In this document: piece by piece, positions 1-64,000 of the stretch
How positions within the stretch are numbered: position 1 is the first letter of the stretch
How the letters are laid out: each line of letters begins with the position of its first letter
From: Brucepastera parasyntrophica
Lineage (GTDB): Bacteria; Spirochaetota; Spirochaetia; Treponematales; Treponemataceae
Direction: 5' to 3'
NCBI RefSeq assembly: GCF_022376835.1
Contig: NZ_CP084606.1
Span: forward strand, 2,842,739 to 2,906,738
Length of the DNA stretch: 64,000 nt
Program-made: the position numbers and the translations under genes
Notes under the pieces: generated by a model
What the model saw: only the letters and a program-made list of their open reading frames with translations
What the model was told of the DNA's origin: nothing
Database searches by the model: none

Positions 1-65
1 CCGAGGGATATTCCTTTGACGGACTGACCGCCATCAGAAATCCGGGAACAGTCACCTGGTCATCC

Positions 66-1946
66 GTGGATGTCCTGAGGACTTCACGCTTTGTTCTTTC
101 GTCCAGCCAGGACATAGGGTCTTCATCAACCGGGACTGTTATGGATATAGCCGATCCCGGCACAACCATACAGCTGATACGGCTTTCCCAGGGTACCTGG
201 TTCTGGACCGTCTTTGCGGAAACTGTAGACGGGCTTGATGTCAGCGCTCCCGGTGTCTCGTGGTTCACCGTACAGCCCATTCCGCCGCTTCCCTCTCCGG
301 GCGGAAGATTGCCTGCCGACCAGTATGTGATCGGCCCGGACGATCTTATGAACAGCCGGAATATTGTATTCAGATGGAACAGTGTCGCCGGCGCGAACGC
401 CTATGTTTTCTCCCTGTTCCATGAGCCCGACAGTGAGGCCGCGCAGACAAGGACCCTGTCCCGGGACGCTTCCCGTGAACTCCTTCTCCGGACAGAGCCT
501 CTGCCTGATAATTCTTTCACGCTGGAAGATCTGTCCATTCTTGACCGCGGAACCTTTATGTGGCGGGTAGAAGCCGTGTTCACGGCTGAGGACGGATACA
601 TTGAACAGCCCGGTATCGCCGGCGAGAACCGTTTTATTGTTGATATTCCGCAGCCTTCAAAGCCGCAGGTCACTAATCCGGGGCCCTCTATGGCAGATAA
701 AAGATTTTCCGCCGGCCTTTTTGCGGTTCTGTTTTTTCTGTCCTTCCGGCTGGCTGCGCAGACTGCGTCCGGTACACCGGCCCCGGCGGAAGGAGATGTT
801 CCGGCGGAAACAGCCGCGGAAAAACAGGCGTATTATATAGAAGAAACAGAAGAAGGATGGCGTTTTATCCAGATGCTTGAATGGCCCCGGCAGAGTCATG
901 TCCGCCGCTATGAAATAATTGTGGAACGGCAGGATGATGAAAGCAGGGAATATACCGAGTTTCTCAGGGAATCTGTTGAAACAAACTATATAGAAATTTC
1001 AATTCCGGCAGGCGAGTACCGTTACCGGCTTGTGGTGTATAATCTGCTTAACCGTGCGGACGGCGAGTCGGACTGGCTGCATTTCAGTGTATTCCGGGCC
1101 ATTCAGCCGGAGCTGGAAAACTTTGCTCCGCGTAATTATTACCTTGATGAAACCTTTGACCGTTCCATGGTGCTTTCGGGCGACAGCTTTGTCGAAGGCG
1201 CGGAAATTTTTCTTATTGAGCAGGATGTTCCGGGCGAACCGGTTGCAGGCGATATACGGCGGCGGAGAAAAATTTTCCCCGTTGAAAAAACAATAGATTC
1301 CTCCCAGAGACGCGCGGAGGTTGTGTTCGGCGACGCCATGCAGTCGGGCTCCTATGATGTTGTTGTGCAGAACCCGGGCGGACTCTGGTCTTCCGCCGGG
1401 ACCCTGACTGTCAAATTCCAGAAACCGGTAGATTTCAATATTTCCGCGGGCTACGCTCCCATGATACTGCTTTACGGGTCGGACATGTCGACCTACTTTG
1501 AAAAAAGGTTTTACCCCCTCGGGGCAAATATCCGTATGTCCCTTGTCCCCATAAAAAAGACATACGGATATTTCGGTTTTGAAATTGACGGCTACTGGAA
1601 TTTTATCAAAAACGAGGCCGACGGTTATACGGTTTCGACCCATCTGATCGGGGGACATTTTAATCTGCTGTACCAGAAGCCCCTGATACCGAAGCGGCTT
1701 GTCCTGAATGTCAGGGCGGGCGGCGGCGTGTTTGCCTTCCTCAATATGTATTTTGACTTCGGCGGCGGTCTGGAATCGGAGCCGCTTAATACATGGTTTC
1801 CAACGGCAGGCGGAGGCCTGTCATTGCAGTGGTTTGTATTCAAACGTCTTTACGCGGACCTTGGCGTAACATATATGCACTTTTTCTCGAAGGAAATGCC
1901 GAGCGGTTATCTGCTGCCCGTCATTTCCGTCGGCTGGCAGTTCTAG
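66..1946 (+). CDS. Hypothetical exported protein. N-terminal tandem beta-sandwich (Fn3-like) repeats; internal signal-peptide-like segment (MADKRFSAGLFAVLFFLSFRLAAQ, possible alternative start ~690); C-terminal beta-barrel-like region ending in Phe (putative outer-membrane protein). The ORF may continue upstream of the window.
   Basis: Long ORF from the track. Repeated W-x-V/aromatic domain motifs, an internal hydrophobic h-region plus AQ cleavage-like site, and a C-terminal ...VISVGWQF ending typical of OM beta-barrels. Confidence 0.5.
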   Translation: MDVLRTSRFVLSSSQDIGSSSTGTVMDIADPGTTIQLIRLSQGTWFWTVFAETVDGLDVSAPGVSWFTVQPIPPLPSPGGRLPADQYVIGPDDLMNSRNIVFRWNSVAGANAYVFSLFHEPDSEAAQTRTLSRDASRELLLRTEPLPDNSFTLEDLSILDRGTFMWRVEAVFTAEDGYIEQPGIAGENRFIVDIPQPSKPQVTNPGPSMADKRFSAGLFAVLFFLSFRLAAQTASGTPAPAEGDVPAETAAEKQAYYIEETEEGWRFIQMLEWPRQSHVRRYEIIVERQDDESREYTEFLRESVETNYIEISIPAGEYRYRLVVYNLLNRADGESDWLHFSVFRAIQPELENFAPRNYYLDETFDRSMVLSGDSFVEGAEIFLIEQDVPGEPVAGDIRRRRKIFPVEKTIDSSQRRAEVVFGDAMQSGSYDVVVQNPGGLWSSAGTLTVKFQKPVDFNISAGYAPMILLYGSDMSTYFEKRFYPLGANIRMSLVPIKKTYGYFGFEIDGYWNFIKNEADGYTVSTHLIGGHFNLLYQKPLIPKRLVLNVRAGGGVFAFLNMYFDFGGGLESEPLNTWFPTAGGGLSLQWFVFKRLYADLGVTYMHFFSKEMPSGYLLPVISVGWQF

Positions 1947-2200
1947 GGGACCTGACGCCGGCTGATGGTGCGCATAATCCGGACTTTTCTGCTGAAGGAA
2001 CGGTCTGTAAAAACAGTCTAACAGGCAGTGAAATGTCCGGCTTGGTATATACTTTAAATCAGCGCAGGTTCAGCAAACCTTGCTCCTGATAAAACTATCC
2101 GCGGCAAAAAACTTCAGCGCAAGTTTATACGAGCTTCTGCCGCGTCAGGGAACCGGTCAATGTAGGAAAAACCGGGACCTGTCCGTTACCGGAGGCATTC

Positions 2201-4852
2201 ATGAAAAAAAAGTTATCCTGTTTGCACGCAGCTTTTATACCGGCTTTGGCCGCGGCCCTCCTGCTGACCGCCTGCAACGCCTTTAATGTTTCCGTGCCCG
2301 AATATCTTGAAGAATATACTTCAAACGCCGCGGCGGAGAGCTGGCGGATTACCACCGGCTCCCAGACCGGACCCGACAGTAAAAAAATTATTATACCGCC
2401 TTCTGACCCGGCGGAAGAAAGCAGCCACACCCTTATAAGCGTCCGGCTCAGGAACCCGAAAAAGTACCCGCTGGCGCTGGGGCTTTCCCGTTATGACACA
2501 GCCGAGGGGGAATATGTTTCTGTTGCCGGTGAAGCCGAAGCGGAACAGACTTCAGCCGACTATATAACAATAACGGTTAAAGATGCCTCCATCCGGGACG
2601 AGTTCCGGTTCCGGCTGTCGATGAAAACACAGGACAATCTCCGGACCTTTGCCGACTATAACCTTCCCCTTATCCGCTGCAATGTCACCCCCGCTTCCGC
2701 TGATAATCTTGAGGTGCGGAATGAAGCCGGGACGCCCACCGTATACTGGAACATGAATACCGCGGATGATTATATTGACGTGAATGAAGTTACGGTATAC
2801 CTCAAGGCCGAAAATACGATTAATACATATATGTATACGAGGGAGACAGATTCTGGTCCCTGGAAAACCGCCGGAGGGACAGAGCTTGATTATACTGATC
2901 CTTCCGCCAGTCTGGCCTTTCCTGCCGGTATGATATCGCAGGAAACAGGGGCTATGGATACGGAAGAATTTGAAAAATACTATAATTTCGCTGTTGTTCT
3001 GAAAAATTCCGACGGGCTTGAGGCCCGGAACGCAACGCCCGGTTTCGGCTGGGACGTATCTCCCGCGGTATTGGCCGGCATTGCCCAGTCGGATGATAAC
3101 CCCGCCCGGGTAAAAGTCACTCTGATCGCGCAGGACGGCAGCCTGAAGGCCGACGAAATACTGTATACGCTGGGCGGCGACAGTACGGTTCATACTTACG
3201 GAAATCCGTTTGAGGCCGCCATCGGAACGGAACTTGTTGCCTGGTCGACAAAGAGCGGCCGGATACCCTCGCGGAAAACCTCGCGAACCCTCATGCTCGA
3301 TACCGTAGTGTTTGTGGATGAAAACTCAACCCCGGCGGCGGATGATAATTATGGATTTGTACCGGCTCTTCCCGCGCCTACAATAGAGGCCGCCATAGAC
3401 TTGCTGAAAACGGCAGATTCCGCTTCCGGCACGGCCGTCCCGCGATATGTCCTGCTTATGTCCGATGTTACTTCCGGCAATTCCGGAAACACCAGCGCGC
3501 TGGTTGAAATAGTAAATTATGACAAAACCCTTGTTATACAGCCGATGGCAGAGAATGATACCGTAACTATTGACGCGGCTGACAGCGGAAGGACAATGTA
3601 TATATCCAGCACATATAACCCGGACATTACCCTGAAAAACCTGATAATAACGGGCGGAAGTCTTTCCTCCGATTATGGTCATGGGATTTTGCTGGTGAAC
3701 CGCGGGACCCTTACTCTGGACAACTGTACCATTACAGACAATGGTAATGGTTTCGGATCAGGCGGAGGGATTGCCCTAAACGGTAACTGGACGCTTAATA
3801 TAAAGGGCGAAACCCGGATCACGGAGAACACAGCCGCGAACGGCGGCGGAATATATAACCGCGGCGGGACTGTCAATATTGAAGACGGAACAATTTCCGG
3901 AAACGGCGCCTCAATGGGCGGGGGCATATACAATGACGGCGGAGCGGTCAATATTGAAAATGCGACCATTTCAGAAAATAACGCTGATCAGCGCGGCGGC
4001 GGTATCTGCATAGTAGCGGGCGGCGGCGGGAGCGTTACCCTGAACGGCGGGACCATTTCCGGCAATGAGACAGCCGGAAACGGCGGCGGAGTATATGTGG
4101 GCGGAGATACATTCAACATGAACGGCGACTTAGTCACTGGAAATACCGCGCAGAACGGCGGCGGTGTGCATATTGAGCTCGGGGCTTTCAATATGACCGG
4201 CGGGGTTATTACCGGCAATGAGGCCACGGTAAACGGCGCCGGTGTGTGTGTAAACGACGGGACCTTCTCCATGCAGGGCAACGCGAAGGTTATTATGGAA
4301 AACCCCGTGTATCTCAAGTCCGGAAAAACGATAACCCTTTCAGGTGATTTCAAGTACCGGGATGCTATCGCCAAGATACAGCCGGAAATGTACGATATAA
4401 ATGTCCGGGTGCTTGACGGGCTGGCCGGATACATTGCGGACAACCATACCAGCTTCGCGGTTGAGGATCAGGAGAACAGCGGTTCCTACCTCAGCTGGGC
4501 TGTCGATAAAAACGGGTACCTTGTTAAAGCCATCGGGATAAGCTGCGATTTTGTGGATGGTATATACGGGCTTGCCTTTACCCCGCCCTCGGATGGACTT
4601 ATCGTAGATAAAGAGGATACTGTCAATATTACTGTTAACCGGTCGTCTCTTCCCACAGCAGCCGGGCTTTCATATACCATACTGATAGAAGGTGAACCTG
4701 ATGTCTCCGCGGAGCTGCTGTCAGGCAATATGATCCCCTTTACCGCGCCAAATACGGCCGGGCAGCACACTGTTTTTGTGGAAATCATTGTGGACATGGA
4801 CAGCAGAAAAACCGCCTATTCCGGCAGCTTTGTGCTGACCGTGAGAATGTGA
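2201..4852 (+). CDS. Large surface lipoprotein with right-handed parallel beta-helix repeats (Pmp-like GGG[IV]/NGGG motifs).
   Basis: ATG with GGAGG RBS. Signal peptide ending in the lipobox LLTAC. More than 10 tandem repeats of xNGGGIYxxGGTVNIxxGTISGN type. Confidence 0.75.
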   Translation: MKKKLSCLHAAFIPALAAALLLTACNAFNVSVPEYLEEYTSNAAAESWRITTGSQTGPDSKKIIIPPSDPAEESSHTLISVRLRNPKKYPLALGLSRYDTAEGEYVSVAGEAEAEQTSADYITITVKDASIRDEFRFRLSMKTQDNLRTFADYNLPLIRCNVTPASADNLEVRNEAGTPTVYWNMNTADDYIDVNEVTVYLKAENTINTYMYTRETDSGPWKTAGGTELDYTDPSASLAFPAGMISQETGAMDTEEFEKYYNFAVVLKNSDGLEARNATPGFGWDVSPAVLAGIAQSDDNPARVKVTLIAQDGSLKADEILYTLGGDSTVHTYGNPFEAAIGTELVAWSTKSGRIPSRKTSRTLMLDTVVFVDENSTPAADDNYGFVPALPAPTIEAAIDLLKTADSASGTAVPRYVLLMSDVTSGNSGNTSALVEIVNYDKTLVIQPMAENDTVTIDAADSGRTMYISSTYNPDITLKNLIITGGSLSSDYGHGILLVNRGTLTLDNCTITDNGNGFGSGGGIALNGNWTLNIKGETRITENTAANGGGIYNRGGTVNIEDGTISGNGASMGGGIYNDGGAVNIENATISENNADQRGGGICIVAGGGGSVTLNGGTISGNETAGNGGGVYVGGDTFNMNGDLVTGNTAQNGGGVHIELGAFNMTGGVITGNEATVNGAGVCVNDGTFSMQGNAKVIMENPVYLKSGKTITLSGDFKYRDAIAKIQPEMYDINVRVLDGLAGYIADNHTSFAVEDQENSGSYLSWAVDKNGYLVKAIGISCDFVDGIYGLAFTPPSDGLIVDKEDTVNITVNRSSLPTAAGLSYTILIEGEPDVSAELLSGNMIPFTAPNTAGQHTVFVEIIVDMDSRKTAYSGSFVLTVRM

Positions 4853-4860
4853 GGAGGGGA

Positions 4861-7800
4861 ATGATGAGACGGAATACCTGCGTTTTACTGGCCGCGGCTG
4901 TTCTTGCCGCCTTATATATGACGGTTTCATGCAGCAACGCCTTTCTTGAGCGGGTCCCCTCGCGCGGACCGGCTCCGGCCGCTGAGGGAATGCTTGATAT
5001 CACGGCATCCGCCGCTTTGTCCGCGGGACGGGCCGCCTTTCCGAATATCGTAATAAGCAGATACGAGTTTACCGTCAAGGACGGGGCCGGAAAAGTAATT
5101 GGTTCAATCACTGAAACAGCGTCCGGTAACGCTGTCAGTATTACTTATCCTGCCTCGGCCGGATATACAATAACCGTGGCCGGAAAAGATTCTTCCGGCA
5201 AAGAGCTTGTCTCCGGCGAAGCTGCTGTTACTGAGGCCCATATCACCGCGGGGACGATGGAAATTAAGATATATCCTGTTACAACAGGCGGAACAGGTTC
5301 AGTTGATCTTAAAATAAAATTCCCGAAGGAATTTGATGACGGCAGTCCGGTAACAAGGGTCATAGCTGAACTCTTGCGGAGTGACGGCACCCAGGCCGGC
5401 CAGGCGCAGACAATTCTCTCAGGTTCATTCGGAGAGCCGGATGCCGGAAGCAGTTCCATAACCGTTGCGTACGATTCCGCGCCCGCCGGCATTCTGCGCC
5501 TGAAACTCACGTTTTACCGGTGGAAAACCACAAATCCTGAGGACGGGATTCCGGCCGGCGTTGTATACGAAAGCCTGAATGTCTGGGCAAATACCTGCAC
5601 GGACAGCTGGCTTAAAGTTACCGATACAACAACCGGTGTGTATGAGCTCGCGGAATACCTTGAACTCACTGAAGATGATTTTTATGATGCTACGGTGACG
5701 CTGGAGAGCGTAAAACAAGAATTTGATGATAATGGAATTGTGCTTGATCTTGTGCTAAACATTGACTATTATCACGAAGTTTCTGCAGAAAAAGTATCAT
5801 TAACTTTTACCATTGGTTTCGACGGTCAGTCGTTCACGATTACAGATGCCAAAGGTTCCTCCGCTGGGCTTGAACCGGATAAGACTTCTGATGGTGTTTT
5901 CAGTGTTTCAAATATTTCCCTTTTTCCCGGTCCGAATAAATTTGTGCTAACTGTAACAGCACCCGACAAACAAACAACAAAAACGTATAATCTGATATAT
6001 ACAACTCCTCCGATTTGGTATGTGGATGAAACCATAGGGGATGATGACAACACCGGAACGGCTACATATCCTCTTGCCAGTGTCAGCGCGGCACTTTCCC
6101 GCATAGCCGCATTGTATGATCCCGATACATGGCCGCATGATTTTGTTAATAATGAATCTGTTGGTCAAAAAACCGCCGAAATCCGGATCAACGGTGACCT
6201 TACTCCAACTGCAGATGACGCCAATCCCAATGGTTTCATTGTTATCGACAATGCCGCCGGTTCATATCCTCCCATACTGCTCAGCGGCAAAGGCGTTTCA
6301 TACCCGGGCGCCCTGGACGCGGATGGAGAGGCCCGCGTGCTGTATATAAACAACGCTGACGTTACCCTGGGCGAAAACCTTACATTGAAAGGCGGTAGCG
6401 CGGAAAGCGGCGGCGGCGTGTACGTGACCGGACCAAACGCGAAATTCACGGTGTCCGGCGGGGAAATTTCGGAAAATGAATCAACCGGTTCCGCCGATGC
6501 AAACGGCGGCGGAGGCATATACGCCGGAAACGGCGCTAAGGTGTTTATGACAGGAGGCACCGTCAGCGAAAATGAGGCGGTAAACGGAGGCGGCCTGTAT
6601 GTTACGGGAAGCGGAACGGCCCTTGAGATGACCAACGGAACCGTCACTGACAATGAGGCCGCCAAGGGCGGCGGCGTGCTGGTCCTGAATAACGCCGTTT
6701 TTACAATGAAGGACAATATCTTCCAGGGCGGAATTATCACCCGAAACACCGCTGTTTATGACGGCTCTTCTCTGCTCACAGGCGCCGGCGCGGGTGTGCT
6801 GGTATATACCGGAGGGAGCTTTAACCTTGAAGCGGGACAAATAACACAAAACGAGTCGGAACTGAACGGCGGCGGTGTACTGGTTATGGGCGGGACCTTC
6901 AATATGAGCGGCGGAACCATTGGCGGCAGTTCAACATCTGATGCCAACAAAGCGGTATACGGCGGCGGCATAGTCCTGTATGATGACGCTGTCTTTACCC
7001 TGACCGGCGGGGAAATCAGTTATAATGAAGCGGAGGAAGGCGGCGGCGTGTATATCAATAATGCTGCCGGAGGCGTCACCGCTGCAATGACCGATGGAAA
7101 AATCAGTTACAATACCGCGGATTCCGGCGGCGGGGTGTATATAACCGGAACAGGCCACAGGTTTAACATGAGCGGCGGGGAAATTTGCTATAATGAGGCA
7201 AACGCATCATTATATGCAGGCGGCGGCATTTATATTGAGGCAGACGCCAATACAGCCGTCAATCTGTCCGGTTCCGCACAGATACACCATAATACTGCAA
7301 CTGACGGTTTTGGCGGCGGAATTTACGCATACGGCGGAACCATTATCCTGAGTGAAGCCGCGGAAATAAGTGAAAATGAAGCGCTGGGCGGTGGCGGTTG
7401 CGGCGGCGGGATGTATCTGCAGGGCCAAAACAAATTTACGATGAACGGCGGAGCTGTCCGCGGTAATACCGCGAACAGTCAGGGAGGCGGGCTTTTTACG
7501 CAGCAAACTGAGTTTACCATGACTGCCGGAAGCATAGAAGATAATAATGCCGTCAATCTCTCTAATAGCTTCGGCGGAGGAGTATACCTGGACAGTGGAT
7601 CGCAGTTTACCATGAGCGGGACCGCGGTAATCAGAAACAATAAGGCAAACAGACAGGGCGGCGGTGTGAATATTTATTGTTCAACCTTCAATATGAACGG
7701 CGGGACAATAACAGGAAATCTGCTTACAAATACATCCTATTCCGAACCCGGCGCGGGTGTGTATGTCGAAGCGCCCCAGCTGAATTTCCCTGCTATATTC

Positions 7801-8226
7801 TCCATGAGCGGTCCTGCCCAGGTGACTGCAGATAATGACGTATATCTGTCACTTGGTGGCACCGGAAACTACCGAGCCATGCTAACGGTCGGCGGTAATC
7901 TCACCGCTTCAAAGGCCGCAGTCATTACGCCGGCAAGTTACCCCAGCGGAACGGACACTGTTCAGGTGCTGGACGGTGACACAGGGCTGATAACGGCAAA
8001 CGCCTCGAAGTTCGGCGTTACCCCGCAGATTGACGGGATTGACACGATATACTGGCAGGTGGACACGGAAGGGAAGCTGGACAAGATTCAAAGTCAGTCC
8101 ATTACTAACTTTGATGATCTCAAAAATGCAATAAACACTACCAACATTGGCGGAACCGCTATTCTGCTCATCGTCGGTACATTCGAAATGGAAGATACCA
8201 TCGCAATCAGTGATTCAAAAATATAA
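4861..8226 (+). CDS. Giant beta-helix repeat lipoprotein, paralog of the upstream gene. The reading frame is broken near its end and continues in 8214..9188. The track start GTG 4849 overlaps the upstream stop; ATG 4861 behind a GAGGAGG RBS is preferred.
   Basis: Lipobox MTVSC. About 25 NGGG[IV]Y/GGG[VL] beta-helix repeats. Starts 8 bp after the upstream stop, so probably in one operon. Confidence 0.75.
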   Translation: MMRRNTCVLLAAAVLAALYMTVSCSNAFLERVPSRGPAPAAEGMLDITASAALSAGRAAFPNIVISRYEFTVKDGAGKVIGSITETASGNAVSITYPASAGYTITVAGKDSSGKELVSGEAAVTEAHITAGTMEIKIYPVTTGGTGSVDLKIKFPKEFDDGSPVTRVIAELLRSDGTQAGQAQTILSGSFGEPDAGSSSITVAYDSAPAGILRLKLTFYRWKTTNPEDGIPAGVVYESLNVWANTCTDSWLKVTDTTTGVYELAEYLELTEDDFYDATVTLESVKQEFDDNGIVLDLVLNIDYYHEVSAEKVSLTFTIGFDGQSFTITDAKGSSAGLEPDKTSDGVFSVSNISLFPGPNKFVLTVTAPDKQTTKTYNLIYTTPPIWYVDETIGDDDNTGTATYPLASVSAALSRIAALYDPDTWPHDFVNNESVGQKTAEIRINGDLTPTADDANPNGFIVIDNAAGSYPPILLSGKGVSYPGALDADGEARVLYINNADVTLGENLTLKGGSAESGGGVYVTGPNAKFTVSGGEISENESTGSADANGGGGIYAGNGAKVFMTGGTVSENEAVNGGGLYVTGSGTALEMTNGTVTDNEAAKGGGVLVLNNAVFTMKDNIFQGGIITRNTAVYDGSSLLTGAGAGVLVYTGGSFNLEAGQITQNESELNGGGVLVMGGTFNMSGGTIGGSSTSDANKAVYGGGIVLYDDAVFTLTGGEISYNEAEEGGGVYINNAAGGVTAAMTDGKISYNTADSGGGVYITGTGHRFNMSGGEICYNEANASLYAGGGIYIEADANTAVNLSGSAQIHHNTATDGFGGGIYAYGGTIILSEAAEISENEALGGGGCGGGMYLQGQNKFTMNGGAVRGNTANSQGGGLFTQQTEFTMTAGSIEDNNAVNLSNSFGGGVYLDSGSQFTMSGTAVIRNNKANRQGGGVNIYCSTFNMNGGTITGNLLTNTSYSEPGAGVYVEAPQLNFPAIFSMSGPAQVTADNDVYLSLGGTGNYRAMLTVGGNLTASKAAVITPASYPSGTDTVQVLDGDTGLITANASKFGVTPQIDGIDTIYWQVDTEGKLDKIQSQSITNFDDLKNAINTTNIGGTAILLIVGTFEMEDTIAISDSKI

Positions 8227-9188
8227 CCATCCTCAGCTCCGGAAATTTTACCCTGAGCAGGCCTTCCGGTTTCACCGGTTCCTTCTTTACGGTTGACGGC
8301 GGCGCTTCCCTGACGCTGGGCGAGATCGGCAGTATGAATACACTGACCATGGACGGAAATAATATTTCCGCTGACGCTCCCTTAGTCATTGTAAACAATG
8401 GAACTCTGACTATTAATGACGGAGTGACGTTGCAGAATAATAATCGTACAGATTCATCATATGGGGGTGCTGTCGATATAATTAATGGTAGAATGGAAAT
8501 GAGCGGAGGGAAAATTACCGGAAATTATTCAATTAATGGCGCCGTTGCAGTTCAGAATAACGGGGTATTTACCATGACAGGCGGAGATATTACTGCGAAC
8601 ACTACAAATAATCAAATTGGAGGTGTATATATAAATGGAGGGACCTTTACTTTAGTTGATGGATGTATTTCAGAATCAACTTATGGAGGGATGGGCTTCG
8701 GCGGTACCGGTACTTTTATTATGACTGGTGGCACAATATCAGGGGCAGCTACCGCTACTGGTACTCTCGGACGTCTTGGAGGAATATCAGTTTGGACTGT
8801 AAGTGACTGGGACCGTAATAGTGTTACTATTAAACTCAGCGGAGAAATAGATATTGATATGATAACCTTGTCTTCTGATCCTCTCATTGCTGCCAGTAAC
8901 TTGATTCCTATTTGCATGGCAGGTACAGTCACTTTGCCATCCGTTGGCAGCACCATAAAAATAAGAGCCTTTAGTTCTTACAGGATAGGGGAGCTTCCAG
9001 ATACCACTAATTATTATGAGTATGCCCCATTCGTAGGGGAAACTGTCCTCCAGGGAACCGATGGTTATACACTGGCAGCAAGTGATGTCGCAAAATTCGT
9101 GTTATGTGATGAGAACGGCGATCCGGTATCAGATTACAAAATTGAACTTAACGCTGACGGTAATGGTATTATAGCAGCCGCTCCCTGA
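8214..9188 (+). CDS. 3' continuation of the 4861..8226 beta-helix lipoprotein after a -1 frame change at an A5 run (8217-8221). The track ORF is 8334..9188.
   Basis: Open frame from 8214 (FKNITILSSGNFTLSRPSGFTGSFFTVDGGASLTLGEIGSMNTLTMDGNN...) carries the same repeat architecture. Restoring one A gives a single ~1450-aa protein. Confidence 0.6.
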   Translation, partial: FKNITILSSGNFTLSRPSGFTGSFFTVDGGASLTLGEIGSMNTLTMDGNNISADAPLVIVNNGTLTINDGVTLQNNNRTDSSYGGAVDIINGRMEMSGGKITGNYSINGAVAVQNNGVFTMTGGDITANTTNNQIGGVYINGGTFTLVDGCISESTYGGMGFGGTGTFIMTGGTISGAATATGTLGRLGGISVWTVSDWDRNSVTIKLSGEIDIDMITLSSDPLIAASNLIPICMAGTVTLPSVGSTIKIRAFSSYRIGELPDTTNYYEYAPFVGETVLQGTDGYTLAASDVAKFVLCDENGDPVSDYKIELNADGNGIIAAAP

Positions 9189-9193
9189 TATAC

Positions 9194-9228
9194 CTGAAAG
9201 ACAGCGTTATCTGCTGCCTTTCAGGACA
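9194..9228 (+). terminator. Hairpin terminator after the beta-helix lipoprotein operon.
   Basis: cctgaaagacagc / gctgcctttcagg stem of about 13 bp with one mismatch, followed by a T-rich tract. Confidence 0.45.
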
Positions 9229-9750
9229 GGGTTCTGATGTTTTCATGAAAAACGGAGAGGGCCGCGGCAGTCCATACGGAAACCTCTGATGTGACTGCCA
9301 TCTGCTCAAAATGTCCTGAAAAAATCCGGAATATGGGGTATGCGGTTTTCTTTTCACGGGAACCAGGCCCCTTCGCATCATACCGGATTTCTGTTTTTCT
9401 GCCCGGAATAGGTGCGGCCCGCAGGCTTTCTCACATTCTTTTTTGAAGCCTGTTTTTGGTGCCGGAACTACACTCCTTATTTTTCCATTGGAAGGGCCGT
9501 TCCTTCCCCAATAAAAAAGTCATTTTCCCCGCGGTTTTTCCTTTACAAACCGGACTTTCCGGTACATACTTGAATTATCAGTACAACCTGTTGTACACCC
9601 GCTCCGGCTGAAAATCCGCGAAAAACCGCGAAAATATGTATCTTCCAAAGCCGGGATGAGGCACTGTTCCTCATCCCGTATCAGTGTTTTTTTTGTACCC
9701 GCATTATCCAGGTAAAGTGCCCTGTTCCCGGGAGCGGGCGGAAAGCGGGT

Positions 9751-9833
9751 TTACACAAAGTGCTGTGTGAGACGGAAAAAGTTTACACATTGCCGTGTGT
9801 AAGGAAAAAAACTTTACACATGGTCATGTGTAA
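9751..9833. promoter_or_regulatory. Array A: three tandem 20-bp palindromes TTACACA-N6-TGTGT(A/G)A at 9751-9770, 9783-9802 and 9814-9833. Each is followed by GG(A)AAAAA; unit period 31-32 bp. Lies upstream of the lipoprotein gene that starts at 9892.
   Basis: Read directly from the sequence. Related to array B at 12840-13093, which is in inverted orientation. Confidence 0.7.
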
Positions 9834-9891
9834 GTATTTCGCGTGACGGAAAGATCCCGGCGTTTTACTGCTGATAATAAGGAGAAAAAAA

Positions 9892-10014
9892 GTGAAAAAG
9901 AGACTGTCTTGCGCCCTGTTTCTGCCGGCTGTCCTCGCGGGCGTGCTTCTGGCCGTTTCCTGTGAAAACCCCTTTTACCGGGACTTCCTCAAAAAACCGG
10001 TTACCGTTACCTGA
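9892..10014 (+). CDS. Mini-ORF encoding only a lipoprotein signal peptide (VKKRLSCALFLPAVLAGVLLAVSC + 16 aa), ended by an in-frame TGA at 10012. It is the N-terminus of the downstream lipoprotein (gene interrupted).
   Basis: GTG start 8 nt after AAGGAG. Lipobox LAVSC. Same frame as 10015..12531. Confidence 0.5.
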   Translation: MKKRLSCALFLPAVLAGVLLAVSCENPFYRDFLKKPVTVT

Positions 10015-10071
10015 GACGCGAACGGGGGCGCGGGCGCCGTCCCTAGGGCGGCTGAGGCTGAAAAAGATGAT

Positions 10072-12531
10072 GTGATAACCGCTCCGGACGGAACCGGGTT
10101 GTCGAAAACAGGCATGGGCTTTGCGGGCTGGAACACAAAGGCCGACGGGACCGGCGTCTCCTATGCGGCGGGCTCAAAGATAAAGATAACGGGAAACCTG
10201 AAACTCTACGCCCAGTGGGCCGGGAACAGTTACACGGTAACCTATGACGGAAACGGCCACACGGGAGGCGCGGTCCCGGCCTCGGCTGACTCGGTGTACG
10301 GGGAAAGCCACAGCCTTGCCGGGCCGGGCGGTCTCGAAAAAACCGGCCACAGTTTCGCGGGCTGGAACACGGAACCTGACGGGAGCGGGACACCGTACCC
10401 CGCGGGGACGGGCGTGACGGCTGACTGGGACGGTCCTGTTACATTATATGCCCGGTGGGTGAGCGGCAACGCTGATTTAAGCAATCTGACGGTAAGTGAA
10501 GGGGCCCTGTCCCCTGCCTTTGACCCTGGCGTCATATCTTACACGGTGGAAGTACCCGACACCACGGACAGCCTGACGGTGACAGGCGCCGCGGCGGACA
10601 GCGGGGCGGAACTCAGCGCGAACAGCGGAGCGCCCCAAACACTGAGCGGAGACAGCACTCCGGTAACAATACGGGTGACCGCGGCGGACGGAAGCATAAA
10701 GGACTACACGGTAACCATAGTCCGGCTCGACACCGCGAAAACCATAACGGGTTTCAGTTTTACCGGACTTGCGGAAGGCAATATAAATGAAAATGAAAAA
10801 ACGGTCACGCTCACAGCGCCGTACGGGACGGCTGTAACAGGCCTCGTACCCGATATAACGCACACCGGTGTGAGCGTGAGTCCCGCGTCCGGCGAAGCGG
10901 AGGACTTTACAAACCCGGTAACATACACGGTGACCGCAGCTGACAGCAGTGCGCAGATCTATACGGTAACGGTGAGCGTCGCCTCCCTTGTGTCGATAAC
11001 TCTGAGCGGCGCATACAAGACTCAATATAAAATTGGTGAAAGTCTTGACACCTCGGGACTGGTAATTACGGGGACGGACAGCGCAGGGAACAGTGTGGCA
11101 ATACCTGCCTCCTCATGCGACTTTACAGGCTTCAATAGCGCGACGACGGGTGAAAAAACGGTGACGGTAACCGTGACGGGTACGTCCGTGACAAAAACTT
11201 TCTCCGTGACCGTGCTGAGCAATAACGCGAACTTAAGCGCCCTGACGGTGAGCAACGGAACCCTGACCCCTGTCTTTGACACGAACACGACAAGCTACAC
11301 GGTGAGCGTGGCGAACAGCGTGACCAGTATAACGGTAACCGGTACAAAAGCCGACAGCACCGCAGGTCTGAGTTCTAACAACGGAGAGGTTCAAACGCTT
11401 TCCTTGGGAACGAATCCCATATCCATAACAGTGACCGCGCAGGACGGAACAACCAAGGTATACACGGTAACGGTGACGAGATCGGTACCCAGTACCAACG
11501 CAAACCTTAGTGGCATATCGTTAACTTCGGGAACCCTGAGCCCTGTGTTTACATCCGATGTACTTAATTATACGGTACGCCTGGCTAACAGCGTGAGCGG
11601 CGTCAGGATAACGGGGATAGCGGCGGACAGTGGGGCTGTTGTGAGTGGCAGCGGCTCAACTGACACGCTTACGGTCGGGACGGCAACGCCCAAAACAATA
11701 ACGGTGACCGCCGAGGACGGTGTGACAACAAAGACCTACACCGTAACGGTGACGCGGCAGGGCAGCGCGAGCCTGAGTGCATTGACAGCCAGTGCGGGTC
11801 AGCTGACTCTGGCGTCGTCGGAAACGAATTTCGCAACTACTGGATTTGCATCGGCAGCACTTGACTATATAGTGGGGATAGCTGGAACAAGCGGTGAAAC
11901 GAAGAGCGTAACGATAAACGCGACATCTGCCAGCGGAACGGTGAGCTATTCGCTTGCCGGAGGAGTCGTAAGTGGAATAAGTCGCGGGAACCCTCAAGCG
12001 CTTGAGATAACGGTAACAAACGGAAGCGAAACTTGCATATACACGGTGACCTGTATGCTTGTCGGCTACACGGGCGAGGCAGGCCTTGTATTCTACGACA
12101 AAGGAAATAGCACCGGAGGCTGGCAATACCTTGAGGCTGCGACTGCGGATGCAGGTACGGCGGAATGGGGCTTATCCGGAGTACGCATAAGCGAAACGGT
12201 GACAAGTATAGGAAGCGGAAAGGGAAACACAGGGATACTGGTGAGTGCGCTTACGGCAGCGGGAGAAAGCGGACGGGCAGCACTGCTGTGTGATGCATAC
12301 AGCGGCGCTGGGAGGACTGACTGGTATATGCCGAGCAAAGACGAGCTTAATCTGATGTACAGTAATCTGCACAAGAACAGCCTGGGCAGTTTTACGAACC
12401 ATGGGTACTGGTCGTCGTCTCAGTACTCTCCTAATGAATACGGCGTAGCGTGGAGTCAGTACTTCAACAGTGGAGACCAGATGGACAACAGGAATATTTC
12501 ATTTTACGTACGGGCCTGCCGGGCTTTTTAA
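10072..12531 (+). CDS. Surface protein body. Flg_new (Listeria-Bacteroides) repeats x2, four cadherin-like beta-sandwich domains (ADLSNLTVSxGxLSPxF...YTVTV.R), and a C-terminal DUF1566 (Lcl-like) domain. The in-frame open reading extends back to 10015, right after the TGA.
   Basis: YTVTYDGNGHTGG / GHSFAGWNTEPDGSG / LYARW motifs. Repeated beta-sandwich modules. WYMPSKDELNLMYSNL DUF1566 motif. Confidence 0.75.
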   Translation: MITAPDGTGLSKTGMGFAGWNTKADGTGVSYAAGSKIKITGNLKLYAQWAGNSYTVTYDGNGHTGGAVPASADSVYGESHSLAGPGGLEKTGHSFAGWNTEPDGSGTPYPAGTGVTADWDGPVTLYARWVSGNADLSNLTVSEGALSPAFDPGVISYTVEVPDTTDSLTVTGAAADSGAELSANSGAPQTLSGDSTPVTIRVTAADGSIKDYTVTIVRLDTAKTITGFSFTGLAEGNINENEKTVTLTAPYGTAVTGLVPDITHTGVSVSPASGEAEDFTNPVTYTVTAADSSAQIYTVTVSVASLVSITLSGAYKTQYKIGESLDTSGLVITGTDSAGNSVAIPASSCDFTGFNSATTGEKTVTVTVTGTSVTKTFSVTVLSNNANLSALTVSNGTLTPVFDTNTTSYTVSVANSVTSITVTGTKADSTAGLSSNNGEVQTLSLGTNPISITVTAQDGTTKVYTVTVTRSVPSTNANLSGISLTSGTLSPVFTSDVLNYTVRLANSVSGVRITGIAADSGAVVSGSGSTDTLTVGTATPKTITVTAEDGVTTKTYTVTVTRQGSASLSALTASAGQLTLASSETNFATTGFASAALDYIVGIAGTSGETKSVTINATSASGTVSYSLAGGVVSGISRGNPQALEITVTNGSETCIYTVTCMLVGYTGEAGLVFYDKGNSTGGWQYLEAATADAGTAEWGLSGVRISETVTSIGSGKGNTGILVSALTAAGESGRAALLCDAYSGAGRTDWYMPSKDELNLMYSNLHKNSLGSFTNHGYWSSSQYSPNEYGVAWSQYFNSGDQMDNRNISFYVRACRAF

Positions 12532-12631
12532 CTATTAAATGTTTGAACCGCGGAGGCTTGGCAGGCGGTCAAAATGTTTTTTTACTATGATTTATGCCTT
12601 GGCTTAAGCAGTAAATACTGGCATTCTAAAG

Positions 12632-12660
12632 GGGAACGAGTTGCTGTGCAAGTCGTTCCC
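12632..12660 (+). terminator. Candidate terminator hairpin downstream of the DUF1566 lipoprotein gene.
   Basis: gggaacga / tcgttccc 8-bp stem with a 13-nt loop, followed by a T-rich tract. Confidence 0.35.
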
Positions 12661-12839
12661 TACTTGATTCTTCGACTTGCCTAACTTGTCTCCAGAGGAG
12701 TAAGGCGGAGTAACGACACGGCACACTGGATTTTAGAGAAATTCTACCGGAAAGCCGTTCAGGAATTTGTCGCTGAGCAGGTTAATCTGGAAGTTCTCTG
12801 ATGGGCTTTGTTTTTTGCCAAACTACGGCAGTTTGTACC

Positions 12840-13093
12840 TTACACATTACCGCGTGTAGCCCGGGACAGTTTTACACATATCGGTGTGTAAGATAGCCTC
12901 TGTTTTTCCATAGACGCTGACTGTCGGGCAAGCGCGCCAGTCACCAAGAGAAAGAAACCCGCTATAACAGCCTTCCATATCCACGCGGCAGTTCCAAACC
13001 AAATTACTTCCTACACATCCCAATGTGTAAACTTTCCCTTTCTTACACACACTATTGTGTAAGCTTTCCTTTTTCTACACACTGCATTGTGTA
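12840..13093. promoter_or_regulatory. Array B: the same palindrome family in inverse orientation. 12840-12859 is degenerate, 12872-12891 is perfect, and a triplet lies at 13011-13030, 13043-13062 and 13074-13093 with a 31-32 bp period and T/C-rich 3' tails.
   Basis: Read directly from the sequence. The units are reverse complements of the array A units. Confidence 0.7.
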
Positions 13094-13548
13094 ATCTTTT
13101 TTCTTCTTGAAAAATACCTGAAACCATATCCCGCCGCAAAAACATAGCGTTACATAATTTTTTGCCTCAAATACGATAGCCCATCGTATCAGGCCTGGTT
13201 TTACCGTATCGCTATACACTAAAACTTTCGTCAGGAATAAGGACGAGGGGGCAGCGTAAGACCCCTGACTTTGGCTATTAGCCAAAGTCAGGAGGCTGGA
13301 GACTTTATGATTATTGAAGGAAAGGGTAATCTGAATCCGACGGGAATTGGAAGCCGGGACCGGTTGGCCCCTCGCGGAGAGGGAACATTCTGAAAAGAAA
13401 GACCTCGGTTCGGAGAGAAACAATACCGGCCGCCGAATAAACGAATGCGAAATAGTTTTTATGGCTATTATCGCGAATAGGAGCTCGGTGTACCCCGAAA
13501 AAGCAGGGAAGACTTCCATCCCTTATTTTATAAGAATGGGAGAAAAGT

Positions 13549-14091
13549 ATGAAAGAAGAGGCAAAACGGTATGTTGGTTTAGATTTAGCCAAACGAACAA
13601 TGGAAGTATGTATTCTTAATGACTGCGGAAAAACAGAGCTGAGTAAAAGCGGGGTAAAGACTGACGAAACCGGAAGGAGCCAATTGGCAAACATCTTGAA
13701 ACAAACAGATATTGTGGGAATGGAAGCCTGTGCGTATGCATTTGTACTGGGGAGATATATAGAACAAGCTGTTGGGTGTACGGTATATATTCTAAACCCA
13801 GGGAAGTTACAAATGATATGGCGCTCGACACGAAAAACAGACAAGGAAGACGCACGTAAAATAGCTTCATTTATTCAAAGATATCCGAAAGAAGAATTAC
13901 CGATAGTAGTAATGCCAAGTGAAGAAGAGGAAATGCTGCGGAAATACGTATCAATGAAAAGTTATTTGACCAAACTGCGGACCAGTGTCCTTAATCGGTT
14001 ACATGTAGTATATGTCCAAGCAGGAATAACGACCATAAAAAAGAGTCATTTACATACACCCGAAGGAAGAATGAAACAAAAGGAAGGATGA
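13549..14091 (+). CDS. IS110-family transposase, N-terminal DEDD (RuvC-like) domain. Ends at an in-frame TGA at 14089.
   Basis: YVGLDLAK...MEACAYAF...KTDKEDARKIA motifs. Confidence 0.75.
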   Translation: MKEEAKRYVGLDLAKRTMEVCILNDCGKTELSKSGVKTDETGRSQLANILKQTDIVGMEACAYAFVLGRYIEQAVGCTVYILNPGKLQMIWRSTRKTDKEDARKIASFIQRYPKEELPIVVMPSEEEEMLRKYVSMKSYLTKLRTSVLNRLHVVYVQAGITTIKKSHLHTPEGRMKQKEG

Positions 14092-14103
14092 CCGGAAATA
14101 CTG

Positions 14104-14658
14104 GTGATATTTGCGGAACTATTAGAAAAAGAATTAAAAACGACCGAAGAGCAATTAAAAGAGTTAGAGAGAATCATAGAAAATAACGTAAAAGGCCATG
14201 AATTGGCGCCGTATGTGATGTCGATTCCTGGGGTAGGAATTGGTGTAGCGGCAGCATTTCTTGCCTATGTGGGGGATGGGAGTCGGTTTTCAAAAGCAAG
14301 TGAAATAGCCAATTATGTAGGACTGGTGCCCCGAATAGATTGTTCGGGAGAAACGAATCGGTATGGCAATATTACTAAAGAAGGATGCCGGGCCTTACGA
14401 AGGGTGATATTACAATCGGTATGGTCATTAGTACGATGTAAAGAAGGCGGCGGCCGATTACAAGCAAAATTTTTCGCGCTTAATGAACGGATGGGAAAGA
14501 CGAAAAGTGCTGTTGCGATTGCGCGAAGGATGGTTACCCTTATGTGGATATTGGTACGGCGGAAAGAATTCTATGCAGATATATCAACGGAACAACTCAA
14601 ACGGAAGTTTCGTTATTATCACATACATTATGAGGGATGGGAGTCAAAAATCGCTTGA
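14104..14658 (+). CDS. IS110-family transposase, C-terminal (Transposase_20) domain. Same frame as 13549..14091.
   Basis: SIPGVGIGVAAAFLAYVGDGSRFSKASEIANYVGLVPRIDCSG motif. Confidence 0.75.
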   Translation: MIFAELLEKELKTTEEQLKELERIIENNVKGHELAPYVMSIPGVGIGVAAAFLAYVGDGSRFSKASEIANYVGLVPRIDCSGETNRYGNITKEGCRALRRVILQSVWSLVRCKEGGGRLQAKFFALNERMGKTKSAVAIARRMVTLMWILVRRKEFYADISTEQLKRKFRYYHIHYEGWESKIA

Positions 14659-14762
14659 CAATAATCATAGGAGCGAGGGGGTGCCGCGTCTGCGGTGCTC
14701 CTGTCCGGAGCCTGACGGCCGGCTGTTCCGGCTGGAAGGCGTTCCCCCTTTAAAATAAAAAA

Positions 14763-14797
14763 GGCGTGTCCGGCAAAGCGCTGTGTCCGGGCACGCC
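14763..14797 (-). terminator. Rho-independent terminator for the minus-strand gene 14806..15834.
   Basis: ggcgtgtccgg / ccgggcacgcc 11-bp stem. On the plus strand an A-run precedes it, which is a T-run after the stem on the minus strand. Confidence 0.6.
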
Positions 14798-14805
14798 ATC
14801 TTTTC

Positions 14806-15834
14806 CTATTCCCCGTCCTGTGTTCCCGGGGAATATTCCCTGCGGAGGGTTTCCTCGTCCTTGAGGCTTTCGGTCATGCGGTCAAGTTCGCTTTTTGCCT
14901 TTGAATCTCCTGTCGAAGTATACAGGTCCTGCATGAGGGCGATTGCGCCTCCGGTGTTTCCGAGCAGTTCCGTCAGGAGCGCCGCGTTATAGCCTGCCGC
15001 GAAGTTTCCGTTTTCGGCGTATACCTCGCTGAATATTTCGCGGGCGTCCGCGTAGGAACCGTTCTTTACCAGAGTGTCGGCTTCCTTCATTCTGGGGTCT
15101 TTTGTTTTGTCTTTTTCAAAATACCTGTGTTCGACTGCTGTCCAGGGCGCGATTTCCCTGCTGAACAGGGCGAGTTCGTCATTTATAATCATCCTGACCA
15201 GATCGAGTTCTGACATGAGGGAGGTCCTGACATTCAGAATGTCCGTGTCTTCCTTCCGGTCGGAGGCAGTTCCCGATTTTGTTACCTGGCTTATGATCCT
15301 GCCGTTGTCGGCTCTGATAAAGCGGTAGGTGAAGTCAAGGGTAACGACCCGCTCCGCGGTATAGATTTTTGTGAGGGAATCATTCGAGGAGGAAACTTCG
15401 CTGACGTTTTCCAGAGTACGGGCCGAAAGAAGATTGATTTCGCCGGTGAGGTAGGCGTCGACTACCGAGGCGTAACCGCCCTGCGTATTTCCCGCTCTGG
15501 CCAGCTGGTCCTGGCTGATAACAACAAAGGCGTTTGAGGCAAGCAGTTTGTCCGTGACTGCAGTTGTCAGGGCCTGGGCCGCCTGCTCTTCAAGGCGGGT
15601 GTTGTATTTATTCGCCGGAGAAAAAAAACGCTGATACACTGTGTTTAGCTGGCCGCTGTCCGTTTTATTATAGGCCAGATCAAAGGGGGCGACCGCGATA
15701 CGCTGGACCCCGCTCATGTCGGTCAGGGGAGGCTTTGTGACCTGGACCCGGACCGAGGTCGCGCAGGAAAAAAACAGCACAAGCAGGGCCGCCGGTAAAA
15801 AAACATTTTTCAGGATTGCAGCCTTTTTATTCAT
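14806..15834 (-). CDS. Hypothetical lipoprotein with a C-terminal TPR-like helical region.
   Basis: Start MNKKAAIL preceded by AAGGAG. Lipobox FFSCA. The track ORF extends to 15915. Confidence 0.55.
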   Translation of the reverse strand: MNKKAAILKNVFLPAALLVLFFSCATSVRVQVTKPPLTDMSGVQRIAVAPFDLAYNKTDSGQLNTVYQRFFSPANKYNTRLEEQAAQALTTAVTDKLLASNAFVVISQDQLARAGNTQGGYASVVDAYLTGEINLLSARTLENVSEVSSSNDSLTKIYTAERVVTLDFTYRFIRADNGRIISQVTKSGTASDRKEDTDILNVRTSLMSELDLVRMIINDELALFSREIAPWTAVEHRYFEKDKTKDPRMKEADTLVKNGSYADAREIFSEVYAENGNFAAGYNAALLTELLGNTGGAIALMQDLYTSTGDSKAKSELDRMTESLKDEETLRREYSPGTQDGE

Positions 15835-16007
15835 AACATCTCCTTTTGCGGCCGGCGTGACGCGAATTCCTCCCCGCCTAAAGAATAATATAGATTCTTT
15901 TTTATATAAGGTCAAACGGCCCGGCCTGTTGACCTGTCCGGCGGAAAGAAAGGCCTGTTGCTTTTACCCTGTCTCCGTATATAATATGGAAGACAAGGAG
16001 ACCCCGT

Positions 16008-16447
16008 ATGAAAAAATTATTTTTTGTCATCATTAGCCTGGCCGCGCTGGCGGGAAACGGTTTCGCGCAGACCAAGTCTGATGACATCAGGCGCCTGCTC
16101 GAACTTTCCGGCGCGAAAAAACAGGCCGCCCAGATGTTCAATTTAATGCTGCCTGATCTGATAAAAATAGCTCCCGACGCCCCCATGAGTTTCTGGGCAG
16201 CTTTTGAAAATAAACTTGACCTGGATGAATTTACCGAACTTTTTGTTCCTGTGTATGATACCTATTTTACGCATGATGAAATCAGGGACATTATCATTTT
16301 TTATGAAAGCCCCTCCGGGAAAAAGATGACTGAAATGGCCCCTATATTACCCAGGATTCGTACGCGATCGGACAGAAGTGGGGAGAAAAACTTGCCGTCG
16401 AGATTCTGACCGAGCTGACAGCCAGCGGGTACCTCAAACAGATATAG
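16008..16447 (+). CDS. DUF2059-family periplasmic protein; the frame is broken at a C4 run (16339-16342).
   Basis: Signal peptide. The conserved C-terminus YAIGQKWGEKLAVEILTELTASGYLKQI is recovered in the -1 frame. Confidence 0.6.
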
Positions 16448-16648
16448 GAAAATACGCCGAGGTCCGGTATCAGGAAGAAACGCGCCTGGCCGGAGCCGGA
16501 CAGAATAATATTCCCGCCCTCCGCTGTATGTATCCTGTACACCCGGCCGGCCTGTCCGGCTTTTTTTATTTCCGGAGTCCCGCCTGCTGTATTACTCTGA
16601 TCCTTTATTTCCTTTTGCGGAAAACTGTGGTATAATACAGGGATAGTT

Positions 16649-18591
16649 ATGGCAAAAGGCGAATTTGAAAGACAGTTTAAGGCTGCCCTCCGGGCCGGTC
16701 AGAAGCGGGATTACCGGCAGGCTATACGCATTCTCGAGTATCTCGCGGCCTGTGGTTTCGCGGAAGGTGACCCCTCCCTGCAGGACGGCGGCCAGTCCCA
16801 TCCCGAAATCTTTTTATATCTGGCCCGTTCATGGCACGCCCAGAAAAAATACGCGAGGGCGGCCGCTTACGCAAGGGCCTTTCTCCGGCGGCGGTCTTCG
16901 GACGCGTCCGGCTGGTTTTTTCTTGCCAGGTCCTATTTTTCAGGCGGGCTGTATGACCGGGCCCTGTACGCCATAAAAAAAAGCCTTGAGCTGAACCCTG
17001 ATTCCGCGGACGCGAGGGGCTTGCTGGGCGCCCTGTATTTAAAACAGAAGAGGTTCCGGCTCGCGCGTTCGGTATTTGAGGACGCCCTTTCCATTGCGCC
17101 TGACGACCCCCGTCTGAACCAGGGATATCTGAACGCTCTTTTTATCGACGCTGTCCGGACTTACAAACGAGGCGGTGCCGAAGAAGCGAGGCAGATGCTT
17201 ACCTTTCTTATCAACAATGGAATAGACGGCGTGGCGCCCCGGCTGTATCTTGCCCACGCGCTCAGGGACCTCGGCTATCTGCCCGAGGCCCTCACCCAGT
17301 ATGAGGCCGCTGTCCAGTTCGCCCCTGACGATACCTCCCTGCTGTGGTATTTTGTATCAATATACCTGATGATGGGAAATACCGAAGAAGCTGTCGCTCT
17401 TCTTGCCTCACTTGACGAGTCCTTTAACCCTGAAGCTATCTCGCAGCGTTTTGTTGATCTGCAGATTATTAAAACCAGCCTTGAAAATGAAAACTGGACG
17501 GGCGCCGCACAGGCGGCCCGGGCTTACATAAAAAACTATGGCAGCGACGGACTGTCGCACGCCCTTATGGGCGAAGCCCAGAGAAATCTCGGAAATAATG
17601 ATATAGCGGTAAACCATTTTAACCGGGCCATCGAACTGGACCGGCAGAACCCCGCGCCCTATTACGGAATCCTGATGGTGTACGCTTCCGCCCGGAACTG
17701 GAAGGAGCTGAAGGCCGCTCTGGCCAGGGCCGACCGGGCCGGCTGTGATCCTTCCGCAATACAGTTTTACCGGGTGCTTGCCGAGGCAAACCTCGATTCC
17801 GATCCCGCTGAGATTTTGCCCGCTGTCCAGGAACAGGTTAAAACCTACGGCGCAGCTCCTCCCTTATTGCTTGCCCTGGCCCGGACCTATTTCCGGATGG
17901 GTCTTTCAGAGCTGGCGATCGGCTGGTACCGGAAAGTAATCGGGTTCGGGCAGAAAAACGAACTCGGAGCCGAAGACCTCGAGGAAGCCTGGCTGGGCTA
18001 TATTGCCTGCTGCGAGGACCAGGCAATGAATGAAGAACTTTCCGAAGCTTACCGGAACTATCTGGACGGCTGGGAAGACAATTCGGATATCCGCAGGGAA
18101 TTTATTTCTTTCCTTGAAAACACCGGCGGCTGGGGCGAGGCCGCGGACCAGCTTGAAAAGCTGGAAGCCTATAATACTTCTTCGGCGAATATCAGAAAAC
18201 TTGCCCTGTACCGGAGGCGGGCGGGGCAGTACCGGACGGCCGCCGTTCTGTACCGCGACATACTGAGAAAGAAGCCCGATGACCGCGCCATTCTCGCGAA
18301 CCTTGTATTCTGCCTTGACCGGATGGGGAGGAGGAATCCGCCCGCCTGCTCATACAGGAAGCTAACCGGGTCCTGAAGCCGGACGCGGACGGGCTTCTGA
18401 TTGAGGGCAGGCTTCATTCACGCTCAGGTGATTTTGACCGGGCCCTCGCGGTGTTTAGAAAAATAATTGACACCTGGCCCAAAGACATACGGGGCTGGGA
18501 AGAAATAGCCCTGGTTTATGAAAAGAAAAATGTCCCCGATATGGCCGCCGTGTTCAGGGAAAAGGCGGCCGGCCTGAAAAAGAAAAAATAG
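16649..18591 (+). CDS. TPR-repeat protein; the frame is broken at a G4 run (18325-18328), with the C-terminal repeats continuing to 18591.
   Basis: Many TPR-like repeats. The downstream frame encodes ...GDFDRALAVFRKIIDTWPKDIRGWEEIALVYEKKN. Confidence 0.7.
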
Positions 18592-18655
18592 CCGGGCCGC
18601 TGAAGGATTCCTCCGGATGTTTTCTTCCGATCGGCTGGAGATTCCTTTATGCATA

Positions 18656-18862
18656 TTAACAAGTGTTCATATATATGTGAACAACTGTTAACCGGTATAT
18701 GAACGACTGTTAACATTGGCCGGCTGGCAGAAGTAAAATACTTTCAAAGCAGGCGTTTATCCTGCGCAGGATAAATGCGTTTTCCCCGGACCAGGTTGAC
18801 AATAGTAACAAGTGTTAATATGCTGTGAAAATAGATGGATTATGCGTGTTAACAATTGTTAG
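18656..18862. promoter_or_regulatory. Cluster of TetR-type operator palindromes: TTAACAAGTGTTCA, TGAACAACTGTTAAC, TGAACGACTGTTAACA, TAACAAGTGTTAA and GTTAACAATTGTTAG. Predicted promoter TTGACA(18796)-N17-TATGCT(18819) overlaps one of them. A 12-bp-arm hairpin lies at 18753-18779.
   Basis: Read directly from the sequence, upstream of the TetR gene at 18892. Confidence 0.5.
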
Positions 18863-18891
18863 TTCCGCATATTCCTGACAGGGAGTCCTGA

Positions 18892-19497
18892 ATGACAACA
18901 AGGGAAAAACTGCTGAACGCCTCTCTCGATTTATTTTCAGTACGGGGATACAGGGCCGTTTCAATTCGCGAAATCGCCTCCGCTGTTGGAATAAGGGAAA
19001 GCGCCGTATACAATCATTTTACAAATAAACGCAATATCATGGAGAGTCTTGCCGCGGAAGCGGTAAAAAAAATTGCCGAGTTTTCGCAGTCTCTCCACAG
19101 GCGCGCTGTCCGGCATCCGGAGAAAAAAAACACTCCAGGTATCCGGGAAAGTTATTCGCGGCTTGCCCTTGAATTATTCCTGTTTTATACCCAGGACGAT
19201 TTTATATCAAAATTCAGGAAACTCCTGACAATCGAACAGTTCGCCGATCCCGAGGCAGGAAACCTGTACCGGGGTTATTTTGTCGGCGGCGTCATAAAAG
19301 AACAGAAACAGCTTTTTGCGGATTTTGTAAAGACCGGATATTTTGTCCCGTGTGACCCTGAAACGGCGGCCGTTCAGTTTTACTCTCCTGTTTTTCTTTT
19401 CTGCTCCGATTATGACACCGGCGGCGATGGGCGTATGCTGCAGAGGAAACTGAAATCGCATACCGAGCAGTTTGCAAAATTGTATGAAAAAAATTAA
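18892..19497 (+). CDS. TetR/AcrR-family transcriptional regulator.
   Basis: N-terminal HTH LDLFSVRGYRAVSIREIASAVGIRESAVYNHF. Confidence 0.8.
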   Translation: MTTREKLLNASLDLFSVRGYRAVSIREIASAVGIRESAVYNHFTNKRNIMESLAAEAVKKIAEFSQSLHRRAVRHPEKKNTPGIRESYSRLALELFLFYTQDDFISKFRKLLTIEQFADPEAGNLYRGYFVGGVIKEQKQLFADFVKTGYFVPCDPETAAVQFYSPVFLFCSDYDTGGDGRMLQRKLKSHTEQFAKLYEKN

Positions 19498-19509
19498 CGG
19501 AGTACAGAT

Positions 19510-20655
19510 GTGACTGAAAAAATCCAGAAGAGAATGAATTTTATCATCAGTGTTGTTTATGTGCTGTTCATTATCGGCATCGCTTACGCCAGCTTCAGAC
19601 TTATCGGATTGATCTTTCCCTTTATCGTTGCCCTCCTTCTCGTCCGTCTGCTGCACCCTATGATAATGTTTATCCACCGGAAGCTCAAAATAAATAAGAA
19701 ATTTCTTTCAATTGTTTTTATGGCCCTTTTGTATATACTTGCGGGAGGTCTTATTTTCTTTATTGTTACACAGCTTGTTTTTCTGCTGAAGGACGTGTTT
19801 ACCACTCTGCCTGCATATTACAGGGAGACAATTGCCCCTGCTTTGACAAAACTGTATGACTGGATGAGCGGGCTGATTAACAAGGTCCCCGAGTCCTGGG
19901 CTTCAGCCGCCCAGACCGTTCAGTCAAGCATCATGGACGGTCTCCAGAATTTTATCCTGTCAGTATCACAGAAAGGGGTTTCTTTTCTTACCAACTTTAT
20001 TAATGGTATTCCCGGATTTCTTATCAGCCTGATATTTGTTATTCTGTTTTCATTTTTTGTGAGCGTGCATTATGAAAAGATAGTTGTCTTTATAAAAGCC
20101 CAGCTCCCTGAAAAGACCACGGTTTATCTGAAAGACCTGAAAAAACTGATGAAAGATACGGTAGTCAAATATATCAGGGCCTATCTCATTTTAATGTCTA
20201 TAACTTTCATTGAGCTGTCCATCGGGCTGACAATAATCCGGACCCCGGGTTCTATCGGGGTCGCGGCCGGAATCGCCCTCTTTGACGCCCTGCCGATTTT
20301 CGGGACCGGCGGTATTATGATTCCCTGGATAATTTTTGAACTGATTCAAATGAATTTTTCCTACGCGCTGGCCCTCGCCATTGTATACGGGATTGTAACT
20401 GTTGTAAGAAATATTATCGAGCCGAAAATAGTCGGCGACCAGCTTGGCCTGAACCCGGTTGTTTCACTTATGGCCATCTATGTCGGTTACCGGCTATTCG
20501 GTGTGCTTGGTATGATTTTTTTCCCTATGCTCGCCCAGATACTCATAGCCCTGCATAAAAACGGGAGCATAAAACTGTACCGTGAAGAAATAAAAAAAGA
20601 CACTGAAACGGAAGCGGGGCCTGACACGGCCCCCGGCGAACCGCCCGCGACCTGA
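19510..20655 (+). CDS. AI-2E family transporter (PerM/YtvI/UPF0118-like permease).
   Basis: About 8 TM helices, family-typical length and motifs. GTG start 7 nt after GGAG. Confidence 0.7.
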   Translation: MTEKIQKRMNFIISVVYVLFIIGIAYASFRLIGLIFPFIVALLLVRLLHPMIMFIHRKLKINKKFLSIVFMALLYILAGGLIFFIVTQLVFLLKDVFTTLPAYYRETIAPALTKLYDWMSGLINKVPESWASAAQTVQSSIMDGLQNFILSVSQKGVSFLTNFINGIPGFLISLIFVILFSFFVSVHYEKIVVFIKAQLPEKTTVYLKDLKKLMKDTVVKYIRAYLILMSITFIELSIGLTIIRTPGSIGVAAGIALFDALPIFGTGGIMIPWIIFELIQMNFSYALALAIVYGIVTVVRNIIEPKIVGDQLGLNPVVSLMAIYVGYRLFGVLGMIFFPMLAQILIALHKNGSIKLYREEIKKDTETEAGPDTAPGEPPAT

Positions 20656-20727
20656 TAGGAACATAATAATATTGCTTTTTCCCGTATCTGTGTTATAGTA
20701 AATTATATGCAGATACAGGAGGGGTAT

Positions 20728-21405
20728 ATGAAACAGTTTTGTCTTGCGGTCATTCTGGCCGGCATGTGTTTTTTTCCATTGCTCGGCGAAGATGCCGCCG
20801 TTGACGCGGCCGCCACGGACGGAAGTTCATCCGACATAGTTTTTGATATTAACCAGCTGATAAAAAAAGGGCTTTTCAAGAATAAGGACGCGATAGCTGA
20901 AAAGGCCCAGTTTCTTCAGGAAAAAGACCAGCTGTCTCTGATCGCGGATAACAAAAAAAGCGGCGTGGGTCCTTTCTTTCTCAATTTTTTCCTCGGTTTC
21001 GGGATCGGTTCTTTTGTCCAGAAAGACCTTGTAGGCGGGTTTATCATGCTCGGCGCCGATATCGCGAGTATTGCCATGATGATTCCTTTTGTGGTGCATA
21101 TGGGCAGGTTTTTTGCCTATTTCCTGATCCTCCCGGTAATTGCCATGGCGGACCCTGACAGTGATTTGGCAAAAGATTTTTCTGCGGCGGTTGATGACGC
21201 GGCAAAATACAGCGGTTTATTTATTGCCGGAGGTGTTTTAATGCTTGCCTCACGGATTTTTGGGAGCGTAAAACCATGGACACACGCCAGCAAATGGAAC
21301 TCAACATTAAACAGCGCCCTTTCCCAAAAAGCAAAAATCACTATTGGGATCGAACCGGTCATCATGCCTGACCAGTATGGTTTCAAGGTGGCAATACATC
21401 TGTGA
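20728..21405 (+). CDS. Hypothetical membrane protein with a signal peptide.
   Basis: MKQFCLAVILAGMCFF start, then several hydrophobic helices. Confidence 0.5.
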   Translation: MKQFCLAVILAGMCFFPLLGEDAAVDAAATDGSSSDIVFDINQLIKKGLFKNKDAIAEKAQFLQEKDQLSLIADNKKSGVGPFFLNFFLGFGIGSFVQKDLVGGFIMLGADIASIAMMIPFVVHMGRFFAYFLILPVIAMADPDSDLAKDFSAAVDDAAKYSGLFIAGGVLMLASRIFGSVKPWTHASKWNSTLNSALSQKAKITIGIEPVIMPDQYGFKVAIHL

Positions 21406-21410
21406 TTATT

Positions 21411-22148
21411 TCAGCATGATTTTTTCGCGGCGCTGATAAAAAGGAACTGGGGCTTTTTCAGCAGCCGCTCGTAGGCTTCACTGCTGCTTTTTTTGAAATC
21501 TTCCGTTGGAAAGGGTTCCGCTACCGTTTCGATCGTAAAGCCCGCGTCGGCGACGGGCTGCAGAACCCTGTTCAGCGGCCTCGCGAAAAACTCTACTTCT
21601 ATGCTTTCTTCACCCATTGACCAGGTGTCGGTGATTAACTCGGTGGTAAAATAATTTTCACGGTTGAATAACAGATAATCGGCAAAGGGATGATGGACGG
21701 AAAAAAGCAGACGGCCGTTTTTTTTCAGAATCCTGAAAAATTCTCCAAGCGCGGTTGTCCAGTCTTTCAGATAATGAAGCACAAGGGAAGCCACAATCAG
21801 GTCCATTGATTCGTTTTCAAGAAAGGGCAGGGGGTTATTTAAATCGGCCCTGAACAGAGCAGCCCTGTTCCCTGTTCTTTCCCGGGTTATTTCAATCATT
21901 GTTTCATTGAAGTCCAGCGCTGTTACCTCGGCGCCGTGATTGAGGAGCCATTCCGTATACCACCCGCCGGCGCATCCCGCGTCGAGCGCTTTTTTTTCGT
22001 TAACATCAGGCATAAGCGAAAGCATCGCGGGGCGTTCGTAATAGGCATTGTAAGCCTTGGTGTCAACAAAGCCCGCGTAATACTTTGCCATTCTGTCATA
22101 AGACTCCATTGATACCGATTCCGTATGTATTCCATTGCTGCATTTCAT
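21411..22148 (-). CDS. Class I SAM-dependent methyltransferase.
   Basis: LDAGCAGGWYTEWLL (motif I) ... DLIVASLVLHYL. Confidence 0.75.
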   Translation of the reverse strand: MKCSNGIHTESVSMESYDRMAKYYAGFVDTKAYNAYYERPAMLSLMPDVNEKKALDAGCAGGWYTEWLLNHGAEVTALDFNETMIEITRERTGNRAALFRADLNNPLPFLENESMDLIVASLVLHYLKDWTTALGEFFRILKKNGRLLFSVHHPFADYLLFNRENYFTTELITDTWSMGEESIEVEFFARPLNRVLQPVADAGFTIETVAEPFPTEDFKKSSSEAYERLLKKPQFLFISAAKKSC

Positions 22149-22262
22149 TATATAAGTATATCATGCCGGAAGAAAAAAGATAAGCACAGGGCTGTCCAGT
22201 AAGTTTGTTACTTATTGGACAGCCCCCGGAGAATTTTCTGATAGAGGGGGCCGCGCAAAAAA

Positions 22263-22760
22263 TTATTTTTTCCGGATAAACCGTATTTCGCAGGCCTCAT
22301 CGCCGCGGGCAATAGTCTTTGGAAGTTCCAGCTCGCAGCCGTAGCTCTCGGCGATTCCGCGGTCACCGTACATTGCGAAATCACAGAGTTTGCTGATCTG
22401 TTCATCGCCGCAGCCCTGTTTTTGCCAGGCTTTAACCAGCGGGCAGTAATGAAAATCAACATCGAGATTATCATCCGTACTTCTGAGAATTTTCATTTCA
22501 AAGATCATTCGCGCCGGTTTTGAGAACTGTTTCTTTTTCAGGCCTTTGAGACTGGTTGTTTTTCCCTTTTCAATCAGCCCCTTTCCCTGGTACAGACCGC
22601 ACCGCCGGATTGCCTCGGAGGCATATTCATCGGGATTGAGGCCTTTTTTTTCAGCCTCATCACACAGAAAATACATCCACAGGGCGCGGTGTTCCAGCAG
22701 TTCCCGGACCTTGCGGATCAGGACATTCCTGTTTTTCGGTTCGTTTGTTATCTTGCTCAT
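22263..22760 (-). CDS. L-2-amino-thiazoline-4-carboxylic acid hydrolase-family protein. The start MSKITNEPKN is preferred over the upstream extension that overlaps repeat copy 1.
   Basis: HYCPLVKAWQKQGCGDE motif. AAGGA RBS before the ATG at 22760. Confidence 0.55.
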   Translation of the reverse strand: MSKITNEPKNRNVLIRKVRELLEHRALWMYFLCDEAEKKGLNPDEYASEAIRRCGLYQGKGLIEKGKTTSLKGLKKKQFSKPARMIFEMKILRSTDDNLDVDFHYCPLVKAWQKQGCGDEQISKLCDFAMYGDRGIAESYGCELELPKTIARGDEACEIRFIRKK

Positions 22761-22771
22761 GTCGGATCCTT

Positions 22772-22867
22772 TTATTCGGGGCGAAGGTAATGATTTAACG
22801 GCCGCTTGCGCGGCCTGCGAATACCCCAGACCGAAGGTCTGCCCTGCTCCGCGGCGGGGTATTTTAT
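22772..22867 (+). repeat. Structured intergenic repeat, copy 1 (short form lacking the UUCG-hairpin module).
   Basis: TTATTCGGGGCGAAGG ... GGCCGC-ttgc-GCGGCC ... CAGACC-gaag-GGTCTG ... GGGGTATTTTAT. Confidence 0.7.
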
Positions 22868-22945
22868 CGCAGTTTCTGTAATTATAACCCATTTTTGCCG
22901 ATCCGCAAGTCTATCCTTTCCTTTTATAAAGAATAAACTCCATAT

Positions 22946-23067
22946 TTATTCGGGGCGAGGGTTTAATCAGCCTTCGGCTGGTTCTGTAAGGAAATGATTT
23001 AATGGCCGCTTCCGCGACCTGCGAATACCCCAGACCGAAGGCCTGCTCTGCGGCGGAGTATTTTATT
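22946..23067 (+). repeat. Structured intergenic repeat, copy 2 (full form).
   Basis: TTATTCGGGGCGAGGGTTTAATCAGCC-ttcg-GCTGG...GGAGTATTTTATT. Confidence 0.7.
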
Positions 23068-23143
23068 GCGCCGGTGTTTTTCCTGCTGTATACTGAAGTA
23101 TCCGGTTCTTTCCGGACAGCAATATTTTTACTGGAGTATACAT

Positions 23144-24067
23144 ATGAAAGTCAAGTTATTAAAGCGTGTTTTTCTGATTCTGATTGTCATTTTTGCCGCT
23201 GTTTTCATTCTGAGGTTTATCTACGAACTTTACGGAAGCCGGTATTCGGGCGCAACAAGTTATGAATCATCATACAGCACCGCTTCATACTATGATATGT
23301 CAAACATGACAGGAAAGACCCAGAATTACGCAACCGCCAGGCAAAAGATTGAGGGCGCGGCTGGGGCGTCGGTCAACTACGACCAGAAGTATGAAATGGT
23401 TTCAAATATGACTTCAGACAGTACTGATTTTGAAAACGATGAAAACCTCATCAGAGAGAGAATCGCCGGTTTCAGCGGAATTATTCAGACGGAAAGGTCC
23501 CAGGGACTGGAAGGCTACCGGAGTCTGTGGATTTCAGCCGGTGTTTCTCCCGCGAAATTTGACGAGCTGGTAGAGGGCCTTAAGGAAATCGGGACGCCCA
23601 CCGGTTTTTCCGTCACAAAAACCGATAAAACGGAAGATTTCCGGTTTCTGCTTTCCCACCGGGATTTTCTGATAAAAACAAAGGACGCTTACAGCGCCCT
23701 TAAAACCAGGGGCGGGGACATATCGGACTTTCTCGCCCTTGAAAGCATGATCCTGGAAACCGAGGAACAGATTATGCTGGCCGACGTGTCCCTGGGCGTC
23801 TTTGATGAAAGCCTGTCCCTGTGTACGGTTGAGTTTACCCTGCGGGAAACACAGGAACAGAAAAAGACGGGCGGAATATCGCTTTCATTTATACTGAGCC
23901 GCGCGTGGTATGCCCTTGAATGGACCGTCTCGTTTTATCTTATTGCCCTTGTTTTTGTTCTGGCGCTTGGCTTCGCAGGCCTGGGTATAACCTTTATATG
24001 GGAACGCATTACAGGCGTGTCGGGCCAGAAGAAAAAGGATGACGGAAAGGATGATTCAGCGGAATAA
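23144..24067 (+). CDS. DUF4349-domain membrane-anchored protein (N- and C-terminal TM helices).
   Basis: ATG after GGAG. Architecture typical of DUF4349. Confidence 0.6.
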   Translation: MKVKLLKRVFLILIVIFAAVFILRFIYELYGSRYSGATSYESSYSTASYYDMSNMTGKTQNYATARQKIEGAAGASVNYDQKYEMVSNMTSDSTDFENDENLIRERIAGFSGIIQTERSQGLEGYRSLWISAGVSPAKFDELVEGLKEIGTPTGFSVTKTDKTEDFRFLLSHRDFLIKTKDAYSALKTRGGDISDFLALESMILETEEQIMLADVSLGVFDESLSLCTVEFTLRETQEQKKTGGISLSFILSRAWYALEWTVSFYLIALVFVLALGFAGLGITFIWERITGVSGQKKKDDGKDDSAE

Positions 24068-24126
24068 GAAACATAGTCCTGAAGGACTGAACCGACTTGC
24101 GGTCAGTTAGTAAGAAAGCGGAAGCG

Positions 24127-24150
24127 GTGGAACCGACTGACAGTCGGTTC
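24127..24150. terminator. Bidirectional terminator hairpin between convergent genes.
   Basis: Perfect ggaaccgactg / cagtcggttcc 11-bp stem. Confidence 0.5.
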
Positions 24151-24167
24151 CATTTGCGGACACAGTT

Positions 24168-25322
24168 TCAGAACCTCATTCTGAGTTTCGCGGTGATTTC
24201 AAAGCTGGTATCGGTCGAATCAGGTCCGAGTTCCCCGTGTTTTTCGTTCCCGGAAAAGGTGTCACGGTCAAGCGGTACGCGTCCCGTAAAGCTCAGGGTC
24301 GCTCCCTGAAAAAGATCATGCTCAAACCCGATAACAGGCGAAAAGGAAATATCATCGAGCCCCGCTACGCAGGAAAGGCTGGCGTTCGTATAATCATTAA
24401 ACCGGTACATCAGCATCGCGTACAGGTAATTTCTTTTTTCATAAACGGCTGATGAAAATGATTTTTTTCCGCTGAAAAAATATTCAGCCAGAATATACAG
24501 GCTGCCGTCAAAAAAGGAATAATCAAAGCCCGCGCTTGCCGCGATTCCGTCAAAGCCCGCGCGGTCGCGGTTATCGTACATATAGAAAACTTCCGCGGTG
24601 AGGCCAAGTTCCACTTCCGCCTTTACCGAAAGGCCCGCGTAATGCAGTCCGTCCGGAGTTTCCGCTTTTGGAATTTCATAAGTGTATAGCAGCTGAACAC
24701 TTGCCCTGTCCCAGTGTTTGTCGCCGGACAGGCCGAACAGCGCTCCGTTGCCGTCCTGTTCAAACGCGTTCTTCGGGGCGGCTGCAAAGGCCTGTATTTT
24801 TGAAGTATCGGAAGGATACAGCGAAACTGAGCTTCCGAGGATTGCGCGCGGCCGCGCGTCCGGGTGGAGCGGATTTCTCGGATTCAGAAAATCAGACGGA
24901 CCCCATACCTGTCCGTATCCGAAGGCAAGCCGCATGAGGCCTGCCTCGACATCAAGCAGTTCGCTGTTTATTCTGAAGTAGAGGCGTTCCAGCTCGAGCG
25001 CGGCAATATAGTTTTCTCCTCCGCTGAACGCCGTGAGGGGCAAAGAGTGCGCCGGCGAGTTATTCAGCATTGAAGCGACAAGGGCCGTGCTGCCCGCCGC
25101 TGCGGTCAGATTGAATGAAGTGAAAACCGAGGCGCGCTCGCCGACATTCACCTTCAGGCGGAGATTCGCATATTCTTCAGCGCCGAATCTGATCTCGGAC
25201 GGATCGCTTCCGCCGGCAAGCGTGAGTTTTGTATCAAGCAAGCCTGACAGGACAGGCGCCTGAGCGAAAACCTCCGCGGACAGACAGAGAAGCAGCAAGA
25301 GCAGAAGCGGCGTTTTTTTCAT
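24168..25322 (-). CDS. Putative outer-membrane beta-barrel protein.
   Basis: Signal peptide MKKTPLLLLLLLCLSAEVFA. C-terminal ...LRMRF (terminal Phe). 4-bp overlap with the upstream LolA-like gene. Confidence 0.55.
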   Translation of the reverse strand: MKKTPLLLLLLLCLSAEVFAQAPVLSGLLDTKLTLAGGSDPSEIRFGAEEYANLRLKVNVGERASVFTSFNLTAAAGSTALVASMLNNSPAHSLPLTAFSGGENYIAALELERLYFRINSELLDVEAGLMRLAFGYGQVWGPSDFLNPRNPLHPDARPRAILGSSVSLYPSDTSKIQAFAAAPKNAFEQDGNGALFGLSGDKHWDRASVQLLYTYEIPKAETPDGLHYAGLSVKAEVELGLTAEVFYMYDNRDRAGFDGIAASAGFDYSFFDGSLYILAEYFFSGKKSFSSAVYEKRNYLYAMLMYRFNDYTNASLSCVAGLDDISFSPVIGFEHDLFQGATLSFTGRVPLDRDTFSGNEKHGELGPDSTDTSFEITAKLRMRF

Positions 25323-26070
25323 CGTTCAAGATTCCTCATGCTGAAAACGGAATCGGAAATGGGTTCATCAAGAAGAATGCTGTTCATGACAAAGGTTGTT
25401 TTGCTCCCCTTGCGGAGAAGGTCGCGCATTTCAGATTCTACCGGGAACCGGCGGCCGCCGAAGTTTTCCGCCCGGATCAGTGTATATTCTTTCAGCTTTG
25501 CTCCCGAGAGCGCGTACAGTTCATAATGCAGGAGATCAAAATTTTCCTTGTCAACCCAAAGCTTCTGTTTGGGATAACTCTCCGTTTTTTTCTTCGCGGT
25601 CAGATCAAGTACCCAGACTTCCCTCCCGTTCCATGTTTCGCTTCCGCTTAAAACGGGAGTATAGCGGTCCGAGAGTTTTTCATTATTGATCGTATCCTCA
25701 TAGGAGAGGTCTGAGCCCATCATTGATTCCTTGAGCATGTGTCCCGATATGAGCATAACCTGCTCATTATCCGGCGAGTATACATACAGGCGCCCGCCCT
25801 TTTTGAGATATTTGGTGCCCCTGTCTTCCGGGTTTGTGAATTCGATAAAGCTGTCGGAATTACCCTTTGCTGATGCCTTCATTTTTTTTACATAGGTTTT
25901 ATTCTGATATTCAATTATCATCTCGCCTTCATACTGAATAGTGTCATATACTTCATTATCATCAATTTTTTGAGAATATCCGGCGCTGATAAATTCTGCT
26001 GTCCAAAAAGGTGAAAAACTGAAACGGCGGCGAGAGAGAGTAATACTGCAATGCAGATGTTTTTTTTCAT
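25319..26070 (-). CDS. LolA-like outer-membrane lipoprotein-sorting protein. The frame is broken at a T6/A6 run (25966-25971); the signal-peptide exon lies at 25970-26070.
   Basis: AGGAGG RBS plus MKKNICIAVLLSLAAVSVF. Restoring one A yields ...ILKKIDDNEVYDTIQYEGEMIIEYQNKTYVKK. Confidence 0.6.
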
Positions 26071-26188
26071 TGAAAATACCTCCTGTATTTTTCTGCAGGG
26101 AGTTTTAATTCCCGTATTATATAATGCAATAGTTCAAAGACACCTGTCTTCTGAATTGTATTCCCTGCGTATTCAGCGGTCTGTCCGC

Positions 26189-27724
26189 TTACATCAGGGG
26201 CGCGAAGATGCGCAGTACATCCTGAAGCAGCCGCGGAAAAAAACTGCTTTTGCAGTCCTGTTCGGTAATCTGATGGCATTTTTCAAGAGTCAGCAGAAAA
26301 TCATCCTTTACTTCCATTACCGATGAAGTTTTATACATCCATACTCCGCATTCAAAATGCAGATACAGACTCCTGAAATCAAGATTTGTCGTTCCTACTG
26401 TCGCAACAGTATCATCTGAAACAAAAGTTTTTGAATGAATGAACCCGTCCGTGTATTCATATATTTTGACGCCCGCCTCAATAAGGTCCCTGTAGTAAGA
26501 CCGTGTTGTGATATGAACAATGCGTTTGTCCCAGCGGTGGGGCGTAACAATCCTCACATCGACACCGCTCTTTGCCGCAAGCCGCAGGGCCGAGAGCATA
26601 CTGTTATCTATTATGAGGTAGGGTGTGTTTATATACACATACTTTTTTGCCGTGTTTATGATCTGCAGATATACGTGTTCGCCGACATTTTCCGTGTCCA
26701 TCGGACTGTCAGCGTAAGGCTGGACAAGGCCATCAGCGGAAACCGTACATTCTTCTTCCTTCCAGGGATAGTATTTTGAATAATCTTCCGTATCAGGTGT
26801 GCTTAAGTCCCACATTTGCAGGAACATGAGAGTTAGGCTCCACGCGGCTTCGCCCGTTATCATTATTGAGGCGTCTTTCCAGTGGCCGTGTTTGTCTATC
26901 GCGTTTATATATTCATCGGCAATGTTTATGCCTCCGGTAAAAGCCACCTTTCCGTCGATTGACGCGATTTTTCTGTGGTCCCTGTTATTCTGCTTGGTTG
27001 TCAGAAAAGGTTTGAATGGGTTGAACGCGATGCACTGTATTCCCAGGCTCTGCAGTTTTTGCGGGTACTTATGAGGAAGATCAAAAAAAACTCCGACGTC
27101 ATCATACATTACCCTGACTTCCACGCCGTTCGCGGCCTTTTCCTTAAGTATATCAAGGATCGCGTTCCACATGATGCCTTCCCTGATAATAAAGTATTCA
27201 AGGAAAATATATTTTTCAGCCTTTTTCAATTCTTCGAGCAGATATTCAAATTTCATTTCACCCGGCGTCAGATATTTTGTCGCGGTGCGGCTGTATATGG
27301 GAAAGCCGGCAAAATCCTGCAGGTACCGTATCTGGGGAATATGCTCGGGGGCGTCCCTGCAGGCTGTTTCAAAATGGTTGCCCGGAAGCAGAAAGCGGTC
27401 CCTGCTTTGCGATTCGATGACAGCGAGCTTCTTTTCAAACTTTTTTGTAGAAGTCTGCGCGGTAAAAAAAAGATAAAACAGCCCGCCGAATATCGGAAAA
27501 AGCAGGATGAGGAAAACCCAGGTCAGTTTGTATGCGTCCTTGTCCCTTTTGTTTATTATATACAGCGCGACCAGAACACTGAGTAGAGAGAGAGCCCATC
27601 CGATGAGTTCGGAACTTCTGCTTGTGCTGATTATTGCGTACACGAGAAAAAGCGCCTGCAGGACAATCAGAAAGGCAATAAATAATTTTCTCCGGCAGAA
27701 TAATTCCGATTTTCGATTTTTCAT
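26189..27724 (-). CDS. cls: Cardiolipin synthase.
   Basis: Two N-terminal TM helices and two HKD motifs (DHRKIASIDG...; IHSKTFVSDD...). Confidence 0.85.
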   Translation of the reverse strand: MKNRKSELFCRRKLFIAFLIVLQALFLVYAIISTSRSSELIGWALSLLSVLVALYIINKRDKDAYKLTWVFLILLFPIFGGLFYLFFTAQTSTKKFEKKLAVIESQSRDRFLLPGNHFETACRDAPEHIPQIRYLQDFAGFPIYSRTATKYLTPGEMKFEYLLEELKKAEKYIFLEYFIIREGIMWNAILDILKEKAANGVEVRVMYDDVGVFFDLPHKYPQKLQSLGIQCIAFNPFKPFLTTKQNNRDHRKIASIDGKVAFTGGINIADEYINAIDKHGHWKDASIMITGEAAWSLTLMFLQMWDLSTPDTEDYSKYYPWKEEECTVSADGLVQPYADSPMDTENVGEHVYLQIINTAKKYVYINTPYLIIDNSMLSALRLAAKSGVDVRIVTPHRWDKRIVHITTRSYYRDLIEAGVKIYEYTDGFIHSKTFVSDDTVATVGTTNLDFRSLYLHFECGVWMYKTSSVMEVKDDFLLTLEKCHQITEQDCKSSFFPRLLQDVLRIFAPLM

Positions 27725-27745
27725 AGTTCGCTCCGATTAAACAAT

Positions 27746-29019
27746 TCAGCGCCTCAGGGCTTCCACCGGTTCAATAAAGGCGCTTTTCAGGGAGGGGATT
27801 ATTGTACATATCGCTGAAATAATCACACCGAAAAGAAATCCCTGTACAATATATACCGGCGAAAAATTGAGAAAGATAGTTCCCGCCATCGGGAATTCCT
27901 TTAAGCCTCCGCCGGTGAACGTGTCAAAACTGATCGGGAAGAATGACCCGATCCAGGTAGAAAGACCCCCGACAATACAGCCGGCCAGAGAACCTATTAT
28001 ACTGAGAAACACAGCTTCAAAAAAGAATACCATAACAATTTCCGATCGTGTCATCCCGAGGGCTCCCATCATTCCAATTTCCTTGATCCGTTCATGGATT
28101 ATCATAACCACCGTATTTATTATCAGGAAACTTGCGACAATCTGAAATACCAGGAAGATGATAACAAAAATAATTGTACTCTGCTGCATTACGACAACCC
28201 AGTAATTATCCTGCCATTCCCTTATAACATTGCCGTCCCCCAGCAGGGCTTTTACCTTTCCGGCAATATTTCTTGTATCCTTTTCATTGTCGGCATATAT
28301 GAAAAGCTGCTGGGTACCTTCATCAAGAACAAGAAGTTTCTGAAGACGGTCAAAGGATACCATGATTACCTGTTCGTCATATTTGCGGTAATCGTATTCA
28401 AAAATCCCCACAATTTCAGGGCTCCAGTATTTATCGGAAAACTGGGCGGACACTACTTTGAGCGGGATTCTGTCGCCTATGGCGAGCCCCGCTTTTTTTG
28501 CCATATAAACACCAATCGCGCATTCATTGCTTCCTTTTTGCGGGTATCTTCCGGTCACAAGACCATCGCTCCTGTCAGTCAGATTGAAATTATTGATTTC
28601 TTTTTCGCGGTCTATATCGATTCCCCATAAAAACGCGTGTTTGATTAAACTGTCGGACAGGGTAGCGTAGGCGTTGATTCTCGGAAGAACTGCTTTTACT
28701 CCGGGAACAGCTTCTATTTCCCGGATCAATTCTCCGGTACTCCTTCCGTCAGCTACCGGAAACTGGACAGGATAGTATTCCTTGTCTTCTTCGAACAGCG
28801 ATGATACTACATTCACATGGCCTGTGTCAAAAACACGGACAACATCTTCAATTCCTTTTATCATTCCGTCCATCATCGATTGCATAAATATATTGAAGAA
28901 AACAGCGATACCAACGGCAGCGATGCAGAGAATAGTCCGGCGGAGGTTCCTCCAGATATTTCTGTATGCTATTTTTTTCAGGGTCAGAAACCCGCCTCTC
29001 TTTTTTTTGAAAGTTCCAT
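27746..29019 (-). CDS. Type-VII ABC transporter permease (FtsX/MacB/LolC-E-like). The frame is broken at a T8/A8 run (29001-29008); the N-terminal TM helix is encoded upstream of the track ORF.
   Basis: AGGAG RBS plus ATG 29019. The +1 frame gives FLTLKKIAYRNIWRNLRRTILCIAAVGIAVFF. The C-terminal FtsX 3-TM bundle is present. Confidence 0.7.
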
Positions 29020-29036
29020 ACTATACTCCTGATATA

Positions 29037-30775
29037 TCAGTCAAACCGCAGACTGTCCGTGACCGGCATTTTTAACGCCCGCCTGGTCGGGAAAAACGCC
29101 ATAGCAGATGACAGCAGCGTCGCTACTATACCCGTACCGATAATGACGGGGACATTCCACGCCGCCCTGAAATAGGACGCTACCCGGTAACCGAAATCTC
29201 CGCCGGCTTCCATCGTAATCGAAGAAAAGTCCAGACCGTATTTGACCATTGGTATATTAATCAGACAGCCTATAATTACTCCGGCGATCGATCCGAGTAA
29301 TCCTGCGGCCCCCGCCTCAAGCATATAAGAAAGGAGAAGCTGACCGTCAGTCATTCCAAGGGCTCTCAGCATCCCGATTTCCCTGGTCCGTTCCAGTATA
29401 GCCATGAGCATGGTATTCGCTATTCCGATAAAGGAGAGAATGAACAGAAGAATAATCATAAGCTGTGTGGAAACCGCGTCGGCATTTGATACCGCGAGAT
29501 AATCCGCCGCGTAATCCTTCCAGCCGTAAACGCCGAGTTCGGAAGGAAGTGTCCGCCCTCTGTCAGCGAGTCCGGAGACAAGGGCCGCCTGCACAGCCCC
29601 AGGGGACTCCTTTTTACCGGGGAGGGATGCGTCGTTTGCCCCTTTTTCACGGATGAGCAATTCAGTGATATGCCCTTCAAGCATGAGGCCGGCCTCATCC
29701 TGCAACACATTAAGCGGAAGATATCCGACATTGGCGTTGTTTTTCGGGTTCGGTGAATTTATGACCCCGACAACAACCGCATCGACCAGCTGATTGACAT
29801 GCCTGACCGCCCCGGAATAATCAGCCCTGATCATTATATCGAGGATTTTTTCAGGAAGGCCTCATCTTCATTTACAAGATAAAAATCCCCGGTCAGCGGG
29901 TCCTGTTCATATGCGGATAAAATTGTGCGTAATTCATCCGGCGTTACTATTTCCGAAAGATCGTTTTCTATTTTTTCACTGCGCAGGACTTCCGGCGCCG
30001 CTTTTATATCAATGACGGTTGAAATCCGTACATCCATCCGTCCGCCTTCCGCGAGTATATTCCAGAAGCGGTTGAGATCGGCGGCGGAAACCGTCTCCTT
30101 CAGGATAAAGCGTTCTTCAATGTTTTCAGACGGATCTTCTTTTTGCGCAAAAAATTCCATGCCTTTTTTTCTTGAAGACGCAGGCTCATAGAGCGACAGG
30201 ATAAAATCGCGTTCTTCCTGATCCCTCGCGTAATTCAGAATATCCGTTTTCAGTTCACTTTCCGCCGGACGCTGGGGAATTCCTGTTTTCAGTTTTTCGG
30301 CGGCCATTGTTCCGAGCGCAATTTCAAAACCGTCCGGCTCGATAAAACGTCCGGATTCCATATAGTTTGCGTAACGTAAAAGTCTTATCTCCGCTTCCGG
30401 ATCGACCGCGTTGAATTCCATCGGCGCGGACCCGGTCGCCGAATAAAGGGTTCCGGTGAATACAAACCGGGGCGCGGAATCGTAACCTTTTTCATTCAGG
30501 ACTTCGGCATAGGTTTCCCAGCCTGAAAAATTTTCATACATGGGAAGATCATCCTTTTTTTCAAAATACAAATGGGTTTGTATTTTATCGGCCCCGATTT
30601 CATAACTCACAATATTGCGTTCCGAGTCAAGATTGATCCCCAAAAGCCAGCCGTCCACAAAAATATACATGGATACACTGATTGCTATTGCCAGAGTGGT
30701 AATAACCGTTTTAACCCGGTGACGGGAAAGATTACGGAAAGCCATTCCTGCAATGGAAAAAAATGATGTTTTCAT
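29037..30775 (-). CDS. Second type-VII ABC permease with a long periplasmic domain. Split into two track ORFs by a frame change at a T6/A6 run (29846-29851).
   Basis: N-terminal TM and MacB_PCD domain (30775..29834). Restoring one A reads ...LKKILDIMIRADYSGAV... into the FtsX C-terminal half. Confidence 0.65.
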
Positions 30776-31457
30776 TACCTGACTGTCTCCGACTCGACTT
30801 GTCCGTCCCTGAGCATAATAATACGCCGGGCGTAATCCATAACCATCTGATCATGGGTGGAAAATATAAAGGTGGTCCCCGCGCTGCGGTTTAGATTAAG
30901 CATGAGTTCAAGGATTTCCTTTCCTGTTGTTGAATCAAGATTTGCGGTCGGCTCATCCGCGAGAATGAGCGCCGGCTTTTTTACCAGTGCCCGCGCAATA
31001 GCGACACGCTGCTGCTGCCCGCCCGACATTTCCTTTGGCCGCCGGTTTTCCATTCCTTCTAGTCCGACATCCCTGAGCGCTGCCATGGAGCGTTCTCTGA
31101 TTTCATGTTTATCAAACCCAAGCAAAACAAGCGGGAAGGATATGTTTTCCAGAACAGACAAAACGGGAATCAGGTTATAAGCCTGAAAGATAAAACCGAT
31201 ATTGTTCCGCCGTATCAGCGCAAGTTCCTTTTTACTGAGCGAGGCTATATCCGTTTCCTCAATGAGAATGGAACCTGAACTGAGCGCATCAAGGCATCCG
31301 ACGAGGTGCAGAAAAGTTGACTTTCCGCTTCCTGAGGGCCGGCGATTGCGGAAAATTCTCCCGCTTCAAAACCGAGATTTACTCCCCTCAGCGCGTGTAC
31401 GGTTATTCCATTCAGACTGTAATCCTTGACCAGATTATTCGTTTTTACAACAGTCAT
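30775..31457 (-). CDS. ABC transporter ATP-binding protein (MacB/LolD-type). The frame is broken at a G3/C3 run (~31336-31338).
   Basis: The Walker A GPSGSGKST is recovered after the frame correction. Signature LSGGQQQRVAIARAL; Walker B ILADEPT. Confidence 0.75.
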
Positions 31458-32548
31458 TCCTGTTCTCCTTTCTTTTCCTTTTCTTTTTTCAGTTCCGAAA
31501 GAGCCTGGAGGCCGAAAATATCATTTGCCTGCAGTTCCTCGGTAATTGAATTGGGTACCAGCATCATGGAATTGCCTGCTTTCAGTCCCTCATTCAGTAT
31601 TGAAAGAATCTTCAGTTTCATGGCTGGTTCGTTCTTCGAATATATTTTGACAGCTTCCTCTAGTCTGTTCGCTATCTGGATTTCGGCTTCCGCGAGCAGG
31701 ATGCGGCTGTTTTTCTCCCGTTCCGCCTGGGCCAGCCTGCTCAGGGAATCCTGCAAATGTTCCGGTATCTGGATATCGGTAATTTCAATATGCTGCACGG
31801 TAATACCCCATTCAGTTGTTTTTCCGTCAACATCGGTTCTGATCTGTTTTTCAATTACATCTCCCCGTTCCAGAAAGGTGGAAAGATCGTGACTGCTGAT
31901 GGCATTGCGGAGGGCTGTTTTTGAAGAGAGAATTACAGCTTCCTCGTAATTCTGTACTTCGCAGACCGCCTTTTCCGGATCCCATACCAGCCAGAAGCAT
32001 ATCGCGTCAACAGTTACTGTAACCGAATCCCGGGTCAGGGTTTCCTGCGCAGAGAAATCAGTTACACGTATGCGGAGGTCAACAATTTTCGCGACACGGT
32101 CCGCAACCGGAATAAGAAAAAACAGGCCGGGGCCTTGTATGCGGTGAAAGCGTCCGAACCGGAGTACAATGGCCCGTTCCCATTCTTCCATCTTCTGTAT
32201 GGATGGAGCAATAAGAACAGCCGCCGCCGCGAAGAGGAGGGTAAGCGCCAGCTGCGGGACCGCGCATACTGCAAGCACACAGGCCGCAATAATGCATATT
32301 TTTATCGCGGCCGCCCAGCGTGAAAAAAGCACCATCAGGAGAAGGGCCGCGACAGGGACCCCCAGCAGTAATCCGAAATCTATTAACGGCGGCAAGGCCC
32401 CTGTCAAAAGCAGAACAATAACGGAAAAACTGATAAACAGTATAAACAGGATTATTCCAGCGGCATTGATTGAAAAATCGCTCCGCCGTTTTGTATATTT
32501 TGAATCCTTGATTCGCGGTTTATCATTATTTTTTTTCTGTGGTTCCAT
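31454..32548 (-). CDS. SPFH/band-7 (stomatin/prohibitin-like) membrane protein.
   Basis: Four N-terminal TM segments plus an SPFH domain (IVLRFGRFHRIQGPGLFFLIPVADRV). ATGA overlap with the ATPase gene. Confidence 0.7.
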   Translation of the reverse strand: MEPQKKNNDKPRIKDSKYTKRRSDFSINAAGIILFILFISFSVIVLLLTGALPPLIDFGLLLGVPVAALLLMVLFSRWAAAIKICIIAACVLAVCAVPQLALTLLFAAAAVLIAPSIQKMEEWERAIVLRFGRFHRIQGPGLFFLIPVADRVAKIVDLRIRVTDFSAQETLTRDSVTVTVDAICFWLVWDPEKAVCEVQNYEEAVILSSKTALRNAISSHDLSTFLERGDVIEKQIRTDVDGKTTEWGITVQHIEITDIQIPEHLQDSLSRLAQAEREKNSRILLAEAEIQIANRLEEAVKIYSKNEPAMKLKILSILNEGLKAGNSMMLVPNSITEELQANDIFGLQALSELKKEKEKKGEQE

Positions 32549-32549
32549 A

Positions 32550-32948
32550 CTATTCCTCCTTAAAGTTTTTTATAAGGCTGACCGCTTCCGCGCGTTCAAC
32601 GCCAAGTTCTTCCATGTCTGTGACAAACCGGGCGACAATTTCCCTTATCCGCCGGTTTCTTCCGTCATCTTCAAGCACGGGCCGTTTATCTGAAATGTAG
32701 GTGCCGCTGCCGACCTGGGTTTCCAGAATTCCCCTGATCTCCAGTTCCCCGTACGCTTTTGCGATAGTATTCGGATTGATCTTCAGTTCGATAGCCAGCG
32801 CCCGGATGGTGGGGAGCCTGTCCCCGGTTTTCAGCCGTTCGGACAGGATAGCGTGTTCGATCTGCTGAATAATCTGCCGGTATATCGGCACCCCGTTTGA
32901 CGGGTCCAGAGTAAATGTAATTTCTCTGTTTATGATTGTACTATTCAT
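32550..32948 (-). CDS. GntR-family (YtrA-subfamily) transcriptional regulator.
   Basis: wHTH PIYRQIIQQIEHAILSERLKTGDRLPTIRALAIELKINPNTIAKAY. The short length is typical of YtrA. Confidence 0.8.
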   Translation of the reverse strand: MNSTIINREITFTLDPSNGVPIYRQIIQQIEHAILSERLKTGDRLPTIRALAIELKINPNTIAKAYGELEIRGILETQVGSGTYISDKRPVLEDDGRNRRIREIVARFVTDMEELGVERAEAVSLIKNFKEE

Positions 32949-32978
32949 CTAGTACAATCATAAATGCACTAGTACAAT
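32933..32978. promoter_or_regulatory. GntR operator: perfect palindrome TGATTGTACTA-N6-TAGTACAATCA spanning the gntR start codon, plus a third half-site TAGTACAAT at 32970-32978.
   Basis: Read directly from the sequence. Confidence 0.6.
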
Positions 32979-33075
32979 ATGTCAATATTTTTTTTAAAAA
33001 AAAATTAAATAAATATTGAGCTGATGCGTAAAATCCGGGAAGTCATACAGGAAAATATATGGTTTTACCTCATGT

Positions 33076-33198
33076 TTATTCGAGGCGAGGGTTTAATCAG
33101 CCTTCGGCTGGTTCTGTAAGGTATGTAATGGCAGCTTCCGCGACCTGCTAATACCCCGGACCGAAGGTCTGCCCTGTTCTGCGGCGGAGTATTTTATT
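33076..33198 (+). repeat. Structured intergenic repeat, copy 3 (full form).
   Basis: TTATTCGAGGCGAGGGTTTAATCAGCC-ttcg-GCTGG ... CGGACC-gaag-GGTCTG ... GGAGTATTTTATT. Confidence 0.7.
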
Positions 33199-33215
33199 CT
33201 TTTTTATATATTTCT

Positions 33216-34004
33216 TTGATATCCGGGTCATTATGTGTTATGCTTATAGCAGTGAAACCAAATATATCTCAAATTCCCAAAGCTGTTTTATTTGATTTGG
33301 ATGATACGCTCATATCTTTTGAAGATGTATCGGGCCACGCCTGGCGGAAAAGCTGCGGCGACTTTACGGAAGATTATGATCTTGATTTTTCCGCCGAAGA
33401 ACTTTTTGAAAAAGTCCATGAAACCAGGAACTGGTACTGGAATGACGCGGACCGGCACCTTGCCGGAAGAAAAGACCTGAAAAAAGCCCGGCGCGAGATT
33501 ACAGCCCTTGCCCTGAATCACTTTGGCGTTTCCGATGAAAAACTGGTAAATGAACTGGCTGATAATTTCAGCGCGTACAAGGACACTCTTTTGTGCGTAT
33601 TTCCCGGATCAATTGAAACGCTTTCCGTCCTGAAAAATAAAGGCTTCCGCCTCGGCCTTGTTTCCAACGGAACTACCGGCGAACAGCGGGCAAAGCTGGG
33701 CCGGTTTAATCTGGCCGGTTTTTTTGAAGTAATACTGATAGAAGGCGAAGTCGGCTACGGAAAACCTGATGTGAGGATATTTGAAAAAGCCCTTCAGATG
33801 CTCAGGCTGCGGCCCGAAGAAGTCTGGATGGTCGGTGATAATCTTGTCTGGGACATTGAAACCCCGCAAAAACTGGGAATCTTTTCAGTATGGAACGATT
33901 ACGCGAAAAAGGGCCTTCCCGAAATTTCTTCCGCTGTCCCTGACGCGATAATTTCCAATGTAGTCGAATTGCTTCCCCTGCTGATTCCGCGCCCGAATAA
34001 ATGA
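33216..34004 (+). CDS. HAD-family hydrolase.
   Basis: FDLDDTL motif I, VSNGT motif II, and GDNLVWDIE motif IV-like. Confidence 0.7.
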   Translation: MISGSLCVMLIAVKPNISQIPKAVLFDLDDTLISFEDVSGHAWRKSCGDFTEDYDLDFSAEELFEKVHETRNWYWNDADRHLAGRKDLKKARREITALALNHFGVSDEKLVNELADNFSAYKDTLLCVFPGSIETLSVLKNKGFRLGLVSNGTTGEQRAKLGRFNLAGFFEVILIEGEVGYGKPDVRIFEKALQMLRLRPEEVWMVGDNLVWDIETPQKLGIFSVWNDYAKKGLPEISSAVPDAIISNVVELLPLLIPRPNK

Positions 34005-34237
34005 TAAGGGATATTTATCCCGTGCCTGCTTCATTTTTTACCGCGCCCGGAGAAAACCGCGCAGACTGCCGCAAAGTAAAGCGGCTTCTCCGTCCGTCGG
34101 CCTGAAAAAATACAAAAAAACATAAAAAAAGCGCCCCAGGCCGGATTTAACTTGCTCCCCGGCAAAAGCATTTCTTATACTATATATAGGGGAAAACAGG
34201 ATCACACCCCAAAAATACGGAAAGAAGGAGAAATTTC

Positions 34238-35755
34238 ATGAAGGACAAGAAACTGACTCATGAGAACGGGGCTCCTGTCGCGGATAATACCAATTCGCTG
34301 ACAGCCGGCGCCCGCGGACCCATGATGCTCCAGGATGTATGGTTCCTCGAAAAACTGGCCCACTTTGACCGGGAAGTTATTCCCGAGCGGCGGATGCACG
34401 CCAAGGGGAGCGGAGCTTTCGGGACCTTTACAGTTACCCACGATGTTACAAAGTATAGCAAGGCAAAAGTATTTTCCGGAATTAATAAAAAGACAGAGGT
34501 ATTTGTCCGTTTTTCAACCGTCGCCGGAGAACGGGGCGCGGCCGATGCGGAGCGGGATATCCGCGGTTTTGCCATAAAATTCTATACTGAAGAGGGTAAC
34601 TGGGACCTTGTCGGAAATAACACTCCCGTCTTTTTCCTCCGTGATCCTCTCCGTTTCCCCGATCTGAACCACGCCATAAAACGTGACCCGCAAACCAATA
34701 TGCGCTCGCCCCAGAACAACTGGGACTTCTGGTCTTCCCTGCCTGAGGCTTTTCATCAGGTGACCATAACCATGAGCGACCGGGGTATTCCCGCGTCCTA
34801 CCGGCATATGCACGGCTACGGAAGCCATGCCTACAGTCTGTACAACGCGAAGAATGAACGGGTATGGGTAAAATTCCACTTCCGCACACAGCAGGGAATT
34901 TTAACTATAACCGATCAGGAAGCGGCGGAACTCGTCGGCATAGACCGGGAGAGCCACCAGAAGGACCTCTTCCACGCGATTGATGAAGGAAGTTTCCCCC
35001 AGTGGAAAATGTATTTCCAGATTATGACGGAAGAGCAGGCAAAGAACCATAAGGAAAATCCCTTCGATATTACCAAGGTGTGGAGCCAGAAGGAATTTCC
35101 GCTGATTGAAGTCGGGCTTCTTGAGCTGAACAGGAACCCTGAAAATTATTTTGCCGATGTTGAACAGGCCGCGTTCAATCCCGCGCATATTGTTCCCGGC
35201 ATCGGTTTTTCGCCGGACAAACTTCTCCAGGGCAGGCTTTTTTCATACGGAGACGCGCAGCGCTACCGGCTCGGGGTCAATAACGACCTTATTCCGGTCA
35301 ACAAACCAAAGATCCCTGTCCATGCTTACCACCGTGACGGCCAGATGCGGGTGGACGGAAATTACGGGTCAACCATCGGATATGAGCCTAACAGCTACGG
35401 AGAGTGGGCACAGCAGGACGCTTTCCGTGAGCCTCCCCATGATCCTGACGGTCCCATAGACCATTATGAACCGAAGGATGATAAAACCGATAACTGTTTT
35501 TATCAGGCCGGCAACCTGTACAGGCTTATGAGCGAAGACCAGAAGCAGGTCCTTGCCGAGAACACCATGCGCAACATGGGAGGCTGCACGGATAACGTAA
35601 AATACCGGCACGCGGCCCACTGTTTCCTTGCCGATCCTGATTACGGTAAACGGATATGCAAGGCCATGGAACTTGACGCCGCCAAAGCTGAACAGCTTTC
35701 AAAGCTGGATCACGCGGCATTAATGGACGCAACTAAGGCAAAAGAACATGAATAA
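34238..35755 (+). CDS. katA: Monofunctional heme catalase.
   Basis: [29 protein letters not shown], and the overall catalase core. Confidence 0.9.
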
Positions 35756-35759
35756 CAAA

Positions 35760-35794
35760 GATCCGGGCGTTATGCCCGGATCTGCTTTATTTTG
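35760..35794 (+). terminator. Rho-independent terminator after the catalase gene.
   Basis: gatccgggc / gcccggatc 9-bp stem followed by a T-rich tail. Confidence 0.6.
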
Positions 35795-35826
35795 CCTGAA
35801 AAACAAAAGGGGATAAAAAATATATT

Positions 35827-36252
35827 ATGAGAAAAATACTGCTACTTGCTGCGGGAGTCCTCGCGCTTTTGCTCGGGACTGTCGGGATATTTCTTCCGAT
35901 TCTGCCGACCACGCCATTTGTGCTTCTCGCCGGGATTTGCTTTTCCTTCAGTTCGCAGAAAGCCTATAATCTGCTCCTGAAAAGCCGGTTCTTTGGTCCA
36001 TACATCGAAAATTACCGGACAAAAAAAGGAGTCCCGGTGGCTGCGAAGGTAAGAGGGATTGTTTCTCTGTGGCTGCTCCTGGCCGTGTCAGCGTTCGCGA
36101 TGGCAAAGGTCTGGTCAACCATCATGTTTGCCGCTGTCGGTACGGGCGTTACCATCCATCTTCTGCTTATGAAAACCTGGCGCCCGGAAAAACAGTCATT
36201 GCCGGAATTTTCCGCCGCGGAGGAAATAGAGCAGGTGAGCGGAGAGGCATAA
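35827..36252 (+). CDS. DUF454 (YbaN-family) inner-membrane protein.
   Basis: GIFLPILPTTPFVLLAGICF motif. Confidence 0.7.
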   Translation: MRKILLLAAGVLALLLGTVGIFLPILPTTPFVLLAGICFSFSSQKAYNLLLKSRFFGPYIENYRTKKGVPVAAKVRGIVSLWLLLAVSAFAMAKVWSTIMFAAVGTGVTIHLLLMKTWRPEKQSLPEFSAAEEIEQVSGEA

Positions 36253-36272
36253 GCGCGGAACGGAAAAGACTG

Positions 36273-36665
36273 CTATTCAGGTTTTTCTTCCGCCGCCGAA
36301 CGGATTGCGTCAATTGCCTTCCGTATGATTTCCATTTCACTTTTTCCCGGCTTTACCGCTTTAAGAAAACCGCTGGCGGCACTGATAATCTTTTGTTCAG
36401 TCATGCCGTCATTTGCCGGACCATTCAAAAATATACCGGTATATCTCCGGTTTATCCCGGAAAGGGATTTCGCTTCATCCTCATCTTCCCATCTGTGGAC
36501 TGACTTTTTTCCGCCGCTGACAGTTACTGTTCCGTATTCATAATTGTACAAATATATTTCCGTGAACACCCCGGTTTTTCCGTCATAGACTATCCGGATA
36601 TAATTCTTTGTGAAGTCCTTTTTCAGTTCTTCCCGGTATTCCAGCGTTTCCGGATGTTCATTCAT
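36273..36665 (-). CDS. Hypothetical protein.
   Basis: ORF only. Lies 118 bp downstream of the nucleotidyltransferase gene. Confidence 0.4.
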   Translation of the reverse strand: MNEHPETLEYREELKKDFTKNYIRIVYDGKTGVFTEIYLYNYEYGTVTVSGGKKSVHRWEDEDEAKSLSGINRRYTGIFLNGPANDGMTEQKIISAASGFLKAVKPGKSEMEIIRKAIDAIRSAAEEKPE

Positions 36666-36782
36666 TCTTTTCCCCGGCCTTTTAGGTTTATGTATCCGAC
36701 AGGCATTTCCGAAAGAAACGCGTGAACAGGACTTTCTTTATGGTATTGAAGGCGACGGGAACAGTCAATATATTCCTTCGTT

Positions 36783-37610
36783 TCAGCCTGATTGCGTTTT
36801 CCCTTCCGGTCCATCCCCGGCAGTATCTGCTCCGGCTTTATACATGATAAACCCCAGAAATTCTTTTCTGAAAATTTTCTCCCGGCGCCTGTAATCTTTC
36901 AGTGAAGCAATGTTCTGTCTGTACAATTTCTTCATGAGTTTTTCATAGTTGACGGGAAGTTTTTCAAGATCATAACTGTAATACAGTCTTCTGTCCTCGG
37001 CGGGCGCGTATTTTCCGTTCAGGTAATACAGGCTTTTTATCCCTTCCCTGAGAGCCGAGTCCAGGTTCTGATGGAGCTGGGGATACGCTTCCCGCCTTTC
37101 CCAGCGGTCTGTTTTATATTCGGAGAGCAGAAAATTGATATACCCAAGCGCATTGGCCAGCGCCATCGGCAGGTCTTCCCCGGCAAACTCATATATTTCC
37201 GCGAGGGTTTTTTCATAGCGTTTTTCCGGATCATACAGAACAACGGATTCCATGAGCGCGGACTTGGCAGGTTCACCGGAATTTCTGAAAACCTGCGCAT
37301 CCATTTTATCCTGGAAAAGGATCTGGAACCATTCATTTCCCCTCCGCACACAATGGAAGGGGATTTCAGGCTCCTCATTCCCGCCAAAAATTTCTTCCGG
37401 TGTTATTCCTGAACCCTGCTTTTTAAAAACGGTCAGGTCAATCATGCCGCCAAATTTTCCCGGCCAGAAATCTCCGCGGGCCGCACTCCCGGAAAGCAGA
37501 ATGGTTTCTATGCCGCTTTTATCAATATTCGAAAGAAATATTTCCGTTTTCTTTTTCAAACCGGCAATATAATGTTCCTGCTGCCTGATAACAGCCTTTT
37601 TCATTTTCAA
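36783..37610 (-). CDS. Nucleotidyltransferase-fold protein (Lnu/ANT-like minimal NTase).
   Basis: LLSGSAARGDFWPGKFGGMIDLTVF resembles the GS...[DE]h[DE]h NTase motif, but the second acidic residue is not clearly conserved. Confidence 0.45.
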   Translation of the reverse strand: MKMKKAVIRQQEHYIAGLKKKTEIFLSNIDKSGIETILLSGSAARGDFWPGKFGGMIDLTVFKKQGSGITPEEIFGGNEEPEIPFHCVRRGNEWFQILFQDKMDAQVFRNSGEPAKSALMESVVLYDPEKRYEKTLAEIYEFAGEDLPMALANALGYINFLLSEYKTDRWERREAYPQLHQNLDSALREGIKSLYYLNGKYAPAEDRRLYYSYDLEKLPVNYEKLMKKLYRQNIASLKDYRRREKIFRKEFLGFIMYKAGADTAGDGPEGKTQSG

Positions 37611-37857
37611 TATCAGCCTCCTGAACCGGCTATTGTTTTATTGTCCTGCAGCAGCCACTGTGCCGGATAAACAGATTCATATATATTTGCTGATCAGTAT
37701 ACCATGTCTTTTTCACGGTGTATATTTTATTTTGACGGAAATAAAATATGCTGTTTTCTGTAAACAATATTGACATTACTATAACGTTATACTACTATAC
37801 TGATATATTACTATAATAATATACTATATACTCATAGCATATAAAACGGAGAAACAA

Positions 37858-38430
37858 ATGCTTACGAAACTGCATTTTCTGGTCCTTGGCATAGTACGGG
37901 AAAATCCGGTAAATCCATACCGGATACTGAAAATTTTTGAAGAACTCAGGCTTTCCGAATGGCTGACCGGGGCCAATTCATCAATTTACGCCGCGGTAAA
38001 CGCCCTTGTAAAAAAAGGCTATATTGCCGGAAAACAGGAAAAAGCGGAAAGCGACCGGACCAGAGTTATATACAGCAGTACAGCCGAAGGTGAAGCTGTT
38101 TTTCTGGAAAACCTCCGTCTGCTCCTTTCCGGAGATTCGGATGATTATTCCTCTTTATCTACCGCAACACTTTTTCTCTGTCATCTGCCGAAACGGGATG
38201 TTTCCCAGCTTTTGGGTGAAAAATATACGGAGCTGAAAAAAAAGGAAGCTGTTCTCCGAAAACGGATCCATCATATGGAGACGGGCAGCCGCGCCAACTT
38301 TACACTTCTGATGAATACAAAGCATCTGCTGAATACTGTTTCGGCGGACCTGAAAACACTTGATATGCTCAGAACGGAAATCAGGGAGTCAAAGTCGTGG
38401 AATTCCTTTATAAGCAGGGACATTCCATAA
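37858..38430 (+). CDS. PadR-family transcriptional regulator.
   Basis: N-terminal wHTH LVLGIVRENPVNPYRILKIFEE...SIYAAVNALVKKGYIAG. The AT-rich upstream region has ACTATA-type direct repeats. Confidence 0.7.
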   Translation: MLTKLHFLVLGIVRENPVNPYRILKIFEELRLSEWLTGANSSIYAAVNALVKKGYIAGKQEKAESDRTRVIYSSTAEGEAVFLENLRLLLSGDSDDYSSLSTATLFLCHLPKRDVSQLLGEKYTELKKKEAVLRKRIHHMETGSRANFTLLMNTKHLLNTVSADLKTLDMLRTEIRESKSWNSFISRDIP

Positions 38431-38645
38431 AACCCGGTATGCATACAATCAGCCGGTCGCCTGACCGGTATGTTTATGCAAACAATGGCTTTTTGTTTCC
38501 ATGCTTTTGTAACTCATCCGGTATCCGCCGGTGATTTTCAATGTCTGTAAAAAAACTCCCCCAGAAGTGGCTTTTTCACAAAAACTTGCGTACTTTAGTA
38601 CTAGTATCGTAATTAATTATCAATAAATACAAAAGGAGGGATAGT

Positions 38646-39500
38646 ATGGTCAAAAAACTATCCGATACATATGAATTGAACAACGGGCTTAAAATACCCT
38701 GTGTCGGTTTTGGCACCTGGCAGACCCCGGACGGAGAGGTCGCTGTTAACGCGGTCAAAAGCGCAATTGAATGCGGTTACCGGCATATTGATACCGCCGC
38801 GGTTTACGGAAATGAGGAAAGTGTGGGGAAGGCTGTCCGCGCCGGTACGGTATCCCGGGATGATATCTTTATCACAACAAAATTATGGAATGATGAGCAT
38901 GGATATGAAGCCGCGTTAAAAGCCTGTGACGTTTCACTGGAAAGGCTCGGCGTCGATATTATCGATCTGTATCTGATTCACTGGCCCAATCCGATAAAAT
39001 TCCGCGGCAGCTTCGAGCGGACAAATGCCGAAACCTGGCAGGCAATGGAAGAATTATACCAGGCGGGAAAGGTAAAGGCTATCGGTGTGAGCAACTATCT
39101 TCCGCATCATCTTGAATCATTGCTGAAGACGGCGAGGATTATGCCGATGGTCAACCAGATCCGACTGTTTCCCGGGTATACCCAGAAGGAAACAGTAAGT
39201 TACTGCCGGGAGAAAAATATTCTTATTGAAGCGTACAGTCCTCTGGGGACTGGGAAGCTGCTTGACGCTCCTGAACTTGTTCCAATAGCGGAAAAATATT
39301 CAAAATCTCCCGCCCGGATATGTCTCCGCTGGAGTCTGCAGATGGGATTTCTTCCTCTCCCGAAATCGGTTACCGCTTCCCGGATTAAGGAAAATGCCGA
39401 TATTTTTGATTTTACGCTGTCGCCCGCCGAAATGGACATACTGACTAATATGCCGAACCATGGCGGAGACGGCATGAATCCTGATGAAGCTCCGTTTTAA
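38646..39500 (+). CDS. Aldo/keto reductase (2,5-diketo-D-gluconate reductase-like).
   Basis: LNNGLKIPCVGFGTWQ, HIDTAAVYGNE and IHWPNP motifs. Confidence 0.85.
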   Translation: MVKKLSDTYELNNGLKIPCVGFGTWQTPDGEVAVNAVKSAIECGYRHIDTAAVYGNEESVGKAVRAGTVSRDDIFITTKLWNDEHGYEAALKACDVSLERLGVDIIDLYLIHWPNPIKFRGSFERTNAETWQAMEELYQAGKVKAIGVSNYLPHHLESLLKTARIMPMVNQIRLFPGYTQKETVSYCREKNILIEAYSPLGTGKLLDAPELVPIAEKYSKSPARICLRWSLQMGFLPLPKSVTASRIKENADIFDFTLSPAEMDILTNMPNHGGDGMNPDEAPF

Positions 39501-39559
39501 ATTCCGGTAACCGGCTGAAACAGATTGCCTGAGAATAACCGCAGGACAGGGAGGCTGAA

Positions 39560-40928
39560 ATGAAAGTAGTAATTATCGGCGCAGTCGCGGGCGGCACGAC
39601 TGCCGCGACAAAGATAAGGCGGAATGACAAGTCCGCTGAAATTATTCTTTTCGAACAGGATGGGGATATTTCATATTCAGCCTGCGGCATACCGTATTAT
39701 GTGGGGGAGAAATCCCCAAAGCCGAATCCCTGACTCCCCGGGGTCCCGCATGGTTTAAGGACAAATATAATATTGATGTCCGTATTTTTCACCGTGTGAC
39801 CGCAATACATCCCGATAAAAAAACGGTTGAGGTTCTTAATCTTAAGACCGGTGAAAGCAGTACGGTTTCGTATGATAAACTCATTTTTTCAACCGGAGCC
39901 CTGCCGGTCATTCCCGCTCCGTTCGCAACGGCGCTTGACGCCGGAAACATATTTACGGTCAGAACGATCAGGGACGCGGTAAAAATACGGACTTTCATAA
40001 CGGAGTCAAAACCGGAACGCGCCGTTATAATCGGGGCGGACTGATAGGACTCGAAATGGCGGAGCAGCTGAGAAAACTGGATATTGATGTCACTCTGGTA
40101 CAGTGGCACCCTCATATATTATATCAGATGGATGAAGATATGATCCTGCCCGTGCAGTATGAGCTTGAACAGCATGGCGTTCATCTGAAACTCGCGACTG
40201 AAGTGACCGGATTTCAGCGGGGCCCGGGCAATAATATACATATTCTGGAAACGGCCGGGGGAGAAAAACTGGAAGCAGACATGGTCCTTCTCGCCGCGGG
40301 AGTTCGTCCGAATACGGAACTGACCGTAGGCACCGGCATTAAGACAGGTGTGACTGGTGCCGTAAAAGTTGACGCGTATATGAGAACAACTGTTCCGGAT
40401 ATTTATGCTGCCGGTGATGTAGCGGAGAGTTTTTCGGTTATCACGGGCAAGGCTGTTTACCGTCCCCTCGGAACAACGGCCAATAAAACAGGACGGATAG
40501 CAGGGGATGCTGTGACAGGCGGCGGTCTCAAACACCGGGGGGTACTGGGTACCGCAATTGTCCGTGTGTTCGGCATTACTGTTGCGTTTACCGGACTGAA
40601 TGAACGTGAGGCTGCTGACCACGGTTATGACTGTATCAGCAAACGCGATACCTATCCCGATCACGCTCCCTATCTGGGCGGCGAAAATATGGTGGTAAAA
40701 ATTATCGCGGATAAAAAATCCGGCCTTGTTCTCGGCGCCCAGATTACCGGAAGGGCAGGGGTGGATAAACGTATCGATGTGCTGGCTACAGCCATTACTT
40801 ACAGGGCCCGCGTCGAAGACCTGTTTCATCTTGACCTTGCCTATTCCCCTCCCTATTCAATTGTAAAAGATCCCATTCAGTATGTAGGCATGGCTATGGA
40901 AAAACAAATCCAGGGAAAGAATTCATAA
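39560..40928 (+). pseudogene. CoA-disulfide reductase / NADH oxidase (pyridine nucleotide-disulfide oxidoreductase) broken into three ORFs by single-base deletions in G runs (39703-39707 and ~40038).
   Basis: MKVVIIGAVAGGTTAATKIRR...CGIPYYVGG | EIPKAESLTPRGPAWFKDKYNIDV... | GLIGLEMAEQL... The C-terminal dimerisation domain is intact. Confidence 0.7.
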
Positions 40929-41291
40929 ATCGGGGCTTGCCGGTCCAATCGACTGACCGGCGGTCAGTTTCTTTAAAATGACCGGAAACAGACTTGTCTT
41001 TTGAGTTCCGGTTCCGGGATAAACAGGAACCAGTCCGGGACAGAAACAGACGATCCCGTCAAGTTTCCGGACTGGTCTGATGAAGTCTTTGTGCAGTCCT
41101 GAATGAAGGCCTATAATATCAGTTTTATATTGTGACTCCTTTTTCCGCTTGTTTTCTTTTCCGGCTGTCCGAATATACTTCCACAGCATGAATAGATATG
41201 TTTTTTTGAAAAGACATTGTTTTTTCATGTATAAGGTGTATAATTTGAAAAAGGTTTTATCAGTATCTAACCATACACAGGAGTATCTTCA

Positions 41292-42394
41292 ATGAGCAGG
41301 GACCAGAGTTTTTCACTAAAGTATAATAAGTTTATTTTCAGGGCGGCCTTATGCCTTCTTATAGCTGAAGCGGTATATATGATAATATCATTTGCTCCCG
41401 CGCTGCCTCTTTTTTTGAGCTGCTGAAACAGGCCGGTACAATTTCAACAGACGAGGCAGACAGGCTGCTTGCGGAAAAAATACTCCTTAATCCCGTACAT
41501 TTCCAGTTTCTGTGTTTTATATCCCTGCTGCTTCTTTTTTTGGGATTGTTCCGAAAATATATAATTCCCACCGTAATCAATGTAAAAATTCCATCAAGAT
41601 TCTATACACCGATGGATGTCAACTTTGATAAATCACAGTTTTATAAACTGCTTGAATCGGACCCCCAGTATGAAAAGAGCATGCAGGATGCAAGAGATAA
41701 CAAGGCTTATGAACGCAAAGCGAAAACCTCTTTTTTGTTCACCTCCATTATGCTGATAGTGGTCTACTATATTTCGCTTGTTTTGTTCAGAGGGCCTGTT
41801 CTGGATACTTTAACAGGATTGTACAGACCCGGAAATCCGGTGGCAATGGTCATTGATTTTCTGCATAAAACATTCAGAAGCAGTCATGAGATTTCCGGTT
41901 TTACCTCTAATCTGTTTAACGCGATTCTTTCCGGAATACTGTTTCTCGGCATTATAGTTCCTTTTATTACGTTCTTCAGAAGAAGAGATGAAACAACAGC
42001 GTACAATATTGAGACTTTTACGGACGCCCGGTGCTACTGTGATGAGTGCGGCTGGGCCGGTGTGGATATTCTCAAGACAACCAGTTCGGTTAAAATAAAC
42101 AGGGTTAAAACCGACAGAAAGAAAAAGTATGTTCCCATAAAGAATGTGTATATAGACACTATATCAAGAAGTACCGGGGCCAAAGAAAAAAGCACTCTGA
42201 AATCGACAACATACAAGGTTTATGAGTACGATATTTTTGAAGCTACCTATAATGACACATATAGCTGCAGGCAGTGCGGCAATATAACATCAGGTACGCA
42301 TACGGAAAAAGAATTTGGCAAGGATGAGTATATTACGACAAAGGATATGCACTGGAATGGTAACTACCGTGATCCGAACCTTGAACAGGCTTGA
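41292..42394 (+). CDS. Hypothetical membrane protein with a C-terminal Cys-rich (zinc-ribbon-like) region. The frame is broken at a T7 run (41410-41416).
   Basis: MSRDQSF... then, after the frame correction, ...LFFELLKQAGTISTDEADRLLAEKILLNP.... CYCDECGW...CRQCGN. Confidence 0.5.
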
Positions 42395-42737
42395 CCGCCG
42401 GACGCGCTGAAGAAAAACAGTCAGGGAATTACAGCCTCATGAATACTCAGAGGTCATGTGACACAGTCATTCATCTTTATCCGTTGTATCGTTGTTATAC
42501 ACGTTTCGATAGTTTTATACTGTACCACGGAGTGGTACGGAAAACAAAAAGTACACGGTGTTAAATTATTATAACCGGAATATTTCCTGTTTCGTATGCC
42601 CATTATAGGCGCGCAGTTTTTCCCGCTATTTCTTCCGGCGTTTCCGTGCAGTGAAAAAAATCTTGACAAAAGAAGTGTTTTCGGAGGATACTGGATTTGA
42701 CATAATGGACAGTCATTTATTGAAGGGGTATAAATAT

Positions 42738-43361
42738 ATGACTGAAGAAAAACAAGGTGATAAAACAAAAAGTAATATTATACAGACTGCCCTTCAGCTG
42801 TTCGCGGAACAGGGATACGCGCAGACTTCTGTTGATATTATTGTAAAAGCTTGCGGTATCGCAAAAGGTACTTTTTACTACTATTTTAAAAGTAAAGAGG
42901 AATTGTTTGATGTGATTCTGAAAAAAGTTTCAGATGAAAGCATTGAGCTGGTAAATCCTATTTTACAGGAAAAAACCAATGCGATCAGAAAGCTGGAAAA
43001 GATGTTTTTTCTATTGTACAAATATTCAGTATCAAACGGGTATAAACTATTTAAAGTTATCGGACCGATGGATGAACTCATTTTGTATAAAATTCATCAG
43101 CGTTCCTGTGAACTTCTTTCACCGCTCCTTACCCTGATTATAAAACAGGGAATAGCCGAGAATATTTTTCACACTGACTATCCGGCGGAAGTCGCGGAGA
43201 TATCGATGCTTGCTTCAAATTTTCTTCTGGATGAAGTTCTTTTTCCCTGTTCAGGGAAAAAGAACATACGCCGTCTTTTGGCAATCCAGAATATGCTTGA
43301 ATTATCTTTGGACGTTAAACCGGGTTCTTTTAGTTTTATGAAAGCGAAAAGAAATCAATAA
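42738..43361 (+). CDS. TetR/AcrR-family transcriptional regulator.
   Basis: SNIIQTALQLFAEQGYAQTSVDIIVKACGIAKGTFYYYF. A palindrome GTACCACggagTGGTAC lies upstream at ~42510. Confidence 0.75.
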   Translation: MTEEKQGDKTKSNIIQTALQLFAEQGYAQTSVDIIVKACGIAKGTFYYYFKSKEELFDVILKKVSDESIELVNPILQEKTNAIRKLEKMFFLLYKYSVSNGYKLFKVIGPMDELILYKIHQRSCELLSPLLTLIIKQGIAENIFHTDYPAEVAEISMLASNFLLDEVLFPCSGKKNIRRLLAIQNMLELSLDVKPGSFSFMKAKRNQ

Positions 43362-43390
43362 CATGCCGGATGTGTTCCTGCATTTAAGAG

Positions 43391-44074
43391 ATGTTAAGCG
43401 AAAAGAATATGGATGAAAAGCTTCTAGCCAAACTGAGAATTCCGGACGGCGGAAATATTCTGATTCTTGAAAAACCTGATTTTGTACAGGCCTTTAACGG
43501 AGTCAGTTATGATGTAACTCCTGCGAACCTGCCCTATGATTTTGTGCTTGCCTTTGTTTTTTCAGTAACAGAAATGGCGGAAAAAATCAAATGGTCGTCG
43601 GGAATACTATTGCTGAAAAAAAACGGACGTATCTGTTTCGCATATCCCAAGAAAGGTAATGGGGTCTATTCCGATTATATTGAGCGGGACAATATTATGG
43701 AAAATCTCTCAGTCGATGATGACGGCTATTTTGAAAATACTTTATATAAGTTTAATATCATGGTCAGCCTTGATAATGTATTTACCATAGTAGGTTTAAA
43801 ATATACGGACCGGAGTGTGACCATAAAGCAAAGACCAAGCCAGCGGTCCGCTGATTACGCCGGTAAGGTCCCCGGGATCGCGGAAAAACTGAGGGGCAAT
43901 ACCGGCGTTCTGGCTTTGTATGAAAACCTCGCGCCCGGATACCAAAAGGATTGGGCGCGGTACATTTACAGCGCCCGGACAGACGCGACCAGAAAAAAAC
44001 GGTTTGCGGAAATGGTAGATATTCTTGAACAGGGCTATAAATCTATTGCCCTGTTCAGGCAAAAGAAAAAATAA
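43391..44074 (+). CDS. YdeI/OmpD-associated (DUF1801-like) family protein.
   Basis: C-terminal YIYSARTDATRKKRFAEMVDILEQG motif. Confidence 0.55.
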   Translation: MLSEKNMDEKLLAKLRIPDGGNILILEKPDFVQAFNGVSYDVTPANLPYDFVLAFVFSVTEMAEKIKWSSGILLLKKNGRICFAYPKKGNGVYSDYIERDNIMENLSVDDDGYFENTLYKFNIMVSLDNVFTIVGLKYTDRSVTIKQRPSQRSADYAGKVPGIAEKLRGNTGVLALYENLAPGYQKDWARYIYSARTDATRKKRFAEMVDILEQGYKSIALFRQKKK

Positions 44075-44077
44075 TCC

Positions 44078-44214
44078 TTATTCAAGGCGAGGGTTTAATC
44101 AGCCTGCGGCTGGGTCTGTAAGGTATGTAATGGCCGCTTCCGCGGCCTGCGAATACCCCAGGCCGAAGGTCTGCAGCTCTTCGAGCTGACTGCTCTGCGG
44201 CGGAGTATTTTATT
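44078..44214 (+). repeat. Structured intergenic repeat, copy 4 (full form plus an extra hairpin CAGCTCttcGAGCTG).
   Basis: TTATTCAAGGCGAGGG...GGCCGC-ttcc-GCGGCC...CAGGCC-gaag-GGTCTG...GGAGTATTTTATT. Starts 4 bp after the upstream stop and overlaps the stop of 44210..45121. Confidence 0.7.
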
Positions 44215-45121
44215 TTAAAAATCCGTTTATAATCTGTTCGATGGACTCTTCCTCATCCAGGCCTAATGTCATAAGTTTGATAATCTGTTCTCCCGCAATC
44301 TTTCCGATAGCGGCTTCATGGATCAGGGACGCCTCGCTGTGGTTCGCGGTTATTTCGGGAATGGCCTGTACGCCTGCATTATCCATGATTATTGCATCAC
44401 ATTCGGAATGCCCCATACAGGAGGCGTTCCCGTTTATCTTTGAGAGAAAAATCTGCCTGGAATCCCCTTTTGCAACGGAGCGTGAACTGACTGTTGTGGC
44501 TGATTCCTTTCCGTCCAGATTAATCAGAAATTCAGTTTCCGCAGTCTGGCGTTCATGGGTCATCAGTTTTTCTTTTATAACAAGTTTTGCTCCGTCCTTA
44601 AGCTCGGCCCTTGTTATTCTTTTTGTTGAATCAACGCCTTCTATCTGGACGGTATCCATTTCCATATAGCTTCCGGGTTCCATATATACATTTGTTACGG
44701 GATTGAGTATGCGCTGGCCGCTTCCCTCACCATAATGTTTTTCCCTGTATACAACCCGCGCATTTTCCGCAATATGGAAAGTATGGATGCCATCATGCCG
44801 GGAGGCAGCTTTTTCATTATTATGGATTCCGCATCCGGCTATTATCGTAACATCCGCATTTTCACCGATATGAAAATCATTGTACACGGTTTCACCGATC
44901 CCGCCCTGGCTGATAATAACGGGAATATGTACATGTTCGTGTTTTGTTCCCGGTTTTATATAAATATCCATGCCCGCATTATTTTCTTTCGGCACGATTG
45001 AAATATCTTCCGTACTGCCTGAACCTATACTGCTTCCGTTTATTCTGATGTTATAGGCGCCCTTCGGTATATTCATTATACCGGAAATCTTTTGCAATAT
45101 TTTTTTCTGTATGTCATTCAT
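44210..45121 (-). CDS. SufB/SufD-family Fe-S cluster assembly protein.
   Basis: UPF0051/SufBD C-terminal beta-helix region. Adjacent to a SufC-like ATPase. Confidence 0.6.
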   Translation of the reverse strand: MNDIQKKILQKISGIMNIPKGAYNIRINGSSIGSGSTEDISIVPKENNAGMDIYIKPGTKHEHVHIPVIISQGGIGETVYNDFHIGENADVTIIAGCGIHNNEKAASRHDGIHTFHIAENARVVYREKHYGEGSGQRILNPVTNVYMEPGSYMEMDTVQIEGVDSTKRITRAELKDGAKLVIKEKLMTHERQTAETEFLINLDGKESATTVSSRSVAKGDSRQIFLSKINGNASCMGHSECDAIIMDNAGVQAIPEITANHSEASLIHEAAIGKIAGEQIIKLMTLGLDEEESIEQIINGFLK

Positions 45122-45270
45122 ATATACTCCGTAGACTTGGTACAATACTGATTTAAGCCATCAAGGTTGAATCAGCATTGCCTGTCAGGCAGGTTTATTA
45201 TACTTCCTTGCCTGACGGTACTTAGAATTGGAATTCCCGTCATTCCTGATGAAGACAGGAATACATCATC

Positions 45271-45984
45271 TCATTTGAAAAATTTACAGGTATCAATATC
45301 CTTCAGCAGCGCCGGGAGTATATCGTTTTTCTGTCCCTGCGCGGTTATTTTTCCTGATGTCACCACAATGATTGTATCCGCTATATTGAGAATTCTCTCC
45401 TGATGGGAAATAATAATTACAGTCCCCTTTTTTTGTTTCATTTTTTCAAAAACACCTGTCAGGTTCTGAAAGCTCCATAAATCAATCCCGGCCTCCGGTT
45501 CATCAAATATGGAAAGCTGTACATTCCGCGCGAGGAGCATGGCTATCTCTATTCGCTTAAGTTCTCCGCCGGAAAGGCTTGAATCCATTTCACGGGTTAC
45601 GTATTCCGCCGCGCATAAGCCGACTTCTGACAGATAGGCGCATGCCTCTTCAGTATTTAGTTTTTTCCCGGCCGCGAGTTCAATTAAATCCTTGATAGTG
45701 ATTCCCTTGAATCGTACCGGCTGCTGGAACGCAAAACCGATACCTTCCTTTGCGCGTTCCGCTATACTCATCTTGGTTATGTCTTTTCCATTGAACAGAA
45801 TACTTCCTTCTGTAGGTGATTCAATCCCGGCTATGATTTTTGCCAGAGTCGACTTGCCGCTCCCATTCGGTCCCGTAATAACCGCAAACATACTGTCGGG
45901 AAGAAGCAGATTAATATTTTCCAGAATATTTTTTTTCTCACCTGAAACAGTGACCGTAAATGAAATATTCTTTAATTCCAGCAT
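45271..45984 (-). CDS. sufC: Fe-S cluster assembly ATPase SufC.
   Basis: Walker A GPNGSGKST, signature LSGGELKRIEIA, D-loop. AAGGAGGA RBS. Confidence 0.8.
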   Translation of the reverse strand: MLELKNISFTVTVSGEKKNILENINLLLPDSMFAVITGPNGSGKSTLAKIIAGIESPTEGSILFNGKDITKMSIAERAKEGIGFAFQQPVRFKGITIKDLIELAAGKKLNTEEACAYLSEVGLCAAEYVTREMDSSLSGGELKRIEIAMLLARNVQLSIFDEPEAGIDLWSFQNLTGVFEKMKQKKGTVIIISHQERILNIADTIIVVTSGKITAQGQKNDILPALLKDIDTCKFFK

Positions 45985-46035
45985 TGGAATCCTCCTTTGG
46001 ATTATTTTATCCCGGCATTAAGGGGTAATAAAAAA

Positions 46036-46076
46036 GACTTTTAACAAAACGGATTATCCGCTTTGTTAAAAGTCTC
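46036..46076 (-). terminator. Hairpin (14-bp stem) followed by a U-run on the minus strand, 50 nt upstream of sufC. Candidate leader attenuator or expression platform.
   Basis: agacttttaacaaa / tttgttaaaagtct stem. The plus strand has an A-run immediately before it. Confidence 0.4.
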
Positions 46077-46348
46077 GTTACCCGGAAGATTGTCTTTTGC
46101 TCTTCCGTAAGCCGCACAGCCAGGCCTTCCGCCAGTATGTTGACTTGTGCGTTTCAACTACTCCCTTTCAACCTGATTATAATATACACCCGCGGCCCGG
46201 CAATATTCAAGGGGCCTGGTATAGCAGGAGAGGATATGTCATGAGAAAACACCGGTTTTTACCTGAATTTACACGTTTTTTACGCTTTATGTGCTATACT
46301 GTATCCTGTATGAACAGCGGAAAATGTATGATGGAAGGAGTAAGTTTT

Positions 46349-48055
46349 ATGAAAACAAACAGGTTCATTCAAATGCTGCTATGTGCTTTGGGTATTGTTT
46401 TTCTGGCGTCCTGCAATACCGGCGGTGATTCCGGAGAGAATCCTGTGAATAATAAGGGAGGTGATACCGTTCCCTCGGTTTCCCAGGTTCCCGACGCGGC
46501 CGATATTCTTGATACCATAACGGCCCTGAAAGTTTCCCTTTCCGGAGTCGATACAACGGAAACATGGACAACATACACCGATATAGCTCTGGCGGACGGC
46601 GCTACGGTGATAACCGGAACCGGGGCAACAGTCGCAGGCGACCTGATTACTATTTCAGATCCGGGAACCTATATGCTGAGCGGGACCCTGACCGACGGAC
46701 AGGTTCATGTTAATGATGTTGGCGACAATGTTTATCTGATACTTAACGGCGCTAATATAACCTGCTCAAACAGCGCTCCCCTCGCCATTTTCGGGAGCAA
46801 GAAAAAGGTAGTAACTCTTGCCCCCGGAACCACCAATTATTTAACCGACGGAAGCGTCTATACCGTATTTTATAACAGCAAAAATGATGAACCGAACGGA
46901 ACCCTCTTTGCAAAAAAGGCGCTTACCATAAATGGTACGGGAACCCTGTATGTTAACGGTAACTTTAATAACGGTATATCCTGTAAGGACAACCTTGTAA
47001 TACTCAACGCGACCGTTATAGCATCTTCTCCCAATAACGCCCTGAAGGGAAATGATTCGATTATAATAAAGGACGCGGATGTTACCCTCACATCGGATGC
47101 CGACGGCATGAAATCCGACAGTGACGACGACGGCCTCGGATATGTTTATATTGATAATTCTTCCGTAACCATAACCGCGGTAAATGACGGCATAGATGCG
47201 TTCCGCTCGGTGCGCATTGCGGGCGGCGTTTTTGATATTACCACAGGCGGCGGCAGCAATGCTGTCCATGCCGACGATGACAGCAGAAAGGCAATAAAAA
47301 GCGATATGGACATGCTCATTGAAGGCGGGACTTTCAATATTAATGCCTATGAAGATGCGCTCCGTTCCAAGGGATCAATGGTTCTCTCCGGCGGCACGAT
47401 GAATTTGTCTTCAGCCAATGCCGCTGTCCGCGCGGAAGACCTCCTGCTGATAGACGGCGCGGATATTACCATTACCAAATCAACGGGCGGATTCAGGGCA
47501 AAGAAAATTGTCATGAATGACGGTGACGCAAACATAATTTCATCCGGATACGGAATATATAATACGGGGGCAAACGTGGCGGACCCCGAAAACACTACGA
47601 GCTTTACCGTTATTTCCGGCGGAGATGTTTCAGTCAATGCCGTCCAGGAATCCTTTTATTCTCCGGGCGTTCTGCAAATCGCCGGGGGAAAGGTGTCTGT
47701 CCACGCTCCTGTTGATCCGGCGGATGAGCCGCTTTCAGTTGCGGGCCTGGTTATTAACGGCGGTACACTTGCCGCTCCCGGTCCGGAAGGAAACGTTATT
47801 ATTCCGGCAAAGAATTCGGAACAGCCGAGCGTACTTGTTACATTTAATACCGCGGTAAACGCGGGCGATGTTCTTGAACTTAAAAATGCGGGCGGAACAA
47901 CCCTTGTAAACTATACCGCAGCGCGGGCGTATAACTCCATTCTGATAAGTGAACTTCAGCTCGTGTCCGGTTCAAGTTATTCAATAGCGCTGAACGGTTC
48001 ACAGGTCAAGACTTTTAAAATGTCGGGAAAGGTTCTGCGCGTTAGCGTTAACTGA
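46349..48055 (+). CDS. Lipoprotein with a right-handed beta-helix of Cthe_2159-like (carbohydrate-binding) type.
   Basis: GGAAGGAG RBS plus ATG 46349. Lipobox FLASC. Repeated DG..s.....I.gG units. Confidence 0.55.
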   Translation: MKTNRFIQMLLCALGIVFLASCNTGGDSGENPVNNKGGDTVPSVSQVPDAADILDTITALKVSLSGVDTTETWTTYTDIALADGATVITGTGATVAGDLITISDPGTYMLSGTLTDGQVHVNDVGDNVYLILNGANITCSNSAPLAIFGSKKKVVTLAPGTTNYLTDGSVYTVFYNSKNDEPNGTLFAKKALTINGTGTLYVNGNFNNGISCKDNLVILNATVIASSPNNALKGNDSIIIKDADVTLTSDADGMKSDSDDDGLGYVYIDNSSVTITAVNDGIDAFRSVRIAGGVFDITTGGGSNAVHADDDSRKAIKSDMDMLIEGGTFNINAYEDALRSKGSMVLSGGTMNLSSANAAVRAEDLLLIDGADITITKSTGGFRAKKIVMNDGDANIISSGYGIYNTGANVADPENTTSFTVISGGDVSVNAVQESFYSPGVLQIAGGKVSVHAPVDPADEPLSVAGLVINGGTLAAPGPEGNVIIPAKNSEQPSVLVTFNTAVNAGDVLELKNAGGTTLVNYTAARAYNSILISELQLVSGSSYSIALNGSQVKTFKMSGKVLRVSVN

Positions 48056-48095
48056 AAACAGGAAAATCTATTTGCCGGGTCTGAGCGCCCTGCAT

Positions 48096-48144
48096 ACAAA
48101 AAACGGTACTGTTCTGCTATACTGCAGGCAGTACCGTTTTTTGT
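48096..48144. terminator. Bidirectional terminator.
   Basis: Perfect 15-16-bp stem acaaaaaacggtactg / cagtaccgttttttgt with an A-run on the 5' side and a T-run on the 3' side. Confidence 0.65.
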
Positions 48145-48151
48145 ATATTTC

Positions 48152-48394
48152 TTAAAAAGGTTCCTGATAAAATTCTTCACCTTCCGGGACCACCTGTTCG
48201 TTTTCCGGAAAAATTTCCGTATCAACAGGCGGGCTTACCGGGGTATCGTCATGGGGAAGGTCCAAAAGATTTTCCATACTTCTCTGGACTCTGGCTTCAT
48301 AACCGCCCTTTGACCAGTAAATAAATCCGCCGACAAGAAATGCTATAATAAGAGTCCAGAAAATTACCGTGCTGAGCTTTATTTTTACAGGCAT
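48152..48394 (-). CDS. Small membrane protein (one TM helix).
   Basis: ORF with a VIFWTLIIAFLVGGFIYW helix. Confidence 0.45.
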   Translation of the reverse strand: MPVKIKLSTVIFWTLIIAFLVGGFIYWSKGGYEARVQRSMENLLDLPHDDTPVSPPVDTEIFPENEQVVPEGEEFYQEPF

Positions 48395-48617
48395 TTATTT
48401 CTCCTCAGTTCCGTGGAATAAACCTTTTGAAAAGCCCTGAACTATATTTGATATACCTGATGTATTTCAGGTGAAACTTAAGAGCTATTGCCGGAGAACA
48501 GACTTGAACTGTCACGCCGATCACTCAGCAAGGGATTTTAAGTCCCTGGTGTCTACCAATTCCACCACTCCGGCAATTATGATAGTATATTATCCGATTA
48601 TTTCACGGAGGTCAACA

Positions 48618-49528
48618 ATGTTCAGTGACACGCACTGCCATCTTACCTATATAAAAGACAGGGGCGAAAATATTTCTCCGCACATATCGGAAATGAAAAA
48701 GGAATCTTTCCGTTTTGTTCAGGACATAGGAACAAAGCCGGGAGATCTGCAGCCGCGGATCGAAACCGTTATTAATGAAGCGGGGGAAATTCCCGGGTTT
48801 CTGCATTTTTCCTGCGGACTCTGGCCTGCCGCGGATATAATTGCGGACCGTGACAATTCACTTTTTCTTCTTGAAGAGGATATAAAGATTCTGACCGGAA
48901 AACAGAAGGCTGCGGTTCTCGGTGAATGCGGACTTGACCGTTACTGGAACGGTCCTCCGGCAGCTGAAAGAATCGCCGCCCTGCGGAATAGCGGCGGAAC
49001 TTCTCCGGACGATGACGGTCCCGGGACAACCGATATAAAAGGAGAGGAAGATCTTTTCGGACGCCAGCTTGATTTGGCTCGTAAATATGATATCCCAGTG
49101 ATTATCCATTCCCGGGACGCCTTTGAGCCGACATATGAAATAATAAAAACGCAGGCTATGACTGCGGGGTAATACACTGTTTCAGTTATGGGGTTGCCGA
49201 GGCGAGGGCCTTCCTTGATCGGGGCTGGTATATTTCTTTTCCAGGGAATATTACCTGGCCAAAAAAAGAAGCTGACAAAGGCCGGGTTTCTTCCCTGCTC
49301 AGGTTTGTTCCCCGCGACAGGCTTCTCCTCGAAACCGATGCTCCATATCTCACGCCGAACCCCTTCCGGGGTAAACCGAATACGCCTCTGTTAATCAGAT
49401 ATACATATGCCTGCGCCGCCGATATTCTCGGTATAACAATAGAAAGGCTCGCGGATATTGTATATGAAAATGCCTGCGGCCTGTTTTTAAAGCAGAGCTG
49501 TACTGAACCAGGGAACATACGTAATTAG
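48618..49528 (+). CDS. tatD: TatD-family metal-dependent hydrolase. The frame is broken at a G4 run (49166-49169).
   Basis: N-terminal MFSDTHCHL. After the correction, ...HCFSYGVAEA...PRDRLLLETDAPYLTPNPFRGKPN. Confidence 0.7.
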
Positions 49529-51316
49529 CATGAGAATTACAAACTGTACGAGAAGATAGGGCAGGATATTTTTTGCAATTTTCATAACCGGTTTGTCAAA
49601 GGTATAACTTGCGATAAAAAGGTTCAGTCCAACCGGGGGTGTCAAAAATCCCAGGGCAAGGTTTGACAGAAAAATTATTCCCAAATGAACGGAATTAATT
49701 CCGAAAGATTCCGCAATAGGTATTATCAGAGGCGACACTACAAGAATGGCCGAGTAAAGGTCCATGATGCAGCCGACCACCAGAAGAAGAATGTTAAGCA
49801 GGAAAAGAAACAGATACTTTGAGTGAACAAAAGAAATAACAAATTCTGTAAGCATATAGGGGATTCCGGCGTCAATCATAAAGTAGGCAAGGCCCTTGGC
49901 CGCGCCGATAATTATCAGCACCCCTCCCGCGACCGGTATGCTTTTTAATATAACCTGAAGAGATGCCTTAAGCGTGAGATCCTTCCTGATTACAACTTCA
50001 AGAATAAACGCGTACAGAGCCGCGAACGCGGCAGTTTCAATAAGAGAAAATATCCCGGAGAAATACAGAATAACAATGCCGATAGGCATCAGCAGCTCGG
50101 CAAACCCGCCTTTCAGGGAATCCCAGAGCTGCCTGCCGGAAAATCTGGTCCTCTCGACAGTAGATTTTCCCTGAACTATCCCGATAATGATCATCGAAAG
50201 GGCCAGCAGAATTCCCGGAATAATACCTCCCTTGAATAAATCAAACATTTCAACGGAATAAATATTGGTCGAACCGTAAATAATTATCGCAAGGCTGGGA
50301 GGAAAAAGCAGCCCAATGGAACCCGAGGCGGTTACCAGAGATTCCGCCTTTTCCTGCTTATAACCGCTGCCGGTTAATATAATCGTGAGAAGGGAGCCTA
50401 GTGCAAGAATTGTTACTCCCGAAGCCCCGGTAAAGGTAGTGAAAAATGTCGCTACAATAACTGTGGCAATTACCGGTCCACCCTTTATCCAGCCCACACT
50501 GCTTTTAACGACTTCCAGCAGCCGTTTTCCCGCGCTTCCTTCCGCCAGCAAATATCCCGCCAGCGTAAAAAGGGGAATGGTTGCAATGTTTTTGTCTATC
50601 AGCATGTTATATGATTCAAGCGCAATAACTTCCACATACCCGCCGTTTTTACTGAACGCAACGTATGCTATTCCGGAGAAGACAAGAAAAATAGGCATAC
50701 CAAACAGCGCGCCGATAATAAGAATAATGACCAGAGGCCAGACCAGAATATCCGTTGCAGAAATCCAGGCATTGAATATCGTCTGTAAGAATTCCGGACT
50801 GGGCAGATGCAGGTAATATAAAATTCCCGAAAGAGGTCCGGTCGAAATGAGTATGCCGAAAATAATACCAAGTATTGACGCGATTTTTTTCGGCCGGCGT
50901 TTTACCGCCATAAACAGCATGGCAAAATACATGAGCGGAAGCGACAGGAAAATGACAGGGTAGGGTATCCCCCATAGTCTGTCACCGGGCTGAAAAGCCA
51001 TAAACAGTTCGGAGAAGGCAGTAAAAAAGAGGGCTGTCAGAATTGCGGTCGTCAGCCCCGATATTACCGGTTCCGTAAAACGCCGCATTTTATCGGGAAG
51101 TATCCTGTTAATCACATCCAGACTGATATGTTTGTTTTCCGCCCAGGTAAGAATACCCGCTATATTGGCGAATATAAAAACCAGGTGAACAATAACCATG
51201 TCGGAAGAACGCAGTGTAATGCTGTCGTTTAACGACAGCATTTTAAACACAAAGGGGAAAAGTGCCAATAAAATAAGAAGAATTACCCCGGTAGCTTCTG
51301 CAAGTTTGCGCAGCAT
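49487..51316 (-). CDS. tatQM: TRAP transporter fused small/large permease (TatQM / DctQM fusion).
   Basis: 609 aa: a DctQ-like 4-TM N-terminus plus a DctM 12-TM domain. Confidence 0.75.
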   Translation of the reverse strand: MLRKLAEATGVILLILLALFPFVFKMLSLNDSITLRSSDMVIVHLVFIFANIAGILTWAENKHISLDVINRILPDKMRRFTEPVISGLTTAILTALFFTAFSELFMAFQPGDRLWGIPYPVIFLSLPLMYFAMLFMAVKRRPKKIASILGIIFGILISTGPLSGILYYLHLPSPEFLQTIFNAWISATDILVWPLVIILIIGALFGMPIFLVFSGIAYVAFSKNGGYVEVIALESYNMLIDKNIATIPLFTLAGYLLAEGSAGKRLLEVVKSSVGWIKGGPVIATVIVATFFTTFTGASGVTILALGSLLTIILTGSGYKQEKAESLVTASGSIGLLFPPSLAIIIYGSTNIYSVEMFDLFKGGIIPGILLALSMIIIGIVQGKSTVERTRFSGRQLWDSLKGGFAELLMPIGIVILYFSGIFSLIETAAFAALYAFILEVVIRKDLTLKASLQVILKSIPVAGGVLIIIGAAKGLAYFMIDAGIPYMLTEFVISFVHSKYLFLFLLNILLLVVGCIMDLYSAILVVSPLIIPIAESFGINSVHLGIIFLSNLALGFLTPPVGLNLFIASYTFDKPVMKIAKNILPYLLVQFVILMLITYVPWFSTALL

Positions 51317-51319
51317 AAA

Positions 51320-52375
51320 TTAGTTCCGGAGTCCTTTTACGGTTTCCTGTATCTTATGGTAAAGCGGAACACTGACTGCTCCCGGAATTGTTTTTGAAAT
51401 GTTTTCCACATCTTTATCAAATTCAGCTTCCCACTGTTTTAATTCCGCCGCCGTCGGCTGAATCATGGTTACGCCGTCGGCTTCCATTTTTTCAATGTAA
51501 TAGTTGTCTGCGTCATCAAGCGAAACATCAAGGCGCTTTCTCATTTTATCCACGGCTTCCAGCATGGCCGGTTTATATTTATCAGGCACCTGCGCCCACG
51601 ATTCATTTGAAATAACGAAGCCGGCCATAACCGGACACAATTTTGTGTCCAGCGCGTAACTGATTGCCTTTGAGAAGCCGGTTACATATGCATACATATG
51701 AACCCCGAAAAAACCCCGGACTCCGCCGTTACTTTTCAGCGACTGTAAAACCTTTGCCGACTGCATGTCTTCAATTGTAAAGCCCGCTGTCCTGAAGGCG
51801 TCGCCGAGAATGGGGCTGTCAATTCCCGCAGATGCAATTTTTATCTTTTTCAGCTCGCTCAGATCTGAAAATTTGTCCTTTGTATAAAAGGAAAGCCATC
51901 CGACATTTGTCCAGGCTATCATCTGAAAGCCGTTTTTTTCATATTCTTTTTCAAGCTCGGGACCCACTGTATCCAGAACAGCATTCAGTTCTTTCTGGTT
52001 CTGGATAAGAAAGGGAATTGAAAAAGTATAGATCGAGGCTGAAGGCACTACTTCATATAATCCTATGGTGGTCAGAATAGCCCCGTCCAGAGGTGCCTTT
52101 TGACCGGGACGGGCGGAACGGAATTTCTGTATAACGCTTTTTTCTCCTCCGAGGGAGTTCGCGTCATAAAAGGTTATCTGTACTTCGCCGTTGGTAATTT
52201 TTGCCCATTCCTGAGCGAGCGCCCTCTGTTCAATATCCCAGGGCGACCTGCTCGGCGCCACCGACGCGATTTTCAAATGGACCTTAGCCTGTGCCGAAAC
52301 AGAAAAAAACAGGACGCTGCAGAAAAAAGTGATGCTGACAATCTTTTTCATATTCATAATGGTTTCCTTACTCAA
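51320..52375 (-). CDS. tatP: TRAP transporter periplasmic substrate-binding protein (TatP / DctP-like).
   Basis: Signal peptide and DctP-family fold motifs. 8-bp overlap with tatT. Confidence 0.7.
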   Translation of the reverse strand: MSKETIMNMKKIVSITFFCSVLFFSVSAQAKVHLKIASVAPSRSPWDIEQRALAQEWAKITNGEVQITFYDANSLGGEKSVIQKFRSARPGQKAPLDGAILTTIGLYEVVPSASIYTFSIPFLIQNQKELNAVLDTVGPELEKEYEKNGFQMIAWTNVGWLSFYTKDKFSDLSELKKIKIASAGIDSPILGDAFRTAGFTIEDMQSAKVLQSLKSNGGVRGFFGVHMYAYVTGFSKAISYALDTKLCPVMAGFVISNESWAQVPDKYKPAMLEAVDKMRKRLDVSLDDADNYYIEKMEADGVTMIQPTAAELKQWEAEFDKDVENISKTIPGAVSVPLYHKIQETVKGLRN

Positions 52376-53330
52376 GAATAAAATATTCTTTATTTTGTTT
52401 CATCCAGTACGCCTGCTCCTGGGAAAGGATAATGGCTAGTCTGTTTTCAGGCTGCAGGTCCGGATCAATAGCCAGAGCCTTGTCAATATATTCATCAAAT
52501 CCGGCGCTGTCCTGAGTGGGGATGCAGAAATTCTGTACATAGGCCAGATAGGTTGAGGGACTTAACCCCCTGGAGTACTCCAATGCGTTCCGGTAGGCGT
52601 CTTCGGCTTTTTCAAAACCGCCGCCAAGCGATTCTGGGGCTGCTGCGTAAAATGCTGTCAGGACTTCCCATATCGCGCCGTTATTAAAGGCAGGATCAAG
52701 TTCCACTGCCCGTTCCAGCATGGCAAGCCCTCCCGGCACGTTTTCCAGATATATCGGTTCAACAGGATTAAGGGAAAATGCCGCCAGCGTGCCGCTTCCT
52801 GCCCAATATAATGCCGCAACATCATTTTTGTTACATTTTGCGAGCATTTTTTGCGCATTCGTTTCATTCTTTCCGAAGACGGCCTCGGTAAACGCCGGGT
52901 ACCGGTGATTCAGGCCGACCAGGACATAGTCCTTTCCCCTGACATAGAAATTCTGGGCCCTGAGATAGGCCGCATCCTGCTCATCAAATTTGTCATAGGG
53001 GAGCCGGGAAGCCGGCTGCTGGACAAACACATTCGCATACATGATATACAGCTGGCCGGTCATTATGGCCAGTCCCTCATGTCCGGGGTTCTGCAAATGC
53101 ATGATTTCATATAATTTGAGCGCGGTCGGGAAAAAATCCCTGACAAGCTGGGGGTCGTTTTCGCCGGTAAGGGCTATCATGGGATTTGATTCCTCATTTA
53201 TTCCGGCTGCCTTCTCCGAAGAGGGCGCGAGCATATCGGCTATGGAATTAAACGCCAGTTTTTTGATTGAACAGCCCGAAACAAGTATTACTGTGAATAC
53301 AGTCAACGCCAGGTAAAAAACTTTTCTCAT
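52368..53330 (-). CDS. tatT: TRAP-transporter-associated TPR lipoprotein TatT.
   Basis: Start MRKVFYL. Lipobox VSGC. All-helical TPR-like protein sitting immediately upstream of tatP and tatQM. Confidence 0.6.
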   Translation of the reverse strand: MRKVFYLALTVFTVILVSGCSIKKLAFNSIADMLAPSSEKAAGINEESNPMIALTGENDPQLVRDFFPTALKLYEIMHLQNPGHEGLAIMTGQLYIMYANVFVQQPASRLPYDKFDEQDAAYLRAQNFYVRGKDYVLVGLNHRYPAFTEAVFGKNETNAQKMLAKCNKNDVAALYWAGSGTLAAFSLNPVEPIYLENVPGGLAMLERAVELDPAFNNGAIWEVLTAFYAAAPESLGGGFEKAEDAYRNALEYSRGLSPSTYLAYVQNFCIPTQDSAGFDEYIDKALAIDPDLQPENRLAIILSQEQAYWMKQNKEYFILE

Positions 53331-53617
53331 ACGGTTAATTCCTTTTTCCATTCCGCCAGAAAGTGTTCGTAGGCCGCTATGGTCGCCGAGACGGCGGTAT
53401 CCTGAAGCTGGCCTCGTCCTTCTACATCATTTCCATCGATTATGTACAGACTGCGCAAAATGCCTTCAATATCTTCAATAGTACATTCGGGATCATGATT
53501 TTTCCGTCGGTGCAGACCTCTGGTTTCTTCTTCAAAAATCTGCCGGTATTTTTCGTCAAATGCACTGGTTGTCTCACACATTAGTAAAAATATAGTAGTT
53601 TTTTTGATGACTATCAA
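53327..53617 (-). CDS. Small hypothetical protein, translationally coupled (ATGA) to tatT.
   Basis: ORF only, acidic. Possible internal start at MCETTSAF. Confidence 0.35.
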   Translation of the reverse strand: MIVIKKTTIFLLMCETTSAFDEKYRQIFEEETRGLHRRKNHDPECTIEDIEGILRSLYIIDGNDVEGRGQLQDTAVSATIAAYEHFLAEWKKELTV

Positions 53618-53626
53618 GTATAATTT

Positions 53627-53723
53627 TTATTAGAGGTGAGGGTTTTATACCCGAGACCAATTCCACGGGAGAGCAAAATACTCCAGACCGAAGGCCTGCC
53701 TGCTCTGCGGAGGGGTATTTTAT
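53627..53723 (+). repeat. Structured intergenic repeat, copy 5 (divergent 5' half, conserved 3' core). Ends 6 bp before the ATG of 53730.
   Basis: TTATTAGAGGTGAGGG ... CCAGACC-gaag-GCCTG ... GGGGTATTTTATT. Confidence 0.6.
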
Positions 53724-53729
53724 TATATT

Positions 53730-54041
53730 ATGGAAGAAGATACTCGAAAAGAAGAAATGGATATCATTATAAATGATTCCTTCAAAGAATTAAGCTATGC
53801 GCTCAGCAAGGCCTCTGATCCCGAGCTGATCGGGGAATTCCTGGAAGAACTGTTTACTCCGACAGAACTGAAGGAAATGGCTTTGCGCTGGGCCCTGGTG
53901 AGGGAACTGGAAGACGGCGTTACCCAGCGGGAGATTGCGCGAAAGCTGGGTTTGAGTCTGTGTAAAATAACCAGGGGTTCGAGAGAGCTTAAAAAGGAAA
54001 ATTCGGCTTTCCGGCAGATGATACGGCTGTCAAAAACATAG
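53730..54041 (+). CDS. TrpR-like DNA-binding protein (YerC/YecD family).
   Basis: LFTPTELKEMALRWALVRELEDGVTQREIARKLGLS. Confidence 0.65.
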   Translation: MEEDTRKEEMDIIINDSFKELSYALSKASDPELIGEFLEELFTPTELKEMALRWALVRELEDGVTQREIARKLGLSLCKITRGSRELKKENSAFRQMIRLSKT

Positions 54042-54113
54042 TTTCCCGGGATATCCGGGTTTTATTTTCAGAGGATTACCCCCGTATTCGATATACCTTG
54101 CCCGAATATAAAA

Positions 54114-54136
54114 AGGCCCGGGTGCAAAACCCGGGC
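54114..54136. terminator. Bidirectional terminator between convergent genes.
   Basis: ggcccgggt-gcaaa-acccgggcc perfect 9-bp stem. Confidence 0.6.
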
Positions 54137-54162
54137 CATCTCTGTTTGATTGTACCTGCCGG

Positions 54163-57003
54163 CTATTCCAGCAATTGAGCGATCTGAGGCCGCTGCCAGC
54201 GGACAGCAATATCATAAGGGGTTTCTCCCGCAATATTCCGCGCCCTGCGGTCAATTCTGGGCATATTCAGGAGTTCTTTTACGCTGTCCGCGGTTCCCAG
54301 CCGGGCTGCATAGTGAAGCAGTCCGTCGCCAATTGTATCTGTTTTCCCCGCCGCATATTCAGCCAGAAGGGGAATAAAAGCCGGTATTTTGGTAAGTACA
54401 AGACTTACCACATTTTCACCTGAGTTATCCGAAGCAAAGGGGTCCGCTCCCGACGCAAGCAGAATCCGGGCCGCGGTCTCATCATTGTTTTTTACTGCGA
54501 GCAGAAGGGCCGTTGTCCCTGTCCTGTTCCGGTTATTGACCGGAATTTTTGCGTCTATAAGTGACTGAAGTATTTCCGTGCTGCTGTGTTCCATTACCGC
54601 GATATGAAGAGGAGTGTTTCCGTCGGAATCGACCAGGTTCGTGTTTGTGCCGATTACAGCCATAACAGTTTCCCTGTTTTTGCGGAAGGCCAGGGAAAGA
54701 GGAGTTCTTCCGTATGAATCGCGGGCCATGGGGTTTCCTCCGGCCTTTCGGATCAGGGAAATGATTTCCGGCGCGGAATATTCTACGGCTTCATGGAAGG
54801 CGTTCCGTCCGTACATATCCTGCATGACCGGAGAAGCTCCTTTTTCAAGAAGAAGCCGTACCGAATCGGGCCTGTTTCCCTGAATGGCGTCAGTCAGCGG
54901 AGTTTTTCCTGTTTCATCAACCGCATTTATGTCGGCGCCGTTTGCAAGGAGCATTTGAAGGAAGGTGATATTTTCTGTTCTTGCTGCTTCGTGAAGGGTT
55001 GTTTTCCCCGCAAGGTTTCGGGCATTTATAAGGCGGCGTCCGTTTGTTCTCGCGTCATATGAAAGCAGCATATTCGCCGCGTTTTCCGCGGACCAGTTGA
55101 TACAGGCATGGAGCGCCGTATTTCCGAGAAAATCCCTTGCGTTTATATCTGCCGCCCGTTCCGCAGTATTCTGCGACAGAAGAGTTCTGACAGTGGCGCT
55201 TGAATCTGCCTTTACCGCATTGAAAAGAGGAGTCTCGCCGTTTGAATTTCTGGCGTTTAAATCGCCTCCTTTTTCCACAATAAGGGAAACCACGCTGTTA
55301 AGCTGCCATTCGGCGGCCAAATGGAGCGGAGTATTTCCCGCTCCGTCGGATGATTTTATAACATTTGAATTGAGAACCCAGTCCTGCCTGCCTCCCATGC
55401 GGGAAAGCGCGGCCCTCAGGGCTGATTCACCTGCGACATTGGGATTGAATACATCGGCCCCATAGGCGAGCAGGATTTCTCCGGTATCCCTTGTGTTATT
55501 TCTTACCGCTATATGAAGGGGTGTATCGCCGTTTTTGTCCCTGGCATTCACATCAGCTTTCTTTTCTATAAGATAGTTTATAATATCCGGTTCACTCTGA
55601 TTTATAATTGCAATATGAAGAGGGGTCCTTCCGCGTGAATCCCGTGACTGTACGTTTGAATCAATTATTACGGCCTGTGTCATTACCAGACCGCTTTTAA
55701 GGGCCTTAATCAGGGCCGTATTTTCATCAATGTCTTCGGCGTGAATATCTGCCCCCAGTCTGACAAACAGATTCGCCTGCGCAATCTGATTCCGTTCTAT
55801 GGCGAGGGAAAGAGGGGTTACTCCCTTTTTGTTTCTTTCATTTGTATCCGCGCCATGGGAAATCAAGGTACGGATAATGTTTTCACTCATTCCGAGACGG
55901 GCCGCTATATGGAGCGGGGTTTCTCCGTAACTGTCTTTTTTATTGGGATCGGCCCCGGCATTCAGAAGGGCTGAAAATATTTCAGACCGGGAGCCGGCAG
56001 GCATAACCAGATGGAGCGGGGTATTTCCGGCTGAGTCCTGCTGATTGGGGTCTGCCCCAGCCTTCAGGAGAATGAAGGTACACTGGATATGGCCATTCCG
56101 GACTGCTTCATGCAGGGGCGTCGCGCTGGAAACGTCCTTTACGTTTACCTGTACCCTTCTCTCAATCAGATAGTTCACAAAACCCGTGTGGCCGTTTGCG
56201 GAGGCAATGTGAAGGGGTGTTTTTCCCTCCTCAAAGCGCATACCGGGGTTTCTCTTGAGGACAGCTGTTTCAAAATATGCAAATTCACCCAGCAGAGGTT
56301 CCGCTCCGGCGATCAGAAGCGCCGCGGCTATACGGGCGCTTGCGTCATTAAAGGGGTCTGTGTATGCAACCGCAAGGGGCGTCATCCCCGTGGAATCGGC
56401 CGCCGAAACATTTCCGTCAGACCGCAGAATAAGTGTCACTGCGTCTTCGTTAAGATCAGCCACCGCATAATGAAGGAGGGTCTTGCCGTTACTGTCTCTC
56501 TGGTTCACGGTATTTTGTGTAATAATGGAATTAAATGTATCAGTTCCCCTGTCAAGGGCCATTCTGTAAACAGCCACACCATGCAGGTTTACGGAAAAAA
56601 CATTGGATCCGGCCATAGCCAGAACTCTGGCAGCGTCAAGACATCCTGCGTCAACCGCGGCCGCAAGGGGCGTGTCACCTTCATTATCCATTGTTTCTTT
56701 CGATGCATTCATACTTAAAAGAAACTGAACCATTTCAGCGTCATTTCTCAGCGCCGCTATGTGCAACAGGCTTTGTCCCTGGGCGTTTTTCTGATCGACG
56801 GATTCGGACCCGGTCAGCCTTCTTTTTGCCTCGGCTGATCTTCCGCTGGAAATAAGGTCGATAAGGCTGGAATCAGTTTTTTCCGGAGCCGGTGTTGTTG
56901 TACATGATGATACCGCATATACTGCAATAATAATTGTTAATAACAAAACAGATTTTCGTAACATTTTTTCAGTCATAAAATCCCCCGCTTTTATAATCGG
57001 CAA
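54163..57003 (-). CDS. Ankyrin-repeat lipoprotein with about 25 ANK repeats. The likely start is MTEKMLRK at 56976 or MLRK at 56964.
   Basis: Lipobox AVSSC. Repeated GxTPLHxAxxxGHxxxVxxLLxxGAD units throughout. Confidence 0.8.
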   Translation of the reverse strand: MPIIKAGDFMTEKMLRKSVLLLTIIIAVYAVSSCTTTPAPEKTDSSLIDLISSGRSAEAKRRLTGSESVDQKNAQGQSLLHIAALRNDAEMVQFLLSMNASKETMDNEGDTPLAAAVDAGCLDAARVLAMAGSNVFSVNLHGVAVYRMALDRGTDTFNSIITQNTVNQRDSNGKTLLHYAVADLNEDAVTLILRSDGNVSAADSTGMTPLAVAYTDPFNDASARIAAALLIAGAEPLLGEFAYFETAVLKRNPGMRFEEGKTPLHIASANGHTGFVNYLIERRVQVNVKDVSSATPLHEAVRNGHIQCTFILLKAGADPNQQDSAGNTPLHLVMPAGSRSEIFSALLNAGADPNKKDSYGETPLHIAARLGMSENIIRTLISHGADTNERNKKGVTPLSLAIERNQIAQANLFVRLGADIHAEDIDENTALIKALKSGLVMTQAVIIDSNVQSRDSRGRTPLHIAIINQSEPDIINYLIEKKADVNARDKNGDTPLHIAVRNNTRDTGEILLAYGADVFNPNVAGESALRAALSRMGGRQDWVLNSNVIKSSDGAGNTPLHLAAEWQLNSVVSLIVEKGGDLNARNSNGETPLFNAVKADSSATVRTLLSQNTAERAADINARDFLGNTALHACINWSAENAANMLLSYDARTNGRRLINARNLAGKTTLHEAARTENITFLQMLLANGADINAVDETGKTPLTDAIQGNRPDSVRLLLEKGASPVMQDMYGRNAFHEAVEYSAPEIISLIRKAGGNPMARDSYGRTPLSLAFRKNRETVMAVIGTNTNLVDSDGNTPLHIAVMEHSSTEILQSLIDAKIPVNNRNRTGTTALLLAVKNNDETAARILLASGADPFASDNSGENVVSLVLTKIPAFIPLLAEYAAGKTDTIGDGLLHYAARLGTADSVKELLNMPRIDRRARNIAGETPYDIAVRWQRPQIAQLLE

Positions 57004-57249
57004 AATAACTAGAGGGTTCAGTTATTTCGGCTTGTTTTTAGGGTAAATATCCCTAATAAGAAGATATGATCATATTTGATAACAATTTGTATGGGAAAAA
57101 GTATCGCCGGGTTCTGATATTCTGATAGTGCTGAAAACCATTATACCGACCGTTCTGTATAGATATATACGATATCGTATTCATTTCTTATGGACGATTA
57201 TATGCTGGTTTATGCACAGAACGTATATTACTAAAATTCTGCTTCGTAT

Positions 57250-57403
57250 TGTCTATTATAATGGACAGTTTTAAACTCAATATATCAAATTTTGCTCTGT
57301 TTTAAGTGATTTGCCGGGCCTACCGGCAAATTATGGATTTCTTTAGTGGTTTTCGACAAAAAATTTTATTACTTTATCTTGATATTGTCCATTATAATGG
57401 ACA
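57250..57403. promoter_or_regulatory. Two copies of an 18-bp palindrome, TGTCTATTATAATGGACA (57250-57267) and the perfect TGTCCATTATAATGGACA (57386-57403). Each contains TATAAT. A tttgccgg/ccggcaaa hairpin (57310-57330) lies between them.
   Basis: Read directly from the sequence, upstream of the ankyrin gene on the minus strand. Confidence 0.55.
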
Positions 57404-57665
57404 GTAAATGCAAATTATCTGTTCGTTTCAGGGATTCCCGGTTGGTATACGGGTTCACAGGACAAAAATATACCGACCGGTCGGTACAGAGTCTGCATTG
57501 TCTGATTCATCCTTTCTGTGAAAATCTATTTTATCCCGCCTGTTCGGGACCGGCCTCAAAGCGGACCGTTCCGAACACCTAAAACTGCCGGAACCAACCC
57601 TTCCGGAATTTCCGCCGTTCAGGGCCGGAAACAGGCCGGCCCTGGACACTTTACCTGAGCAGATA

Positions 57666-58142
57666 CTAGAACTCGAATTCGTCCGACCAGTCAAATTCAC
57701 CCGATGTTTCTATGTTTCCGGGCCAGTGGGCGCACCAATCCGGGACCCCCGGAGATTCAACCCTGTCCATACTGGGCGTATAGGGTTTAATATCAATAAC
57801 AGGAGAGCCGTCATGCGCATCTATCCACGCAATTTCTATGGTCCCCGTACTGTGATCCAGGCCGCAAACCTGGACTGTCGACAGGGCTATCGGGTTTGGC
57901 CTGACCGGTGAACGTGTTGCCAGAATACCCATTTGCTCCGGCGCCTTCCGGTACGGGCGGGGAACTGTCAGTACTGATCTGGCTTCTTCCGTATCAAAAT
58001 CACTGAACCACCAGATGACATTCAAATGACTGAATCCGTCAATCGCCTCAAGAGCAGGCCGGTATGCTTTTTCAAGTTCAATACTCATACCTGTTTCGGT
58101 TACCCTTATCCAGCCTATAGGCTTTACACAATACTGCTTCAT
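57666..58142 (-). CDS. TsaA/TrmO (YaeB) family tRNA methyltransferase-like protein.
   Basis: Length and motifs fit (GFSHLNVIWWF...PNPIALS). Confidence 0.55.
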   Translation of the reverse strand: MKQYCVKPIGWIRVTETGMSIELEKAYRPALEAIDGFSHLNVIWWFSDFDTEEARSVLTVPRPYRKAPEQMGILATRSPVRPNPIALSTVQVCGLDHSTGTIEIAWIDAHDGSPVIDIKPYTPSMDRVESPGVPDWCAHWPGNIETSGEFDWSDEFEF

Positions 58143-58197
58143 TTCCTACCTCCGTATATAGATTTATCAAGAAGCGTATTCAGTGTAGAGTCTGACA

Positions 58198-59040
58198 TCA
58201 TGTGAGGGTCAAGAAATTACAGTATTTTTTTACCGGAATTTGAATTTCAGTAATATATTTTTCGGGACTGGTTTCGTTCCATGGACCTCGGTGGCAAATC
58301 TGCCTGTTTTTTCCTTCCATACTGAAATTTGTATGCGCTGAAAGCCAATGCGCGAAGGACAGGTAAACTCCTGCGATATTTTCAAAAGGCCCGTATACCA
58401 ATGTACTTGCCATTGATTCTACGGCTTCAGTTGTTCTCCAGACTATGCCCGGCCTGTCCGCTTCCCTTCGGTCTACCCTGACGCAGATTTCCACATCAAC
58501 ATTCTGTTCCTTGTATTCTTCATCATGGTAAATAGCGAAATTTTCAGTATTCTGGGGCAGCCTTATCTTTTCTTTTTTAACGGATTCTCCCAGTTCTTTC
58601 CAAAGCAACTCCTCTGAGAAATAATCAGGGATAATTTTCCGCAACGAAAGAACCTGATATGCAGGTATTTTCTTTATAATAAAATCGTGCCGGACCGAGA
58701 CGGTATCATCGGTAATGGTTTCCATGACCGTTTCTATTCTTTTCAGTTTCCATGTTTCCGCTTCAATTGTTTTCCTGATTTCTTCCTTTTTATTTTCCAT
58801 CTTTGCCGAAATAAAAGTTCCGTTCCAGTTATGCAGCGCCTCCGTTATTTCGGAAACAGTGAAGCCTGTGTCCTTCAAAAAGAGTATTTTCTGCAGAGTC
58901 ACAATTTGGTCCGTAGAATAATAGCGGTATCCGGTATAATAATCAGTACGCGCTGGTTTTAATAACCCCTCTTCATCATAATAACGCAGCATCCTGATTG
59001 AAACCTGCATGAGTTTTGAAAATTCTCCTATCCTGAACAT
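58198..59040 (-). CDS. MerR-family transcriptional regulator with a C-terminal GyrI-like effector-binding domain.
   Basis: MFRIGEFSKLMQVSIRMLRYYDEEGLLKP HTH. The track ORF extends to 59109. Confidence 0.75.
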   Translation of the reverse strand: MFRIGEFSKLMQVSIRMLRYYDEEGLLKPARTDYYTGYRYYSTDQIVTLQKILFLKDTGFTVSEITEALHNWNGTFISAKMENKKEEIRKTIEAETWKLKRIETVMETITDDTVSVRHDFIIKKIPAYQVLSLRKIIPDYFSEELLWKELGESVKKEKIRLPQNTENFAIYHDEEYKEQNVDVEICVRVDRREADRPGIVWRTTEAVESMASTLVYGPFENIAGVYLSFAHWLSAHTNFSMEGKNRQICHRGPWNETSPEKYITEIQIPVKKYCNFLTLT

Positions 59041-59378
59041 ACCTGAAGCCCCATTGGTTTGTGTGTCCGGGAAAGGATACCAATGATAGAAAAATGATAC
59101 AACTGGCAAATTTTTTCTGTTTCACTTTATCTTCGGCCCGTCAAAAAAATAACCGAATATTCGATTTTATTTCTTTTGGCAGGTTACGCTGACGGAAACT
59201 ATGTATATATTAAAACTATGGAAGGAACATGATAAAAACGGAGGGATGCTTTTATCATGTACTGTTTGCGAAACAGTCTTTTTTAACAGCAGGCTGCGCA
59301 GTTTATGAAATTTCACAGCTGTAAACTGTAAGTGTCATCAGTTCTGCCGGCATCCAGGCAATCTATAGAGGAGTAAAA

Positions 59379-61988
59379 ATGAAATATTATTCGCAGAGTA
59401 CGAAAGATGTTATGAATGAAATGAAAACATCTTGGGATGGATTGAGCGCTGATGAAGCTTTCCAGCGTCTGCAAAGGGCCGGCGCGAATAAACTTGCGGC
59501 TGCAAAACATAAAAGCCTTTTTGTCCGTTTTCTGGAACAGATCAGGGACCCCATGATTATAGTACTCATTGGCGCCGCTATCCTGTCAGGCGCCTTCGGC
59601 GAAATCGCGGATATGGTTATTATTCTGATTGTAGTTGTTCTGAATGCAGTTCTCGGTATTTTTCAGGAAAGCAAGGCGGAAAAGGCTATCGAAGCCTTGC
59701 AGAAAATGTCCGCTCCGCATACCCGGGTGAAAAGAGACGGCGCGGTTATTGAAATAAAATCGGAAGAGGTTGTCCCTGGTGATATTGTTCTGCTTGAGGC
59801 CGGAGACTCCGTACCTGCCGACATGCGTATTATAGAAGCGGCAAGTCTCAAAATAGAAGAGGCCGCGCTGACCGGCGAATCGGTTCCCGCCGAAAAAACT
59901 GCGGAAGCCCTCCCTCAATCGGAAACGGATATTCCTCTGGGCGACCGGCTAAATATGGCTTATATGGGAACAAACGTTGTATACGGCCGCTGTGAAGGAC
60001 TTGTGATTGCCACAGGCATGTCAACTGAAATGGGAAAAATAGCGGAAATTCTTGCCGATACCAAGGTAGAAAAAACCCCCCTGCAGCAAAAACTTGCGAC
60101 GCTCAGCAAGGTCCTCAGCATTGCGGTGCTGGCTATCTGTATCTTCATTTTTTTCTTCAGTGTATTCAAAAACGGCGGGTTCCACGGCGGTCATGTTTTT
60201 GAAATGCTTTTAACTGCGGTCAGCCTTGCGGTAGCCGCCATCCCCGAAGGACTGGTTGTTGTGGTTACTGTTCTTCTTTCTATTGGCGTTACCAAAATGT
60301 CGGAACGGAATGCAATTATCAGGCGGCTGACAGCCGTAGAAACACTCGGCAGTACGCAGGTTATCTGCTCCGATAAAACAGGGACCATTACCCAGAATAA
60401 AATGACTGTTGTGGACAACACCGGAGATGAAAAACTGCTTGCGACTGCTATGGCGCTCTGCGGGGATGTGCAGGTTGATGATTCCGGAAATCTGCTGGGG
60501 GAACCTACAGAAATGGCCTTGGTTGAATATGCCGTCCGTCTGCATTTGGATAAAAGGGATATGGAAAAAGACTGTCCCCGAATCGGAGAAGCTCCTTTTG
60601 ATTCAATACGCAAAATGATGTCAACCATTCATTCCATGCCTGACGGAACAGTACGGCAATATACGAAAGGCGCTCCTGATGAAATCCTCGCAAGATGTTC
60701 AGGAATTTTCGTTAACGGAAAAGTGATTCCGCTTACCCCTGAACTCCGGGATCAGGTAGCCTCTGAAAACAGAAATATGGCGGGAAAGGCTCTCAGAGTC
60801 CTGGCCGCGGCATGGAAGGATTACGACAAGAAACCCCTGGAGCTTTCGCCTGAAAAACTGGAGAGGGATATGATTTTTATCGGCCTCGCCGGCATGATTG
60901 ATCCGATCCGTCCGGAGGTGAAAGCGGCGGTAGAAAAATGTTACAACGCCGGAATGCGGGCTGTAATGATTACAGGTGACCACCGGGATACGGCGGTCGC
61001 AATAGCCAGGGAACTCGGTATTCTGACTGATGAAAGCCAGGCAATTACAGGGTCTGAACTGTCGCTGCTTTCGGATACGGAATTCGAAGAGCGCATAGAA
61101 CATATTTCCGTTTATGCCCGCGTACAGCCGGAACACAAGGTCCGGATTGTAATGACCTGGAGGAAAAAGGGTAAGATTACTGCGATGACAGGCGACGGGG
61201 TTAATGATGCGCCTGCCCTTAAGTCGGCTGATATCGGCATCGGTATGGGAATCACCGGCACGGATGTTACCAAGAATGTGGCCGACATGGTCCTTGCTGA
61301 TGATAATTTTGCTACTATTGTATATGCAGTTGAGGAAGGCAGGCGTATATATGAAAATATCCGCAAAGCCATTCAGTTTTTGCTCTCCGCCAATCTCAGT
61401 GAGGTAATATCAATCTTTGTTGCAACAGTCGCCGGATTCCGCCTGTTCGCGCCTATTCATATTCTTTGGATTAACCTTATTACCGATACCTTCCCCGCGA
61501 TGGCTTTGGGGATGGAAAATGCTGAACCGGACAGCATGGGAAAACCTCCCCGTAATCCGAAGGAGACAATATTCGCGGACGGACTCGGCATCGCTGTTAT
61601 CTACCAGGGTATAATTATTGCATTGCTGACACTCGGTTCCTTTTTTGTAGGGGTCAGGACATCTCATCTTACCGGAATGACAATGGCTTTTTTAACCCTT
61701 TCCATGTGTGAAATTTTCCATTCAATCAATATGCGGTCAAGGGAAAAATCCCTTTTTGTTCTGAAAGGCCATAATAAATATCTTCTTGGCGCAATGATTT
61801 TATCCTTTGTATTGACGCTGACTGTTATTTATGTTCCCGGCTTGAATGACCTGTTTGCCCTTACGCCCCTGTCTGTTTCTCACTTGCTTATTGCTAATGG
61901 GCTCGCATTTATGATTATTCCGATTGTTGAACTGGTCAAGCTGTGCATGCGACTTTTCAGCAGAAATAAAAAGAAGCAGAGCGAGTAA
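59379..61988 (+). CDS. Ca2+-transporting P-type ATPase (P2A, SERCA/PMR1-like).
   Basis: TGES, DKTGTITQN, TGDGVNDAPALK. Ten TM helices. Confidence 0.85.
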   Translation: MKYYSQSTKDVMNEMKTSWDGLSADEAFQRLQRAGANKLAAAKHKSLFVRFLEQIRDPMIIVLIGAAILSGAFGEIADMVIILIVVVLNAVLGIFQESKAEKAIEALQKMSAPHTRVKRDGAVIEIKSEEVVPGDIVLLEAGDSVPADMRIIEAASLKIEEAALTGESVPAEKTAEALPQSETDIPLGDRLNMAYMGTNVVYGRCEGLVIATGMSTEMGKIAEILADTKVEKTPLQQKLATLSKVLSIAVLAICIFIFFFSVFKNGGFHGGHVFEMLLTAVSLAVAAIPEGLVVVVTVLLSIGVTKMSERNAIIRRLTAVETLGSTQVICSDKTGTITQNKMTVVDNTGDEKLLATAMALCGDVQVDDSGNLLGEPTEMALVEYAVRLHLDKRDMEKDCPRIGEAPFDSIRKMMSTIHSMPDGTVRQYTKGAPDEILARCSGIFVNGKVIPLTPELRDQVASENRNMAGKALRVLAAAWKDYDKKPLELSPEKLERDMIFIGLAGMIDPIRPEVKAAVEKCYNAGMRAVMITGDHRDTAVAIARELGILTDESQAITGSELSLLSDTEFEERIEHISVYARVQPEHKVRIVMTWRKKGKITAMTGDGVNDAPALKSADIGIGMGITGTDVTKNVADMVLADDNFATIVYAVEEGRRIYENIRKAIQFLLSANLSEVISIFVATVAGFRLFAPIHILWINLITDTFPAMALGMENAEPDSMGKPPRNPKETIFADGLGIAVIYQGIIIALLTLGSFFVGVRTSHLTGMTMAFLTLSMCEIFHSINMRSREKSLFVLKGHNKYLLGAMILSFVLTLTVIYVPGLNDLFALTPLSVSHLLIANGLAFMIIPIVELVKLCMRLFSRNKKKQSE

Positions 61989-62276
61989 GCATATCGCCTT
62001 CGTATAGGGCTATTGCCATTCATGTTTATGATTATCTGCGAATACTAAGACCTGTAATTATAAACATGAATGAAAAAAGTAAAAAACAATCATAAAAGAT
62101 TATGGGATATGACAGCCTGTAAAAGCTTTACGAATACGGGAAGAATAATTTTATGGAGTTTGTGTGCAGAGAATGAATCCGGTTGACTGCTGGTAAAGTA
62201 CGTGATATGTAAAAGACATGGCAGAAATTTTCAACATATTATGTTTTAGTCTATTCGGAAATCGGGGAAACTCTGT

Positions 62277-63140
62277 ATGGAAATGCTGAATGATATTATT
62301 GAAACTATTGAAAAGCATCTCCGGGGTCCGCTTGACCTTGCGCGACTTGAAAAAAAGAGCGGCTGGAATAAATATTATCTGCACCACGCGTTTAAATTGG
62401 CGACAGGCTTGCCTTTGATTGAATATGTCCGGGGCAGAAAGCTGACCGAAAGCTTAAAAGATCTGTCTGATACAAATCTCGGAGTAGTCGATATCGCCTG
62501 CGAATATGGATACGGTTTTGAACAGAGTTATATACGGGCCTTTAAATCCCAGTTCGGCATGACACCCTCTGCTTACAGGGCAAATCCGGTTCCTCTGCGC
62601 ATTATTACACAATACGACTGTCTGAGGCACTTTGAATTCAAAAATGGAATTCTTTTTATGCCCCAGTTCGTAAGACTTCCTGCCATAACCCTCGCAGGTA
62701 AACGGTTTATTATTTACAGTGATGAAAACTATAATGAAGGTACCGCAAATATCGTTGGCAGACAAACTTATGAAGAACTGCTGGCTGACTTTCCTGATTT
62801 GCAGGATACGGATTATTATGGCTATGTGGAGGATTCCGAAGAAACCTATGTTTATAATACCTATATGCCTGCCGTTCATATTACAGCCGGCAAGACTGTG
62901 TCTGGAAAATGGGAAACCGTATATCTGCCTGCCGGACAATATGCGAAATTTGTGTATATAGGCTTCCACAGCGCCGCCGAGGTTGATATGAAGAAACTTG
63001 CGGAACTATACGGATTCATAGAAGGCGAATGGGCGGACAAAATTGACCGCAGCCTCAGCAAAATTCATTTTGAACAAATGGAAGTCCCGCCCGCGTATGA
63101 ACCATATTGTGAAATGGGAATTCATTATCCCATTATATAA
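62277..63140 (+). CDS. AraC-family transcriptional regulator with a GyrI-like effector-binding domain.
   Basis: AraC HTH followed by a C-terminal GyrI-like region. Confidence 0.7.
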   Translation: MEMLNDIIETIEKHLRGPLDLARLEKKSGWNKYYLHHAFKLATGLPLIEYVRGRKLTESLKDLSDTNLGVVDIACEYGYGFEQSYIRAFKSQFGMTPSAYRANPVPLRIITQYDCLRHFEFKNGILFMPQFVRLPAITLAGKRFIIYSDENYNEGTANIVGRQTYEELLADFPDLQDTDYYGYVEDSEETYVYNTYMPAVHITAGKTVSGKWETVYLPAGQYAKFVYIGFHSAAEVDMKKLAELYGFIEGEWADKIDRSLSKIHFEQMEVPPAYEPYCEMGIHYPII

Positions 63141-63224
63141 CGGGCATTAAAAAGCTGAATATCTGTTTTCTGATATTCAGCTTTTCAGTGGTTCCGGTAT
63201 ACTGTGTGAAACACGGACAGATAA

Positions 63225-64000
63225 CTAATTGATACTTAAGTTCCTGCTGAAAAAAGGAACGAAGTCTTCTTTCAAAAAGGTATGAGGAATCAGATGTCCG
63301 CCTTCAAAAGTTTTCAGTGTATTTTCAGTTCCGTAAGAATCCAGAAGTTTGTGAAGATATTCGCTGCCCTCCCTGATCCAGGGATAATAGTCCCTGGTCC
63401 CATACATTATCATAATTGCTTTCAGTGAGATTCCTCCGGATTTATAATCATCTATTTTTTTATCCCAGTCACCGAAACCTTTGTTCCAGCGGGCAAGAAT
63501 TTCATTATCTATTTCCGATCCATCGAGTACTGGGATTTCAGCTTTGGGTTTTTCACCAGTCATGTCAGGAGAAAATACAATGCCATATGCTGTCAGAAAG
63601 CCTGAGTCCCATGTCCGCATAATAGCCGGTGTCAATTCTGAATTCGGAAAAACTCCGGGGCCGAGGGCCTGGACACATGAAAAAACATCGGGATGTTTCA
63701 GGGCAAGATTCAGAGTCCCGAAACCGCCCATAGAAAAACCTGCGATTCCTCTTGCTTCTTTTTTTGCTATAGTCCGGTATTTCGAATCAATCAGCGCAAC
63801 AAGTTCCTTTGCGATATAATCTTCATAGTTGCCTGTTGCCGGCGAATTAACGTAAAATGATCCCCTGTACAAATTGCTTCCTTCCGGTTCAACAATAATC
63901 ATTTCTTTTGCATCCTGCCCTGAAAAAGCCTCGTCCGCAAATTCAAGCGAACGCACGAGCTCTCCCGGAACTTCATTATATCCATGAAGAAAATACACAA
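63225..64000 (-). CDS. Esterase (alpha/beta hydrolase, S-formylglutathione-hydrolase-like), 5' end beyond the window.
   Basis: GIAGFSMGGFG nucleophile elbow. The ORF runs off the window edge. Confidence 0.65.
   Translation of the reverse strand, partial: VYFLHGYNEVPGELVRSLEFADEAFSGQDAKEMIIVEPEGSNLYRGSFYVNSPATGNYEDYIAKELVALIDSKYRTIAKKEARGIAGFSMGGFGTLNLALKHPDVFSCVQALGPGVFPNSELTPAIMRTWDSGFLTAYGIVFSPDMTGEKPKAEIPVLDGSEIDNEILARWNKGFGDWDKKIDDYKSGGISLKAIMIMYGTRDYYPWIREGSEYLHKLLDSYGTENTLKTFEGGHLIPHTFLKEDFVPFFSRNLSIN

Follow-up and report, generated by a model that had tools for sequence, protein, structure and literature searches.

What is the function of an operon that places a Lol-like ABC transporter beside a GntR regulator, an SPFH protein, a cardiolipin synthase and an outer-membrane protein? 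We analyzed this minus-strand locus of Brucepastera parasyntrophica within a 64,000-nucleotide stretch of DNA (the window). With slightly more confidence than doubt, we read it as an inducible, accessory trans-envelope exporter that would move hydrophobic cargo on the Lol principle, and neither as the housekeeping Lol system nor as a unit linked to cardiolipin synthase (cls).

Operon structure and frameshifts

Eight genes form one tightly packed operon: gntR, the SPFH gene, the ATPase gene, two FtsX permease genes (perm1 and perm2), cls, a LolA-like gene and the gene of an outer-membrane protein (OMP) (Table 1). A sequence-only reading had proposed the same eight genes as a single operon; all were found, Pfam and NCBIfam assignments agree with its labels, and the packing and gene overlaps bear out the operon. 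The SPFH stop codon overlaps the ATPase start codon (ATGA), as had been claimed, and the same overlap joins the LolA-like and OMP genes. The ATPase and perm1 genes overlap by 1 nt. Remaining intergenic gaps are 1-21 nt, apart from the 118 nt that separate cls from the LolA-like gene. A terminator-like hairpin begins 17 nt past the OMP stop codon and is followed by a T-rich tail. An MFP adaptor or TolC-like gene was found neither in the operon nor among the scanned ORFs of the window, so the earlier statement that no periplasmic adaptor is encoded holds for both.

Table 1. Coordinates of genes, regulatory elements and frameshifts (window numbering)
Feature	Position	Strand	Details
gntR	32550-32948	-	PF00392 at 9e-17; full-length match to YtrA-type Rv1152/PmtR models
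SPFH/band-7 (stomatin-like) membrane protein	31454-32548	-	PF01145 at 9e-35
Type VII (MacB/LolD-class) ABC ATPase	30775-31457	-	227 aa after repair
FtsX permease 1 (perm1)	29037-30775	-	579 aa after repair; four transmembrane helices
FtsX permease 2 (perm2)	27746-29019	-	424 aa after repair
cls, cardiolipin synthase, ClsA type	26189-27724	-	511 aa; TIGR04265 364.9 bits vs cut-off 290
LolA-like carrier, PF17131	25319-26070	-	173 bits, 5e-51; 250 aa after repair
OMP	24168-25322	-	384 aa; signal peptide; C-terminal Phe; start overlaps LolA-like stop by 4 bp
Predicted sigma-70-type promoter	32957..32985	-	TTGACA, 17 nt, TATGAT; best promoter match in region, 11/12 positions
Predicted operator O1, TGTACTAGTGCA	32965..32976	-	within -35/-10 spacer; alignment of 25 upstream regions
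Predicted operator O2, TGATTGTACTA-GATGAA-TAGTACAATCA	32933..32960	-	palindrome; spans transcription start region, holds gntR ATG
Terminator-like hairpin, GGAACCGACT-GTC-AGTCGGTTCC	24129..24151	-	read directly from sequence
ATPase deletion	CCC 31336-31338	-	inside Walker A
perm1 deletion	A6 29846-29851	-	1 nt
perm2 deletion	in or near A8 29001-29008	-	1 nt
LolA-like deletion	A6 25966-25971	-	1 nt

Four of the genes each carry a single-base homopolymer deletion (-1), identified against intact Breznakiella orthologues. The frameshifts noted earlier in the cluster are thus real in the deposited sequence but not peculiar to it: at least four further -1 homopolymer deletions lie elsewhere in the window and break three other conserved genes (nox-like, TPR and TatD). 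Deletions of this kind are the typical signature of long-read consensus error, and the additional cases make it most likely that the four operon frameshifts are assembly errors. If they were genuine, the operon would be a decaying pseudogene array and the export system dead in this strain. We consider this unlikely, while giving it a real minority chance: the frameshifts disrupt four of five core genes, the ATPase gene within its Walker A motif; the deposited annotation lists a perm1 fragment of 313 aa as a protein in its own right (K7I13_13645); and the local density (4 in 8.8 kb) exceeds the window average of about 1 per 8 kb. However, all eight frameshifts found in the window share the homopolymer -1 pattern, four of them in the three unrelated conserved genes. 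The broken genes have no other defects, and they are 65-86% identical to Breznakiella, compared with 58-76% for the intact ones.

Conservation of the core and its passengers

The order ATPase-perm1-perm2-LolA-like-OMP is conserved across 79 related spirochete loci. Adjacency is kept in 69/73 cases for the LolA-like/OMP pair, 55/59 for perm2, 46/49 for perm1 and 41/44 for the ATPase; gntR and the SPFH gene occur in about 70% of the 79 loci. The core is also present in more distant spirochetes (L082, L083 and L085). Bacteroidota carry a homologous module, OMP-ATPase-FtsX-FtsX-LolA-like, with the OMP gene at the front (four complete loci, L087, L088, L089 and L093; L092 ends at a contig end) and an adjoining TetR regulator gene in 4/5 loci. 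OMPs of spirochetes and Bacteroidota fall into homologous families (hhalign 95.6%, E 1e-8, 301 columns), and the LolA-like proteins match at 1e-46 to 1e-52. The gene order recurs in dozens of species, and the arrangement is therefore beyond chance. One MAG holds two paralogous copies of the operon (L047 and L049), and plasmids of Ralstonia carry related modules. In neither spirochetes nor Bacteroidota is the module accompanied by linked biosynthetic genes.

In this operon cls sits between perm2 and the LolA-like gene, with flanking gaps of 21 nt and 118 nt and its own ribosome-binding site. Its embedding implies co-transcription with the transporter genes in the Brucepastera strain, which is what speaks for the sequence-only proposal that cardiolipin synthesis and transport act jointly in envelope remodelling, with the SPFH protein replacing a periplasmic adaptor. 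The synteny comparison preserves the linkage of the LolA-like and OMP genes to the ABC genes, in Bacteroidota as well, but not that of cls, for which a match was found in 0/79 related loci. Elsewhere the slot between perm2 and the LolA-like gene holds a Fic-like gene (L083) or an SDR gene (L089), and toxin-antitoxin genes or tandem repeats lie at the same or other operon junctions. By this comparison, cls is a one-off, lineage-specific insertion, a passenger gene; being unique to the Brucepastera genome and placed at a passenger-gene junction, it does not indicate a remodelling unit.

The SPFH half of the proposal fares no better. In the 364-aa protein, four transmembrane helices are predicted in the N-terminal part, and the N-terminus itself is predicted to lie inside the cell. 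Hydropathy and charge analysis, on which this topology rests, places the SPFH domain in the cytoplasm, where it could not replace a periplasmic adaptor. The protein is also dispensable: about 30% of the spirochete loci lack it, as do all the Bacteroidota modules that we examined. The synteny data already largely refute joint remodelling, which we regard as highly improbable.

Promoter and operators

The GntR protein belongs to the YtrA subfamily (132 aa, a winged helix-turn-helix followed by a short tail, about 45 aa, at the C-terminus). Both promoter hexamers upstream of its gene are kept in an alignment of upstream regions from 25 distinct orthologous loci. The -10 element ends 8 nt ahead of the gntR ATG, which predicts a leaderless or nearly leaderless transcript. 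In several relatives O1 forms a perfect palindrome of 12 bp, TGTACTAGTACA. The sequence-only reading had placed a GntR operator over the gntR start codon; the palindrome, TGATTGTACTA-N6-TAGTACAATCA, is present as O2, and its core TGTACTAGATGAATAGTACA is almost invariant in the 25 loci. This footprinting strongly supports an operator that overlaps the start codon, and the predicted operator/promoter in which the codon is embedded is invariant across the 25 loci. Two loci without gntR and SPFH (L018 and L071) keep the O2 core directly upstream of the ATPase gene, and in L071 the ATG inside it is changed to ATA.

Stress-induced ABC operons are found under YtrA-type repressors (PMC12772383), and a repressor role is probable for this GntR protein. 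Unrelated one-component repressors in two phyla (GntR and TetR), an invariant operator, paralogues and tolerated passengers together suggest that the system is accessory and inducible.

Transport model and alternatives

The ATPase has the type VII nucleotide-binding fold, and after repair it is 80% identical to its intact Breznakiella orthologue. The periplasmic domains of the permeases had been estimated at 200-300 aa. This fits perm2, whose MacB_PCD-type domain has about 225 aa, but not perm1, whose domain of about 385 aa includes two variable inserts, nested one in the other. LolE and LolC come closest to the perm1 model; the best solved relatives of perm2 are LolF (2e-16) and LolC, then YtrF, LolE and MacB. 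A grouping of the permeases with MacB and YtrF had been named beforehand as contrary evidence; the nearest structures are of Lol type, not MacB type.

The LolA-like protein has a type I signal peptide and, repaired, is 86% identical to its Breznakiella orthologue. Its solved relatives are 3buu, 4z48 and 3bk5, and by model scores it is a PF17131 protein, within the LolA superfamily but not a canonical LolA. The OMP models as an 18-stranded porin/OprD/AlgE-class (specific-channel) beta-barrel with moderate confidence (pLDDT 74). An L3-like loop (residues ~131-160) joins strands 5 and 6; it is highly conserved, and model confidence is lowest there. We know of no LolA-type carrier that hands its cargo to an 18-stranded porin-like barrel. 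The close translational coupling of the LolA-like and OMP genes would also fit products that stay together in a stable outer-membrane complex instead of acting as a shuttle.

We propose that two ATPase copies and a perm1/perm2 heterodimer would form a type VII ABC transporter, whose large periplasmic domains, moved by ATP, would extract hydrophobic or amphipathic cargo from the outer leaflet of the inner membrane. The cargo would pass to the soluble periplasmic carrier and from there to the dedicated barrel, where the conserved L3 loop would form a specific path into the outer membrane or through it. The SPFH protein may serve as an optional scaffold at the cytoplasmic side of the membrane. 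The putative repressor, product of the first gene and presumably translated from leaderless mRNA, would close the single promoter by occupying both palindromes, O1 in the -35/-10 spacer and O2, which covers the transcription start together with the gntR start codon. Such double occupancy would keep the operon off until a signal, probably cargo or envelope stress, frees the repressor.

Housekeeping lipoprotein sorting by LolCDE-LolA, with the OMP as the missing LolB-like acceptor, would account for one ATPase, two different permeases whose nearest solved relatives are LolF, LolC and LolE, and a LolA-superfamily carrier in a phylum without LolB (PMC11326224). We nevertheless find it quite improbable. 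Curated equivalog cut-offs are missed widely (LolD 223.6 vs 307.75 bits; lolCE 115.7 and 44.9 vs 362.45), the PF17131 carrier scores 25 bits against 100 for LolA1_Flavo, and where LolC has its hook, perm1 carries inserts of variable size. The operon appears to be under repressor control, has a second copy in one MAG and differs in gene content between loci, and canonical LolA homologues are reported as conserved across spirochetes, including Treponemataceae (PMC11326224). A specialized route that brings a defined class of lipid-anchored molecules, for example surface lipoproteins or diacylglycerol glycolipids, to the cell surface by way of the barrel is improbable to a lesser degree. In its favor are the Lol-like parts and the abundance of the module in precisely the two phyla, spirochetes and Bacteroidota, known for surface-exposed lipoproteins; to our knowledge, no outer-membrane translocation step has been described for these lipoproteins. 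A similar role has been proposed in silico for the Borrelia BBJ23-29 cluster (PMC13078400). Control by YtrA-type or TetR-type repressors would however be unusual for biogenesis, lipoprotein passage through a porin-class barrel with an L3 constriction is not obvious, and the Ralstonia plasmid modules argue against it. F. johnsoniae LolA3 may belong to the family of the carrier. If it does, the unaltered gliding and type IX secretion of the deletion mutant (PMC11885536) count against this route and against our preferred exporter as well.

Uptake of a hydrophobic nutrient, from outer-membrane channel to LolA-like binding protein to ABC transporter, seems very unlikely. Specific-channel barrels are usually importers, and the pairing of a periplasmic carrier with an ABC transporter has a superficial likeness to importers that depend on a binding protein. 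Yet both permeases have, from their fold class, a four-helix FtsX core without a substrate channel, and we know of no type VII/FtsX-fold ABC system described as an importer.

The proposed exporter can be set beside known systems. All characterized type VII ABC transporters have a periplasmic partner and handle substrates that lie outside the cytoplasm, and FtsEX-EnvC, LolCDE-LolA, MacAB-TolC and YbbAP-TesA work outward or mechanically within the envelope (PMC12646458). LolA-like proteins take part in pathways for outer-membrane-localized lipids (PMC11885536) and occur beside MMPL/RND exporters (PMC10434189; TP0789/TP0790, PMC8407342). The likeness to LolCDE plus LolA in the sequence-only reading stands for the parts and the probable logic and fails for family membership: scores fall far under the LolCDE cut-offs, but both systems combine one ATPase with two different permeases.

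Gene content, frameshifts and other features of the window

The operon encodes a predicted Lol-like pathway that pairs a type VII ABC transporter with a porin-like partner in the outer membrane, a system that is widespread and uncharacterised. Its eight genes are co-oriented on the minus strand between 24168 and 32948 (see the table) in Brucepastera parasyntrophica, a treponeme of a termite-gut lineage. The product of the last gene, the outer-membrane barrel protein (OMP), is identical (100%, protein search) to K7I13_13620 of this species. ATGA overlaps occur at two junctions, SPFH/ATPase and LolA-like/OMP, and the ATPase and permease 1 genes share 1 nt. The remaining gaps are 1–21 nt, except for 118 nt between cls and the LolA-like gene. 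A hairpin with a T-rich tail starts 17 nt 3' of the OMP stop codon, and the operon has a single strong promoter, upstream of gntR. A promoter-like site within the permease 2 gene (28801-28830) was rejected as chance, the number of such sites being close to the shuffled expectation. These data confirm the gene cluster described in a sequence-only reading of the window, with all eight genes present at tight junctions. The sole correction is to the periplasmic domains, claimed to span 200–300 aa; that of FtsX permease 1 has about 385 aa.

Alignment to intact Breznakiella homolactica orthologues shows one frameshift each in the ATPase, permease 1, permease 2 and LolA-like genes. Inserting a single base into a homopolymer restores the frame in every case: CCC in Walker A for the ATPase, A6 for permease 1, A8 for permease 2 and A6 for the LolA-like gene. 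A 313-aa fragment of permease 1 is annotated as a separate protein in the deposited record, and the frameshifts are therefore present in the public assembly. Reading translations elsewhere in the window revealed four further -1 homopolymer deletions. A codon-usage frame plot was insensitive, yet it pointed to these four, which the translations then confirmed; a naive homopolymer 'merge' scan for frameshifts was far too noisy. No evidence supported a split-gene reading of ORF pairs at 13.0-13.8 kb and 35.8-36.5 kb.

The operon frameshifts could be assembly errors or, alternatively, real and recent pseudogenisation. All eight frameshifts found in the window share one signature, a single-base deletion in a homopolymer, which suggests systematic consensus errors in the assembly. 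Identity to Breznakiella is 65–86% for the disrupted operon genes versus 58–76% for the intact ones. We are fairly confident that assembly error is the cause. At the genome level, the result flags homopolymer indel errors in the Brucepastera assembly.

Features of the window and of related loci (positions refer to the window unless a locus is named)
Feature	Position	Strand	Remarks
YtrA-type GntR	32550-32948	-	PF00392; Rv1152 and PmtR models matched full-length
SPFH protein	31454-32548	-	PF01145
ABC ATPase	30775-31457	-	type VII NBD class
FtsX permease 1	29037-30775	-	PF02687
FtsX permease 2	27746-29019	-	PF02687 and MacB_PCD
Cardiolipin synthase (cls)	26189-27724	-	TIGR04265, 364.9 bits (cut-off 290)
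LolA-like protein (carrier)	25319-26070	-	PF17131, 173 bits
OMP	24168-25322	-	signal peptide; no Pfam match
CoA-disulfide/NADH-oxidase-like gene	39559-40928	+	two -1 deletions: G5 run near 39703; GG within GGGGCGGACTG near 40033
TPR gene	16649-~18590	+	one -1 deletion at about 18325-18345
tatD	48471-~49560	+	one -1 deletion, A5 run near 49145
Dispersed intergenic repeat, ~130 nt	22793-22867, 22941-23071, 33071-33197, 44091-44123		REP-like
Three consecutive large ORFs	66-8226	+	626, 883 and 1125 aa; no Pfam match; last two overlap by 4 bp
Multidomain protein after the large ORFs	10072-12531	+	819 aa; Cadherin-like, Big_3, Listeria-Bacteroides repeat and Lcl_C domains
P13-like protein	20707-21405	+	matches the Borrelia P13 membrane protein family
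TRAP transporter operon	49487-53351	-	TatT-type T-component (PF16811, as T. pallidum TatT), DctP, fused DctQM
Ankyrin-repeat protein	54163-57003	-	946 aa, nearly all ankyrin repeats (Ank_2, 417 bits)
Junction insertions (genes), related loci	L003 6616-7326, L011 4074-4865, L083 10607-11272, L007 1760-2436, L003 8561-9135, L089 13226-14134		
Junction gaps, related loci	L018, L030, L037, L065, L014		further insertion sites
Promoter and operators before the ATPase gene	L018 ~4455-4550, L071 ~3010-3100		loci without gntR and SPFH genes
E. coli plasmid genes	L090 18404-22238		IncK2/Z plasmid NZ_CP060058.1

Several other features of the window deserve mention. The dispersed repeat contains two short GC-rich hairpins, CAGCCTTCGGCTG and CAGACCGAAGGTCTG. 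Its copies flank a segment holding a DUF4349 gene and the operon, and a partial copy follows the gene ending at 44074. The large ORFs and the multidomain protein after them may form a surface or adhesin locus. A protein built almost wholly of ankyrin repeats is uncommon in free-living bacteria; this one may reflect the gut or protist habitat.

The transporter, the carrier and the barrel

Like LolCDE, the operon has two different four-helix FtsX permeases and one ATPase gene. The repaired ATPase does not reach the curated LolD scores: it has 223.6 bits against TIGR02211 (cut-off 307.75) and 201.6 bits against PRK11629 (cut-off 360). It scores alike against models of DarD, DevA, FtsE and MacB and is a generic type VII nucleotide-binding domain. 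Both permeases also fall below the LolC/E cut-off (TIGR02212, 362.45), with 115.7 bits for permease 2 and 44.9 bits for permease 1.

Among solved sequences, permease 2 is nearest to LolF (2e-16) and LolC (8e-11), then to YtrF, LolE and MacB. It aligns to LolF across the hook region, with a hairpin about five residues shorter. Permease 1 matches solved proteins in the membrane region only, with YtrF as the best sequence match (1e-9). The model of a homologue, P0122 (pLDDT 77), superposes best on LolE, Spr0695 and LolC. The periplasmic domain of permease 1 carries two nested, well-folded inserts of variable size, about 70 and 60 aa, at the position of the hook hairpin in permease 2 and LolC; at this position the permease 1 insert varies from 0 to about 140 aa. 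The proposed resemblance to Lol thus stands for the architecture, the nearest solved permease relatives and the carrier superfamily, and fails at the LolD and LolC/E cut-offs, which are missed widely.

The carrier matches PF17131 (LolA_like / TP_0789-like) over the full model (173.4 bits, 1-184 of 184; gathering score 30 bits). This is its sole match, so that it is not a member of the LolA family PF03548, and its 25 bits against NCBIfam LolA1_Flavo fall below the cut-off of 100. After repair its N-terminus reads MKKNICIAVLLSLAAVSVFHLFG-QQ, a signal peptide.

The OMP has no Pfam or NCBIfam match at E <= 0.01 and so no membership in the OprD, Alginate_exp or porin families. It is modelled as an 18-stranded barrel (pLDDT 74), the predicted fold of the OprD/Occ, AlgE and MOMP class, with 8–15% identity to its structural matches. 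Its most conserved stretch, G128-R159 (RLxFGYGQVWxPSDFLNPRNPLxPDARPR), is a long loop joining strands 5 and 6, which in the model would take the position of the porin constriction loop L3.

No MFP or OEP domain (MacA-type adaptor, TolC-type factor) was found in the operon or in the scanned ORFs of the window, in agreement with the view that no periplasmic adaptor is encoded here. By structure comparison the OMP is not TolC-like, although a TolC encoded at a distance may be used. The SPFH protein had been suggested to stand in for the adaptor. It matches PF01145 (120.7 bits, model 3-175 of 176) and scores below the HflK and HflC equivalog cut-offs. Its N-terminus is very basic and leads into a stretch of about 90 hydrophobic residues. 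These probably form four transmembrane helices that would leave the SPFH domain in the cytoplasm, which argues against a periplasmic adaptor role.

Synteny, promoter and spread of the module

We assembled 80 loci from a genome scan with the OMP alignment and searched their ORFs with the operon proteins. Nearly all come from termite-gut Treponema/Breznakiellaceae genomes and a few from Fibrobacterota bins. Counts are restricted to loci with sufficient flanking sequence. The LolA-like gene lies directly upstream of the OMP gene in 69/73 loci. Adjoining or upstream of the OMP gene are permease 2 in 55 of 59 loci, permease 1 in 46 of 49 and the ATPase in 41 of 44; the SPFH and GntR genes are found there less often (25/36 and 24/34), and cls in 0/79. 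Homologues of permease 1 led to three distant spirochete loci: L083 and L085 have the same seven genes, and L082 has the five-gene core (ATPase, both permeases, LolA-like protein and OMP) without GntR and SPFH. Conserved synteny thus holds for the carrier and OMP with the ABC genes and not for cls. The module occurs twice in two cases: MAG Kf353_bin129 has two diverged copies (L047 and L049), and contig BNUT01000001.1 has two identical, inverted copies (L008 and L009) that may be an assembly palindrome.

The linkage to cls had been taken to suggest a coordinated envelope-remodelling unit. The protein is a ClsA-type cardiolipin synthase by score, and PLDc_2 and PLDc each match two stretches, as expected for two PLD/HKD domains. 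In other species, operon junctions hold Fic-like genes, PIN/VapC or HicAB toxin-antitoxin pairs, an SDR gene or long tandem repeats, and in L083 a Fic-like gene occupies the exact slot held by cls in Brucepastera. The junctions of this operon seem permissive to insertion, cls in the window being one case. Because cls is missing from all 79 related loci and other genes are inserted at junctions, we regard it as a lineage-specific passenger, probably co-transcribed with the operon in Brucepastera and yet no part of the system. The remodelling unit is not sustained, and a misleading association is removed for this genome.

The promoter was footprinted by aligning the upstream regions of 25 distinct loci. 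TTGACA, a 17-nt spacer, a TAnnAT -10 element and then TGTACTAGATGAATAGTACA are nearly invariant. This palindrome spans the gntR start codon; the ATG in its spacer shares the gntR frame in essentially every locus. Since the -10 element ends 8 nt upstream of this ATG, the gntR mRNA would be leaderless or nearly so. A second palindrome, TGTACTAGTACA, lies inside the -35/-10 spacer, with one mismatch in the copy in the window. Loci L018 and L071 lack gntR and SPFH genes and have the full promoter and both operators directly before the ATPase gene; in L071, the ATG of the palindrome is changed to ATA. These data support the palindrome as a predicted operator independent of any coding role, and the ATG as start codon where gntR is present. 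Retention without gntR also implies that the operon in these two loci may be controlled in trans. Other loci without gntR (L037, L048, L057 and L065) have different palindromes, e.g. ATTGTTCTAT-N4-ATAGAACAAT.

The GntR itself carries an N-terminal winged helix-turn-helix domain (PF00392, residues 23-85 of 132); its C-terminal region is short, about 45 aa, and lacks an effector-binding domain. It aligns full-length to Rv1152 (8-116 of 120) and PmtR (6-117 of 125), both below the equivalog cut-offs. Together with the palindromic predicted operator at its own promoter, conserved in the 25 loci, these are the features of the YtrA subfamily. The idea of a GntR operator overlapping the gntR start codon is borne out, at the level of sequence, and extended by the alignment and by L018 and L071.

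The module is also found beyond spirochetes. In a tblastn search of plasmid records, the carrier matches a Persicobacter megaplasmid at 37% identity, where the order is TetR, a 381-aa protein with signal peptide, ATPase, FtsX, FtsX and LolA-like. The 381-aa protein has 3775 relatives across Flavobacteriia, Cytophagia, Saprospiria and Bacteroidia. In four loci, from Maribacter, Lentimicrobium, Portibacter and Tenacibaculum, a protein of this type adjoins ABC/FtsX/FtsX/PF17131 genes, usually with TetR. Single Persicobacter and spirochete OMP sequences match weakly (21.8%). Profile-profile comparison of the two barrel families gives 95.6% probability (E 1e-8, 301 columns) and pairs their most conserved segment. 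The carriers of both phyla match at 1e-46 to 1e-52, and permB pairs best with permease 2. The linkage of LolA-like and OMP genes to the ABC genes therefore not only holds in spirochetes but recurs in Bacteroidota.

Plasmids of Proteobacteria also carry ATPase, FtsX and PF17131 genes. On Ralstonia plasmid pB1901 (L091) the carrier gene is followed by genes for the ATPase, a fused 830-aa double permease and a 381-aa protein, the last with an L3-like motif, RIGRQRIAWGTGRFWSPLDLLNPLNP; at 23% this is a weak, motif-level link and a lead only. On the E. coli plasmid, a ketosynthase/crotonase cluster encloses the ATPase, FtsX and PF17131 genes. A 399-aa protein after its carrier gene was rejected as an OMP relative (3% probability, relation undetectable).

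Recurrence of the core genes across phyla marks the five-gene core as a putatively old, mobile functional unit that different lineages have placed under different repressors. It is widespread, with the 3775 Bacteroidota OMP matches, dozens of termite-gut treponeme species and related versions on proteobacterial plasmids. Since genetically tractable Flavobacteriia carry the module, it is testable. The Flavobacterium johnsoniae protein Fjoh_0605 ('LolA3'), the third LolA homologue of that species, may be the carrier of the Bacteroidota version. It is described as having a longer C-terminus, a more polar cavity and a patchy distribution, and as showing no phenotype in gliding or type IX secretion assays (PMC11885536).

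Function and comparison with known systems

The evidence points to a predicted inducible, accessory Lol-like export route. This reading follows from the parts list, the cross-phylum linkage in shuffled order, the lack of MFP or TolC proteins among the ORFs searched, and the efflux- or stress-type repressors. The transporter would pull hydrophobic cargo out of the inner membrane and pass it to the soluble carrier, which would bring it to the dedicated outer-membrane barrel. The cargo may be a hydrophobic xenobiotic, a subclass of lipoproteins, or else a lipid or glycolipid. Published work agrees with this reading: each characterised type VII ABC handles extracytoplasmic substrates jointly with a partner in the periplasm (PMC12646458), a type VII ABC operon induced by stress is under YtrA control (PMC12772383), and LolA-like proteins have been connected both with pigments localised to the outer membrane (PMC11885536) and with MMPL/RND exporters (PMC10434189). 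Homologues of canonical LolA have been reported throughout the spirochetes, Treponemataceae among them (PMC11326224), which argues against the operon as a housekeeping pathway. The earlier interpretation is partly supported, in that the Lol-like logic, the carrier/OMP linkage and the operator hold. With a hydrophobic toxin as cargo, the module would be an efflux design that does without a duct. With lipids or lipoproteins as cargo, it would have a bearing on outer-membrane construction in bacteria with little LPS or many surface lipoproteins.

Four working forms of type VII ABC transporters are known: FtsEX-EnvC, LolCDE-LolA, MacAB-TolC and YbbAP-TesA. To our knowledge, none of the described systems pairs carrier hand-off in the Lol manner with a dedicated, porin-like channel in the outer membrane. 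We consider it improbable that the core, with the invariant L3-like loop of its barrel, is an unrecognised fifth, 'shuttle-and-gate' architecture by which cargo that is lipid-anchored or strongly hydrophobic travels from the inner membrane to the surface of the cell. In its boldest version, it would supply the missing step by which a class of surface lipoproteins or glycolipids crosses the outer membrane in spirochetes and Bacteroidota.

MacAB-TolC shares the type VII fold and the capture of substrate at the periplasmic side. Treponemes offer a precedent for a heterodimeric permease, the T. pallidum TP0962-0964 pump with MacA TP0965 and TolC-like TP0966-0969 (PMC8407342). The operon differs in lacking a membrane-fusion adaptor and TolC-like duct, with a soluble carrier and porin-like barrel instead, and in having its ATPase as a separate polypeptide. 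The B. subtilis ytrGABCDEF and S. aureus PmtR-pmt operons likewise begin with a YtrA-subfamily GntR autorepressor, and YtrF, of the YtrE/YtrF type VII ABC, is the best solved sequence match of permease 1. Expression of ytr responds to inhibitors of the lipid II cycle and to cold shock, both of which induce it (PMC12772383). Both systems belong to monoderms and have no carrier or outer-membrane component, and ytr has extra ABC-2-type subunits. In E. coli YbbAP-TesA (PMC12646458), too, a type VII ABC takes hydrophobic compounds out of the inner membrane and passes them to a dedicated partner in the periplasm, but there the partner hydrolyses lipids instead of carrying cargo, two FtsX units are fused in one permease and an outer-membrane component is absent.

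Carriers of the same family or superfamily occur beside MMPL/RND exporters and as LolA2/LolB2 of the flexirubin locus. Examples that pair a PF17131 carrier with an inner-membrane exporter are P. gingivalis PG1175-81, P. intermedia operons and T. pallidum TP0789, namesake of the family, which adjoins AcrB-like TP0790 (PMC8407342). Bacteroidota sets have TetR as one-component repressor (PMC10434189), and LolA-like proteins have been proposed to move hydrophobic non-protein cargo (PMC11885536). In these sets the energising exporter is MMPL/RND rather than a type VII ABC, and no homologous porin-like OMP is reported for them. The closest published analogue is the Borrelia burgdorferi lp38 cluster BBJ23-BBJ29, proposed in silico to export a non-polar ligand (PMC13078400, 2026). 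Its barrel is of the Omp85 type without POTRA domains, its single permease is modelled as a homodimer, and it encodes two TPR proteins and no GntR or SPFH; the operon has none of the first three, its barrel being of the 18-stranded porin/OprD/AlgE class in the model. A tblastn search with the carrier against the plasmid collection gave no Borrelia match (BBJ28) at E <= 1e-3, and a direct family link was therefore dropped.

Against LolCDE-LolA(-LolB) of E. coli and LolDF of other bacteria, the operon differs in scoring below the curated cut-offs, in a PF17131 rather than PF03548 carrier, and in the hook position, with the long insert of permease 1 and the short hairpin of permease 2. Its outer-membrane partner is a predicted 18-stranded barrel rather than the LolB lipoprotein, and it is repressor-gated rather than housekeeping. 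Shared with the Lol systems are one ATPase gene with two four-helix FtsX permeases bearing Sabre/Porter-type periplasmic domains, permeases that are both nearest to Lol-type solved structures, a soluble carrier of the LolA superfamily and, probably, extraction from the inner membrane followed by hand-over to the carrier.
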